Below the pieces are notes generated by a model. The model saw only the letters and a program-made list of their open reading frames with translations. It was not told the DNA's origin and did no database searches. A DNA stretch of 64,000 nt from Yuukianura sp. NJ FZ-2021 (taxonomy: Eukaryota), in assembly GCA_046563655.1 (NCBI GenBank), contig CM102287.1:2232001-2296000 (forward strand), written 5' to 3'. Made by a program: the position numbers and the translations under genes. Below, piece by piece: positions 1-64,000 of this stretch (positions within the stretch are counted from its first letter, which is position 1; every line of letters begins with the position of its first letter).

Positions 1-2394
1 ATTTTCAAAAATCAAAATGTTAGGGAGTATGAACAAGGCTTAACAACAAAATTTTCAAAAATCAAAATGTTAGGGAGTATGAACAAGGCTTAACAACAAA
101 ATTTTCAAAAATCAAAATGTTAGGGAGTATGAACAAGGCTTAACAACAAAATTTTCAAAAATCAAAATGTTAGGGAGTATGAACAAGGCTTAACAACAAA
201 ATTTTCAAAAATCAAAATGTTAGGGAGTATGAACAAGGCTTAACAACAAAATTTTCAAAAATCAAAATGTTAGGGAGTATGAACAAGGCTTAACAACAAA
301 ATTTTCAAAAATCAAAATGTTAGGGAGTATGAACAAGGCTTAACAACAAAATTTTCAAAAATCAAAATGTTAGGGAGTATGAACAAGGCTTAACAACAAA
401 ATTTTCAAAAATCAAAATGTTAGGGAGTATGAACAAGGCTTAACAACAAAATTTTCAAAAATCAAAATGTTAGGGAGTATGAACAAGGCTTAACAACAAA
501 ATTTTCAAAAATCAAAATGTTAGGGAGTATGAACAAGGCTTAACAACAAAATTTTCAAAAATCAAAATGTTAGGGAGTATGAACAAGGCTTAACAACAAA
601 ATTTTCAAAAATCAAAATGTTAGGGAGTATGAACAAGGCTTAACAACAAAATTTTCAAAAATCAAAATGTTAGGGAGTATGAACAAGGCTTAACAACAAA
701 ATTTTCAAAAATCAAAATGTTAGGGAGTATGAACAAGGCTTAACAACAAAATTTTCAAAAATCAAAATGTTAGGGAGTATGAACAAGGCTTAACAACAAA
801 ATTTTCAAAAATCAAAATGTTAGGGAGTATGAACAAGGCTTAACAACAAAATTTTCAAAAATCAAAATGTTAGGGAGTATGAACAAGGCTTAACAACAAA
901 ATTTTCAAAAATCAAAATGTTAGGGAGTATGAACAAGGCTTAACAACAAAATTTTCAAAAATCAAAATGTTAGGGAGTATGAACAAGGCTTAACAACAAA
1001 ATTTTCAAAAATCAAAATGTTAGGGAGTATGAACAAGGCTTAACAACAAAATTTTCAAAAATCAAAATGTTAGGGAGTATGAACAAGGCTTAACAACAAA
1101 ATTTTCAAAAATCAAAATGTTAGGGAGTATGAACAAGGCTTAACAACAAAATTTTCAAAAATCAAAATGTTAGGGAGTATGAACAAGGCTTAACAACAAA
1201 ATTTTCAAAAATCAAAATGTTAGGGAGTATGAACAAGGCTTAACAACAAAATTTTCAAAAATCAAAATGTTAGGGAGTATGAACAAGGCTTAACAACAAA
1301 ATTTTCAAAAATCAAAATGTTAGGGAGTATGAACAAGGCTTAACAACAAAATTTTCAAAAATCAAAATGTTAGGGAGTATGAACAAGGCTTAACAACAAA
1401 ATTTTCAAAAATCAAAATGTTAGGGAGTATGAACAAGGCTTAACAACAAAATTTTCAAAAATCAAAATGTTAGGGAGTATGAACAAGGCTTAACAACAAA
1501 ATTTTCAAAAATCAAAATGTTAGGGAGTATGAACAAGGCTTAACAACAAAATTTTCAAAAATCAAAATGTTAGGGAGTATGAACAAGGCTTAACAACAAA
1601 ATTTTCAAAAATCAAAATGTTAGGGAGTATGAACAAGGCTTAACAACAAAATTTTCAAAAATCAAAATGTTAGGGAGTATGAACAAGGCTTAACAACAAA
1701 ATTTTCAAAAATCAAAATGTTAGGGAGTATGAACAAGGCTTAACAACAAAATTTTCAAAAATCAAAATGTTAGGGAGTATGAACAAGGCTTAACAACAAA
1801 ATTTTCAAAAATCAAAATGTTAGGGAGTATGAACAAGGCTTAACAACAAAATTTTCAAAAATCAAAATGTTAGGGAGTATGAACAAGGCTTAACAACAAA
1901 ATTTTCAAAAATCAAAATGTTAGGGAGTATGAACAAGGCTTAACAACAAAATTTTCAAAAATCAAAATGTTAGGGAGTATGAACAAGGCTTAACAACAAA
2001 ATTTTCAAAAATCAAAATGTTAGGGAGTATGAACAAGGCTTAACAACAAAATTTTCAAAAATCAAAATGTTAGGGAGTATGAACAAGGCTTAACAACAAA
2101 ATTTTCAAAAATCAAAATGTTAGGGAGTATGAACAAGGCTTAACAACAAAATTTTCAAAAATCAAAATGTTAGGGAGTATGAACAAGGCTTAACAACAAA
2201 ATTTTCAAAAATCAAAATGTTAGGGAGTATGAACAAGGCTTAACAACAAAATTTTCAAAAATCAAAATGTTAGGGAGTATGAACAAGGCTTAACAACAAA
2301 ATTTTCAAAAATCAAAATGTTAGGGAGTATGAACAAGGCTTAACAACAAAATTTTCAAAAATCAAAATGTTAGGGAGTATGAACAAGGCTTAAC
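1..2394. repeat. 50-bp tandem satellite, ~48 apparently identical copies (ATTTTCAAAAATCAAAATGTTAGGGAGTATGAACAAGGCTTAACAACAAA), running off the window start
   Basis: Exact 50-nt period visible line after line; the array ends at ...GGCTTAAC|CTTTAT near 2394. Confidence 0.99.
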
Positions 2395-2544
2395 CTTTAT
2401 AGAGCTTTTGGACATATCTCAAACCCCCGACAACGGAATTTGTAATGCAAAATTTTCAAAAATGTCAAACACCAGCAAACTCCTGGCTATGGCCTTTCTA
2501 ATGCAGAATATTGAAAATATAATACAGCATCGGCATGCTCAACA

Positions 2545-3750
2545 AAACGTGAACTTGTGAAAAAATTGAGAACTTTGAAAAAAAAATTGACTGCGGGAAA
2601 AAATAAAGTTCTGCATGTAAAATCAACTTTGAAAAAAAATGATGGGAAAATAAAATGAACGTAAGATGGGAAACTAAATTGAACTTTGACAAAAATGACG
2701 GTGGGAAAATGATGAAGGTGGGGATATAGAATGAACTTTGAAAAAAGAATGACTGGGAAAAAGATGAAGGTGGGGAAAGAAGACGGTGAGAAAATATATT
2801 GAACTTTGAAAAAAAATGACTGTGGAAAAAAAATGAATATGGGAAAATATAGTGAACTTTGAAAAAAAAATGACTATTGGAAAAAATGAAGGTGGGGAAA
2901 AAATGACGGTGAGAAAATAAATTGAACTTTGAAAATAATCAACATCGGAAAAAAATTAAGGTGGGAGAAAAAAGTGAACTTTGAAAAAAATGACTGTGGA
3001 AAAAAAATGATGTTGTGAAAATAAAATGAACTTTGGGGAAAAAATGACTATTGGAAAAAATGAGGGTGGGGAGAAAATGACGGTGGGAAAATTAATTGTA
3101 CTTTGAAATAAAAATCAACGTCGGAAGAAAATGAACATGGGACAGACAGTAAAATGAACTTTGAAAAAAAAATGAATGTGGGAAAACAAAATGAACTTTG
3201 AAAGAAAAACGAGCGTGGGAAAAAACTAACCGTGGGAAACTAAAATGAACTTTGAAAAAAAAACGGCCGTGAGAAAAAAAAGGCGTGGGAAAACATAGAC
3301 CGTGGGAAAAAATAGATCGTGGAAAAATAAAATGACCTTTGAAAAAAATGAACTTTGAAAAAAAAGAGCGTGGGAAGATAATAGCATTATAAAAATAAAT
3401 TGAACTTTAAAAAAAAAGACCATGGGAAAATAATAAGCGTGGGAAAATATAGACCATGGGAAAATAAAATGACCTTTGAAAAAAAATGACCGTGGGAAAA
3501 TATTAAGCGTGGGAAAATAAAATGACCTTTGAAAAAAATGAACTTTGAAAAAAAAAAGCGTGGGAAGATAATAGCGTTATAAAAATAAATTGAACTTTAA
3601 AAAAAAGACCGTGGGAAAATAATAAGCGTGGGAAAATATAGACCGTGGGAAAATAAAATGACCTTTGAAAAAAAATGACCGTGGGAAAATATTAAGCGTG
3701 GGAAAAAACAGACCGTGGGAAAAAGTACTTTGAAAAAAATTGAACTTTCA
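2545..3750. repeat. Degenerate A-rich minisatellite built from TGAACTTTGAAAAAAA and (C)GTGGGAAAA motifs, with a ~190-bp higher-order duplication
   Basis: Dozens of motif copies; 3320-3510 is nearly repeated at 3510-3700. Confidence 0.9.
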
Positions 3751-3940
3751 ACAAAAAATTTATTTAATTTTTATTTTTCTATTTTTTTTACTACCCTTCC
3801 CCCCCGCCCCCACCTCTTCCCTAGCCCCCAAAACCCCCCCCAGCCCCCCCCCCCGCAAGCAGGGTGAGACTGGGGGGGAACGGGGGCTAGGGGTGGGACC
3901 TAATAGCTAAGAGGCGTGCATAAATAGCCACAATGTGTAT

Positions 3941-4020
3941 ACCGGCGGGTGGACTCGAACCACCGGCCATAATGCAAGCAGGCTTGTGCAGGAGCCTCTA
4001 CGCTATTATGCCTTCACCGA
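3941..4020 (-). other. tRNA-like segment (perfect T-arm/B-box); possible pseudo-tRNA or tRNA-derived SINE head
   Basis: Minus strand reads GGTGG-TTCGAGT-CCACC (plus 3948-3964): 5-bp stem with a TTCGA loop. No convincing acceptor stem or D-arm. Confidence 0.35.
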
Positions 4021-4519
4021 AATGGAAGGCATCAAAACTTGTATTTATGTTCTGTTTTTTGCCAAAAAATGATGTTTTGGGCAAAAAAAAGTGCCAAAAT
4101 CCACCGATAGGCGTGATTTTGGTATCAAAATCAATAAAATAATTCATCCCCGATTTTTTAAAACCAAATTCGGGGCTCTACAAAACGTTTTCGAAACGTT
4201 ATTAACGTTTTTCTGACGTATTTCGCAGCTTTTGGATTTTTTCGGTGTGGCGCATACCTCAACTCTGCAGACTCCACCCCTTTTTGCAGTTTTCAAGCAA
4301 GCTGCCAAACCGATTCAAGGTCAGGGCATTTTATTTTTTATGAAAATTAAAACTTTTAATTAATTTTCGAACGTAGTACACTTATGTAAGCACTACGTAC
4401 TAATTGGATTCTGATTCCATTAACTAGTTCCTGAGAAAACTAATTTTAAAGTGCGCAATTTTGCACAAAAGTTTGTAATGTCACAAGTGCAGAACAATAG
4501 GCACAAATTACTTTAAAAC

Positions 4520-5130
4520 GTTATTTTAAAACTCCGGAATACGTTATGCGGCAAAGATCGAATCAATTACAAGTCGAGATAACGTATTACATAATTTTAA
4601 TTTGCATAATTACCGAGTAATTAAGCAAAAACTGAATTTGGGGACAATAGACGTTAATTAGGTTAATTATGTAAATTAAAATTCAGGAATACGTTATACG
4701 GCAAAGAACTAATCGATTACTAGCTGTGCTAACACATTTCAGGATTTCAAATCGATTACTTGCGGAGTAATAAGCAATCGTAGCTATCGCAAGTACTTGC
4801 GATCAAGGGTAAGGTCCAATAGTAAAAAACAATTAAGCTAATTAAGCAGTTTAAAACTCCAGAATACGTTATACAGCTAAGAACTAATCGATTACAAGCT
4901 GTCACAACACATTTCAGCATTTTAAATCGATTACTTTCGGAGTAATCAACAATCGTAGCTATCGCAAGTGCCTGCGATCATGATTTTGTTATAATAGTGA
5001 AAAATTAAGGTAATTACACACGCTAAAACTCTGGAATACGTTATATCACAATGAATACATTAGTAGTTGTGTGAGATAACAAATCCCGGAGGTTTGGATG
5101 CTTTAATTAACGAGTAATTAAGTAATTAAT
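4520..5130. repeat. Four diverged ~150-175-bp tandem units
   Basis: AAAACTCC(G/A)GAATACGTTAT-like anchors near 4527, 4677, 4853 and 5025; units 2 and 3 share AATCGATTAC and AATCGTAGCTATCGCAAGT. Confidence 0.8.
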
Positions 5131-5599
5131 TTAATTAAAGTTAATTTGCCATTTTTAGGGCAGTTGAGTGTGAGGCGCCGACCTCTACTCAAAATTTTCA
5201 ATTTTGTTATTCCGAGTGCGCGCATGCGCCAGCTGATTTTCTTTTAAAAATTAAACATTTCAGTTGTTTTGTTCATTTCTTCCTTCTAATTAAGTGTTAA
5301 GTTGACGATTAACTAATTAGTTGAACCGATTAACTAAGTTTTAGTGATTCTACAACCAGCACAACTAGAATTGAAGCTGGATGAAGTGTTTTTCAAAGGA
5401 TTAAGGTAAGGAACAACAATTAAAGTCAAGTAAAAGTAGTGGACTGGATTCCAGTCATTTTGTCATCGGTTAATCTCATAGTTTGGACATTTCTTTCTCC
5501 AGATCCACACTCCAAGGACGAACGTTTGATTGGACTTCCAGGCGCATCGTCCTTTCTTCTCGAAATTGACGTTTCGATGTGGAAATAATGCGGAAGTGG

Positions 5600-5800
5600 C
5601 CAGTAGACATCTCATGCTTAACAGAATCTGGAACTGCCTCTCAGCCTCTCCTCGCTTACTTCATGGAGAAGAACGCAAGGAACAGGAAGGTAAGGTACGA
5701 AAATCAACCAAATACAATAACATAAGATGTAATTGACTGCCATAATTCCATTGTTTTGGATTATGGAGCATGTGACAGTCAAATATAAAGAGATTCCATG
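5600..5800 (+). pseudogene. CTDNEP1: Short CTDNEP1/Dullard 5' fragment (first copy)
   Basis: The intron and exon start at 5690-5800 (IMEHVTVKYKEIP) are paralogous to 6092-6203 of the longer Dullard pseudogene. Confidence 0.6.
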
Positions 5801-6159
5801 ATTTTGTTTCATTTTTGATTTGCAGGAGGAACTGGAGGAAGGTGCAGCGGAAATGAAGAATTCGGCTCTGCCTGGAGGGACTTCTCGTTCCAAGAACTTA
5901 GTGTCTCCCTGTGACATCAATCTCCTGTCTTCAGTGGGCATTCCCTTCAAACCATTTGTAAGATTGTGACAAGATGAGTGTAATTAGTTGAATATTGATC
6001 GGTTTATTCTTTACTAGGACTAGAAGTTAGCACTTTCCTGGTCATTTGGACACTGGACGACGGAAGGATGCTGGAAAATACAACTAACGAGGTAAGACAC
6101 CGAAACAACCAAATCCAAACACATTATGTAATTAACTGCCTCATTTCTTTTCTTTTTAG

Positions 6160-6847
6160 ATTATTGAGCATGATGCGAGGCAGTCAAGTATAAGGAGATT
6201 CCAGTGTGAACTTTATCCAAGGACAGGCTGTCAGCTGTTCGGAGAAAAGTACTCGGACTGGATCTGGACGAAGCACTCATCGATTCTCATCACGATGGAG
6301 TTCAAAGGTGCTGTCTGGAACTCTTTTAACTTTCATCTTCATCAATCTCTACTTTGTTTAGGGAAAGCGTTAAGCCAGGTACACTCCTGCCTTTATACTC
6401 AAAGTGACGATTGAGCGACACCCAGTTCGGTTTTTCGTCCACGAATGACCACACATCGACTACTTCCTGGATGTCGTAAGTTTGAATGCATAGACTAGAC
6501 AACATGCATGATAACATGAACAATTCCTTTGCATAGGTTTCCAAATGACTGGAATTGGTCGTGTTCACTGCCTCAATGGAGATCCACGGTGCAGGTATGT
6601 TTATTCAGATTTAAAGTGGAATTTGAAGTAGGATATCTAAGGGATAAAGTTAATTAAGTTGTTAATTTGAAAACAGGAGTTGCGGATAAAGTGGAGAAGG
6701 GGAGGAGGATGCAGGAGACGAGATACTACCGACAACCCTGTACTCTTGACTTGGGTTCCTATGCGAATGATCTGTCCAACATTTCCCATGAGATTAGCTC
6801 CATATTTCTTCTGGACAACTGAGCAGAAGCCTATCTCTCTTACCCGG
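6160..6847 (+). pseudogene. CTDNEP1: Unprocessed CTDNEP1/Dullard phosphatase pseudogene
   Basis: Manual translation over four exons: [23 protein letters not shown] / [29 protein letters not shown] / VSK*LELVVFTASMEIHGA / RYYRQPCTLDLGSY...IFLLDN*. Matches the Dullard DLDETLIHSHHDG family; has several stops and frameshifts and lacks the 3' exons. Confidence 0.9.
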
Positions 6848-6909
6848 GTAACTTAACCTCAACAGCTGATTCAATCCAAATGATTTTTGAATTGGTTCTG
6901 TTTTTACAG

Positions 6910-7713
6910 GGCAGAGAAAAGGGTAACCCGAGGAGAAGAGGAGGTCAATTGCAACTAAACCAGCGTAAGTGAAGTGGCCATCATAAGATTAAGTTCGATT
7001 AGTAATTGATTGTTTTCTGTTTGTAACTCTGCTCCTCCACCCACTTTTAAAAGTTCCATTGGAGCCAGTGGTGTCGAGAGTGGACGCAATTCTGCCTACT
7101 AGTTGCGGATTTTGACGAAGATTGTGAAGCATCTGAGAACAAAGTTCCAAGAAGGGACTCGCCGTTGTCAGTGGAGGAAATCCTGGATGAAACCAATCAG
7201 CTGGATGTGAGCAACAAGTTAGAGGCGTAAGTTGACCTTCACTTGACCCTCAACATCAAGTCAATACTCTGCTATTCAAGTTTCTAAAACTTGTCATTCT
7301 TTTCCAGTGGCTTATCCAGGAAGGCTTTTCGAATCACCCGAAGATCGAGCGAACTGAAGACAGGTACATTTTCCAGCCCCAACTGCGATGTCGGGATAAG
7401 AAGTCGCTGCTTAGACTCCTCAGACTGCACGACATGAAGGGCCTCAGTGGAATTTTCCGTGAAGATGTACTGGAATCTGTGCCCCATGCAGAACGAGTTC
7501 TAAAAGTGAGTCCACTCCACTCTTACTAAAATCAAAATTTAAGTTAGTCGTAATTTCGATAAAAACCTAAGTAATTGAATTTCGTGTTTGGCTAGGCACT
7601 GGATTCTGAGATAATCACACTCACAAAGACAGGACAAGAAGAAAGTGGTGTTTTTTCGGGACAAGACAGCTCGTGTGGTGGTGGACGAGGAATTTCAGAA
7701 ACTGTGGCGCTAA
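6910..7713 (+). pseudogene. GTF2E2: Unprocessed TFIIE-beta pseudogene
   Basis: ILTKIVKHLRTKFQEG/(frameshift)DSPLSVEEILDETNQLD; WLIQEGFSNHPKIE...CRDKKSLLRLLRLHDMKGLSGI; (+1 frameshift) [11 protein letters not shown]...[10 protein letters not shown]. Matches TFIIE-beta. Confidence 0.9.
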
Positions 7714-7724
7714 ACCACAGTTTA

Positions 7725-8012
7725 GGTTGAGCTGGGCCGCGGCCCAGCCCCAATTACTAAGTTTTTACTTCTTTTTTGGTTGTTACAGTTACATCCAATA
7801 CTCAACGATTGCTGCCAGAGTAGTACGAACTGCATTGAAGGCTGAAGCCAGAGCAGAGGCAGCTAAACGAGAAGAATGCCTAAGCAAATTTACAACATGG
7901 AAGGATGGGAAGCCCATTGGTGAGTTATTCAATTGACACTAAATTCATAAAGAACCGAATTATTCATGTTAATTAATAAACTTGTTTTTGTGTCACAGTG
8001 AGTCAAGATTAG
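7725..8012 (+). pseudogene. ATP5F1E: Mitochondrial ATP synthase epsilon (stunted-like); exons 2-3 intact, exon 1 lacks an ATG and a donor
   Basis: YIQYSTIAARVVRTALKAEARAEAAKRE...KFTTWKDGKPI|VSQD* (7789-7919, 7999-8012). The upstream LSWAAAQPQ resembles a decayed MxxWRAAG exon. Confidence 0.75.
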
Positions 8013-8757
8013 TTTAAATTCGGATTGGAAAATGAAGTAATGAAGATTGGGATTCATCTAAAACCAAAGAAGATCTACATTCGTCATCTTGTCCTCGTGA
8101 ACTCCAACGAGCCGAACCCAATCACCTAATACATTGAAAATTGATAGTCGTCCTTTGTAAAATACCAATTAAAATGATAGCTCACTGAAATCTTTTTCTT
8201 TTTAGAATTTTTTAGTCAATTTTTTTGCTACTGTATTAAGATTTTGTTGTTTTTTTTTCGCTATTGTTTGAACAAAATTTTGTCATGGTGGGATTTGGGA
8301 TGGGGCAAATTGAGACGGTGAGTTTGGAACGAAGCGCGGCAAGACGTTTTCAGAAAACCACCAAACAGATTACAGCTCCTCCTCCCTTCTCTGTCCATCT
8401 CATCTGTTTGTGGCGTACTTTTGTCGGTTGATTTTTAGGTGGGAGATTGCTACAGAGAAAGAAGATAAAGAAGCTCCGTTTGTTTTGTATTTCTAGAGGT
8501 CACTTTTGTACGAACGATCATTCAACACTCAACAGTCACCTTCCGCACTGGACGCTGCTGGAGTGTGAGACACTTTTTATGCTAACATTCAATTTCTGGA
8601 ACTCATCGCTGTTACCCTTTTACTCTACGCATTCGCCCCTCGTCGTGTGACGCTTCGCACTGTGGCCGGTTACAAGAACGGTAAGGTAATTTAGACAAAG
8701 GAATTTAGTAGGAGAAAGAGGTTTTTTACAAAGTTAAGGTGAAACTGTGTGTAAAGT

Positions 8758-10551
8758 ATGAATCTTAATGTAGACAGGGAAACAGCCACAGGAACCCGAC
8801 TTTCTAACATGGAGCGAGTGGACGATGAACTACATATTGACTACGACTCAATTGAGGCACCGCAATTCGTGGATTTCCATGCTCTCAGTATGATTAATGA
8901 TGACGAGGAGGATCCGGCTCTCAAGTTTTTTGAAGTCAAAGAATACGTGGATGACAAGAAGGAAGATTTTGATTTGCAAGTAGTCGACGAGCGTCGAAGT
9001 TCAGATGAGATTGACAAGGACCAGGAACAGGATGCTGTCATTCCACTTGCAGGAGATGATGAAGGAAAAGATGCTGTTGCTGATGCTGAAGATCGTCCGA
9101 TCGAAATTTGCCGCGGTGATGCAGAACAAGTCGGGAGTCTCCCGGTAGCACCGGCAGCTGATCAAGAGCCTGTCCCGCCACCTCATGCTCCCATTGCTGA
9201 AGAAGTTGAGAATATCGAAAATGTTGATCCAGTTTCAGTTCCTGTAGCGGATGAGCTCGTTCCTCTCGTAGTCGTATCGCCAGAGCATCAGGAACAAGAA
9301 CAACAACCACTGGTAGCAGTTGGACAAGCGCTGAACGAAGTTGAAGTCGAGCATCCACTTCCCCGTGCTGCCCCTGCACCACGAGTTAGGAATCCTGCTG
9401 TGATGCCTTCAGCAATTCCACGAAAACTCGTCAGCACTGCCACTGGTCTCACTGTTCCTAAGCAGGTTCACTTTCACAGTGCCCGACACCGTCCAGCTGA
9501 TCACCCTGCTCCTGCTGTGAGTAATTAACTTAATTAAAACTTAATTAACTTATAAAACGAGTCAAGTCTTTACTTACTAAACCAGTCATTTCTTTTTAGG
9601 ACAAGAAAGATGTTGGACCTGGCTTCAGAGCTCGTCCAGCTCCACTCAAAGTTCTTCATGGCGGACCAACCGGACTCAAGGACAAGCCTGAAGTGAGAGC
9701 AACTGTTGCTGTTGCACCGCATTTCGCTTCTGATGATCGCATCCGCTCGGGACGCATGAGGGCTTCTCAAGCTGTAAGTCAAGTCAAATCTACAAAATGT
9801 AAAAATAAAATGGTTGATGTGGTGCCCCTGCCCGGTGCCATATTAGTCTGTTGCTTGTCCTCAAATATAAGGTTTGTGTATTCTTTTCATTACAGCCCAC
9901 AGCAACTGTCGGAGTCAAAGAAAACTTGGATCCAAAATCTGGAGATGCTGCTGCTGCTGGGAGTCACCGTGGGGCATTTCGGTCTGGGTCTGTGCCATCT
10001 ACTCCTGTTTGTGGCACCAACAGTTCTGGACGTGGGCGATCTCCGTCACCAGCAATGATTCGTAATGCGGAACGCGACAACGCAAGGAAACGGCTCATGG
10101 ATGAGAAATTGCGGAAACAGGTTCGTTGAGTAGTATTTTATAGTAACAGTTCAACGCCTCAGAAAGAATGTAAAACTAAAAAATCGCTTGAGCGTGAACA
10201 GATGATTCTCATGCCCAAAGATCATGTATCAAAATTCTCAAGCGATTTCAAAATTATTATTAACCTTTACGCACTCATGCATGTGTTGTTTTTAATTGTT
10301 AACTAAACTTTTTTTTTTAAACTTTGTTCCAGGATGAAACAAATCGTTTGCTCATGGAACAAAAACAGGCTAAAGAACTTCGGGAGCAGTTGGTCCACAA
10401 GCCGCAGCCAATAAAAGGGACGCGACCGTTTCAAGTGAAACATTCGGACAAGACACTGACCAATCCAATCAGCCCAGAATTTGCTCCACTGCCGTCGCAG
10501 CGTCGTAATCTGCAGCAAGTCCAACGTGACAAGATGACGGCTCTACAGTAA
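8758..10551 (+). CDS. TPX2: TPX2-like spindle assembly factor (4 exons: 8758-9516, 9600-9773, 9896-10120, 10333-10551)
   Basis: N-terminal YDSIEAPQFVDF...FFE resembles the Aurora-A-binding motif; FRARPAP...GGP; C-terminal KELREQLVHKPQPI...SDKTLTNPISPEF. Phase-0 GT-AG joins keep the frame. Confidence 0.8.
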
Positions 10552-10660
10552 GAAATACTGGCATATCCAATCAATTTACATGTTAAGGCCAAGGAATTTA
10601 CATCTTTAACGTCATTAATACGGTGATAATCATTGTAGCCTCAATTCGGTGTTCGGAGAA

Positions 10661-12238
10661 ATGGCTGCAGAGACCGAGGTCAAGAGTATCTTCCCTCGTA
10701 CGTTGGGGTCAACCCCTTCATTTCTCATAATCAATCTGCAGGATGAAGTCGTCCGTTCCGAAGCAGCAGAAAAGAAGGGTCTTTGGAGAGGTCTGGACAA
10801 GTTGAGTATACTCGTAAAGAAGATCGAAGTAAGTGGAATGTACAGTGTTGTTTCAAATGGATTTGTGAATTTAAAATAAACCAGTTTCTTCTGACTTTCT
10901 CTCTAGTACCTAGGCGGTGACGCCATTTTACTTAGAAACGTACAGGAGGTCAGGAATGGATCTGGCATCCCACTGGCCTTTGTGTCAACTAATATCGCAC
11001 ACAATGAGCTCGCGTTTAAGACATGGCTCCACATGGCAGATCAACATGGTCGCTGTTTTGATATCTTTCATGAGAACTTCATCCATGACATATTCGAATT
11101 GGGACAAGTTGGACTCCTAGAAGACTATTTGTAAGTAATTTGGCAAAAATGCTGCGTTAACGTAGTAATCCCGATTTTGATAGGCAGAACTACGATTTAA
11201 GACAGTCATATTCTTTGTAGGCTAAAACCGTCGATGTTCAAACCTGGAGCTTACACTGGACAACAGATCCTGTCAGGAAAATTCAAATGGAGAAACTTTG
11301 CCTTCGACAAAGATGATTCGGATTCTTCGTCTTCAGAGTCGGAAGTTGATCGTTACGTTAAGTTTCGTAACAAATCTCGAGTCACACTTCGACAATCTAC
11401 TCCTGCCTTAGTCACGCCGGTACCGACCAACCCGGCATGCACGTCAAACTCTGTTAAGCAGGAGGCTTCCTCTGATCGTGATGCAACTCCTGAAACTTTG
11501 GACGACTTCGACTTGAACGACCCAAGTTCCTTGCTATCTCTAAATCTCAATCAACACGAATCAGACAGCATGAGTACCTTCCAAGAGAGAGATGTGGGTT
11601 CCCACCATGGGATGCTGACACGAGCTAGAGCCAAACGAACTGCAACTGGCCCGAGGATATTGGATTCGCTACCCACTGACAGAGCTCGTCGTGTGAACCC
11701 TATCCGAGACTCACCACCGGCTTCTCCTCCTCCTCCTAATCGGTAAGGTTGAATGATTATTTCAATTTCAATAGGAAGAATGTAATATCGCTGTACCCGA
11801 GTGCTAAAGAATTTACTTTTGAAATTTTGAACAGCAAGAACCGTGGAGGAGCATCTCGTCGGACAAGGCTGCCGAACCTAAACCCGGAGGATCAGCAGCA
11901 AATACTGAATTACATCATTGACAATAATGCATTCTATCGGATCAGGGGGACAAAGCTGTACAAGGAGATGGCCGACTCCAACGTAAGCCAGCATTACAAT
12001 GCACAAGGCGGAGGTGGAGCGGGATCTACTAACCTAACTTTAGTACCTAACCACGTACAGGACCATATCAATCAATGTCATGTTTCCTTCTTTTTTTCTG
12101 TAGATCGTTTCAGGACGTACTTATCCGACTCTTCGTTGGCATATGATAATGATTCTTCTGCGTCGCGACGTTTTTGAGAAATTCGGTCGTTGCATGGACC
12201 CAACTTCCCGTGCCACGTTTGAAGAGTATCTTGTTTGA
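10661..12238 (+). CDS. TERF2IP: Rap1/TERF2IP-like protein, BRCT + Myb, with no recognisable C-terminal RCT domain (5 exons)
   Basis: BRCT-like KIE|YLGG...FHENFIHDIFELGQVGLLEDYL; Myb-like EDQQQILNYIIDNNAFYRIRGTKLYKEMADSN|IVSGRTYPTLRWH. The spliced frame is open to TGA at 12238. Confidence 0.65.
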
Positions 12239-12946
12239 CAGGTTTGTAACTTTTTTCCCAAATTAATATTTCTCTTATTTCTCTCTTATTTTACTTCCAA
12301 CCCTCCAAAATTCTAACAACAAATCAATAGAATCAACAAAACGTTAGGAACCTAAACCTAAAACCTAAACTACAACAAGAAACTTCCTGCTTTTATTCTG
12401 AAAGTACAACGCTACTAGCACGCAGCCCAACTTTTTAGAAACTTCTAAAGCAGAGACTGATTTTTTTTATTTTTAGAAAACTCCAACGCTCAACTACTCC
12501 AGGTATCTCAAGGAACTAATCACATTCAAGTGAATCAACTAATGAACTTCATAATTTTTAATAATGACGATTCAATCAATCAGTGCTAAAATCCGTCAAG
12601 TTTTTGCGTTTGACAATAAACTCTTGTTTTGCAAAATTTCTACACTCTTCCACACCCAAACCTTGGAATCTGAAACGTGGAAATTGTAAAGATTAGCTTT
12701 AATTCGTGGTCACAAACCCCTAAGGAAAATTTTCACTCATCATGCCATTTAAAAAGTTAACAAAATCCCATGTTAGCTCTCCCAATCATTCTTCTTTTAA
12801 TTCCCTTCTCAATTGTCGCAGTACAAAAAGAGGAATACAATGAAACCTAAGTTAGGTAATTAATTAGACTGTAGAGGATGAGAGGTTAGCGTTACTAACT
12901 TACACATAATCTCTTGTAACTTAACATTCAAATACGCATGCGGAGT

Positions 12947-13888
12947 TTAAGGGTGAATCGTGTTTCGTTTCTTTTTGGTGAGGTCCACACGAGCGTAGAG
13001 ATTGGTGACATTGTCGTCGAGGAGCGGAGTAGGACCATCCACTGCCTCTGCTACGCATGGACTCTGGCCACTCGACTCCTTCCTTTTGTCCAAGTCCTCG
13101 GCAGACTCCTGGAGTCGTTCATAGGGCGGTGTGTACTTGACCTGTTCGTACAAACTCCCGTCTTCATCAGACTCCGGAGGAAGGGCGGGTGGGAGACAAC
13201 TGGAACCATCCTCACTCTCTCCTTTCCGCTTGATCTTTTCATAGCCATGTTTGAGAGCACTTGGATTCCCATGAGTGGGCAGAGGGGGGCCCTTGACCTT
13301 CTCATACATTTGGTCCTCTTCATCCTCCTCCTCAGACTCCTCGGCTCCTCTGCGCCCAATCTTCTGGTAGACGTTGTTCCTCTCTCCGATTTGTTGGTTG
13401 TAGTCCGTGGGACTTCTGTTGGTCAGTGCTGTGTAGGGATGGTGGGCTGGATCCTTCCAACTGTCTCCACTCCGCTCCTCCACCTTGGAGTAGTGCCCAT
13501 CTTCAGTCCTGGAATGGACAGTTGTGTCCAGAGGAGGAAGTGGGGGTGGAGCACAAATTTCAGCATTGGGATGATGGGGGATGGTGTTGGTGGTCGTTGG
13601 ATAGGGGAGTGTTCTGCTGTAAGAAGCGATTGGGACGCTCTCAGGCCGCCGACGAGAAGGAAGGCGGGATGTCGTTCTCACTTCGGCCACAATGTTGTAG
13701 TTGTCTTGATCCAGAAGGTCCACTCCAGTGGAGGTTGTTGGTTTGGAAGCAAAGGGGGCCTCTCGAATCACTTCGAATTCAGAGTAATTAATATCAGCCT
13801 TTGACCACCGTCGAATCTCTGCGCCTCCTTCTGCCGCATCCGACGGAGTGTGATTGTGTCGCTTGTGAGATGAAGACGAAACACTCAT
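12947..13888 (-). CDS. Intronless 313-aa disordered protein with many YxxV/I/L motifs (SH2-docking adaptor-like)
   Basis: Open ORF containing YSKV, YTAL, YQKI, YEKV, YEKI, YEQV, YERL and LYARVDLTKK plus PxxP tracts; no transmembrane segment or signal peptide. Confidence 0.6.
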   Translation of the reverse strand: MSVSSSSHKRHNHTPSDAAEGGAEIRRWSKADINYSEFEVIREAPFASKPTTSTGVDLLDQDNYNIVAEVRTTSRLPSRRRPESVPIASYSRTLPYPTTTNTIPHHPNAEICAPPPLPPLDTTVHSRTEDGHYSKVEERSGDSWKDPAHHPYTALTNRSPTDYNQQIGERNNVYQKIGRRGAEESEEEDEEDQMYEKVKGPPLPTHGNPSALKHGYEKIKRKGESEDGSSCLPPALPPESDEDGSLYEQVKYTPPYERLQESAEDLDKRKESSGQSPCVAEAVDGPTPLLDDNVTNLYARVDLTKKKRNTIHP

Positions 13889-13958
13889 CCATTCTCATCA
13901 CGATCCAGTTCAAAAGTACTGTCTGGAACTCGTTTAACTTTCATCTCCATCAATCTCA
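13870..13958 (+). pseudogene. CTDNEP1: Third CTDNEP1/Dullard fragment (exon end plus intron start)
   Basis: Encodes DETLIHSHHDPVQK, followed by a sequence highly similar to the intron at 6308-6349. Confidence 0.8.
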
Positions 13959-14149
13959 GGACCACATGAAGTGACGGATTCAAAGAGATAAAAATGGACT
14001 GGAAAGAAAGCGCCACAAATAAAATGGAAATGAGAGGAATGATTGGTTCGGAGTTTGTGCTTTATTCATTGGCTGCAATGGGAGATGTAGTGTTGACCAT
14101 GTGAACTGTTGATTGTGGGACTGAATTTCTTAAGGGCTCCGGTCGTCAG

Positions 14150-16761
14150 TCACGGTTTGTTGGAAGAGTTGGGTGGTTGATTTCTCTTTGGCGGGCGAGG
14201 TTCCTGAGGCCGCCATCCGTTGGGGATTGGATGATAGGTGGGTCTTGGATGGGGAGACCAAGGAAGGGACACATTCCCACTCCCCCGTCCATACAGTCCG
14301 CCCCACCCCCACGACTCAGCCGCTTCCGCCCAACGACCCAGGCCAGACCCACCACCCCGCCCCCAACTCCCCTCTCCACCCGAACTCCACACCCACGGCC
14401 AACCTGCAAACAAAAGAAACGTTGTACTGACGTTGAGGGTTTTGTTGAGAAGGAACAAGACCTCTGCGTTAGAGACACTTCTGAAGTGAGGTTGTGGTGG
14501 AATGTGCTGGATCCACGAATGAGACTCCACCAAGTCCCCACCCACTGACCACCATCACCCAAGCAGCACAAAAGTTTCAAACAATCTTAGCCCGAATCCC
14601 CATCTAAACTTCAACTTGGCCCCCCCTTCGAAGGGGACTTGGGACTAAAAGAGTGAAAGTGACTTACCAAAGTCTCCTCTGCCCATTGGTCCCCCACGCA
14701 TCACCCCTCTTCCTCTCAGTCCCAGTGGAGGCACAATTCTACAACACAGCGACATTAGACAGGACAAGGAAAGTGAAGCGACTCCCACTTACGCCATGTT
14801 CCTCTGCTGGGCCATGGCTGCCATCATTCTGCGCTCTCTCGCTCTGAGCACTTCCTCCTTTTTCCGTTTGTCAGATGGAGGTTTGGCCAGTGAAATGTCA
14901 ATCAGGGACCCACACACTTCCTTCCCACTCAAACTCTGCAGAGCACTCTCCGCTGACTCACGACTCTCGTAGTGCACAAAGGCGTAATCCTAAACAAATG
15001 AAAGTAAAGTGAGCAGTTCTCAAAGTGAAACGATCTCTCCAATCCTAGTCCTTACTTTGATTTTCTTGACTCGATCCACATGTCCATGAGCCTCAAACAC
15101 TTCCTTGAGCCTCTCCTCGCTCACATCCTGCGTCAGATTCCTTACGTAGAGCACTTTCACTTTGGCCATCGTGTCTTCATCTGGTTCCTCCTGAGGGTCA
15201 GCCCAGTCCACTGCAAAACAACAACAAATGAGACCAAAGACAGAGGAGAGGAGACTGAGAGTTACCGATGATGTCTGAGCCCCACACTTTGACTCGAGAG
15301 GTGCCGAGTCGTCGCTTGGCGAGAGACGCTGATTTGTGAGACTCGTACTCTAGGAAACAGAACCCTCGATTCTTCTTCCTGTCGTCCGGTGAGCTGTAAA
15401 TGATGATCTCCTTCAATCCCGCTGAAACAATCAGGCCATCATTAACTTTGTTTCATAAAGGAATAAAGTGACTTACGAGCGTGTTTGGAGAACTCTTCGT
15501 ACAGTTCGTGTTGGTCTCTGTTTTTGGGGATGTTGCCTACAAAGAGACGATGATTATTGTACGAAATGGTCACTCCGATCTTCTTCCCCTTCCGAACTTC
15601 ATGGTCATCCAGCTAAAAAGAGAACCAAATGGTTGGAATGTGCCTAAATGAAATGGACGTAGAACTGACCTGTTTGACAGCCTGTTGAGCACCTTCCTTG
15701 TTTGTAAAAGTCACAAAAGCGTAGCCTCGATTCAAGCCAGAGGCAGCGTCCCTGCATTAAAACCACTTTTGGTTACTGCCTTTGAAATAGTTGATTTGTA
15801 AGATTTTACATCATGAGTCTCAAGTCCCAGATGACGCCGCATTTCTCAAACAGAGGGATCAACTCATCTTCGTACATGTCCTTTGGTATTTTCCCACAGA
15901 AGATCTAGAGCACAACCAAAATACTGCTAAGTTGCCAGGAGACTAGAGTTAAGATAGAGGTGACTCACTTCACATCCGATGCCAGGCTGATATCCCTCCC
16001 AGTTTGGTGGTGGGCCTCCGTACTTCCTTTGTCCCGTCGTCACGTCGAGCGAGTAGCCAGTTCTCTCCAGCACTGCTCGGATTTTGTCTTCGTCAGGACC
16101 CTTCCCACTGCAACAAACAGTTTTATAGACTCAAGTAAAGGAGGCAGTTGTTGGTGACTTACTTTTGGAGTAAATGTGTCGTGACAGACTGACCAGATCG
16201 GAGTTTTTGTCTATATGTTTTCATGACTCCGCAGAGATAAGCGGACTTGTTGGAGACATGCTCCAGATTGGAGTCCAGGAACTGCTTAAGCACCCTGCAA
16301 TTAGCACACCTTTACAATTAGAACACTGGAGAGGAGGAGGGGACTTACGCCAGAGCCCCTTCCACTGGGAACTCCTTCAGGGCATCCAGGGCCCTCTCGT
16401 CCAGGTCACTGTGCGCCAACTTCCCTAAACACAACACAATCGTTAGAGAAGGAAAGGGGGAGACAAGGTCAAGGGCTACCTGTGTTGTACACTTCGTCCA
16501 GCTTCCCAGCCACTTTCTCGTCCACTGAAAACACAAAACACAGTCAGACAGTGTTCATCCACTACTCAACAGTCACTTACGCCCGTAGTCGATCAGTTTC
16601 TTGTAGTCAGCTGATGGACCACTGCCACTCTCCGTCCCACCTTCCCCTCCTCCACACAACTTCAAGTCCTCCAGCTTAGAGGTCAACGTCTCCACGGAAG
16701 CCCCACCCACAGCCACACCATCCCCACTCAGAGTCACCTGTCCATTCCCACTGCTAGCCAT
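14150..16761 (-). CDS. SYNCRIP: Syncrip/hnRNP Q/R RNA-binding protein (acidic N-terminus, 3 RRMs, Trp/Gly-rich tail)
   Basis: [77 protein letters not shown] across many short GT-AG introns. Confidence 0.95.
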
Positions 16762-17251
16762 TCTGAAACACAAAACAACTTGAATTATATGTGAACGTGG
16801 CACAAGGTCAACTCAGCTCCATCATATGGTACCAATTCCTAACTTACAAACTAAAGGAAAAGACACTCACTTACCCAATTATAAAAATAGAGTGTGGATA
16901 ATTTAGAATTTTGAACTAATTGGAGTAATTTAAAATTAAAGTAAATCAATTGGGCAAATTTCTACGCCGAATTGAACCGGTGTGAAATATGGACGTGACG
17001 TCGTGTGGACTCCCAGCACAACACCACACTTTCCCTATCCAACTCCCTTCCCAACCGTATGGATCTCAAACCAAAATCACCACCTAATCACATCCCACCA
17101 CTCCAACACCCAGACACACCAAATTCTAAAAACAATAATCAACACTTCACACCAACTCAAATGACAACGACAAAAGACGTGAGGGACTTGAAAGTATTTT
17201 ATGAAAAGAGTTCCAGCTACTTTCCATTCCCTACACAAGACCTACAAACGC

Positions 17252-17899
17252 TTATGTGGTTGGTGGGACGTTAAGGCGCTGGAACTGGGCAGTCACTCCA
17301 CTTGAATGACTCAGTTCCGTTTGAAGGCGCAAGAGATTCCCCGTCCCAATGCGACACTGAAGCAGACACTCCTGCATCTGTTAAATTCCATTCGGAAATT
17401 AATCAACTCAAAGAGACAGAGATGAAAGATGAAGTTTTTGAGTGTGACCTGCATTTGGGTGTTGGAGAGATTGTGGGATAACTTGTCCAGTCGCCTTGTA
17501 CTTTCCACTACTGTCTCTTCCAGGAAACTTTGAGAGAGGCCTTTAAAGAGACTTCTGTTCCGCTCCACGAGTGTCCGATGCTTGAATGGATCCAAGGATT
17601 TCAAGAGTGAGCCCGGAGGAGGCTCTTTGTCCTTGGGAGAGAGGTGAATGGTGAGGGGTTCCACTGGAGGAACAGACTGCCCTGTCACTGCTTCCTCTTC
17701 TGAAACAAAACATGACATTGTGAATAAATTCACAAGTAGGAGTGGAGGAACAGTGACCTTGTTCGACGTCTGACTCTGGAGCTTCTCCTGAAATGACACG
17801 CCCCTTCAATTCCCCATGGCAAACCGACCGCTCATACTCAGATTCCTCTTCATCAGATGACCCTTCAAAACTCACTTCCCCTTGACCTACAGCAGTCAT
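17252..17899 (-). CDS. BLOC1S3: BLOC-1 subunit 3-like (3 coding exons)
   Basis: VISGEAPESD motif followed by a coiled-coil-like region (LVERNRSL...LSHNLSNTQMQ|MQECLLQCR); the spliced frame is open. Confidence 0.6.
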
Positions 17900-18979
17900 T
17901 CCCCTCAGATGTCGCCACCAACTCCAACTAAAAACAAACATTGTTCATGAGCTGATTTAGAAACTTGGTCCACTGCTCAACTATTAGGATTTAATAAACT
18001 TACCTCTCTCGTCCTCAACACTCAAATAAGGGGCCCACGGGATAGTAGACACACAGGCACTTGCTACAACATGAATTACAAGGATTAGTTAAATTATATT
18101 TCAATTAGTTGGGATTAGAGGTAGGGACTGTTGTCAACTAACAGATTCAACCTCTCATACCAATTAATTAAGTTTAATTAAGAATAAATTGATTACCTGT
18201 CTCTTCTTTCGTCTCTCCTTCATTCATTTGAGATTTGGAAGTTCCAGTTTAGTAGTTGTTTTGACAATTGAATTTTTGAAATGAGTTCCCGCACTTTTGT
18301 CTCAAGTTCAAAACCTAGAATTGTCTAATTCTGAGGTAACCATATGAGCAGCTTCTGTTGTTTTCCTAGGATTAGCCTCCAGCAGAGGAGGAAACTTGGT
18401 TAGCTTTTCGGTCCGCACTCCTGGTCGAAATTCACATAAATAGTGGAGAGGAGTAACATCCAACTCCTCTCACTCTCATATAAAAGGGAACACGAACCAA
18501 AATCTCCTCAGACCACAACGAAAAGAACAAAAACTAGAGTTAGTGACTGATTAAATGAGTAACTTCCAACTGAATTTGAATTGATTAGGAATATTAGTAA
18601 CTCCTGTGTTTGATATTTGTGGTGATTAATTGATTCGTGGTTCAGATGACAAATGAGAATGGAGTAGACGGAGAGTAACTTAATTAGATTCTTCCAATCT
18701 CCAATTAAGTGCTAAGGTTGTGTTGATTAAATTCAATTGATCGGAGTAACGGGAAGTTTATTGAGAGGAAGGAAAGCGAACTGAACAAGGGTAAGTGTCT
18801 AATCTCAAAACGTTTGACTTATCCGAGTATCCCACTAACGAATCACTTATTTTAGTGAGGTGAAGAGGGAATACTTGGGAGAGTGCCGTTGGTCGTTCGT
18901 TGGGTCACTCATCTGGACCATCCTGGGGAAGTACAAGTGGAGGAGGAGCAGCAGCGGTGGTCACCACCACCCTCTCAAA

Positions 18980-20117
18980 ATGGTAACTTACTTTGCTGCA
19001 CCAGTTGCCAAGGAAGTACTGGACTTGTTTGTTTACAGCACAAACTCAAGTCCGCTCAGAGAGACAAGGTCAAGCGGTTCGTGTCCTTTACGCAGACGAG
19101 TGAGCAGTTGGCTATCCATTGTCTCGCTCAACACGACTGGAAGTTGGAACTGGCATCCGACGCCTACTTCCAGAACCCAGAAAACTACTGGAGAGAAGCC
19201 ATGAGTGGAGGGGCGAAGATCTCTCCCTCTGCAGTGGACCGCAAGAAGATTGACCAACTCTTCAACAAGTACAGAGGTACTTTACTTTAACTTTTGAACG
19301 TCAAGTACTGGAGTGAATGCTAACTTGGTGGTTGATTTGTAGATCCGCATGACTGTGACAAGATGGGGGCGGAAGGAACGTATCGCTTTCTGCAGGATCT
19401 CAGCCTCCCTGCGGACTCTCGTCTCGTTCTCATCATGGTCTGGAAGATGAAGGCGGGCACTCAGTGCGAATTCACACGAGAGGAGTTTGTGAGCGGAATG
19501 CAGGACATGGGGCAAGTCATTCTCAGTCTTCGGTGGGGCACATACATTACTGTCCTTTTTGTTTCCAGGGTGGATTCGGTGGAGAAGCTGAGGACGAAAC
19601 TGGGAAGTTTAGAAAAGGAAGTGATGAGAGAAAGTGACAAGTTTCGTGACCTGTACATTTTCTCCTTTTCATATGCGAAGAATCCGAATCAGAAAGGAAT
19701 TGAGCTGGAAATGGCAAGTCAATTGAGAAAACAAATATAAATATTTAGTAATAGTGTTGGATTGTAGGCAATACCGTATTGGAATATCCTTCTGCAAGGG
19801 CGCTTCCAGCTCCTGTCGCTCTGGACTCAGTTTCTCCAGGTAAGTGACTACTCACTCCTCTCCACTTCTGTTTGTGACTCTGTTTTTGAGCAGGAGGAGC
19901 ACAAGCGGTCCATTCCTCGTGATACGTGGGTTCTGCTCCTCGACTTTTCTCAAACCATTTCAGCTGACCTCAAGAACTACGACGAAGAGGGTAAGGCATA
20001 CTTTGACTGTTTAAGTCCAGTGGTTTGATTTTGGTGTGGATAGGTGCGTGGCCAGTGCTGATTGATGACTTTGTAGAATGGGCTCGTCCACGACTGAACT
20101 GTTTAGCCAAAGCATAG
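18980..20117 (+). CDS. DCUN1D1: DCN1-like neddylation E3 (DCUN1D1/2)
   Basis: [71 protein letters not shown]. Confidence 0.95.
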
Positions 20118-20246
20118 ACTCCGCCAGTGTCCGAGTCAACTCAGCTACATTTTCCTTTATTTCCGTCGAATAAATAACTTTGAAGTAATAAATAGTAGGA
20201 ATGTGACACTTTGTTCTGTACAATTAGACTGACTGGAGGGACTTGT

Positions 20247-23200
20247 TCAAGTGCAGTGGATGGGTGTGGGGCCAGAGTGGGTGGGGCGTGGGTCTTCCTC
20301 CACCTTGATGTCAATGTCCATGTTGACAGGATATCCCTCCTCATGACCCTCAATGTCAATCAAGTCTAAAAGAGAAAGAACAGAGTAACACTTTGAATTG
20401 AGACTTAAAGAGAGGGAGAGTGACCTTGGCTGTTGTCTGAGTGGGGGTACTTGAAGGGAGAGTTGGCGGGTGGAGTGGTGGAGTCCAGCGTGAGTTCGTC
20501 TTCTGGTCGGGGGCGACAAGTCGTAGTTTTCCAGTGCGTCCTCAGTCCACTGGCGGAGATGTAGCCCTTGGAGCAAGTGGTGCAGATGTAAGGCCTCTCG
20601 TTGTTGTGCAGTCTCTTGTGCAGTTTCAAATGGACAAACTGTGTGAATTTGGCTGGACAGAGATCACAGGCCTACAACAAAGGACAGTCATTAGTGTTGT
20701 CTTTTCATGAAATGTTGGACATGTAAGTCCCATTCACTTACATAGGGCTTCTGTCCCGAGTGGAGTCTGAGGTGGGTCTTGAGATTGGAAGTGCTGGAGA
20801 ATCGCTTCTGACAAATATCACATTCATGTGGCTTCTCCCCTGCAACAAGTCAAACGTTAACACCTCCCCTTCAACTTCATAAATTGTTTAATACCTGTGT
20901 GGACCAAGTGATGCTTCTGGAGGTGGGCCAACTGCGTAAAGCTTTTAGTGCAAACATTGCATTTGAAGGGTCTCTCCCCCGAGTGGGTCCTCAGATGAAC
21001 CTGGAAAGAGACCAAAGTTAGGACTGCGTGGGGGCCCTTGAGCTGGACACTCACCTTCAGATTGCTCAGTTGGCCGAATGTCTTGAGACAAATGTTGCAC
21101 TCGTAGTGCATCTTCCCATCCTTCTTCTTGAGTGGGTAGGGCAGACTGCGATATCCTCTGCTGCCGGGACTCAGACTTCCATCAGAGTCTTCCAAGTCCC
21201 TCCCTTGGCTACTCTCAGATCCACTTCCGGCGGGAGACACGAGGAGGGGACTTAGTTCCTTCAAGTACCCTCCCAAACTGCCCAGACTCCGATTTGGTTG
21301 TGTCAAGGGCCCAGGGAAAGGGTGGAACTGACCATACAGCCCCTGACTCCTCTCCGGATGCACAAAGAGACTTGGAGAAGGGGGGACTTTGTGGTAGTGG
21401 CTCAAAAGTCCACTGTAGGACCCACAATCCTCTGCCATGTGAGTGGTGCCGAATGGTGGAGGAAAAGTGTTGAGCAAAGGGCCCCCCTTGCATTCCGTGT
21501 CCTGTGGCGGTGGGACTGAGTATCTGATTGATTTCTTGTAGTGGTAAGGATCAGTGACGACAGAGGGTGGGCCCTTGGGTGGAACCTGCCCTTCCTTTTC
21601 CGCTTGGAGTCGGCGCAGAAGAATGGTTTCCAAAATGGAGCCTGGACTGGAAGTGTCACTTGGACCAGATGAAGCGTCTTGAGTGGAAGTTGTGGGTGGG
21701 ACTGGATGATTTTCCAGTTGCGGAGGAGGTTTAGTAGGAGTGGTTGGACTGGGTTCTCTGTTCCCAGTTGGAGAGAGTGAAGAGTCCTTGAAGGCCCTTG
21801 ACATTTTGATTTTGACTTTTCTGAACTCGTTGGCTGGCGGGGGGAGGGATGGTTTGTGGCTGAAGTCAAGGACGTAGTTGTCGTAGTCAGAGTCTGAGTC
21901 CTGTGGTGGAGTCAGTGCAGGGTCATCTGAGTACCCGTGACTTGTGTACCCTTCGTCCGACCGAACACTTCCGTCAGGGGGCGTGAGTTGTCCGTGGCTC
22001 AGTTCGAAGTCTTTGGGGGACGGCATGGCGTCCTTCAACTTGTCTCCACCGTCCCCTCCATTCACTTGCTCACCTAAACAAAAATGGATCAGCATCTCTG
22101 TTTTTGAAAGTAAAAGTAAGAGTTATTTACGGATTCTCTGGAGCATCATTTCTCCAGTGAGGGGGTAGTTGAGTCTCTGTGCGAATTCTTTGCAGTACCA
22201 CACGAGCAGCTCCTCATTCGGAAGGATTGGTTTCACAGTGTAGAAATAAATTTGCATCTGCAATCAGAGTCACTAATTACTTCCATGTCATTCCTTCAAA
22301 TGTACTTTGTTCAAATGAATTGGTAAAAATGAAGATGTTCAAAGCCAATTGGTTCAAAACTTAAGTTCCTCCATCAAAAAATTTTGAAGGAAATCGAAAA
22401 CAATAACGATTAATTCCTTCAAAATTTGGAAATTTCCAATTAATTTAGAACTATGATTTGGTCCAGAGTGAGTTGTTGGAGACTAAATTCCAGAATGTGG
22501 AATCGAACTTTGCAATGAACTTGGAAAAAAAAATGTGACCGATCGTAACTTAATCTGACTATCCTCCCTTTTTTAAAAGTTGTTTGAAAATTTTATGAGT
22601 TTTTGACTAGGAACAAATTGGTTTTGAAGGAATAGATTTGAATGAATGGCGTGGTGCCATGAACGGTGAATATTTTGTAAAGTTGAATGTGACTTACTTT
22701 GTACTGACAAGCGATGAGATTCTGAGCCTCTGAGGAGTAGGAGGGATTGACAAAGCGCATCCAGTTGGCCTTGGCCACATCGAACCCATCGATGTAAAAG
22801 TACACTTGGTTCTTCTTGTAAACCTACAACACAAAGTGACAAAGTGACAAAGTGATTGTGGAGGTACTTGACCTCTCCCTTTGACCTTACCCTCCAGAAG
22901 AACTGTCTGTTGGTGAGTGGAGGCACTTCGTTGGCCGGGTAGATTTGTCCAGCAAAGGGGCCAAACCGAGTGCCGGCCGGAATGTAGTCGCGACTCCACA
23001 CGCCCTGGGCCTACAAAAAACAAATTAAACACTGCCGCCCACTCTTGTCCTCCTACTTACGTCTGGAAGAACGGCGGATGGCTTGAAGGTCAGATTGCGC
23101 GGCAGAGAGGTCAGTGCCCTGTTCCCTTCTCCAGGGTCAGTCGGCAGGTCAGGCACAAAGTACACTGCAAGGGCCTCAAAGTCCTCCTCCCTCAACACAG

Positions 23201-23294
23201 CGACGTCCCAGGATCCATCCGGACGCAAGTGGACAGGAGTGTCCATCATTTCTGCAACAAGATCCAACTCTGAGGAAGTGGCCACTGGAATCAT
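20247..23294 (-). CDS. PRDM1: Blimp-1 / PRDM1 (PR/SET domain + 5 C2H2 zinc fingers); start codon uncertain (23294 or 23249)
   Basis: [73 protein letters not shown]. Confidence 0.95.
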
Positions 23295-25042
23295 AAACCC
23301 ACAAACAACTTGTTTACTTTTCCCACTTAACGACCCATTGTCTCTTCCCAGAAGTCCTTTTACTCCCTTTCACCCAGGTCACACTTTCCCCACTTTCTCT
23401 CTCAACACGCACACAACCTTCACCTAATTCTGGTGGCACACTTCACTCCACAACACTATTCTTACTCTTTCTACAATTGACTGGACTTGAGACTGGTCGA
23501 TGGGCCTTGAGTCTCTCTAACCAATGTCACTCTGGGCCACGACTCAAAAGTGACTGAAACTAAAAGAGTCTAATCTCCGTTTCCCACTAAAAAGTGACCT
23601 TCTCAGAAGTTTATTTTGAGAGGAAAGGTAGAGGATTAGGAGTTTCAATTGAAACTTGTTCCTTGTTCAACTAAAAGTCCAATGGAAGATGGAGTGAATG
23701 AGAGGGGTGAAAGTGGGTCTGTTCCCCCGTGGGAGGAATAGCCGTCTCAACCGGTGGAATCCCGTTCTTATGCAATGTGGGAAGTGGGTTGAGTGGGGCA
23801 GTGGGACCAAGTTCAACAACCTCAACGGGGTGGGATGGCTGAGTGACCGAAAGGAAAAAGGACAATGAACTCAGAGACCCACTTTCCTCCAGATCTCGAC
23901 AAGAGTAAAAAGAGAAGAACAGTTAACCTGTCCCGTTATCTTATAAATAGTCTTCATCCCCCTCCCTCTCACTAAAAAGTGGATCCAAGAGCAGTTCCAA
24001 TCCTAACACAAAATTACCATCTATTGTCCTCCTTTAAACTCAAAACTGTCCTTGATTCATAATCAAGTACCCTCTGTTAAATTAGGAAATGGAAAAAGAG
24101 CCCTTACCCAATTAGATCCAGTCTTTTGGAGTTGTGTTCATTCGTCGTATGTCACTGGAGATTAACTGAGGTCACAAGGTCACTTTTCAATTTGGGGGAA
24201 AGGAGCGGGGAAAGTGGGGAAAGGTGTTTTGCCTCCCAGAGTCTGAGTGAGTGTGAGGAGAGTGAGATGAGATGAGCTGAGTGTTGTCTCAGATCACCGT
24301 TATTCCCACCCTATTGAGTAATGTTGAATGTGTAAAGAAAGGAAGAATCCAGTTAGAAATGCAGAAGACGTAACGGGAGGAGGGAAAGGGGTCGTGGTGG
24401 GACTCTCACCTTTCCTTTCATCCCCCACCAACAGTACTTTCAACGCCACTCACAACTTCCACCGTCCTTTCAACTTTTTACAACCTACTGTCTTTCCGTC
24501 CAAATTCAACACTGGCTTCTAACTTATCCAAATTATTCTGAGAATACTAAAAAACAATGGTTTAAAAATTGTTTGACCCAAAGGGATTAAGGACTACTGG
24601 GAATTGTGAGTTATTGTTGAAAGAGAGTGGAGTCATTGTTGAGCAGTCCCTTGAATACTTTTAACTTGAGAAGTTGAGGGTCAAGGGAGTTCATGCCCTT
24701 CACTTTATCCAAAGTCAAGTAAAGGGAGTGACCTTGTGGAGATCCTCACCCTCAACCTTGACTCAAGAAAGTGAGTGAAAGTGCACAGAGTCCTTGAACG
24801 GAGATGGAAGTCCCGTTATGTACAGGTGATCTCCTCTGGACCATCTCCACTCCAAGTCCCGTTCCCACCTTGACCTTCACCCAATTCCATCCCTTCTTCC
24901 TCTCAACTTCACCCTCCCCATTCAAAATACCATGACAACCCCAACTCTCTTTGTTTGTAAACAAATCCCAAAATAAAAGTGAGGAAACTTACCAAAATCC
25001 GAGTTGGAAAGTGAGTTGTTTGGAGACGGAAGTGAGTTCAAA

Positions 25043-27253
25043 ATGCGTCCTCGCATCATCATCCGCTGTCCACCGAAGAAGAAAGCGCAGTCCAAGGAGG
25101 GAGCTCAAGATGGAGCGAAGAAGGAGCCAGAGTGGATGCAGCTCGTGCCAGACCCCTTCAAGCGCAGAAACCACGAATACGTCCTCCCCATCCGCATCCC
25201 CATCTACCTCCGTCCCTTCAAGTAAGTCATTGACCTCTGACCTCAGTTCCACTGTGACCTTTGACCTTTCTGTTCCAGACTTGTGGCCTCTCTGTTTCGC
25301 TACCAGGGCGCACCTAGTTCCTCCCAAGGTGGTACCAAGCAGTTCCAAACCCTCATCGTTCCTCTCTGCATTTGTCCAGACATCATCTTCTACCTTTGCA
25401 ACTTTCTCGTCGCTGTAACTCCAAAACAACAAAAAACAACAATTAACTCAAAATACTAGTTCAAATCATGCTAACAATTACGCCACTTACTCAAAGATAC
25501 GCTTTAGTTCAACTTCCACTGTTCCTATTTTTGAGTAAGTGGCGTTATTTCCAAGTTGAACTGATGAAGTGGTTACTTTGAACTGTGTTTCCAGCCGATC
25601 GTTGGATACTTGTTGCTCACTGGGTGGTACTCTGTGGCCTTCCGAGAAATGGTGTTTAACGTCCTGCAGGAGGAAGTGATGGGGCCCTATTACTGCAATC
25701 CCAAGACCACCCCTGCAAGTCCACTGTTCGGCATCTACATCGACGCTGTGCGCCACCTTCTGCTCGCTCTCCTCATCGTTTATGTGGCTGTGATTGGGGT
25801 GGTGGGGCTCTACTGGGAAAACAAAGTGCTCCTCCTCATGGTAACTCCTCTCTCTTCTCAATATTCCACTTTGCTCAGTTGTTGTTTTCCAGTGGTTGGC
25901 CACTGCTCCCACGCTCTACATCGAGTACTTTCTGGGCTACACTGCCGAGAGTGCCTATCGCCTCGACGTCTGCTTCCTCGCCATCCACCAACTCCTCTTC
26001 TGCTTCTCCTCCGACATGAACCTCTACTGGACAAACAACCACACCCACTACAAGTATGGACCAGCCAGAGCAGTCGACCTCATCCAGAACAGTGTAAGAA
26101 ATACTTGAACAACATCTAAGCATGTCTTACGAATTGTGTTCGTTCCAGTTCGAGTGTTGCGGGGCTCGGGGTCCACTGGACTACAAAACGATAGAGCAAC
26201 TGCCCTCCTCCTGCATGAACCCCCTCTGGAACAACAACATCTACGCCCCCTCTGCACACAGTCCTACAAAAATAAAAACAACTCTTGACCTTTGACCTGG
26301 CAATGTAAAGTTCTGTTTTTTAGATTTGAGTGACAAGGATCTGTACCTGTACGTGAACACGGTGGGCTGTGGAGACAAGATGATTGAGCGATGCAAGGCC
26401 ATTCGCGGTCTCATGATCTACGGGATGCAAACTGTGTTCTTCTACCACACACTCTTGGCCTGTGTGGCTCTGGTGGCTCTGATCCTGTACTTTGCGATGC
26501 TCAGAACTGCTGCCATCCAGTCCCACACTTTCGGAGAGACTGTGCGCAAGTACACTTTCCCCACGAAGACCGTCCTCCCCCGCCGAGCAGTGGGTGACAA
26601 GTACAAGGACGGAAGGATGGAGCCGAGTCATTTGCTGCGTCTCCACCTCCAGACAGAGTTCATCAAGAACCACGGTGGAGAGGGTGATGGGTTGAGCAGT
26701 GAGCTTCCAGAAGAGGCGGAGCAGTTCGTGGATCAACTGAGGCAGAAGCTGGGGGTGGGGCAGGAGGACTTGGGTGTGGTTGGTGGGAGGAGACAAGATC
26801 CCACCGGAGGAGACGACTCGGCTGGAGACGATGCTTGTGGAGTTGACTTTTTGTATCGTCATGTGCAGGCCAAAGGTCAAGTTGAGCAGAAGGCGTCTGG
26901 CCTCATTGCAGCGAGTAGATCCAAGTTCCTGGTGGATCCCAAGGCCACCAAACTCCAGTCTCGTAAAGGCCCCCCACCCAAGGGTAAGCGCCCTTCCACA
27001 CTTTGAGTAACTCTTTACTTTTGTGTTTTAACTTTGTGTAGGAGTGAGTGGGAAGGAGGGTGACAAGGGCAGTGTGTGGAAGTGGGAGCAGAAGAAGCGA
27101 CTGGACGTCGGTGGGATCACATCCGAGGTCAAGGAATTGGCGGAGGCTGGTCGCAAAGAAAAGGACAACGCTCCAGCCTCAACTTCCAACAAAGACAAGG
27201 ATCGCAACAAACAACAACCGCCGAAGCAGCCACCTCCTGGCAAAGGGAAGTGA
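25043..27253 (+). CDS. Divergent tetraspanin with extended basic N- and C-terminal tails
   Basis: Hydrophobic segments plus EC2 motifs: IQNS|FECCGARGPLDY...LPSSC...VGCG, then a TM4-like segment and a ~230-aa tail. Confidence 0.7.
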
Positions 27254-27783
27254 CAAACTACTGTCTGTTCAAACGGAAAGTTCAATCCAATGTTGACCTT
27301 TGACCTTGTTTCGAGTTTTAGTTTACAAGTTGAAAAAAGAGCCTGTTTGGGACAACACAAACTCCAATAAAGTTGTTTCCAAAACAAGAGCCACTAATTA
27401 AGTACATTAATTAAACGGGAGCCTCTTCAAATGTTTTTGGTTCGAGTATTAAGAATATTGTGTGAATAAGAGAAGGATCGTGTCTCATTTTCCCCAGAGA
27501 CGCCAAGCCCATGGCGGGATTCATGTCACATTCAAACTTTCAAATTTCGAAAACAAAATTTCCCTCAGGATCTCACTAAACATCGGACTTTCGGATTCTT
27601 CAGACTACACGCTGCACAACTTCTTAGATATGGGTGGGTAAACGCGATGCTTGTGTAGCAAAGAAAAGTGCAGAATCCGACGTCTGAGTTTTAGTGAGAC
27701 CCCTTCCCTTCCAAATTGTTGAGACAACTTTCCGAAGTAATTATAATTTGTGAGTGAGGGATTAATTAATTAGATACTTTGTG

Positions 27784-29773
27784 ATGGATTCCATCATTGA
27801 GCAGCAGCGTCTGCAGCATGAGGAGAGGGAGCGACTCGTGGACACAATGGTCAAGGAGTTTCTGCACAAGAAGACTTCCGTAAGAAACAATTAACAAAGG
27901 ATGAAGAGAGTTGATAAGGAAGAATGATTTCCTTTTCCGTTGTAGCACCGGGATGTCATCAACTCTGACCACCGGACCAAGATGCTGCTCAACGTAAGTG
28001 ACTGGACCTGGACTCAAAGTGTGAAAGAGACTAATGGATTTCTCTTTTCAGCGCTACATGGACGTGACTGGGGCGTTGAAGGAGGGGTATAAAGACAAGG
28101 ATGGTCTCCGGAAGGAGGAGCTCAGGAACCTGAGTGGGCCCAACGAATTCAAAGAGTTCTACAGTCGCCTCTCCGCCATCCGCGACTTCCACCGTCTCCA
28201 CCCCACGGAGGTGTCTGTGCCCATGTCAGTGGAGTTTGAAGAGTACACGAAGATGCGAGAGTCCACGACTGAGGACTTTACGAACCTAGTTGCTTTTAAG
28301 GACGAGGAGGGATATGGGAAGTACTTGGATGTGCATGAGCACTTTGACAAGTACTTGAACCTCAAGGGAGTCCACAAAGTGGACTACATTGCCTACCTCT
28401 CCACGATGGACAGATTCGGGGACATTCCGAAGGAAAGGAAGGGGCTGGAGTACAGGAAGTACTTGGAGGGCCTTCTCCAGTACCTCTATGACTTCCTCTG
28501 CAAAATCAAGCCACTTGCCAACTTTGACGAGCTACTTGGGACGATTGCGAATGAATTTGAAGTGGAGTGGGAGCGTGGAGCCTGTGCTGGGTGGACGGTA
28601 GGAACGAACTATGAACACTTACAATATGTATTACCTACAATAATTATTGTTGTTTGATTTGCAGAGGGAGAGTCAGAGTGGGGCTCTGGCCCACACGGGG
28701 GCTCATCTGGACCTGTCTGCCTTCAACACTTGGGAGGAACTGGCTACACTGGGTCTGGACCGACTCAAGTCTGGACTCTTGGCACTTGGCCTCAAATGCG
28801 GAGGGTACTTTCCTATCAATCTTAACTTGTGCCCTCTACTAACTGGTCATTACTTGATAGGACTCTGGAGGAGCGTGCGAAGAGACTGTTTGGGACAAAG
28901 GGGAAGGGACTGGATGAAATAGAGCCTACTCTCTTTGCGAAACAGAAGACGAAAGGGAAGAGGGAGGATGGAGACAAGCACAAGGAAACTGCACTGCTCG
29001 AAGCACAGATCTCCAGGTCACTTTTCAACTAACCAATTCCCAATTCCAACGTCTTGATCACTTTGTCCTTCAACTTTAGACTGTGTGAGTTGCTGTCTGA
29101 GCAGAGGAGTGCTACGAAGGAGAACGTGACTCGGAAACAGGCTCGAACTGCGGGCGAGAAGGAAGAGTCGGAGGAGGAGGAGGTGGAGGAGGAGTCGGAG
29201 GAAGAGGATGACGATGACATTCCCTACAACCCCAAGAACCTTCCGCTCGGGTGGGATGGCAAGGTAAGAACTGGAATGTAGTGGAATGTGCTGGCCTAAT
29301 CAAGTATTTCTCTAGCCCATTCCGTACTGGCTGTACAAACTGCATGGACTCAACATCAGCTACAACTGCGAGATCTGTGGGAACTTTACGTACAAGGGGC
29401 CGAAGGCGTTCCAGCGTCACTTTGCCGTAAGTGAAGCGAAAGAGAGAAAAGTGTTATAAAGTGAAATTAACTGTTTATTGAATTGCAGGAGTGGAGACAT
29501 GCTCATGGCATGCGCTGTCTGGGTATCCCTAACACTGCTCACTTTGCCAATGTCACTCAGATCGAAGATGCCCTTGGACGTAAGTTGGAAATAGTCAAAA
29601 GTTACAAGAGTGACAAGTGACCTCTTATTTTGTTGTTAGTGTGGGACAAACTGAAGGGGCAGAAGAGTGCTGAAAGGTGGATGCCTGAACAAGAGGAAGA
29701 GTACGAGGACTCCATGGGGAATGTCGTCAACAAAAAGACGTTTGAAGATCTCAAGCGACAAGGGCTTCTCTAA
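27784..29773 (+). CDS. SF3A3: Splicing factor 3A subunit 3 (Prp9/noisette)
   Basis: [86 protein letters not shown]. Confidence 0.97.
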
Positions 29774-29962
29774 AGTTAACCTAACCAGGCTCATCCCTAA
29801 CTTTTTCCTAACTTTAAACTTTGAACAATGTAACTTTCCTATTCTCTATGTTACAATATACAAATGTGGACTAATTCCAGAGAGAGTCCTCAGAGTGGAG
29901 CCAAGAGGGGGACTTAAGGAATACAAAATAAAGATGGTTAGATGCTTACTGGAGTTGGAGTG

Positions 29963-31536
29963 TTAGATTTTCTTCCAGGAGTAGTACATTTCCAGTGGTT
30001 TGTTGAATCTCCAGAACTTCTCACAAACTTGTGCCAACGTGTGGTTCTGCGGGATGGTCGTGAAGGATCCGCCTGTGGGTGACACGTAGATTGTGCAAGT
30101 GTGGAGATGAGCAGGAGTATCAAGATGCGAATCCAGAGCCAGCCGCATGCCCAAGTATCTCGCCAAATGCTCCACCTATCCAACAAGCGTTATTTTCACT
30201 TTTTACCATATTTCAAGTCATTTTCAATTCTTTCCCGCAAAAAATAGGAAGTGTGCATTGCATTTCGGTTGGTTTAAATGAAATTTTACATGATTGCAAA
30301 ATGTAGAAATGGATCTTACTGAGGCATTTGCGGTTGTCTTGATGTAGCGTGTTTGGTTCTGTGCTGTGGCCAAGGCAGCAGCACTCGTTCCACTGATCAT
30401 GTCTGGATGTGGTTTGAACACGAGTTCAACTTCAGTCACTTCCTCCGAGTAACCTGCAGTTTCCAAATTCAAGTTAAAGTTAAAAATCAAAGTAAGTCGG
30501 AACTTACATGAAGTGTTGGATGAGTTATCGACGGCTGATTCTGTTCTGCTCATTTTGGCTGGGCTGGGGACGACGTGGCTGTTGGAGGGCGTGTTTGGTC
30601 CGAGTGCAGAAGTGCCTCCCAGTCCTTGCGGAGTGCTTGGCACAATGGGCAGTACATTGGGTGGCGGTGTTGTGCTGGAGGAGTTTGGTGGGTTGGAGGG
30701 AATCGTTCCGTCAGTGTCTCCATTCCCCTTGTGCACTTTGATTTTCTTGTGGTGGCTTGACTGGGCTCGCAGCCCTTCTTCAATGGAGGATGCAAGTGCG
30801 AGTTGGTTGTGGGACTTGGACAACCTTGCCATTGCCTTCTGCTGCTGCAATTCGTACTCATCCCTGCCAAATAATCACAATTTAACAAAAATGGAATAAA
30901 AGAGAAAGGAAAGTGGAAAAGTACCTCGACGGGTAGATTTTGGAGATGAGTTGGTCAAAGTTGGGGTCATGACGAAGTGACCTCTTGGAGGCGAGTTTCT
31001 TCCTGCATGTGGGACACTCCTTGTTGCCGGACCGAAGAGCTGTGACGATACACTCTGAGCAGAATCTGTGGAGACACTCTTTCGTCGTCATCGTGTTGTG
31101 GAGCATGTCGAGACAGATGGGACACATCAATTCCGAGTGAAGGGCCCTCGGAGAGACTGCAATTTCGGACCCATCCGTCACTGCCTCTTGTGGCGTTCTG
31201 TGCAGTTCGTAGTCCTATCATGCCAAAACAATAAGTGGATCAGAAATCAATGGAGATTAGAATGTCTTACGCTCAGTTCCCATGTCTTGGCTGTGTTGAC
31301 TGGTGGGACAGGAGTGGTGGTGGCCAAGCTGCTTACATTCCTCCCTCCAAGTCCACCGGCAGTATTCGTGGGTGTAGTCGTCACTCCTGTCTGTGATGGT
31401 GCAGTATTTGCCTAAACACAAATCAAACATCACTTGACAATCAGTCTTTTTTCATGGCATCTGCCATATAACTTAGAGTAACGATATTCTGATCAGTAGA
31501 GGATACAAAACTTACCCCAGCCATTGGCATTTTCAT
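29963..31536 (-). CDS. RNF2: RING1/Sce PRC1 E3 ligase (RING + RAWUL)
   Basis: [83 protein letters not shown]. Confidence 0.96.
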
Positions 31537-32169
31537 TGGAGTCCACACTCCCTCCCTTCCCACGCACTTGTGACCTCAGCCGATTCTCTAACTCGACCCT
31601 TAATTAGTAATCTGACCTCCTAATAATCCCACTGTGAAGGACCAATCCCTTTGTTTTGTTCCCTTCTTTTGTCCCTCCCGCGTCCTCAGGTTCTTCTAAA
31701 ATGCACTCAGCAAACAACGATCACAACAATCGTCTTCTGCAAGGAAATCCTAGGTACTTTACTATCATGTAATTCTTCTCAGTCTCGTGTACTTGTCTAT
31801 TTATTCAATGACCATACAATGAATACGAAAAAGTAATATTTCACAAACTCAATATAATCAAAATGCTAATTTCACTTTGAAACGAACAGCTCAGTGCTTT
31901 CCAAATTACTAATACATTCTTGAAGCCCAACTGTGCCAGCGTGTGAGTCCCAATGTGTAATGAAGGTGAGGTTTGACTCAAACCCCTGCCCAGTCCCATA
32001 CCCAGTCTATGCCATACGTCATAATAATAGACACACGAAAATTAGCAAAGACAAAATCGCATGTTGCGCAGCAACGCGATTAAAGACTATGACAGCGTCA
32101 CCAAGCATAGTTGCCCATTAGGATGGTTATTGATGCTGTGATTATTTCTAGAAATTTGCAGCCTACCAA

Positions 32170-35100
32170 AGGGAAAGGGTCACGGGCTACAAAGCTATGA
32201 ATGTCGCCATTTGATCTTATGACGACCGCATGCAAGTAGCATATCGTTGGAAAGGGCTTGACTTCCTGATTCAGAAAATGTATATATGTTGCTATGTGTG
32301 ACGTAAGACATGGCTACTCTGGAGATTTACAATTTTTGTATAGAAAAGTCCATAAGGAGGAGTTTGCCGAAGTTGTTTTTTGACAAAACTAAATGAGAAC
32401 GTTACTTTTTTCGAAATGAATAAAATTCGAAGCAATTGTCAGGGAAGATGTTGTGATGATTTGTACCAATTTTCAGCCCTCCAGAAGCAAAGGGTAAAGT
32501 GTGACGGGGGTACAAATGACGTCATTTGATCTTATGACGACCGCATGCAAGTAGCATATCGTTGGAAAGGGCTTGACTTCCTGATTCAGAAAATGTATAT
32601 ATGTTGCTATGTGTGACGTAAGACATGGCTACTCTGGAGATTTACAATTTTTGTATAGAAAAGTCCATAAGGAGGAGTTTGCCGAAGTTGTTTTTTGACA
32701 AAACTAAATGAGAACGTTACTTTTTTCGAAATGAATAAAATTCGAAGCAATTGTCAGGGAAGATGTTGTGATGATTTGTACCAATTTTCAGCCCTCCAGA
32801 AGCAAAGGGTAAAGTGTGACGGGGTACAAATGACGTCATTTGATCTTATGACGACCGCATGCAAGTAGCATATCGTTGGAAAGGGCTTGACTTCCTGATT
32901 CAGAAAATGTATATATGTTGCTATGTGTGACGTAAGACATGGCTACTCTGGAGATTTACAATTTTTGTATAGAAAAGTCCATAAGGAGGAGTTTGCCGAA
33001 GTTGTTTTTTGACAAAACTAAATGAGAACGTTACTTTTTTCGAAATGAATAAAATTCGAAGCAATTGTCAGGGAAGATGTTGGGATGATTTGTACCAATT
33101 TTCAGCCCTCCAGAAGCAAAGGGTAAAGTGTGACGGGGGTACAAATGACGTCATTTGATCTTATGACGACCGCATGCAAGTAGCATATCGTTGGAAAGGG
33201 CTTGACTTCCTGATTCAGAAAATGTATATATGTTGCTATGTGTGACGTAAGACATGGCTACTCTGGAGATTTACAATTTTTGTATAGAAAAGTCCATAAG
33301 GAGGAGTTTGCCGAAGTTGTTTTTTGACAAAACTAAATGAGAACGTTACTTTTTTTCGAAATGAATAAAATTCGAAGCAATTGTCAGGGAAGATGTTGGG
33401 ATGATTTGTACCAATTTTCAGCCCTCCAGAAGCAAAGGGTAAAGTGTGACGGGGGTACAAATGACGTCATTTGATCTTATGACGACCGCATGCAAGTAGC
33501 ATATCGTTGGAAAGGGCTTGACTTCCTGATTCAGAAAATGTATATATGTTGCTATGTGTGACGTAAGACATGGCTACTCTGGAGATTTACAATTTTTGTA
33601 TAGAAAAGTCCATAAGGAGGAGTTTGCCGAAGTTGTTTTTTGACAAAACTAAATGAGAACGTTACTTTTTTCGAAATGAATAAAATTCGAAGCAATTGTC
33701 AGGGAAGATGTTGTGATGATTTGTACCAATTTTCAGCCCTCCAGAAGCAAAGGGTAAAGTGTGACGGGGGTACAAATGACGTCATTTGATCTTATGACGA
33801 CCGCATGCAAGTAGCATATCGTTGGAAAGGGCTTGACTTCCTGATTCAGAAAATGTATATATGTTGCTATGTGTGACGTAAGACATGGCTACTCTGGAGA
33901 TTTACAGTTTTTGTATAGAAAAGTCCATAAGGAGGAGTTTGCCGAAGTTGTTTTTTGACAAAACTAAATGAGAACGTTACTTTTTTCGAAATGAATAAAA
34001 TTCGAAGCAATTGTCAGGGAAGATGTTGGGATGATTTGTACCAATTTTCAGCCCTCCAGAAGCAAAGGGTAAAGTGTGACGGGGGTACAAATGACGTCAT
34101 TTGATCTTATGACGACCGCATGCAAGTAGCATATCGTTGGAAAGGGCTTGACTTCCTGATTCAGAAAATGTATATATGTTGCTATGTGTGACGTAAGACA
34201 TGGCTACTCTGGAGATTTACAATTTTTGTATAGAAAAGTCCATAAGGAGGAGTTTGCCGAAGTTGTTTTTTGACAAAACTAAATGAGAACGTTACTTTTT
34301 TCGAAATGAATAAAATTCGAAGCAATTGTCAGGGAAGATGTTGGGATGATTTGTACCAATTTTCAGCCCTCCAGAAGCAAAGGGTAAAGTGTGACGGGGT
34401 ACAAATGACGTCATTTGATCTTATGACGACCGCATGCAAGTAGCATATCGTTGGAAAGGGCTTGACTTCCTGATTCAGAAAATGTATATATGTTGCTATG
34501 TGTGACGTAAGACATGGCTACTCTGGAGATTTACAATTTTTGTATAGAAAAGTCCATAAGGAGGAGTTTGCCGAAGTTGTTTTTTGACAAAACTAAATGA
34601 GAACGTTACTTTTTTCGAAATGAATAAAATTCGAAGCAATTGTCAGGGAAGATGTTGGGATGATTTGTACCAATTTTCAGCCCTCCAGAAGCAAAGGGTA
34701 AAGTGTGACGGGGGTACAAATGACGTCATTTGATCTTATGACGACCGCATGCAAGTAGCATATCGTTGGAAAGGGCTTGACTTCCTGATTCAGAAAATGT
34801 ATATATGTTGCTATGTGTGACGTAAGACATGGCTACTCTGGAGATTTACAATTTTTGTATAGAAAAGTCCATAAGGAGGAGTTTGCCGAAGTTGTTTTTT
34901 GACAAAACTAAATGAGAACGTTACTTTTTTCGAAATGAATAAAATTCGAAGCAATTGTCAGGGAAGATGTTGTGATGAATTGTACCAATTTTCAGCCCTC
35001 CAGAAGCAAAGGGTAAAGTGTGACGGGGGTACAAATGACGTCATTTGATCTTATGACGACCGCATGCAAGTAGCATATCGTTGGAAAGGGCTTGACTTCC

Positions 35101-37660
35101 TGATTCAGAAAATGTATATATGTTGCTATGTGTGACGTAAGACATGGCTACTCTGGAGATTTACAATTTTTGTATAGAAAAGTCCATAAGGAGGAGTTTG
35201 CCGAAGTTGTTTTTTGACAAAACTAAATGAGAACGTTACTTTTTTCGAAATGAATAAAATTCGAAGCAATTGTCAGGGAAGATGTTGTGATGAATTGTAC
35301 CAATTTTCAGCCCTCCAGAAGCAAAGGGTAAAGTGTGACGGGGGTACAAATGACGTCATTTGATCTTATGACGACCGCATGCAAGTAGCATATCGTTGGA
35401 AAGGGCTTGACTTCCTGATTCAGAAAATGTATATATGTTGCTATGTGTGACGTAAGACATGGCTACTCTGGAGATTTACAATTTTTGTATAGAAAAGTCC
35501 ATAAGGAGGAGTTTGCCGAAGTTGTTTTTTGACAAAACTAAATGAGAACGTTACTTTTTTCGAAATGAATAAAATTCGAAGCAATTGTCAGGGAAGATGT
35601 TGGGATGATTTGTACCAATTTTCAGCCCTCCAGAAGCAAAGGGTAAAGTGTGACGGGGGTACAAATGACGTCATTTGATCTTATGACGACCGCATGCAAG
35701 TAGCATATCGTTGGAAAGGGCTTGACTTCCTGATTCAGAAAATGTATATATGTTGCTATGTGTGACGTAAGACATGGCTACTCTGGAGATTTACAATTTT
35801 TGTATAGAAAAGTCCATAAGGAGGAGTTTGCCGAAGTTGTTTTTTGACAAAACTAAATGAGAACGTTACTTTTTTCGAAATGAATAAAATTCGAAGCAAT
35901 TGTCAGGGAAGATGTTGTGATGAATTGTACCAATTTTCAGCCCTCCAGAAGCAAAGGGTAAAGTGTGACGGGGGTACAAATGACGTCATTTGATCTTATG
36001 ACGACCGCATGCAAGTAGCATATCGTTGGAAAGGGCTTGACTTCCTGATTCAGAAAATGTATATATGTTGCTATGTGTGACGTAAGACATGGCTACTCTG
36101 GAGATTTACAATTTTTGTATAGAAAAGTCCATAAGGAGGAGTTTGCCGAAGTTGTTTTTTGACAAAACTAAATGAGAACGTTACTTTTTTCGAAATGAAT
36201 AAAATTCGAAGCAATTGTCAGGGAAGATGTTGGAATGATTTGTACCAATTTTCAGCCCTCCAGAAGCAAAGGGTAAAGTGTGACGGGGGTACAAATGACG
36301 TCATTTGATCTTATGACGACCGCATGCACGTAGCATATCGTTGGAAAGGGCTTGACTTCCTGATTCAGAAAATGTATATATGTTGCTATGTGTGACGTAA
36401 GACATGGCTACTCTGGAGATTTACAATTTTTGTATAGAAAAGTCCTTAAGGAGGAGTTTGCCGAAGTTGTTTTTTGACAAAACTAAATGAGAACGTTACT
36501 TTTTTCGAAATGAATAAAATTCGAAGCAATTGTCAGGGAAGATGTTGGGATGATTTGTACCAATTTTCAGCCCTCCAGAAGCAAAGGGTAAAGTGTGACG
36601 GGGGTACAAATGACGTCATTTGATCTTATGACGACCGCATGCAAGTAGCATATCGTTGGAAAGGGCTTGACTTCCTGATTCAGAAATTGTATATATGTTG
36701 CTATGTGTGACGTAAGACATGGCTACTCTGGAGATTTACAATTTTTGTATAGAAAAGTCCATAAGGAGGAGTTTGCCGAAGTTGTTTTTTGACAAAACTA
36801 AATGAGAACGTTACTTTTTTCGAAATGAATAAAATTCGAAGCAATTGTCAGGGAAGATGTTGTGATGATTTGTACCAATTTTCAGCCCTCCAGAAGCAAA
36901 GGGTAAAGTGTGACGGGGGTACAAATGACGTCATTTGATCTTATGACGACCGCATGCAAGTAGCATATCGTTGGAAAGGGCTTGACTTCCTGATTCAGAA
37001 AATGTATATATGTTGCTATGTGTGACGTAAGACATGGCTACTCTGGAGATTTACAATTTTTGTATAGAAAAGTCCATAAGGAGGAGTTTGCCGAAGTTGT
37101 TTTTTGACAAAACTAAATGAGAACGTTACTTTTTTCGAAATGAATAAAATTCGAAGCAATTGTCAGGGAAGATGTTGTGATGATTTGTACCAATTTTCAG
37201 CCCTCCAGAAGCAAAGGGTAAAGTGTGACGGGGTACAAATGACGTCATTTGATCTTATGACGACCGCATGCAAGTAGCATATCGTTGGAAAGGGCTTGAC
37301 TTCCTGATTCAGAAAATGTATATATGTTGCTATGTGTGACGTAAGACATGGCTACTGTAGAGATCTAAAGTATTTGTATAGAAAAGGCCATAAGGAGGAG
37401 TTTGCCAGAAATTGTTTTGGACAAACCAAAATGAAAACACTATTTTTCTCGAAATGAATTAAAATTGAAGCAATTGTCAGGGAAGATGATGTGATCATTT
37501 GTACCAATTTTTAGCCCTCCAGAAGCAAAGGGTAAAGTGTGACGGGGGTTCAAATGTTGCCATTTGATCTTATGACGACCTCATGCAAGTAGCATATCGT
37601 TGGAAAGGGCTTGACTTCCTGATTCAGAAAATGTATATATGTTGCTATGTGTGATGTGAG
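32170..37660. repeat. ~315-bp tandem satellite, 17 full copies plus a partial one; internal copies nearly identical, terminal copy diverged
   Basis: The anchor TTGATCTTATGACGACC recurs at 32211, 32526, 32840, 33155, 33471 ... 37564. Confidence 0.98.
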
Positions 37661-37720
37661 ACAACAAAGTTACGGCACAGTAACGAATGGAAAATTGATT
37701 GGAAAAAGTTTGGGCTAAAA

Positions 37721-38130
37721 CTAGACGAAGTTAGCACCTGCTGCGGTGCGAGTGATGATACACGACCAAAAAGTGACATTTAATGTTTTCATGGTAAAGG
37801 TGATAACACACGACGAAAAAAAGTGACAATAAATTTTTTCATGGTAATGGTGATGGCACACGTCGAAAGAGTTGGCATAGAATATTTTCATAGTAAAAGT
37901 GATGATACACGACAAAAAAGTTGGCATTTAGGTTTAGCATTAACTGATAAAAATTCAACTGTAATTCAATTGAAGTGGTTGTGTTGATAAAAGTTCAACT
38001 CTATTCCAACTTTAGGAATTAATTGAATTGACAAAATTAAACAAAAATCAAATTTTTGGAAGTAGTTGAATTGATAAAAATTCAACCGTAATCCAACATT
38101 AGGAAGTAGTTGAATTGGTTGAAAACTCAA
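37721..38130 (-). mobile_element. Helitron-like non-autonomous element: 3' end at 37721 plus internal degenerate minisatellites; 5' end not identified
   Basis: Minus strand reads GCACC-GCAGCA-GGTGC hairpin, 9 nt, CTAG, then T. Next to it are ~50-bp GTGATGATACACGAC units and TGATAAAAATTCAAC units. Confidence 0.5.
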
Positions 38131-38465
38131 GTGGATTTTAATTTCGGAAAGCGATTGAGGGCAAAGCCATGCTCGGAGGTTGCGGCACCCATGTTCCCCT
38201 CACTTGCGAGTCGCAGCCTGCGAGTGGCAGAAGTTGCTAATTGTGCCATTTGTCCAACACTGTTAGCCGGCACATTGGATTATCCCCTGTTTGTTTACAA
38301 TCTGAGAGGAACATTTGTTAATTTAACTACTAGTAATTGGGATTACGATTAATTAACTGAAGTAACAATTGTTGTGATGTTGCGAAGTGGAAGCGGATGA
38401 AGATACAGGTTCCCAGCAGTCACTCAACAGTTGAACATCCTCAATTCCTTTGTAAGTATCAAACC

Positions 38466-39187
38466 ATGAACTCTTCCAAAATCCTGTCCAGCATTGCGTC
38501 AGTCACATCCAGGACAGGGGTCACCTTGTCTCTGTTCCAACCACGCTCCAGCCCTGCCCAAGGACTCAAGGGTTGTCCCATCGCTTTTCCAAGGGCCTCG
38601 TCAACTGCCCTTCCCAATGGACAGAAACAGAGTCTGTTCCAGCGATTCAAGGCCATGTACAAAGACTACTGGTACGTCCTCGTCCCTGTCCACGTCGTCA
38701 CTTCCTTCGGTTGGATCGGAGGATTCTACTACGTCGTCTCCAGGTCACTCCATTCATTTCCATTCCATTCCATTTCCTATCTAACTTACTCTGTTCTTTT
38801 GGCTCTTTGCAGTGGGTTTGACCTAGCTCTGTACATGCGGAAGGTGGGTTTGAGTGAGTCTCTGGTGGACAAAGTGACCAAGTCGGGAGCTGGGAACCTC
38901 GCTGTGGCATACGCCCTCTACAAAATAGCAACTCCCGCAAGATACGCCGTCACACTAGGTATCCTCATTCCTTGTTTCTATTTATTCATTCTAATTTGGT
39001 TAAACTGTTTAATTAATTAGGTGGAACTACGATGGCAATCAACAGGCTCACGAAGTGGGGCTACATCCGACCAGCCAAGGAAATCTACTCTGCGAATAGA
39101 GAGAAACTCAAGTCATTTCACAAGAATTTGGGAGAGAAGCGGAGGGGCAAGTCCCGCCCGAAGGGATCAACACACGACTCCTCTTGA
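38466..39187 (+). CDS. FAM210A: FAM210 (DUF1279) mitochondrial membrane protein
   Basis: LFQRFKAMYKDYWYVLVPVHVVTS, AGNLAVAYALYKIATPARYAVTL|GGT; basic/Ser-rich presequence. Confidence 0.88.
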
Positions 39188-40187
39188 AACGTTACTCTGC
39201 GTGAGCCTTTAACTTAATTCGCAACTACCAACTACGTTACAAGTTTAGATTTACATGATACTGCTGAGATCTATCCAGGAAAAGACTTTGAAACCATTCG
39301 GTTGTTCCCGACAACACTCGACATCCTCTCTCTTTTCCAATCTCCTCATCCTGTCACTCACTGTTCCACTAATAATGTAATTAAATGGGCAGAGTCAGTA
39401 GAAACTGGACAGTTTTTTCCTTAGTAAAGTGATGATGAGATTGGAAGGAGTGGAGATGGACTGTTGTTCCTCGGATTTCGTGTTAACGTGAGGTTGCGTG
39501 CCGTCTTTTTGCCAAATAACGATCTATTGGTTTTTCCATTAGAAAAGGAAGGGTGATTTGTGGTGTTGGGAGTAATTGGATTTCCATCCTGCCAAGCATT
39601 GGGTGTTTCCCTTCTTTTGGTTGAAGGGACCCGCTTTAAGGGACTCAAGAAAGTAGGGATGTAGGGCTCTGTTGTGGAAGAGTAGGGTTGCTATGAGAAT
39701 TCCTGAGAGATGAAGGGCCCTTAAGTCCTCTCAGCTGTAAAGTGGGTGTCTGCGGAATTCCAAAGTGAGGCATAGATGAGATTTTGTTGTGAGGAGTGTG
39801 CTGGAGAGATGTTCTGGAGATGTTCCTCCCAAGTTGGAATGGAAAGAAGATGAAGGGAAGGAGGGAAGTTCCAGTTGCTCTCCCACCTTCCTTCCGACCA
39901 ATCCATTTCTGGTAACACGCAACCACTTTCTCTAATCAAACAACATCACTTTTCCTATCTTTCTCCTTTTCAGAGCCACGTCAACTCCTGGAACTTATTC
40001 CAATCAGACAGTTTCCAGCTGCACAGTGGACAACATGAAAGTGTGGCAAGAGCCTTGTGATCTGTGAAACCAAGTTCCAGTCTCTCTTCTGGACAACACT
40101 TTGTACAGGACGAAGAGTGATTGTAAGGAAGTTGGTGAATTGGAAGTGACATGACCCAGTTCCGTTCGTAGTGATTGCCATTGGAAG

Positions 40188-43100
40188 ATGGGCGAGAAGA
40201 AACTGTGTTGTGGCCGGAGGAAGCCGAAGATTTCACCCTCCGTCTCTGCACCACTTCATCTCATTCTCCAGGTGAGTCAATTCCTCAAACATTCCAAACA
40301 ATAGACATAGTATACTGGAGAGGATCCACTTCAGTTGGCTCACCTCCACACTTCAAAGTCTTACTTAAGTTCTGCAAACATCCCCCCTTTGCAAAGAAGG
40401 AATTAGCACGATTCACGAATTCACAATTTAGTCCCACAACCATCAATCACCTCCACACTTCAACTCCAACCACGACTCTTCCCACAGTAAACATCCAGTT
40501 CTTAATTAAGCTAACAATCCAAGGTCACTCCATGATGACATTTGAAGCACTTTCCAAGTATTTTGATTCTTTTTCTTTGTTGCAGACGCCGAGAGGAGCG
40601 TGCCACGACTGGAACAAGAGTGGTGGGTCCCACTTCAAAGTGTGCCAAGTGTGTCACCTCACCCTGGACGGCGGTGGGATTCGGTGCAAGGACTGCGGCC
40701 TCTGTGCCCACCCCCACTGTGCAGCAGCATTCCCACCACTCACCCCAAATCCATCTCTCCTCACTGGAACGACAGCCTCCATCCGCAGTTCATCCGTCCC
40801 ACCTTTTGAACCCAGGATCAAAAGACTCAAAGCCCCACCAAGTGGGCCAAGTGAGCACAGCCACCTCTCTTCATCCACCCCCATTCAAATCATCATCGTA
40901 AGCAACTTTTTAAAAAGTAGAGGTCAGGGCGTGTTTTGGTGGGTGGAAATGTGGGGAATTGTGTGGGGTGGGGAATACTAACCACTCTTAGATTCAACTG
41001 AATATAGACACAGTGGAGATGGGAAGTAGAGGTGGGAGTCATTCTTATCATAATCCACTTCACTTTTCGCACTTAACCTCCACTCAAATCAAATTCAGCT
41101 CTACTCTCAGTCTCCAGTCCAAACTTTTCTCTTTTTAATTAATTGAACGGCGTGGGAAACTCTTTAGTCTTAAGTTTTCCTATGGAATGGATCCCAACCA
41201 AATAGGAAGTGGGGAGTTTTGTGTGTGGGGTGGGAGGAGACATGTTTGGAGAGATTTATCATCCCACCTTGACCTCTCTGACCTCTGTGTAATGTCACAT
41301 TTACAAATAGTCACATATGCTCTGTCTAATTCCATGTTTGTTATTGCAGGATGAGGCAGTGGACTCACCACGATCTCAGCCCAAGTCACCTCCAATGACA
41401 GCTACACCGGGTAAGTCTCACTTCAATTGTGAAAGGAGGAAGGGAGAGCCTACTTGTGCCACTTGTTGGGGTCAACGCCACCCGCCCCCACCAACTCCAC
41501 GCATCCTCCGCTCTAGCATGGGGCAGCATACTCATCTCTCAAGAATGTGTGCAAGGGAACACGCATAGTCTCTGCCCCTCTTGCGCATCCCATCAAGGAG
41601 ACTCTCCCTTCCACTCTTGGCACAGATCACACAACTAAAAATAGTCTCATCTCCAGATCTTCACCCAGTCATCTCCTCAAAGGAACAGAGGCAGCCCACG
41701 AACAAACACAGCCTCACCTACGTGGATGGTCCAGTGGACGGAGCCCTCTACGCCCTCGTCAAGCCTAAGGGACCCTCTTCAGCTGACTCTGGCATCTCAG
41801 TCACCGTAAGTACTCCAACTTTAGCCCAATTACAACCACATTTACTCTCTTTGATCTGCCGATGTCCACTTTTCCCATTTGGCCAAATGTGGTTTAACCA
41901 CAAATCACAATTCCACTTTTTACGTCTCCCACTCCAACTTTTGTTCTAAAAACATCCCCCAAAACTGGATTTTATTCCCACTTAAGAGCAGGTTTCCATG
42001 CTCAATTTAACAGTTCCAGTCAACCTCCCTCCAAGGACACACGCAAATCAAAATGGAAACATCTCTCGTAAAGTCCCCACATTAACAAATAGGAAAGTGT
42101 TGGATCTACTAACTAACAATGTGTGTTTTGTTTCAGGTGGATCAGATGAAGGACTTGGATCGTCTGCTGGATGCTTTGGTGGAGGATGCAGAGTCAATCC
42201 CCGATATTCCCTACCATGCCAGACAAGACTCTCTGCCTTTTTCCTACGGAATCACTCACCAAAACGCCCTCAATCGTAAACCTTTGACCCACCAACCGGA
42301 GAGATTCGAATCCAAAAGACAGGAGTGGACAGCCACCAGACAGGAGCAAACGCCACACTTTGACTCCACTCCAGTCTACGCCAGATCCAAGTCAGACGAC
42401 GGATGGAGAACACCACTCCAACAAAGAGACACTTCTTCCCCACCGCACTACGCAACTGTGACCTCCTCCATGGAAACGAGCCCTTTGTTCCACTCTCCCG
42501 AACCCTTCCGAACACAAAACGTCAACTTCACATCCACTCCCATCCAGCATACAATCCCCACAACCACAACTCGTCCTCAAACGAACGGCCAACAAAGACT
42601 TCGTTCAGCCTCCGCCGACGGAAGGAGAAGTGAAGACGCAGACGCATGGCTCAAACGACAAATGGACAAACTACACGAGAAACGACTCGCCAAAAACCAA
42701 TCGTAAGCAAATCCTTCTCCAAACGATTCCTTTCCTTTCACTCTGCCACTTTTTTGCGAGAGAGTGTCGCTAAACGTGAAATTGGCTCGTGCCCAACAAC
42801 CAGCTCATTAGTCTTAACCCGGAAACTCCCACTAAATAATTTCAACTTTTGTTTTTGCAGGAAGAGGAACGAGTGGTTGGAGGAGTTGAAGAGAACTTTT
42901 CCTCCCCAGTCCAGACAACCCAGTGAAGAAGTGAATCGAGTCTCTGAACCGCAACAAACGGAGTGTGTTCGCCCTTCCTCAGTCGCCAGAGTGTACTCCC
43001 GATCAACAGCATCCACCCCCGCCTTCTTCTCCTCCGACGACGAGGACTTTGACACGGAAGTGGAAACTGCCTACAACGAAGGCCCCCCTTCCTTCTACGG

Positions 43101-44728
43101 CTCCAGCGGAAGAGGGCTCGGCTATTCTCGGAAACTGGAACGAGTTCACTCGGACACTGCCTTTGATCGCATGAGATCAAGTGAACAAAGCACTGGCAAC
43201 TACTCCACGATTGGAAGCAGAAGCAGTGGAAGCGACTTGCAGAGAAACACGCCGCGATTCCCCACTTGCCCACCCACCCCCTACCTCAACAGACCCAATT
43301 CCCCAGCAAAACCCCCCAGAAGCCCCAAATCCACACACAGAACAATCCTCACCACTTCTACGCCATCCACCCCAACAGCCAACTCGTGAGTCACTTTGAC
43401 TTTCACTTTAGTCTTCAAACCATTTGTAATAGATTAATTTAAATTTAATTTTATATATCATTATTATTGTTACAATAATAATAAGTAATTTATATAATTT
43501 ATGATTGATTTCATTTGTTTTTCCAGGGGAGAGGGCGACTGGACGACATGGAGAGAAGAACCCAAAAGTCAAAATGTCAATCCACGTCCCGTCTTTGTGG
43601 TTGAGAGCGAGGTCAAGTTCGCCCGTGACCTGTCTTGTTTCTGGTACAAGCCGAATGCTTCCCGGGAAGAGACGATTGGTGCCCTTCGGTTCCAAGGGCC
43701 CGGTGCCTTTGTGCTCAGAAACTCCAACTCCTTTCCTGGTGCTTTTGGATTGGCCATCAAAGTGGATGCCAGAGGAAGTGCAGAGGAGACTGTGAGACAC
43801 TTTCTCATTGAACCCACCAAGTACGGCGTCCGTCTCCGAGGATCCGCCATCGAACCAGTCTTCAGTCAGACATTTCACTTCCATTTTAGTTTGATTGTGG
43901 TTTGACTTTGTTTTTTGCTAGGTTCTCTCTCTGCCTTGGTCTACGCACACTCCATCGAACCACTGGCTCTCCCCACCACTCTCTCGCTACCCTCATCCGT
44001 AACATTCACTTAATCACAATCTATTGAGGATTCCAAGTACTTGAGTGTTGTTTTTACAGGATTGTGTGCTGCCGGAGACTCAGTCAGAGTCCACAACTGC
44101 CCATTTGCTTAACCAGGGAGCAGGTGAAACACAACTAACTTTTAAACAGGTCTAAATGACTCATTTATTAAATTAATTCAAAATATGTGAAATGTTTGTA
44201 TGATTTGGCAGCATGTCAACTGTTGTTCCTGGGTCTGAGTGGCGTTGAGTGTGTGACTGGGGAAGACGCAGTGAGCAGAGGAGTCAAGTCAGTCATCGGC
44301 CTCCAAACACCCACCGTTGTCTCGCTTCGCCTGGCCAAACAAGGCCTCACTCTCACCGACGTCTTCAGACAAAGGTCACCTTCAATTTCTACAATTACTC
44401 TCCCATTTACATCAGTTGATGTTCAATTGTTCAACTATCCAGGTTCTTCAGACTCCACTTCCCACTGGCTGGGATTTCCTACGCTGCTCTCGACCCAGAG
44501 AGACGCACAATCACTTACGACGCATCTAAACGCAGGATTTTTGGAGTCATCGTAAGGAACATTCCGAAGTTAAACACTTCTCTATTCTCAAAATTGAAAT
44601 TCATTTAGGCAAGAAGTCCGACGGGAGATCAGAATTCTTGCGTTGTGCTGGCAGAGCTTGAAGATGGTCAACCTGCAAACGCCATCGTGTCCTTTTTCCA
44701 AAGGGTCATCGCATGGAACGCCAATTGA
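40188..44728 (+). CDS. Tensin-like protein (C1-like, SH2, PTB); start inferred
   Basis: C1-like HDW...CQVC...CKDCGLCAHPHC; DIPYHARQDSLPFSYG; SH2 FWYKPNASREE...GAFVLRNSNSFPGAFGLAIKV...HFLIE; PTB ending ELEDGQPANAIVSF. Confidence 0.8.
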
Positions 44729-44984
44729 CAAACACAAACTAAAAAGTACTGCATTAAACCTTAAGCCGCCTCACAATCACAACTCAAATATGTTGCGGAG
44801 TTGATTTATTTCCATTGAGAACACAAGGAGAAGCTGCTCAAAAGTGAGTGTAGAGATGCGTATTTTAGACGTAGTGAGATGAAAGCAAGATGCTAAAACT
44901 TAAAAACCTTAAACTTACAACTAAAAAGCTCAACGTTTGTACAAGTAGCATGGCACATCTATTTCTAAGTGACTGGTGGAATGT

Positions 44985-47548
44985 CTACGTCTTCTCCTCG
45001 ACACTCCTTGCTCTTCCGAAAGAAGCAAGGACACTTTTGAATGCACTTGCGAGATGAGTCCCCGTCTTCGTGGACGGAGTTCCAGAGGAGACTGTTGGTT
45101 CAGTGCACTGCGCCTCTTCGGAGGGATGGGCGTGGTGAGCATCAAGGCATTTCTGATATCGCAGCACACAAGCTGCCTCGATCGCTTTCGCTAAAAACAA
45201 AGCAACAGTTAGAAAAAGATCAAGAAAAGTAGGAGTGGACTTGCCTAGTGCAGCGGTGCTTGGAGTGGAGTAGAACGCATGTGCCTGGAAAGGAAAAAGA
45301 GTGAGAATTCCAGCTGAAATTGAATTCCAAGTGAAAGATGTAACCTGGAAGTCGTCTTTGGCGGTGTGGACGATCACTCCGCATGTCTCCACGTCTCTTC
45401 CGATCCCCATGAATGACAAGTACCTCACTCTGATTTCAATGTCAACCTTCGCACTCTGCTCGTCTGAACAGGAAATTACCACAACTGAAGGAGCAACGGA
45501 AATGTTCACTCTGCAATCATCAAAACCAACGCTGCAATTTCCATCTCAAAACAAAAGTTAAAAGTCGCTGCTTACGGAATAGGTTCATTTTCTCTCAGCG
45601 TATCTGAAACAGGCATTAGAATTTACAACTTTTGAATTTAAACAAATTCTTAAAATTAGTTGTAAATTAAAATGAAAACACTGAATTCTGAGTAAGAACC
45701 GATTGTTTTGTTACCGATGGCTGCGTTGAGAGTGTCCATTCCTGTGGGTTTGGAGACTGTCGTTGACCCAAAGTAGGAAGCCTTGATCACTTTCCTTGGT
45801 TCGTCCATTGGGGTGGGGAAGAAGGCGGCAGCAGCAGAGGCCCCACCGCCTCTTGTTCGAATGCTGGTGGGCAGAGTGGTGGGTCTCTTCTGCTTCTGCT
45901 GTCGCTCCATCATGATCTTCTTACAAGCATCTCGCAAAGCAGACGCCAGAGGTCGAGCACTCATCTCCAATCTGAAATCCAAACAAAATTTAATTATCAT
46001 TTTCATTAGGAGGATTCAAAGATGAACCACCCAATAATTGTGTAAATGAGTAAGTGACCTGAAGACGTGACACAGGAACTGACGTGTTGTTTTCTCTCTG
46101 CTCACATAAGCAAAGTCCCTGGGGTCATCTCTGCCCACTCCCCACACTCGAATGGAGTGGATTGCCTGCTCTCCAACGACAATGTCACGGTCTTTGGTAC
46201 GCAGACGCAAATGGGCATCATCCAACTCCAAATACAACTCAGACCCCCCGCCCCAGATTCGCCCTGCAACCTCCAATCTAAAACACAAAAATCCTCTTGT
46301 CAATTCATCACGAAATTTACACAAGTTCTAATAGAAATAGAAACTGTAAAGTTTAGTGAAATTGGAAAGTGTTGCCACTCACCCGCATGAACTCATTCCT
46401 TTTCCGAACCCTTGCGTCGTCAGTTCTGCAATGACTTTGGAAACTGCTCTGGAACTTCTCTCTGGCGTCAGATTCTCCTCTGAAATGCTGAGAGAACCCA
46501 GGGAAACTCCACCGAATCGCAAATGCGTGTCGTCGGAAACCCGGGAATCATCTTGTGACAGAAACTGAGACCACGAACGACGCTTCTCCCCTCGCTCACC
46601 GTCACCCTGTCCCTTCTCTCTCGAAAAAGCATCAGCCTCACTCCTTCCCACGCTCTCGTTCTTCACTCCTGGAAAAATGGTGGAGGGCGCTGGAGAGAAG
46701 GAGGAAGAGGAAGAGAGTTGGGATGAAATGGTCTGTGATCTTCTGAACACTGGGTTGAGAGATGAAGTAGAGTTGAGAGATCCAGGAATCAAAAGTGCTG
46801 GATTGGCAGAGGATCCTTCCAGTCGCTGGTCTGAAGTGGGTGGATCTCTCTGGATGGTGCCTGACTTGATGTGCCAGTAGTAAGGCCCACTTCCATCCTC
46901 GTGTCGCTCCCACCCTGGTGGCAAAACGCTGTCTGAACTTCCACTTCTGGCTCGTTCTTGGTCTTGTCTGTTGGGTGGCTGGAACTGCTGGATTTCCTGA
47001 GGGGAGACTGTGCAGTTGTTGTTGACTTGGTCATCGGGAGACAGGAAAAGCAGTGGTTCATTCACTCCCATTTCAGACGGAGAAAGTGCGGCGTAGTAGA
47101 AACGACGAGGTTGACTTTCTGTCGCCTGACGACTGGAGCTGTCATAATTTGGATTCCGAAATCCAGCACTACTCCCACCCTCCACAGCCGAAGTTCCAAA
47201 TGTTGTTTTGATGGAAAGCAAACTCTCCTCTTCTCCCTACATCCAATGACAAACCATTAAATGATTCAAAATAATGAAACGAGGAATGTAAAATAATTTG
47301 GTAGGAGTAAGGCTGACCTCTCTTTCTGAAGACATGTCTGAATCCGAGTCTTCTTCATTTCCTTTGGTGGCTGCCATGACACTTGTCTTGGGTTTCCACT
47401 GTTTGGACCCTTCGTCCCATCGAAACTCCTTGCCAGTTGCAGGGTCCTTGTACGTGTACACTCCGTCCACGTAGGAGCAGTACAGTGGGTTACCCACTTC
47501 GCTCTTCTCAGAACTCACGTCCACTTTCTCCTCTTCAGGGTCAAGCAT
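44985..47548 (-). CDS. APBB: Fe65/APBB adaptor (WW, PTB1, PTB2) with an atypical first exon
   Basis: LPPGWERHEDGSGPYYWHIKSGTIQRDPP; IRVWGVGRDDPRDFAYV; RVRYLSFMGIGRD; AIEAACVLRYQKCLDA. Confidence 0.92.
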
Positions 47549-49113
47549 TTAACGGAAGGACCAAGATGAAGGATCAAGAAACCAAGCTCCAACTCTTCCT
47601 CTTCAATTCTCTCTCATCAGAACGCCATAGTTATAGCACTGTCCATCGACACTGGACCTAACAGGAAAAGACATCCATCAATCAACTACTCCGATTAATC
47701 ATGATAGAATGGATGAGTACTTACCCGATGAATCTTCACAAATCACAAGTGAACAAGCGATTGATCCTAGAGACAGAGAGTGTCGATTGTTTGACAGAGC
47801 AAGTGAAGGTCAATTAATTGATTCCATGACTCACTTTCCCCATAAACAACGCAGGGAATTTCCCAAGAATCCGAATCCCCTGACCCCGAATGACCCCGAA
47901 TCCGAATGTCACCGCATTCGGTTTTGTCCATCCAAGCGTCCTGCAAAGTGCCATTGGCAAATCGCAATTCCATTTCTCCACTTTTATTGTTTTCCTTTTC
48001 CTTTGTAAATTAAAAACAATCGGCAACTAATTGATTAATCATTGCTATCAAACCAAGTCAATTACTCCATTTACATCTTTAAAATAGTCACACTTTCAAT
48101 TAATTCACTAATTAAAATTAACGTTATAAAGTCAGGTTTTTGCAATTGCTTTTTGCGGCTGTTGCATTTGCCAAACATTTCACAGGAAAGTGCAATTGAA
48201 ACATTTTTTGCGTTGTGCTATAGCACACGGTTTCTTCCTCTTTTCACTTCTGTCCCAGAGATGGGCAGACAATTTTATAAATCCTATGTAGCGTATATTG
48301 TTAACCTTGTGTTTACAATTAATACTTATCCAAAACCTAATTAACAGTTTAACGTTTATTAATGCATTTTAGTCGTTTTTGTGGTTTTGCTTTTGTTATG
48401 AAGTTGTGTGTAAGTTCGAAATGAAAATCAAGGAGTTCCCAAAGTGAGGTGGCGAAGAATGAAAAAGTAGATTGTGTGTGTCCTTTGGTTGCACTCAAAA
48501 ATTAAGCAATTCCCAGTGCAAATGGAGCACATTACAGAAACAGTTTGGAAGGAGATACACTAATTTTCAGATAAAAAGCTTCAAATTGTGGCGACAGCTT
48601 CGGCAGTTGACATCAGTGGAATAGTGCTACTACTTCCATATTTCGAAAGTATGAATCCTAGTGTTGCGTGCATGAAATATCGACCTTTCCGAACGAAACT
48701 CCAATCAGTCGGTTTAGTTTCGTCGGTTCGTCTTTTTGTCGACTGTCTTTTGTTCGTCATTTGAGCCCTGTCATTCGTCCGGTGAGCATCTCTCTTCCAC
48801 TAATCAGCCAGTCATTTTAGTCAACGAAACAACTAACGTCTTCGGAAGGTCAAGGTCAACTCTTGTCTTTTGTTTTCACTTCTGGTCCCTCAAGCGCCCA
48901 GGAAGCAGCGTAGGTAAAGACACATCCACATCCTCTGTGACCAACAAGTGGCCACTCTTCCTCCGTTCATTGTCACCCTCCTCTGTTCCTTAGAGTGCCC
49001 TGTCACTCACCATCTACCTCTCCTTCTTCCTTCAGTAAGCACACTATCCCATTCATCCCAATTATGCACCAACTTACATGTTCTTTGTGTATTCCAGTCG
49101 AGTCTTCGCGTCC

Positions 49114-52100
49114 ATGTCCAGTGTGGCCTCCAAGCCTGTTGTCTCTCCGCCAGCCAAGAAACCCAAGTTGTCGAGTGGAGTTGAAGGGACAGCAGGAAGC
49201 GGAGCCCCTCCTCAGCAGTACTACTCGTCCGGTGACTCCACTCCAATGGACACCACTGAAGTCAATGGGGGTGGGAATGGGGTGGACCATCTCAATGGAT
49301 CCTCCATCGATGAAGGCCTCTACTCTCGTCAACTCTATGTCCTCGGAGCAGATGCCATGCGCAAAATGGCACATACAAACATCCTCATCTCGGGACTCGG
49401 AGGACTCGGCGTAGAAATTGCTAAAAACGTCTGCCTCGGTAAGCATCAGGCAGTTCAAAACGTTTCTTTTGATAGATTCGGATTTTGATTTGAATTTGTT
49501 TGTTTCAGGCGGTATGAAATCCGTGACTCTTCAAGATACAGCGACCACTTCCTATAGTGATCTGAGCAGCCAATTCTACTTGAATGAGGAGCACATTGGG
49601 CAGAATCGTGCTCTGGTTAGTCGAGATCAATTGGCCCAGTTGAATCCGTATGTCAATGTCACCGCCATCACAGACCCACTTACGACGGAACTCATCCAGA
49701 AGTTCCATATCGTCGTGGTGACGGATCGAGTTGGGACTGAAGCTGCACTGTGTGAGTTGTCTTCCTTTTGTCACGAGAGGAAGATCGCTTTCATCTTGGC
49801 CGAAACTCGCGGCGTGTTTTCTCGCTTGTTCTGTGACTTTGGAGAGGGATTTGTGGTCAATGACTCCAACGGGGAACCACCAATTACAGCATTGGTTGCC
49901 AGTGTGACGCAAGACACGAATGGACTCGTCACTTGTCTCGATGAAGCTCGCCATGGACTGGAAGACGGGGACTTTGTGACGTTCACTGAAGTGGTCGGCA
50001 TGGAAGAGTTGAACGGATGTGAACCAATGGAAGTCAAAGTGAAGGGCCCCTTCACTTTCACTATCGGAGACACTTCAGGTATGCACGCACTTGCAATGGA
50101 ATTATAGACAGTTTTACAATTTGTTTCTTTGTGAATGCAGGGTTCAAGGCTTATGAAAGTGCTGGGACGGTGGTGCAAGTGAAGAGACCGCTTGTAGTGG
50201 ATTTCCAGTCTTTTGAAGCGTCTCTTCGTGAACCTGAAGTTGTTTACAACGATTTTGCCAAGTTGGATCACTCGAATCAGCTTCACTGTGGCTTCCGTGC
50301 CCTGGATCGGTTTGTGGCTGAGAATGGGCGACTGCCTAAGCCCTGGAACGAGGAGGATGCAGCAGTGGTTGTGAAGCTGGCGAAGGACATAAGCGCCACT
50401 CTCAAGAACCCCCTGGAGGAGGTGGATGAAAAGTTGCTGAAACTCTTTTCCTTTGTGAGTGCTGGAAATCTTTGTCCGATGAATGCTTTCCTCGGAGGCG
50501 TGGCTGGTCAGGAAGTGATGAAAGCTTCCACTGGAAAGTTCCACCCCATCAAGCAGTGGTTGTATTTCGACGCCACCGAGTGTCTCCCACAGTTCAAAGC
50601 TGACCCAGCGCCACAAGTCGACGAGGTAAAGCCAAATATAAGATAAACAAAGAATTATTAAACTTTCAAAAGAAGTTGTGAACTTAATTTGTGATTTTAA
50701 TTTGTTTGATTTTGTAGAGTAACTTTGCGCCAGAGAATAATCGATATGATGGTCAAGTGGCTGTGTTTGGAAAGGATTTCCAAAAAGTGCTGGGGAATCT
50801 AAAGTACTTTGTAGTTGGAGCAGGGGCAATTGGTAAGCATTTACTTTGTTAATTTGAAATGGAAAATGTTGACCTTGTATTTTTTGCAGGATGTGAGTTG
50901 TTGAAGAACTATGCTATGATGGGATTGGGAGGAGGAGAGAGTGGAGAAGTCATCGTGACAGACATGGATTTGATTGAGCGATCCAACTTGAATCGTCAGT
51001 TCCTGTTCCGAAACGATGATGTTGGGAAGTACAAGTCCACATGTGCTGCTGCAGCAGTCAAGAAAATGAACGACAAGCTGAATATCGTGTCCCATCAGAA
51101 CTTTGTAGGTCCACGAACTGAGAACATTTACACGGACGAGTTCTTTGAGCGTCTGGATGGCGTTACGAATGCCCTGGACAACGTCGAGGCCAGAATCTAC
51201 ATGGACCGTCGCTGTGTCTACTATCGCAAACCACTTCTGGAATCTGGGACTTTGGGCACCAAGGGAAACACGCAGGTCGTCCTTCCATACTTGACTGAAA
51301 GCTACTCTTCTTCTCAGGTCACTCCAACATGCATTTACTCTTACTAAATCTGACTTACAACCAACTAAAAAGTTTGATTTTTGTGTTCCCAGGATCCTCC
51401 AGAGAAGCAGATTCCTATTTGCACTTTGAAGAACTTCCCCAACGCCATTGAGCATACGCTGCAATGGGCAAGAGATCTCTTCCAAGGTGTCTTTTGCGAC
51501 GCTGCAAAGTGTGCTGCTGATTATCTCAGCGATCCAAAGTAACTACTAAAATTGAAACTTTTGATGAACTTTGTTAATTTTGGATCCAATTTTACATTAT
51601 TTTGTTGTTATTTTTGTAGCTATGTTGCGAATACGTTGAAGAAGCCAGGAGCACAACCAGTGGCTGACTTGGAGGCGGTGAAACGGTGTTTGGTGGATGA
51701 GCGACCTAAGACGATTGAGGATTGTGTGAAGTGGGCTCGTCTTCTGTGGGAAGACAACTTCAACAACCAAATCCAGCAGTTGCTCTTCAACTTCCCACCG
51801 AATCAGACGACGAGTTCAGGCCAACTCTTCTGGTCTCCGCCGAAGCGATGTCCAACTCCACTCTCATTCAGCACTCTCCTTTCCAATCCCTGCTCGGAGG
51901 ACTTTGTGTTTGCTGCAGCTAATCTCAGGGCAGAGATGTACGGAATCAAACAAGTGAGGGACTTTCCCACCATTGCACAAATGGCTAGGGCAGTCCAGGT
52001 CAGTTCAAAATTCAGTTCTGTAATTAGTGTTTTAGTCTTTTCAATCGCTTAACTTTTTTCTGAACAATTCCAGGTTCCTGAATTTAAACCGAAAAGTGGG

Positions 52101-53032
52101 GTTCACATCGCTGCGAATGAAACTGAAGCACAGGCGGATATGGACACGAAAGGAGACGCCGACAAAGGGACGATTGAATCTTTGCTTGCAGCAATCCCTC
52201 CAGTGAACACTTTGGGCGTAAGAATAGACTACAAAATAGAATCAGAAGTTGTGAATTTATCATTATTCAGAAGTTGTGAATTCATGTTCATTTGTTTTTA
52301 GGGTCTTCGCATCACCCCGTTGGAATTTGAGAAGGATGACGACACGAATCTGCACATTGACTTCATCGTGGCCACTTCCAACTCTCGAGCCAAGAACTAC
52401 GGAATCCAACCGGCAGATCGCCTCCAGTCCAAGGGGATTGCAGGGAAAATCATCCCTGCCATTGCCACGACCACTTCCGTCGTCGCAGGCCTCACTTGTC
52501 TCGAGCTCTACAAAGTGGCCTTTGCCTTTGATGACTTGGAACGCTACAAGAATGGATTCGTGAACTTGGCCCTTCCGCTCTTTACTTTTTCTGAACCAGT
52601 GAAGCCAGCAGTGAAGAAGTATTACGACACGGACTGGACTCTCTGGGACAGATTCGACATTGAGGGAGAAATGACGCTGGAGGAGTTCATGAAACACTTT
52701 GAGGAGAAATACAAACTGAAGATCCAGATGCTGAGTCAGGGCGTGTGCATGCTCTACTCCTTCTTCATGGACAGAACCAAGAGAGAGGAGAGAATGCAAC
52801 TCCCACTCTGCCAGGCACTATTTCAAGTTAACTTTTACGCTCAACTATTTTTTATTCAATATTTTGATTGTCATTTTTAAAGGTCGTTCGTCTTGTGTCC
52901 AAGGTTCGTCAGCCGGAATACGTTCGAGCTCTGGTCTTTGAGTTGTGTTGCAACGACGATGAGGGAGAAGACGTGGAAGTTCCCTACGTCCGCTACGTTA
53001 TTCCACCCTCTCAACTCTCAACCAACAACTAA
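49114..53032 (+). CDS. UBA1: Ubiquitin-activating enzyme E1
   Basis: [50 protein letters not shown] (catalytic Cys), [25 protein letters not shown]. Confidence 0.98.
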
Positions 53033-53219
53033 AGAAGCAACAGAACACTTTCTAAATTATTTCCACTTACAACTAATTACACCCAATCTGAATTAATGAG
53101 TAGAATACTTTGCTTCAGAAGCAACCTAAATTACCCGTAGAAAAGTCAATAATTGGATCCACACTAAATATTGTACACTTATTAAATACACTTCAATTTC
53201 CAACAGCCTCATCTTTTAT

Positions 53220-53588
53220 TCATTTGTAGATTTTGCGTAGGAATGATGAGGATGTGCTTGGTTTCGGGAGAGAGTCTGCGATGGTGGAAGAGTATTTGGG
53301 TTTTCCGAAGTTGGCAAAGTAGTGTTGGTACCATGACGACCACTCCTTCTTGTACCACTCTTTGACCTTGACCTTGATGTCCTTCCGATGTATCTCCGGC
53401 AGGAAGTGTGTCCACCCCTCCACTTTCGTCGAGATGAGAGAGGGCCAGTTGACAGCGTGGAGGGAGCTGAGAGAAGCCTTGAGTCTGGAGAAGGGCCGAC
53501 TGATTCCCCCCTGGGTTCCATACTGGTCAGGAGTGAGTCCTTCCACAGCTACTGCCAGCACAATCCACGCAAAGAGACGGAGAGACAT
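53220..53588 (-). CDS. Small intronless secreted orphan protein (~122 aa, Trp/Lys/Ser-rich)
   Basis: Signal-peptide-like MSLRLFAWIVLAVAVEG; AATAAA-like signal at the stop. Confidence 0.5.
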   Translation of the reverse strand: MSLRLFAWIVLAVAVEGLTPDQYGTQGGISRPFSRLKASLSSLHAVNWPSLISTKVEGWTHFLPEIHRKDIKVKVKEWYKKEWSSWYQHYFANFGKPKYSSTIADSLPKPSTSSSFLRKIYK

Positions 53589-53699
53589 GGTGAAAGAGTC
53601 ACTTTGACATTGACAGTGGCTCAATTTATAAGTTCCAGTCGAGGGTGAGGGAATTGTGGTGAATTGTTTGTGGTAGAGAGGAATTTAGATTCAACTAAT

Positions 53700-54130
53700 T
53701 GACTCTCGCTCTCGTTGTTTGTGGCTTCCGTTCCATTGAGGAAACACCGTTTCAAAACTTCCAGAGGAGTCCAGCCATTGTGGGTTCGAATCGTCACTTG
53801 AGCCTTGTATCTGAACAGAGCGGCTACGCAGCCTGGTCGGAATAGTCGGCACGGTGGACCTAATAACAAAAGATGTTTGACTAGACTTGAAATAGAAACT
53901 TGTAACTTTAGATACGATTTGTAGAATTCTTACTGCGGTGTATCCGTCCTGGAAGTGGATGAGTTGTGGGTTTCCCTGGAGAATGGCCTCCATCTTGTAC
54001 AAGTCTCCAGTTTCTCCACACTCCAGTACCTCAACACCTCCTTCCATTTGTAAGTCAAGTGGAACCGGAAACTGGAAGTTTCAGAATTCCCAATTCGATG
54101 GTTGACACCTCCACCTTCCACTTGTTTTTA
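53700..54130 (-). pseudogene. Degenerate ankyrin-repeat gene (ANKRD49-like)
   Basis: LECGETGDLYKMEAILQGNPQLIHFQDGYTA|VHRADYSDQ, then a frameshift to RTHNGWTPL, after which similarity is lost. Confidence 0.6.
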
Positions 54131-55020
54131 CACGACTGTGTCTGTGAACACACAAAAAGAGATGGAATTAACAGATCGAATCCTCCATCCTAACACACAG
54201 CTTCACTTAATTACAATTAACTTTAATTTAACTTTAATGTAATTTAAAATTTAATTAAGTAAGCTTTACCTTTTGCCTGTGAAATCGAAAAGCGAAAAGC
54301 AGAAAAATAAAAGTTGATTTTGACTTTGAATTTTTAAAAAGAGTTCGCGCCAGTCCGTCTCAAGTTCAAAGTGTAGTTGTGCCTAATGGTCGGATAACAC
54401 TAGGAGCAGTTTGTGTTGTTCTCCGAGAATTAGCCTCCAAGCTGACTTGGATTGCGCTTGAGACGAAATGACACAGACAAAAGTTGTCAAAAGCAGCTTG
54501 TCCACTCGTCGGTCCGCACCAAGGGTTGAGATTCACATAAATAGTTCAGAGGAGGAGAGAATTTGCGGAGCTTCCCTTTTATATGAAGCCGAAAGGAGTA
54601 GAACGAAGGAAGATTCTACTCTTTTGGAGTTGGATGTTGGGGGAGGGAGTGGGTGGCAATGGAAAAAATGCATGTGGGGACCATCCCAACTCCAAACCCC
54701 CAAAATTCTAACATTTTGAGTGAAAAAACAGAGAAGAACAGGCAGAATCTATTGGATGTAACTCCACTTCAACTTTATTTTGGTTTTTGTATAAACTCTC
54801 GTTTTCTCCATGCAGTTTCGCTTCTTAAATTAGTGATTTAGTTCAACTAAGAATCAACTGATCATTGCATGATTGCGGAAAGGAGATCCAAAACAAAGGC
54901 AAGGAAGGGCGAAAGTTAACATTTAACTGGCAATCCTTGTTATTTATTCCAAATCCAATTGTACTTTTATAATTTCCTTCCATAATATAATTCCTTGTGG
55001 TGGTTGGCTGGCAGGTACAC

Positions 55021-56263
55021 TTAAGCTAGAGCATCCACTGATGGTGGTTGTTGACAGTGGACATTGGAGTGAGCGTCCTTCCTTAGCTCTTCCCATTTCC
55101 CATCGCAGAACTGGTGGATGAACAGACGACGACGTGTTTCTGCTGCTTCGGTGGTGGTTTCCCTCTTCTTGTGGCCCATCTACAAGTCAAAAGAAACATG
55201 AAGGCCAAAGTGGAGATGTCAAGGACTGGTTGTCACCTGAAGCATCGCCATGTGATTCACTTGGAACTGGAAAATGGCTCCGAGTAAATGCCAGTAGGTG
55301 AACTGAGGCCAGAGGACTTTCGTGTAGCACACAACGCTCTCAGCACTCTGTCAGACACATTTAATAATGTTAATTGAACAGTCAGCTGATTTTCATCTAA
55401 TTTTGTACAAATTCTTTTTATTGGGTAAATAAAAGAAACCTGCCACAGAAGAAAGTCTGACAATCTTGTTTCTCCAGAGGTTCGGATAAGTAGGTCGAGG
55501 GGAAGTGTAGGCATTCTTTGGAAAGTCTTTTCCATCAATTCCTCGTTCAAATCCGACGGGATCAAGTGGCCATCTCGAACTCCTTCATCCAGTGCCTGGA
55601 CAGCGCGTGTCACTTGGTTTCTTGCTGTATAGGCAAAGGCTACATTCAGCTTGACTCGGCGATTGTGTCGAGTGATGAGCATAGCTTTGGCCATGACTTC
55701 CCGTAGTGACTCTGGCACGAGAGACCAGTCGCCAACAACCTCCACGCAAACACCCTCTTCATTGAGCCGATTTCTATAAGAGCAAACGAAAGATAATAAA
55801 TAAGATACAAAATATAAATGAAATAAAGTTTAGTGGACTGATGTCTTACTCTTCCGCAAGGAGTTGTGTGAATTTGTCTTTTGCCAATTCCAGTAGTCCT
55901 GCCACTTCCTCTGGACTTCTCCTGAAGTTTTCAATGCTGAAGACGAAGACTGTGACTTGAGTGATGCCGAGGTCCAGACACCAGCGCAGAGTTTGTGCCA
56001 GTTTCTCAAACCTGTGAACAAGTAAGAGATTTAGAAGAGTGTTGGATGAGAATTGTGCTGTTCCCTTACCCTTTGACATGCCCTTCAATCTGAGGTACGG
56101 AAGATCTAGCTGCGAATCGTCTGTTTCCGTCCAGAATGAATCCAACGTGTTTTGGAAGTGGACCCACACTTAGCACATTTCCATTTAGTTTCTGCATCCA
56201 GGATCGCTCATCTCTGTCTCCAATCCAACTGTTTCCCTGCGACTGGACGTTACTCCAACTCAT
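55021..56263 (-). CDS. DHDDS: Dehydrodolichyl diphosphate synthase (cis-prenyltransferase)
   Basis: [60 protein letters not shown]. Confidence 0.96.
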
Positions 56264-56385
56264 TTAGAATGATGACTAAGACTAACGATTAACGATTGAT
56301 GAGGAAATTAACGTTAAATTTCAATGTTTTGAGTAAGACTTGAAATTAATATTAATTAACTTTTTCTTATTTTGATTGTTGACTA

Positions 56386-56542
56386 ATTTCAAAATGATTT
56401 CCCGCACTTTGTCTCAAGTCCAACTCGTGTGAAAGGTTAATTACCTTCTGGGAAAAAATAGAACCTGCAGATGAGGTTATCCGTCTTTTAGACCCTTTTG
56501 TGTTTTGCACTTGAGACAAAGTGCGGGAAATCAGTTTGAAAT
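56386..56542. promoter_or_regulatory. Bidirectional promoter with 34-bp inverted repeats, each carrying E2F/CDE (GCGGGAAA) + 4 nt + CHR (TTTGAA)
   Basis: Arms at 56386-56419 and 56509-56542 match at 33/34 positions; located between the divergent DHDDS and UCP4 genes. Confidence 0.7.
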
Positions 56543-57002
56543 AAGAAATCAAATGTCAAATTCAAAAAATAGAAAATCATTTTCTTTAGTTTACCGGAAG
56601 TTTTTAATTACTTTTAGCAATTAACTGATCAGTTTTCAGTTACGTTCATCAGTTTGACACTCATTGGGGATTCCGTACTTTCCTCTCATCAATCAAGTTG
56701 AAAGTAAGTTCAAATCAACTGCATTTGCCAACCCTATTTCAAGAACTTTCATGTTTTGTCAGTAATTACCTAAGCAATCATTAATTTCTCTCTTTTTTTA
56801 GACCGTCCAGTGCCTAGACAGTGCGTGAAGCCAAGGAAGGGCATGGTGCCTGAGATGCAGAAAAGAACTTGCTCATGTTAAGAGATCCAAATGCCCAAGT
56901 CCTCCAGTAACCCACAAATTAAGGACTTTAGTTATCCGTGTCTAATGAGTTGTTGAGGACGACGTTAACGTTAATCACAATTGAATCCTTCAAGGGAAGG
57001 GA

Positions 57003-58272
57003 ATGGAGGGGGACGGTGTGGAGGATAGACTCAGTGGACAAGCAGGATGGAACTTTGCCAGGAAGTTCTGCATCGCCTTTGCTGCTGCCGCTGTTGCTGA
57101 AACAGGTTCTTTAAAACATCCAACTTTGGGACTTGTTTCAACCAAATTGAGCTTTAATTGTTGGTTTCAGTTACTTATCCCTTGGATCTCACCAAAACTA
57201 GAATGCAGATTGCAGGGGAACTCCAGAAAAGTGAGCAGAAACGACTGGGAATGTTCAAAACTGCTCGAGGAATCATTCGGCAAGAGGGCATTCTGAATCT
57301 GTGGAGAGGACTCCCACCAGCATTGTATCGTCACTTGATTTACTCTGGCATTCGCATGGGCCTCTACGAACACATCAGAGATGACATTCTGGGCAAGAAC
57401 CCTGATGGATCCTTTCCTATTCACAAAGTAAGTCTTGTGCTATGCTTCAATACTTCCAGTGGCTTTTCCTATGTTTTGGATTTTGGTAGGCTGCACTCGG
57501 TGGTTTGGTGGCTGGTGGAATTGCTCAATTCAGTAAGCTCTTTTTAAGTTGTGTTAATGTGGTTGTGTCTCATTGTTGTTTCCATGTCTCCAGCTGCCAG
57601 TCCCATGGATCTCGTCAAAGTTCAACTCCAGATGGAAGGGCGCAGGAGACTTGAAGGGCATCCCGTCAGAGTCAAAACGGCAGCACAAGCACTTAAAGCG
57701 ATCTACAGGGAAGGGGGGCTGCGTGGCCTCTGGAAAGGATGGGTCAGTCTACTTCTGTTTTCCTCCTTTACATTTTCATACGAAGACAGTCAATACCTTC
57801 GTTTTTTTTTCTAATGGATGGCGTAGGTACCTAACGTCCAACGTGGAGCTCTCGTAAACCTTGGTGACTTGACTACCTATGACACTGCCAAACGTTTTCT
57901 GCTCAAACACACCCGAATGGAAGACAACTACTTGGTCCATATCATGTCCAGGTACTTCTCTGTTCTAAATTGAATTCTCAATTAGTCTGACAGTTGCTTC
58001 GGTTTAGTTTGATGGCTGGACTGACGGCGACTGTGATGGGCACTCCGGCGGATGTCGTCAAGACTAGGATCATGAACCAGCCGACGAAGGATGGAGTTGG
58101 TCTTTATTACAAAGGTAGTTGGGACTGTCTGCAGAAGACAGTGCGGAACGAGGGAGTGGGTGCTTTGTACAAGGGGTTTCTGCCGATCTGGATGCGTCTC
58201 GGCCCTTGGTCACTCACGTTCTGGGTCACGTTCGAGTGGATTCGGAATGTGGTTGGAGTTAGGAGTTTCTAG
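57003..58272 (+). CDS. SLC25A27: Mitochondrial uncoupling protein 4-like carrier
   Basis: [91 protein letters not shown]. Confidence 0.93.
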
Positions 58273-58824
58273 TCATGTCCAGGGACCAAGTGTCTGGAGA
58301 GTCATTCCATGTAGATTCTGGAGTGGATCCTTGGACGAAATGAGATCAAGTAGTGCTGGTGAAATGCTGACTAACTAAGTAGTTTAGTGCGTGAATTGGT
58401 TTGACTCAGTATGTAGATCACACCACTTTAGTTCAATTCCAAATTGAGCAGTGCTTGTATGCCACTGACCAAGTAAAGCATTGATTGGAATTTAGGTGTG
58501 ATTTTCGTTTATTGTCACATAATTTTGCCACTCAAAGTAGCCTCTGTCTCAACTTGCCCCGTCTCTGGCGGCAAAATTTTTAAATTCAAACTTCAAAACT
58601 TAATTTTTGTTGTTTTTTTGCAAAAAAAAAAAAAAGAAATGGGAAAACAGGTGACAGACAAGACACAAGAGACAACTGATTAATTGAATTTAAGATTAAC
58701 ATTTTCTCGTTAACTGTAAGTTAATTGTTGAAGTAAGCGAAGCGGGTTGTTGCGTAACGTAAGCGGAATAGAATCTATCAAGAAGTGGAGTAGGATATCG
58801 TTTGTATTGAGTTGGAGTGATCCA

Positions 58825-59818
58825 ATGTCATCTGGAAAAGAAGAAACTTTGGAGGATTTTTACACAGAGGTATGGAAAACATTGATTAAAAGTAATTTCC
58901 AGGACTAAAGTTGTTTGTGTTTCAGGTGAAGGCGATCGAGAAGCGTGACTCTGTGTTGACGCCGAAGCAGCAGATTGATCGTCTTCTGCGTTCAGGATCC
59001 ACCTACTTCAATCTCAACCCCTTCGAAGTACTCCAAGTGGACTTTGACGCAACACTCGACGAAATCAAGACCAAGTACAGACGCCTCTCCATTCTAGTCC
59101 ATCCAGACAAAAATCAAGAGGACAAGGACAGGGCACAAGCAGCATTCGAAGGTAACCCACTTACTAAATCAGTCAAACTAACTTTCTACAGTTGTTTTCT
59201 GTTTCAGCTGTGAATAAGGCATGGAGAGCCCTCGAAGACCCCGACACAAAAGCCAAATGCATGGATGTCGTAGAGGAAGCAAAGGCCAAGACGGATCAGA
59301 ACGTAATCCACCTCACTTTCCTTGGAAAGACATTCGTAACAGACGGTTAACAGTATTTCTATTTCAGATTGCTGAGAAGAAGAAAAAGTTGAAGAAAGAC
59401 GGGAAGCAGGCGGTGGTGGAAGAGGACGATCCAGCCAAATACAAACACGCAGTTTATGTGATGGCGATGAAACTATTTGCAGACATGGAGAGGAAACGAA
59501 GATCTCAAGAGACGAGGGACATGGAGGAAAGGAAGAGAAAGCGAGAAGAGGAAATTGAACAGGAAGAAAAGGCCAAGATAGAACGAGAGTGGGTCAAGAA
59601 CTTTGAGGTATTCAATTCAGAACGTTTAGTTTCATTTCTAACTTGATTTGAATTTGCAATGAATGTTTTAGGAGTCTCGCGAAGGAAGAGTTGCAAGTTG
59701 GAAGAATTTCCAGAGCAGTTCTTCAAAAGGGAAGGAGACTACTGCTGCTGCTGCTCCGAAGAAACCCAAAAAGATGGCTACATTTCGACCTCCAAAACAC
59801 AAAGCAGAATCACGATGA
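58825..59818 (+). CDS. DNAJC8: DnaJ homolog subfamily C member 8
   Basis: FYTE|VKAIEKRDSVLTPKQQIDRLLRSGSTYFNLNPFEVLQ, HPDKN, FRPPKHKAESR*. Confidence 0.96.
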
Positions 59819-60319
59819 TTTTAGCACTCAATTCAACACACGAAACCACCAAGTAGGCAGTTGACATTTCTTATTCTTCGTCTTCGGTTCCAAACTCTCT
59901 GTCGTATCCTCGTATCTCAGTTCCACTCTCCATCACTTACATTTTAAAAATTGAATTTCAAACGCAGAAACCCAATTACTTTTTAATAAATTTCAAGTGG
60001 AAGCAGTTCGCCTTCTTCTCATTCCAGAAGAAGGCGTTTTGTGTTTCATTTTTGAAGGGGACTTGAGAAACTTGAATGGACTCATTCACATCCCATTCAT
60101 TGACAGACGTGAGGACTTTGTGGGTCAAGGCAACACTTTCTCCCTTCCTCCATTCTTCCATGAGAGAGAAAGCCAAGGGACAAAGGGACCCCCCAGCACT
60201 CTCCCTTTGTCTCTCTGCAGACGACTGTCTGCACACTTTCACTTTAACACTTAAGGGCTCTCCGGAGACCCTTAGTAGGTCAGCCAACTCCCTCTCCATC
60301 GAAACCCTTCAAGGGACCC

Positions 60320-60362
60320 CTCTATTTAAATCCCACCATCCCTCATTCAGAATTGTCAGTTT
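60320..60362 (+). promoter_or_regulatory. TATA-like box and arthropod initiator of the cuticle protein gene
   Basis: CTATTTAAAT near 60322 and TCAGTT near 60357, upstream of the ATG at 60395. Confidence 0.55.
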
Positions 60363-60394
60363 TAGTTACACATTCGATCAAATATCATCCAACC

Positions 60395-61370
60395 ATGACG
60401 TTCCCACCAAAGGTAATTTTCAACAAAACAATCAAATTAACTTTAATTCCAACTGTTAGGAAAATTATACTGATTTTATTTACTGTTTCAGATTGTTGTT
60501 GGTCTGTTTCTTGGGATTCTGTGCCCTCAATTGACTTGTGCTCACTTCAGTTGGTTCGGATCTTCTGGGACGAAGAACGAACCAGTTCCAGAAGCATCCA
60601 GCGTCAATGCAGCCACCATCTCTGCCCCACCATCCATCACTTCCTTCCTCTTTGGAACTCAAGTGGGCAAGCCTGGCACGTAAGCATTCACTCTTCTCAA
60701 AACTCAAACAAAAAAAAACGATGGATTTGTTTAAAAGAACGATGGATTTGTTTCTGTAGAGATTCGGCGACAGATGCTGGACTGGTGGGAGGAGGAGTGG
60801 GAACACTTCCACCACCATCCGCCGCCAATTCTGGACCCACCAACCACCACTCCCCCGCCACCCAAGAAGCAGGAGGGCAAAGTGGTCATTTTGCCCCGCC
60901 CGCGGTTCCACGCCCCACTTCCGCTGGGATGTCTCTTCACAGTGCCCATCTTCCACCCAATCTGGCAAAGAACACACCTCGCCTGCCTCCTCGCCATCCC
61001 ACAAACACCATCTCTCATCTGAACTCTCCGTAATTCATTCACCTTATTTCTTTTCAATTAGCAATCATTTCACTTATCAATTCCTTTCTCTTTTCCAGAG
61101 TTCCAGATCTGAGTGGACTGGAGAGTCAGACGAAGAGTGGGAGTTTCAGCTGGATGAGTCCCCAGGGAGAGGTATACGACGTAAGGACTCCACTAACCAA
61201 TTGATTCCTCTACTAAATGATTGATTTTAAATATACTTGTACTGTAGGTGAGTTATGTGGCTGATGTGAGGCAGCCCTCCAGAGGACCACCAGCCCCACC
61301 AACATTCTCTCAAAGTGGAGGTCAAAACTACGCCTACTCTCCTCTCCGACCCACCACAAGTCACAACTAA
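60395..61370 (+). CDS. Cuticular protein with a partial RR-1 consensus (5 exons)
   Basis: Short first exon MTFPPK, signal peptide, Pro/Ser/Gly-rich body, then GSFSWMSPQGEVYD|VSYVAD. Confidence 0.75.
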
Positions 61371-61628
61371 ATTAACTGTGTCAGTTGTTGTTTTAATTGT
61401 TGTTTTGAATAAAGTTAAATAGTTTGGATTAAGATTGAGTAGTTGGGATAAGGTGGAGGTGAGAGCGTCTTTAGTTCCTGCGCTGTTTGGAGGAAGGAAG
61501 GTGGATCGATAGACTTTCTCTGCAGGTGAAGGGAGAGGCTGCTCTCTCTTTTCTTTCCCACACTTTCTCCTCTCCCACCCGCAGTCACTGTCCCACCATG
61601 GACACTCGCTGAGGTCAGAGGTCACAGG

Positions 61629-64000
61629 ATGCACATCCACTTTGAGAAGTCTCTCCACGTCCATTGTGACTCATGGATTCTGTCTCTCTCCTGGATGGGC
61701 AAAGTTCCAGAGGAACTCCCAGAGGTAACTAATTAACGCTAATTGAAGGAAGCATGCAACTGATTATACATTGTCCTTTTGTGTTCACATTCATTTACTT
61801 TCCCCCTCAATTAACTGCTTTTCTAATTGTTTTGGACAGTTGATTAATTTAACATTTGGACGCCACTCAGGAAAAAGAAAGTAAAAAAAAATGTCCAAGA
61901 AATTAATTAATTTTTATTTAAATGTTTTGCCCAACTATGTTGGGGGTGACGAGTGGGGGCGGAGTGACTTTTACTCTAACCTACTGACGCCATATTTTAC
62001 GCGCCCTTTTTGAAATAACTTTTTCCCTCTTTTTCCTGTCCTTTGTTTTTGTTTTTTTTTTTTGTAGTTTTATTAATTAACTCGTGATTAATCGATTAAT
62101 TCAATTACTAAGGAAGAGGGATGGAAGCTGAATAGAACAAACTACTACCAGGAAGGGTGGTTGTCCACAGGCAACATGCGAGGAATCCTCGGAGTGACCT
62201 TCACCACGACGCAATGGAAAGATGGACCACAACCCCCCTCCAGAACAAACTTCAACCTCAGAGGTCACAGGTCACAGGTAGGTTATGACTATGACATTTC
62301 CCATTTCAACTTCTTTTCCTATAACTCTGTCCATTTCAGATCACCCTCGTCCAGTGGAATGAGCCCTACCAGAAACTGGCTTCGTGTGACAGTTCAGGAA
62401 TCATCTTTGTCTGGATCAAGTTCGAAGGGAGATGGTCCATTGAGGTTATTCTCATCTTACTTTTAAGAACTCGATATGTCAACGTCAAAATAAGTGTAGA
62501 TTTGACTCTTTTTCTTGTGTTTTAGTTGATCAATGATCGGAGTACTCCAGTTACGCACTTTGCTTGGTCACACGATGGACGAATGGCTCTCATCTGCTAC
62601 CAGGATGGATTTGTGCTAGTTGGTTCCGTCGCTGGACAACGCTACTGGAGTTCTATGCTCAACTTGGAAGCTACCATCACAGCAGGCGCCTGGTAAACAC
62701 AAATCTTCACTTTTTACAATCAGATTAGTCTGACTTTTGTTAATTAACGTTTATTTTGGTAATCAAATGCATTTTTATTCTTATTATTTGTGAATGTAGG
62801 ACTCCTGATGATCAGCAAGTTTACTTTGGAACGAGCAATGGACAACTAGTGGTGATGGACGTTCACGGAATCATGGTCTCTCAAGTCCAACTGCCCGTCG
62901 ACTCCCCCATCACGCAACTGAGCTGGAACTGCGAGAAATTCAAGATGGAGGAGAGTGAAGAGGGCGAACTTTGGAGCGGAGCAAGAAGACCTCTCGTCCT
63001 CGCAGTCGCCTTCAAAAGTGGGCTTATCTATCTCATGCGAGGATTCGACGACCTCACTCCAGCACACATCTACACTGGAATGCAAGGAATCCTCATGGAA
63101 TGGAGCAACTCTGGGGAGTACTTGGCAGTAGCTGGATCCCGTCCAGTCGAAGTCATGACGCAGACTGGGCATCGCAACCACGAATACTTTAATTCTCTCC
63201 ACTTCTACTCCCCCACAGCCATCAGAATATCAAATCTTACAATTCCTTCGACAGAGGTAACACTCCACGTTTTCACTTAATATTTTTCATTTTGTGTGAA
63301 CTTCATTGTTTTTGATTTGTTTTTGCAGTCACCAGTAACCGCCCTTTGCTTCGGACACAATGACAAACGTATTTTTATAGCCACTGGGAAGGAACTGCAC
63401 ATCGGATGGGTGGGAAAGCGAATCGCAACTCTCCAACTGCTCTGTCGCCTCATGATTTACAAATCTCTGAGCACGGAAACTTGTGTGACCCACCTCCCTC
63501 TGCCTCTGCCAGTCCGTGCTCTCATTTCTTCTCTCCACACGCAAACAATCATCGTAAGTCCCACCAATTACTACTTTCTCTTCAAATAATTTCAAATATT
63601 CATTTTGCATTCCTTTCAGTCAACTTTGCCGACTGCTCAAGAGATGCGACAGTTCTCGATCCATCCGCAGCCCAGCAATCAGCGACTGTACTGCACAATG
63701 GTTCGGCATCAGGAAGATTTGACGCAAAGTCCAGGCACAGTCTACACTCTCTACATTGAGAATCTGGGCGGAGTCGTAAGCACTTTTCACACTCAAATAT
63801 CCCCTTTGCAATGTAAATTCTGAAAATGTTTTGAATTGCAGGTTCCTATTCTGAAAGGGAAGCGTATTTCCAAACTGCGACCGGAGTTTATCATCTACGA
63901 TCCAGAAGTGTGTGAGATTAGTCCAGAATCCAGTCCTCATCCAGATGAACCCCTCCCCTCCACTCCAGCGTCGTCCAAACCTTCTACTCCCAAACTTGGT
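61629..64000 (+). CDS. TULP4: Tubby-related protein 4 (WD40/SOCS), continuing beyond the window
   Basis: ILSLSWMGKVPEE, YYQEGWLSTGNMRGILGVTFT, NFNLRGHRSQ|ITLVQWNEPYQKLASCD, WSHDGRMALICYQDGFVLVGSVAGQRYWS, PILKGKRISKLRPEFIIYDP. Confidence 0.95.

Follow-up and report, generated by a model that had tools for sequence, protein, structure and literature searches.

How did damaged DNA copies of four everyday genes with no relation to each other come to lie head to tail behind one promoter? Such an arrangement stands near the beginning of the window (the whole stretch analysed, 64,000 nucleotides, C5:2232001-2296000; all matches in the genome are given as contig:position, C1-C8). The genes are Dullard (CTDNEP1), ATG16, TFIIE-beta and the epsilon subunit of ATP synthase (ATP5E). 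A sequence-only reading of this locus had described a co-oriented chain on the + strand, and the coordinates, order and strand that it gave all hold. It had proposed that the chain arose by duplication or capture at the DNA level, through either a Helitron-style element or a decaying segmental duplication, and that it may be transcribed as a spliced chimeric RNA.

Here, we describe a computational analysis of the chain, its relatives and its donors. The observations are of a tip location, a cassette shared between chromosome ends, donors that are not linked, content indicative of copying at the DNA level, and a single scar of end joining, and the chain is probably a subterminal duplicon mosaic generated by exchange between tips and by template-switching repair. 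It belongs to a known kind of chromosome-tip patchwork, from which it differs in the small size of the pieces, the many housekeeping donors and the orientation bias. No description of this arrangement was found in the main texts of the open-access literature searched. In the compact genome of an arthropod, the locus clearly documents how genes near chromosome ends have been shuffled.

Results

The chain lies next to a telomere tract

A scaffold gap of 100 N lies at C5:2222809-2222908, approximately 9 kb before the start of the window, and is followed directly by a (CCTAA)n telomere array of ~640 bp and then by a 50-bp satellite. The chain of gene pieces thus sits 14-17 kb from the telomere, within the 25 kb of a terminal telomere tract that defines subterminal mosaics. 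The gap beside the tract suggests that it is terminal, and a telomere array behind an internal gap flags a scaffolding error. The block of repeats that had been noted beside the chain is present, and consists of telomere-adjacent satellite. Neither a tRNA nor an Rfam family was called in the stretch at 3770-4200 (Table 1).

The promoter region contains a motif that we take to be NRF1-like. Its reported presence near 5220 was borne out: GCGCATGCGC occurs once in the window and in none of 100 shuffles. The surrounding 5199-5248 is 90% like the TCTP promoter that adjoins the ATG16 parent. TCTP was also considered as the source of the first exon of the cassette and was rejected as too weak, with a score of 98 against a shuffle maximum of 96 (0/300).

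Table 1. Features of the chain and its surroundings, in window coordinates.
Feature	Position	Strand	Description
50-bp satellite	1-2394		~8.4 kb more upstream, joined directly onto telomere array
AT-rich degenerate satellite	2560-3740		common to other chromosome tips
GC-rich hairpin and stretch common to other tips	3770-4200		tRNA-derived look by eye
~170-bp minisatellite	4490-5050		precedes Dullard promoter at most tips
Cassette promoter region	5100-5340	+	contains GCGCATGCGC at 5220-5229
Dullard/CTDNEP1, 5' part	5341-5799	+	UTR exon, start exon, intron, first ~40 nt of next exon
ATG16 insert	5800-6068	+	three colinear bits; intact-looking parent at C2:8.68 Mb
Filler, 23 nt	6069-6091		no significant flank match
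Dullard, resumed	6092-6889	+	same intron as 5' part; four broken exons; ends inside intron
TFIIE-beta, broken	6890-7711	+	intron 1 to middle of last exon
Junction insert, 28 nt	7712-7739		both flanks copied in inverted form (9 nt each); one TTAGG unit
ATP synthase epsilon without exon 1	7740-8200	+	96% to intact parent at C3:13787947 (-)
C3 donor block, continued	8200-10617	+	intergenic DNA and TPX2-like copy
Rap1-like copy	10660-12650	+	from C1:8.30 Mb; begins at its ATG; open 398-aa frame
Telomere-unit patch, 26 nt	12343-12368		1 TTAGG and 3 CCTAA in place of parent sequence
Fragment of tyrosine-motif gene, no Pfam family	12735-13880	-	sister copy at C1 tip
Third small Dullard piece	13869-13957	+	joined to 3' end of first native gene

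Four genes contribute to the chain

The identities assigned to Dullard, TFIIE-beta and ATP synthase epsilon are upheld by protein matches of exons from the window or from sister copies that are 83-87% like it. Sister-copy exons match CTDNEP1 at 60 bits, versus 26 bits for SCP1; a sister-copy exon matches TFIIE-beta (E 4e-11), and the window's own exon matches ATP synthase epsilon (E 4e-8). Dullard had been read as two separate pieces, and these proved to be parts of a single copy that the ATG16 insert interrupts, ~110 bp being duplicated. The exon at 5826-5957, correctly recognised as an exon but left unidentified, comes from ATG16. This region is 76% identical to C2:8678443-8678648, where the parent has Pfam ATG16 and WD40 matches; the three bits of the insert are an intron acceptor, the exon with its intron, and the end of a WD40 exon. 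When the Dullard copy in the window was scanned for micro-patches from other donors, only chance-level matches were obtained apart from these ATG16 bits. The third small Dullard piece is followed by the first native gene, an RRM gene on the minus strand.

Copying at the level of DNA, as had been proposed, is supported: introns and intergenic DNA are kept, and the intron loss and poly(A) tail of a processed pseudogene are not seen, every intron being retained. The claim that coding frames are broken applies to Dullard, which has a stop at codon 4 of its start exon, and to TFIIE-beta, both copies carrying stops and frameshifts; the ATP5E piece has no frameshift and is 5'-truncated, lacking exon 1 only. 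A fully spliced product would have a longest ATG frame of 125 codons, and the part from Dullard to ATP5E is, from its sequence, predicted to be non-coding.

The joint at 6069-6092 is crossed by short-read contigs that match 6033-6362 with 0 differences, and that at 7712-7739 by contigs that match 7628-7809 with 2. The segment 5744-6014 is spanned by two variants that are 5% diverged, and an alternative joint from 7671 to 7976 is also seen; among these variants and joints, alleles are indistinguishable from paralogues. Three of the four short-read runs represent one sample, possibly that of the assembly itself. Run X5 has no cover at 5896-6177, a gap that proves nothing. Contig depth summed over Dullard greatly exceeds the sum for ATP5E/TPX2, but such a sum is not a copy number.

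Donors are unlinked, and two probably lie in assembly gaps

The donors lie on separate scaffolds, with ATG16 on C2, ATP5E/TPX2 on C3 and the Rap1-like gene on C1. As judged from these placements, synteny of the three parents is refuted, and a single segmental duplication is excluded as the source of their copies. The search for intact parents succeeded in part: ATG16 (intact-looking) and ATP5E were found, the latter forming one native block with TPX2 on C3, and Dullard and canonical TFIIE-beta were not. A NIF family search of the genome recovered other phosphatases and broken tip copies only, and exon searches gave nine Dullard-type and eight TFIIE-beta matches, with no intact orthologue among them; one of the TFIIE-beta matches is a 32%-identical paralogue. 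A PF18121 profile search had no match anywhere and is uninformative.

The home sites of Dullard and TFIIE-beta are probably the C2 and C4 tips, both of which adjoin assembly gaps. Just one Dullard copy is full-length, and its 3' flanking DNA is 99% identical to C2:14352-15630 and ends exactly at the gap C2:14252-14351; that arm therefore probably has Dullard as its last gene, hidden in the gap. The one NRDE2 5' region recovered lies on C4, at the tip, where it stands tail to tail with a gap-truncated TFIIE-beta; even at this presumed home site, TFIIE-beta is broken. Intact TFIIE-beta proteins that are 79-87% like a pseudogene exon exist in database records, and the closest named match is that of Orchesella cincta (66%). 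Together with the TTAGG repeat, this match indicates an arthropod, probably a springtail. Two essential genes seem to be hidden in assembly gaps.

A lone segmental duplication that took in adjacent genes and then decayed, or a chimera of the assembly, would account for the native ATP5E/TPX2 block and for the old joint shared by Dullard and TFIIE-beta, and the region does adjoin a scaffold gap. The donors, however, reside on C1, C2 and C3 at 76-96% identity, and probably at the C2 and C4 tips, and short-read contigs bridge the joints and include the diverged variants and the 7671-to-7976 joint. We consider this origin extremely improbable.

A cassette is shared among chromosome ends

Comparison of 5150-8250 with the genome gave 55 matches. 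Apart from the match of the window to itself and three hits in donors, every one is located no more than ~160 kb from the end of a contig. After overlapping and very short pieces were dropped, these were reduced to 26 places. The cassette faces inward at 22 of the places listed, and one of the other four faces inward relative to its own telomere tract. Copies are shared between non-homologous ends, near those of C1, C4, C5, C6, C7, C8 and two small contigs. The cassette common to most ends comprises telomere, satellite, the 170-bp minisatellite, promoter and Dullard 5' exons, and the promoter is retained in the copies aligned. It breaks at 5333, 5472, 5799, 6710, 6716, 6782 or 6886, into different partners, which include RING, MBT, membrane-transporter, HSP70-type, RRM, acyltransferase and Fcf2 genes. 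The names HYOU1, RING1, Sfmbt, GPR155, hnRNP R, TPX2, Rap1 and NRF1 are labels that we presume from Pfam hits or motifs. Blocks of at least 1 kb at >90% identity are limited to the ATP5E/TPX2 block (95-96%), the others being 76-88% identical by blastn.

The Helitron-style capture proposed by the sequence-only reading would make the cassette a non-autonomous Helitron or Helentron with the 170-bp minisatellite as its internal array. Intact RepHel ORFs are present in the genome (20 matches), and in maize, Helitrons contain pieces of genes that are not linked, with 78.6% of the pieces in sense orientation according to the available text of the source (bioRxiv 10.1101/777037). Against this origin, five of the 20 RepHel loci were compared with the window by blastn and gave zero matches, and hairpin-CTRR ends were found 0 times in 2400-14000, by a weak scan that fired in one of five Helitron loci. 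Furthermore, the copies are confined to tips, face mostly inward and have no common 3' end. Helitron capture is thus largely refuted, and we regard it as very unlikely.

Joints carry an end-joining scar and telomere units

The joint between Dullard and TFIIE-beta runs from intron to intron and is common to three other tips. At the joint between TFIIE-beta and ATP5E, the summed flank match of the insert at 7712-7739 was reached by 0 of 2000 shuffles, and its two inverted templated patches mark it, on sequence grounds, as an end-joining scar. An insert that repeats its flank within ~20-40 nt, as this one does, is the hallmark of SD-MMEJ, and similar inverted flank repeats occur in the snap-back products of SD-MMEJ and polymerase theta in the available account (PMC2943611); that mechanism would account for this joint and not for captures of a kilobase. 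Of seven inserts tested, this one alone has the templated flank signature; the other six show none. Within the Rap1-like copy, the patch at 12343-12368 holds four telomere units where the parent has none, against a background of 0.9-2.4 units per kb.

These features fit a sequence of events in which Dullard would have lain outermost on one chromosome arm, probably at the left end of C2, and broken chromosome ends would have been healed by copying this Dullard-bearing tip. Repair synthesis may have switched templates at microhomologies, or been finished by joining of the polymerase-theta type. The ATG16, TFIIE-beta, ATP5E/TPX2 and Rap1-like pieces would have been gained in separate events, and exchange between ends would have come later. 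DNA templates are favoured, because the copies take in promoters, intergenic DNA and pairs of genes lying tail to tail. Three observations run against the mosaic reading: plain repair predicts random orientation, whereas same-sense joints number 15 of 20; the searches recovered neither Dullard nor canonical TFIIE-beta intact, and TFIIE-beta is broken even where its home is presumed; and the templated signature appears in just one of the seven inserts.

Joined pieces are mostly in the same sense

The same-sense count of 15/20 is a hand tally (P 0.021, or 0.05 allowing for word bias), whereas shared-word bias predicts just 51-55%. Among joints within gene bodies, 14 of 15 are same-sense (P 0.0005, for a split chosen after the data were seen). 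Three pieces are left out of the tally: two in sense, of which one is an exon of unassigned identity at 6710 and the other is RPL30-like and lies past a palindromic element, and an ambiguous one of 41 bp. ATG16, Rap1-like and RING genes point outward at home and HYOU1 and ATP5E/TPX2 inward, and all five are in sense within cassettes; with three of the five donors of known polarity outward at home, tip geometry alone is insufficient to produce the bias. At C7:10179800-10183800, a copy of the MBT gene contains eight patches of Dullard whose order is perfectly colinear, and several of these patches are hybrids of the two genes at nucleotide scale.

Plain repair accounts for none of the same-sense excess, the spared splice sites, the braiding on C7 or the open TPX2-like and Rap1-like frames. 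The excess most likely arose because opposed pieces behind an active promoter would yield antisense RNA to essential genes, and selection would act against them. Alternatively, end repair itself may be biased in polarity, a 3' end growing toward the telomere copying sense-polarity templates such as nascent unspliced RNA (through reverse transcriptase or polymerase theta) or the displaced R-loop strand at highly transcribed genes. Pieces copied from sense-polarity templates would arrive facing inward. This rival draws on the gene-body joints, on the three donors flipped relative to their home polarity, on the colinear patches in the MBT copy and on telomere units at some joints. It is opposed by the copying of promoters, intergenic DNA and tail-to-tail neighbours with zero introns lost, and by the five of 20 joints that are opposed. 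Additionally, an Rfam scan of 2300-14500 gave six weak hairpin matches and no hammerhead ribozyme, the ribozyme expected of a Terminon, and no Penelope-type reverse transcriptase was present in 150 ORFs scanned, which represent 120 of the 192 clusters from tips, one further tip ORF and 29 of the 55 ORFs in the window. The reverse transcriptases found in those ORFs belong to a Pao LTR element and one APE/RNase H non-LTR element. As an origin of the chain, polarity-biased repair is improbable.

A broader form, in which strand-biased end repair hops between sense-polarity templates, braids genes, builds chimeric units and occasionally leaves working duplicates, is likewise doubtful. Were it true, nascent RNA or R-loop strands of housekeeping genes would serve as templates, two unrelated genes would be braided at nucleotide scale, inward-facing spliced chimeric units would be built behind a tip promoter, and duplicates that still work, with the TPX2-like and Rap1-like copies as examples, would result. 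If upheld, the same-sense bias and the colinear braiding would suggest that transcription guides the choice of template during end repair.

Splice sites persist in dead copies

About a dozen donors and acceptors had been said to persist, and this is confirmed. All 12 donor positions keep GT (10 GTAAG, GTGAG or GTATG, one GTAAC and one weak GTGCT). AG persists at 12 of 13 acceptors; the acceptor before 7027 is mutated. Among dead copies, one of 18 splice GT/AG sites varies versus 78 of 243 control GT/AG dinucleotides (P 0.011); when one mutated donor from copies outside that alignment is added, two of 19 vary (P 0.036). This conservation is weakened as evidence because the copies are related and some of their divergence may have arisen in a working parent.

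The cassettes could, compatibly with the mosaic reading, constitute a selected family of spliced subtelomeric lncRNAs. The promoter kept in aligned copies speaks for such a family, to which the lower variation of splice dinucleotides lends modest, indirect support, whereas the relatedness of the copies, divergence in a working parent that would also spare splice sites, the acceptor that is dead in the window copy, and partners and breakpoints that vary freely from end to end speak against it. From these sequence features, selection of this kind appears unlikely.

The chain continues downstream

The chain extends beyond 8012, where its earlier description had stopped, to ~12650. The middle exons of the TPX2-like copy are deleted, and its frame is still open at 441 aa. 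The Pfam Myb_Rap1 match of the Rap1-like copy is weak and below cut-off, and a search of PDB gave no confirmation of Rap1 identity. Both copies retain GT-AG introns. Compared with the parents, dN/dS is 0.52 for the TPX2-like copy (P 0.002) and 0.66 for the Rap1-like copy (P 0.03).

Discussion

Human subterminal patchworks, duplicon mosaics within 25 kb of the telomere that are attributed to tip translocations, are likewise shared between ends, vary by end and allele, and contain gene-like pieces in the available text (PMC2323237). Their blocks are given there as 7-22 kb at >90% identity, whereas those described here are 0.05-3 kb at 76-96%. Unlike the human patchworks, the chain draws on unlinked housekeeping donors, has joints inside exons and introns, and is mostly same-sense. 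The DDX11L family is also a rearranged part of a housekeeping gene that has spread to many chromosome ends; its available description (PMC2705379) has transcription and one source gene, whereas here several donors are joined and the units may be transcribed.

Chains of intron-bearing host fragments are a property of both Helitron capture, which also has a sense bias (bioRxiv 10.1101/777037; PMC6431247), and Terminons, which also attach to telomeres (PMC6431247), in the available texts. In contrast to these elements, no element ends, RepHel link, Penelope-type reverse transcriptase or hammerhead were found here.

In C. elegans CB4856, through ALT/BIR (PMC6581047), and in telomerase-null Chlamydomonas (PMC10620057), internal regions and other tips are likewise copied to chromosome ends, according to the available texts. 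The blocks there span tens to hundreds of kilobases, and gene-sense bias is not mentioned in those portions of the two reports. The joints of both, as described in the same portions, show microhomology and short telomere tracts, as do those described here.

Probable home sites and copies of Dullard and TFIIE-beta

No intact Dullard or canonical TFIIE-beta was found in the assembly; a TFIIE-beta paralogue, 32% identical, lies at C4:15076822 (C numbers denote contigs or scaffolds). The gaps at C2:14252-14351 and C4:9240-9339 adjoin the likely home sites of Dullard and TFIIE-beta, respectively. One Dullard subfamily (C18:4886-5837, C5:10581879-10582740, and C7:10876-11983) has apparently undamaged coding exons 1-4, retains the DLDET motif, and is broken in the exon after the fourth coding exon. 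These may be either young copies or genes for a truncated protein.

At C7:10179800-10183800 (extracted stretches L104/L105), eight Dullard patches, colinear and in the same sense, are braided into a copy of an MBT-repeat gene. Several of them are nucleotide-scale hybrids, located at weak look-alike sites, and a related patch is present at C15:219159. Fifty bp of the Dullard cassette promoter (window 5199-5248) match at 90% the TCTP promoter, which lies 8.5 kb from the ATG16 parent. A promoter-like repeat (window 18250-18600 and 54300-54900) occurs 5' of many genes near chromosome tips.

TPX2-like and Rap1-like duplicates

The TPX2-like duplicate (window 8809-10551) bears an in-frame deletion of its middle exons and has a dN/dS of 0.52. 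Its divergence increases from 5' to 3', which suggests that the 5' part underwent recent conversion. The Rap1-like gene, named for a weak Myb_Rap1 hit, is a subtelomeric duplicate (window 10660-12238) of a parent on C1 (L134:3589-5229); its frame is open, with a dN/dS of 0.66, and it begins at its own ATG, 42 nt downstream of the TPX2-like 3' end, without a promoter of its own.

Telomere units and other repeats

At C5:2222809-2223580 and C5:10588086-10588247, telomere arrays immediately follow internal scaffold gaps, and mis-scaffolding is probable there. Telomere units in both orientations are found at copy-specific replacement and junction sites (window 12343-12368; C7 near 10139330). The RING-finger gene of the window (29793-31608), bounded 3' by CCTAA-like units, has a 94% copy inside a Dullard cassette at C4:15413459-15415254.

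Satellite and mobile elements in the window and in extracted genome stretches (L numbers)
Feature	Location	Remarks
315-bp satellite	window 32200-37663	17.4 copies, 98% identity; related stretch at C7:14373
Non-LTR retroelement with a long ORF for endonuclease, RT and RNase H	L117:5674-9465	C7 left tip
Pao-type LTR ORF	L125:782-5299	C5 right end
Palindromic foldback-type insertion	L064:6064-6944	Within TPX2-like parent; absent from window TPX2-like copy
Palindromic foldback-type insertion	L120, near C5:10581023-10581878	Within Dullard intron
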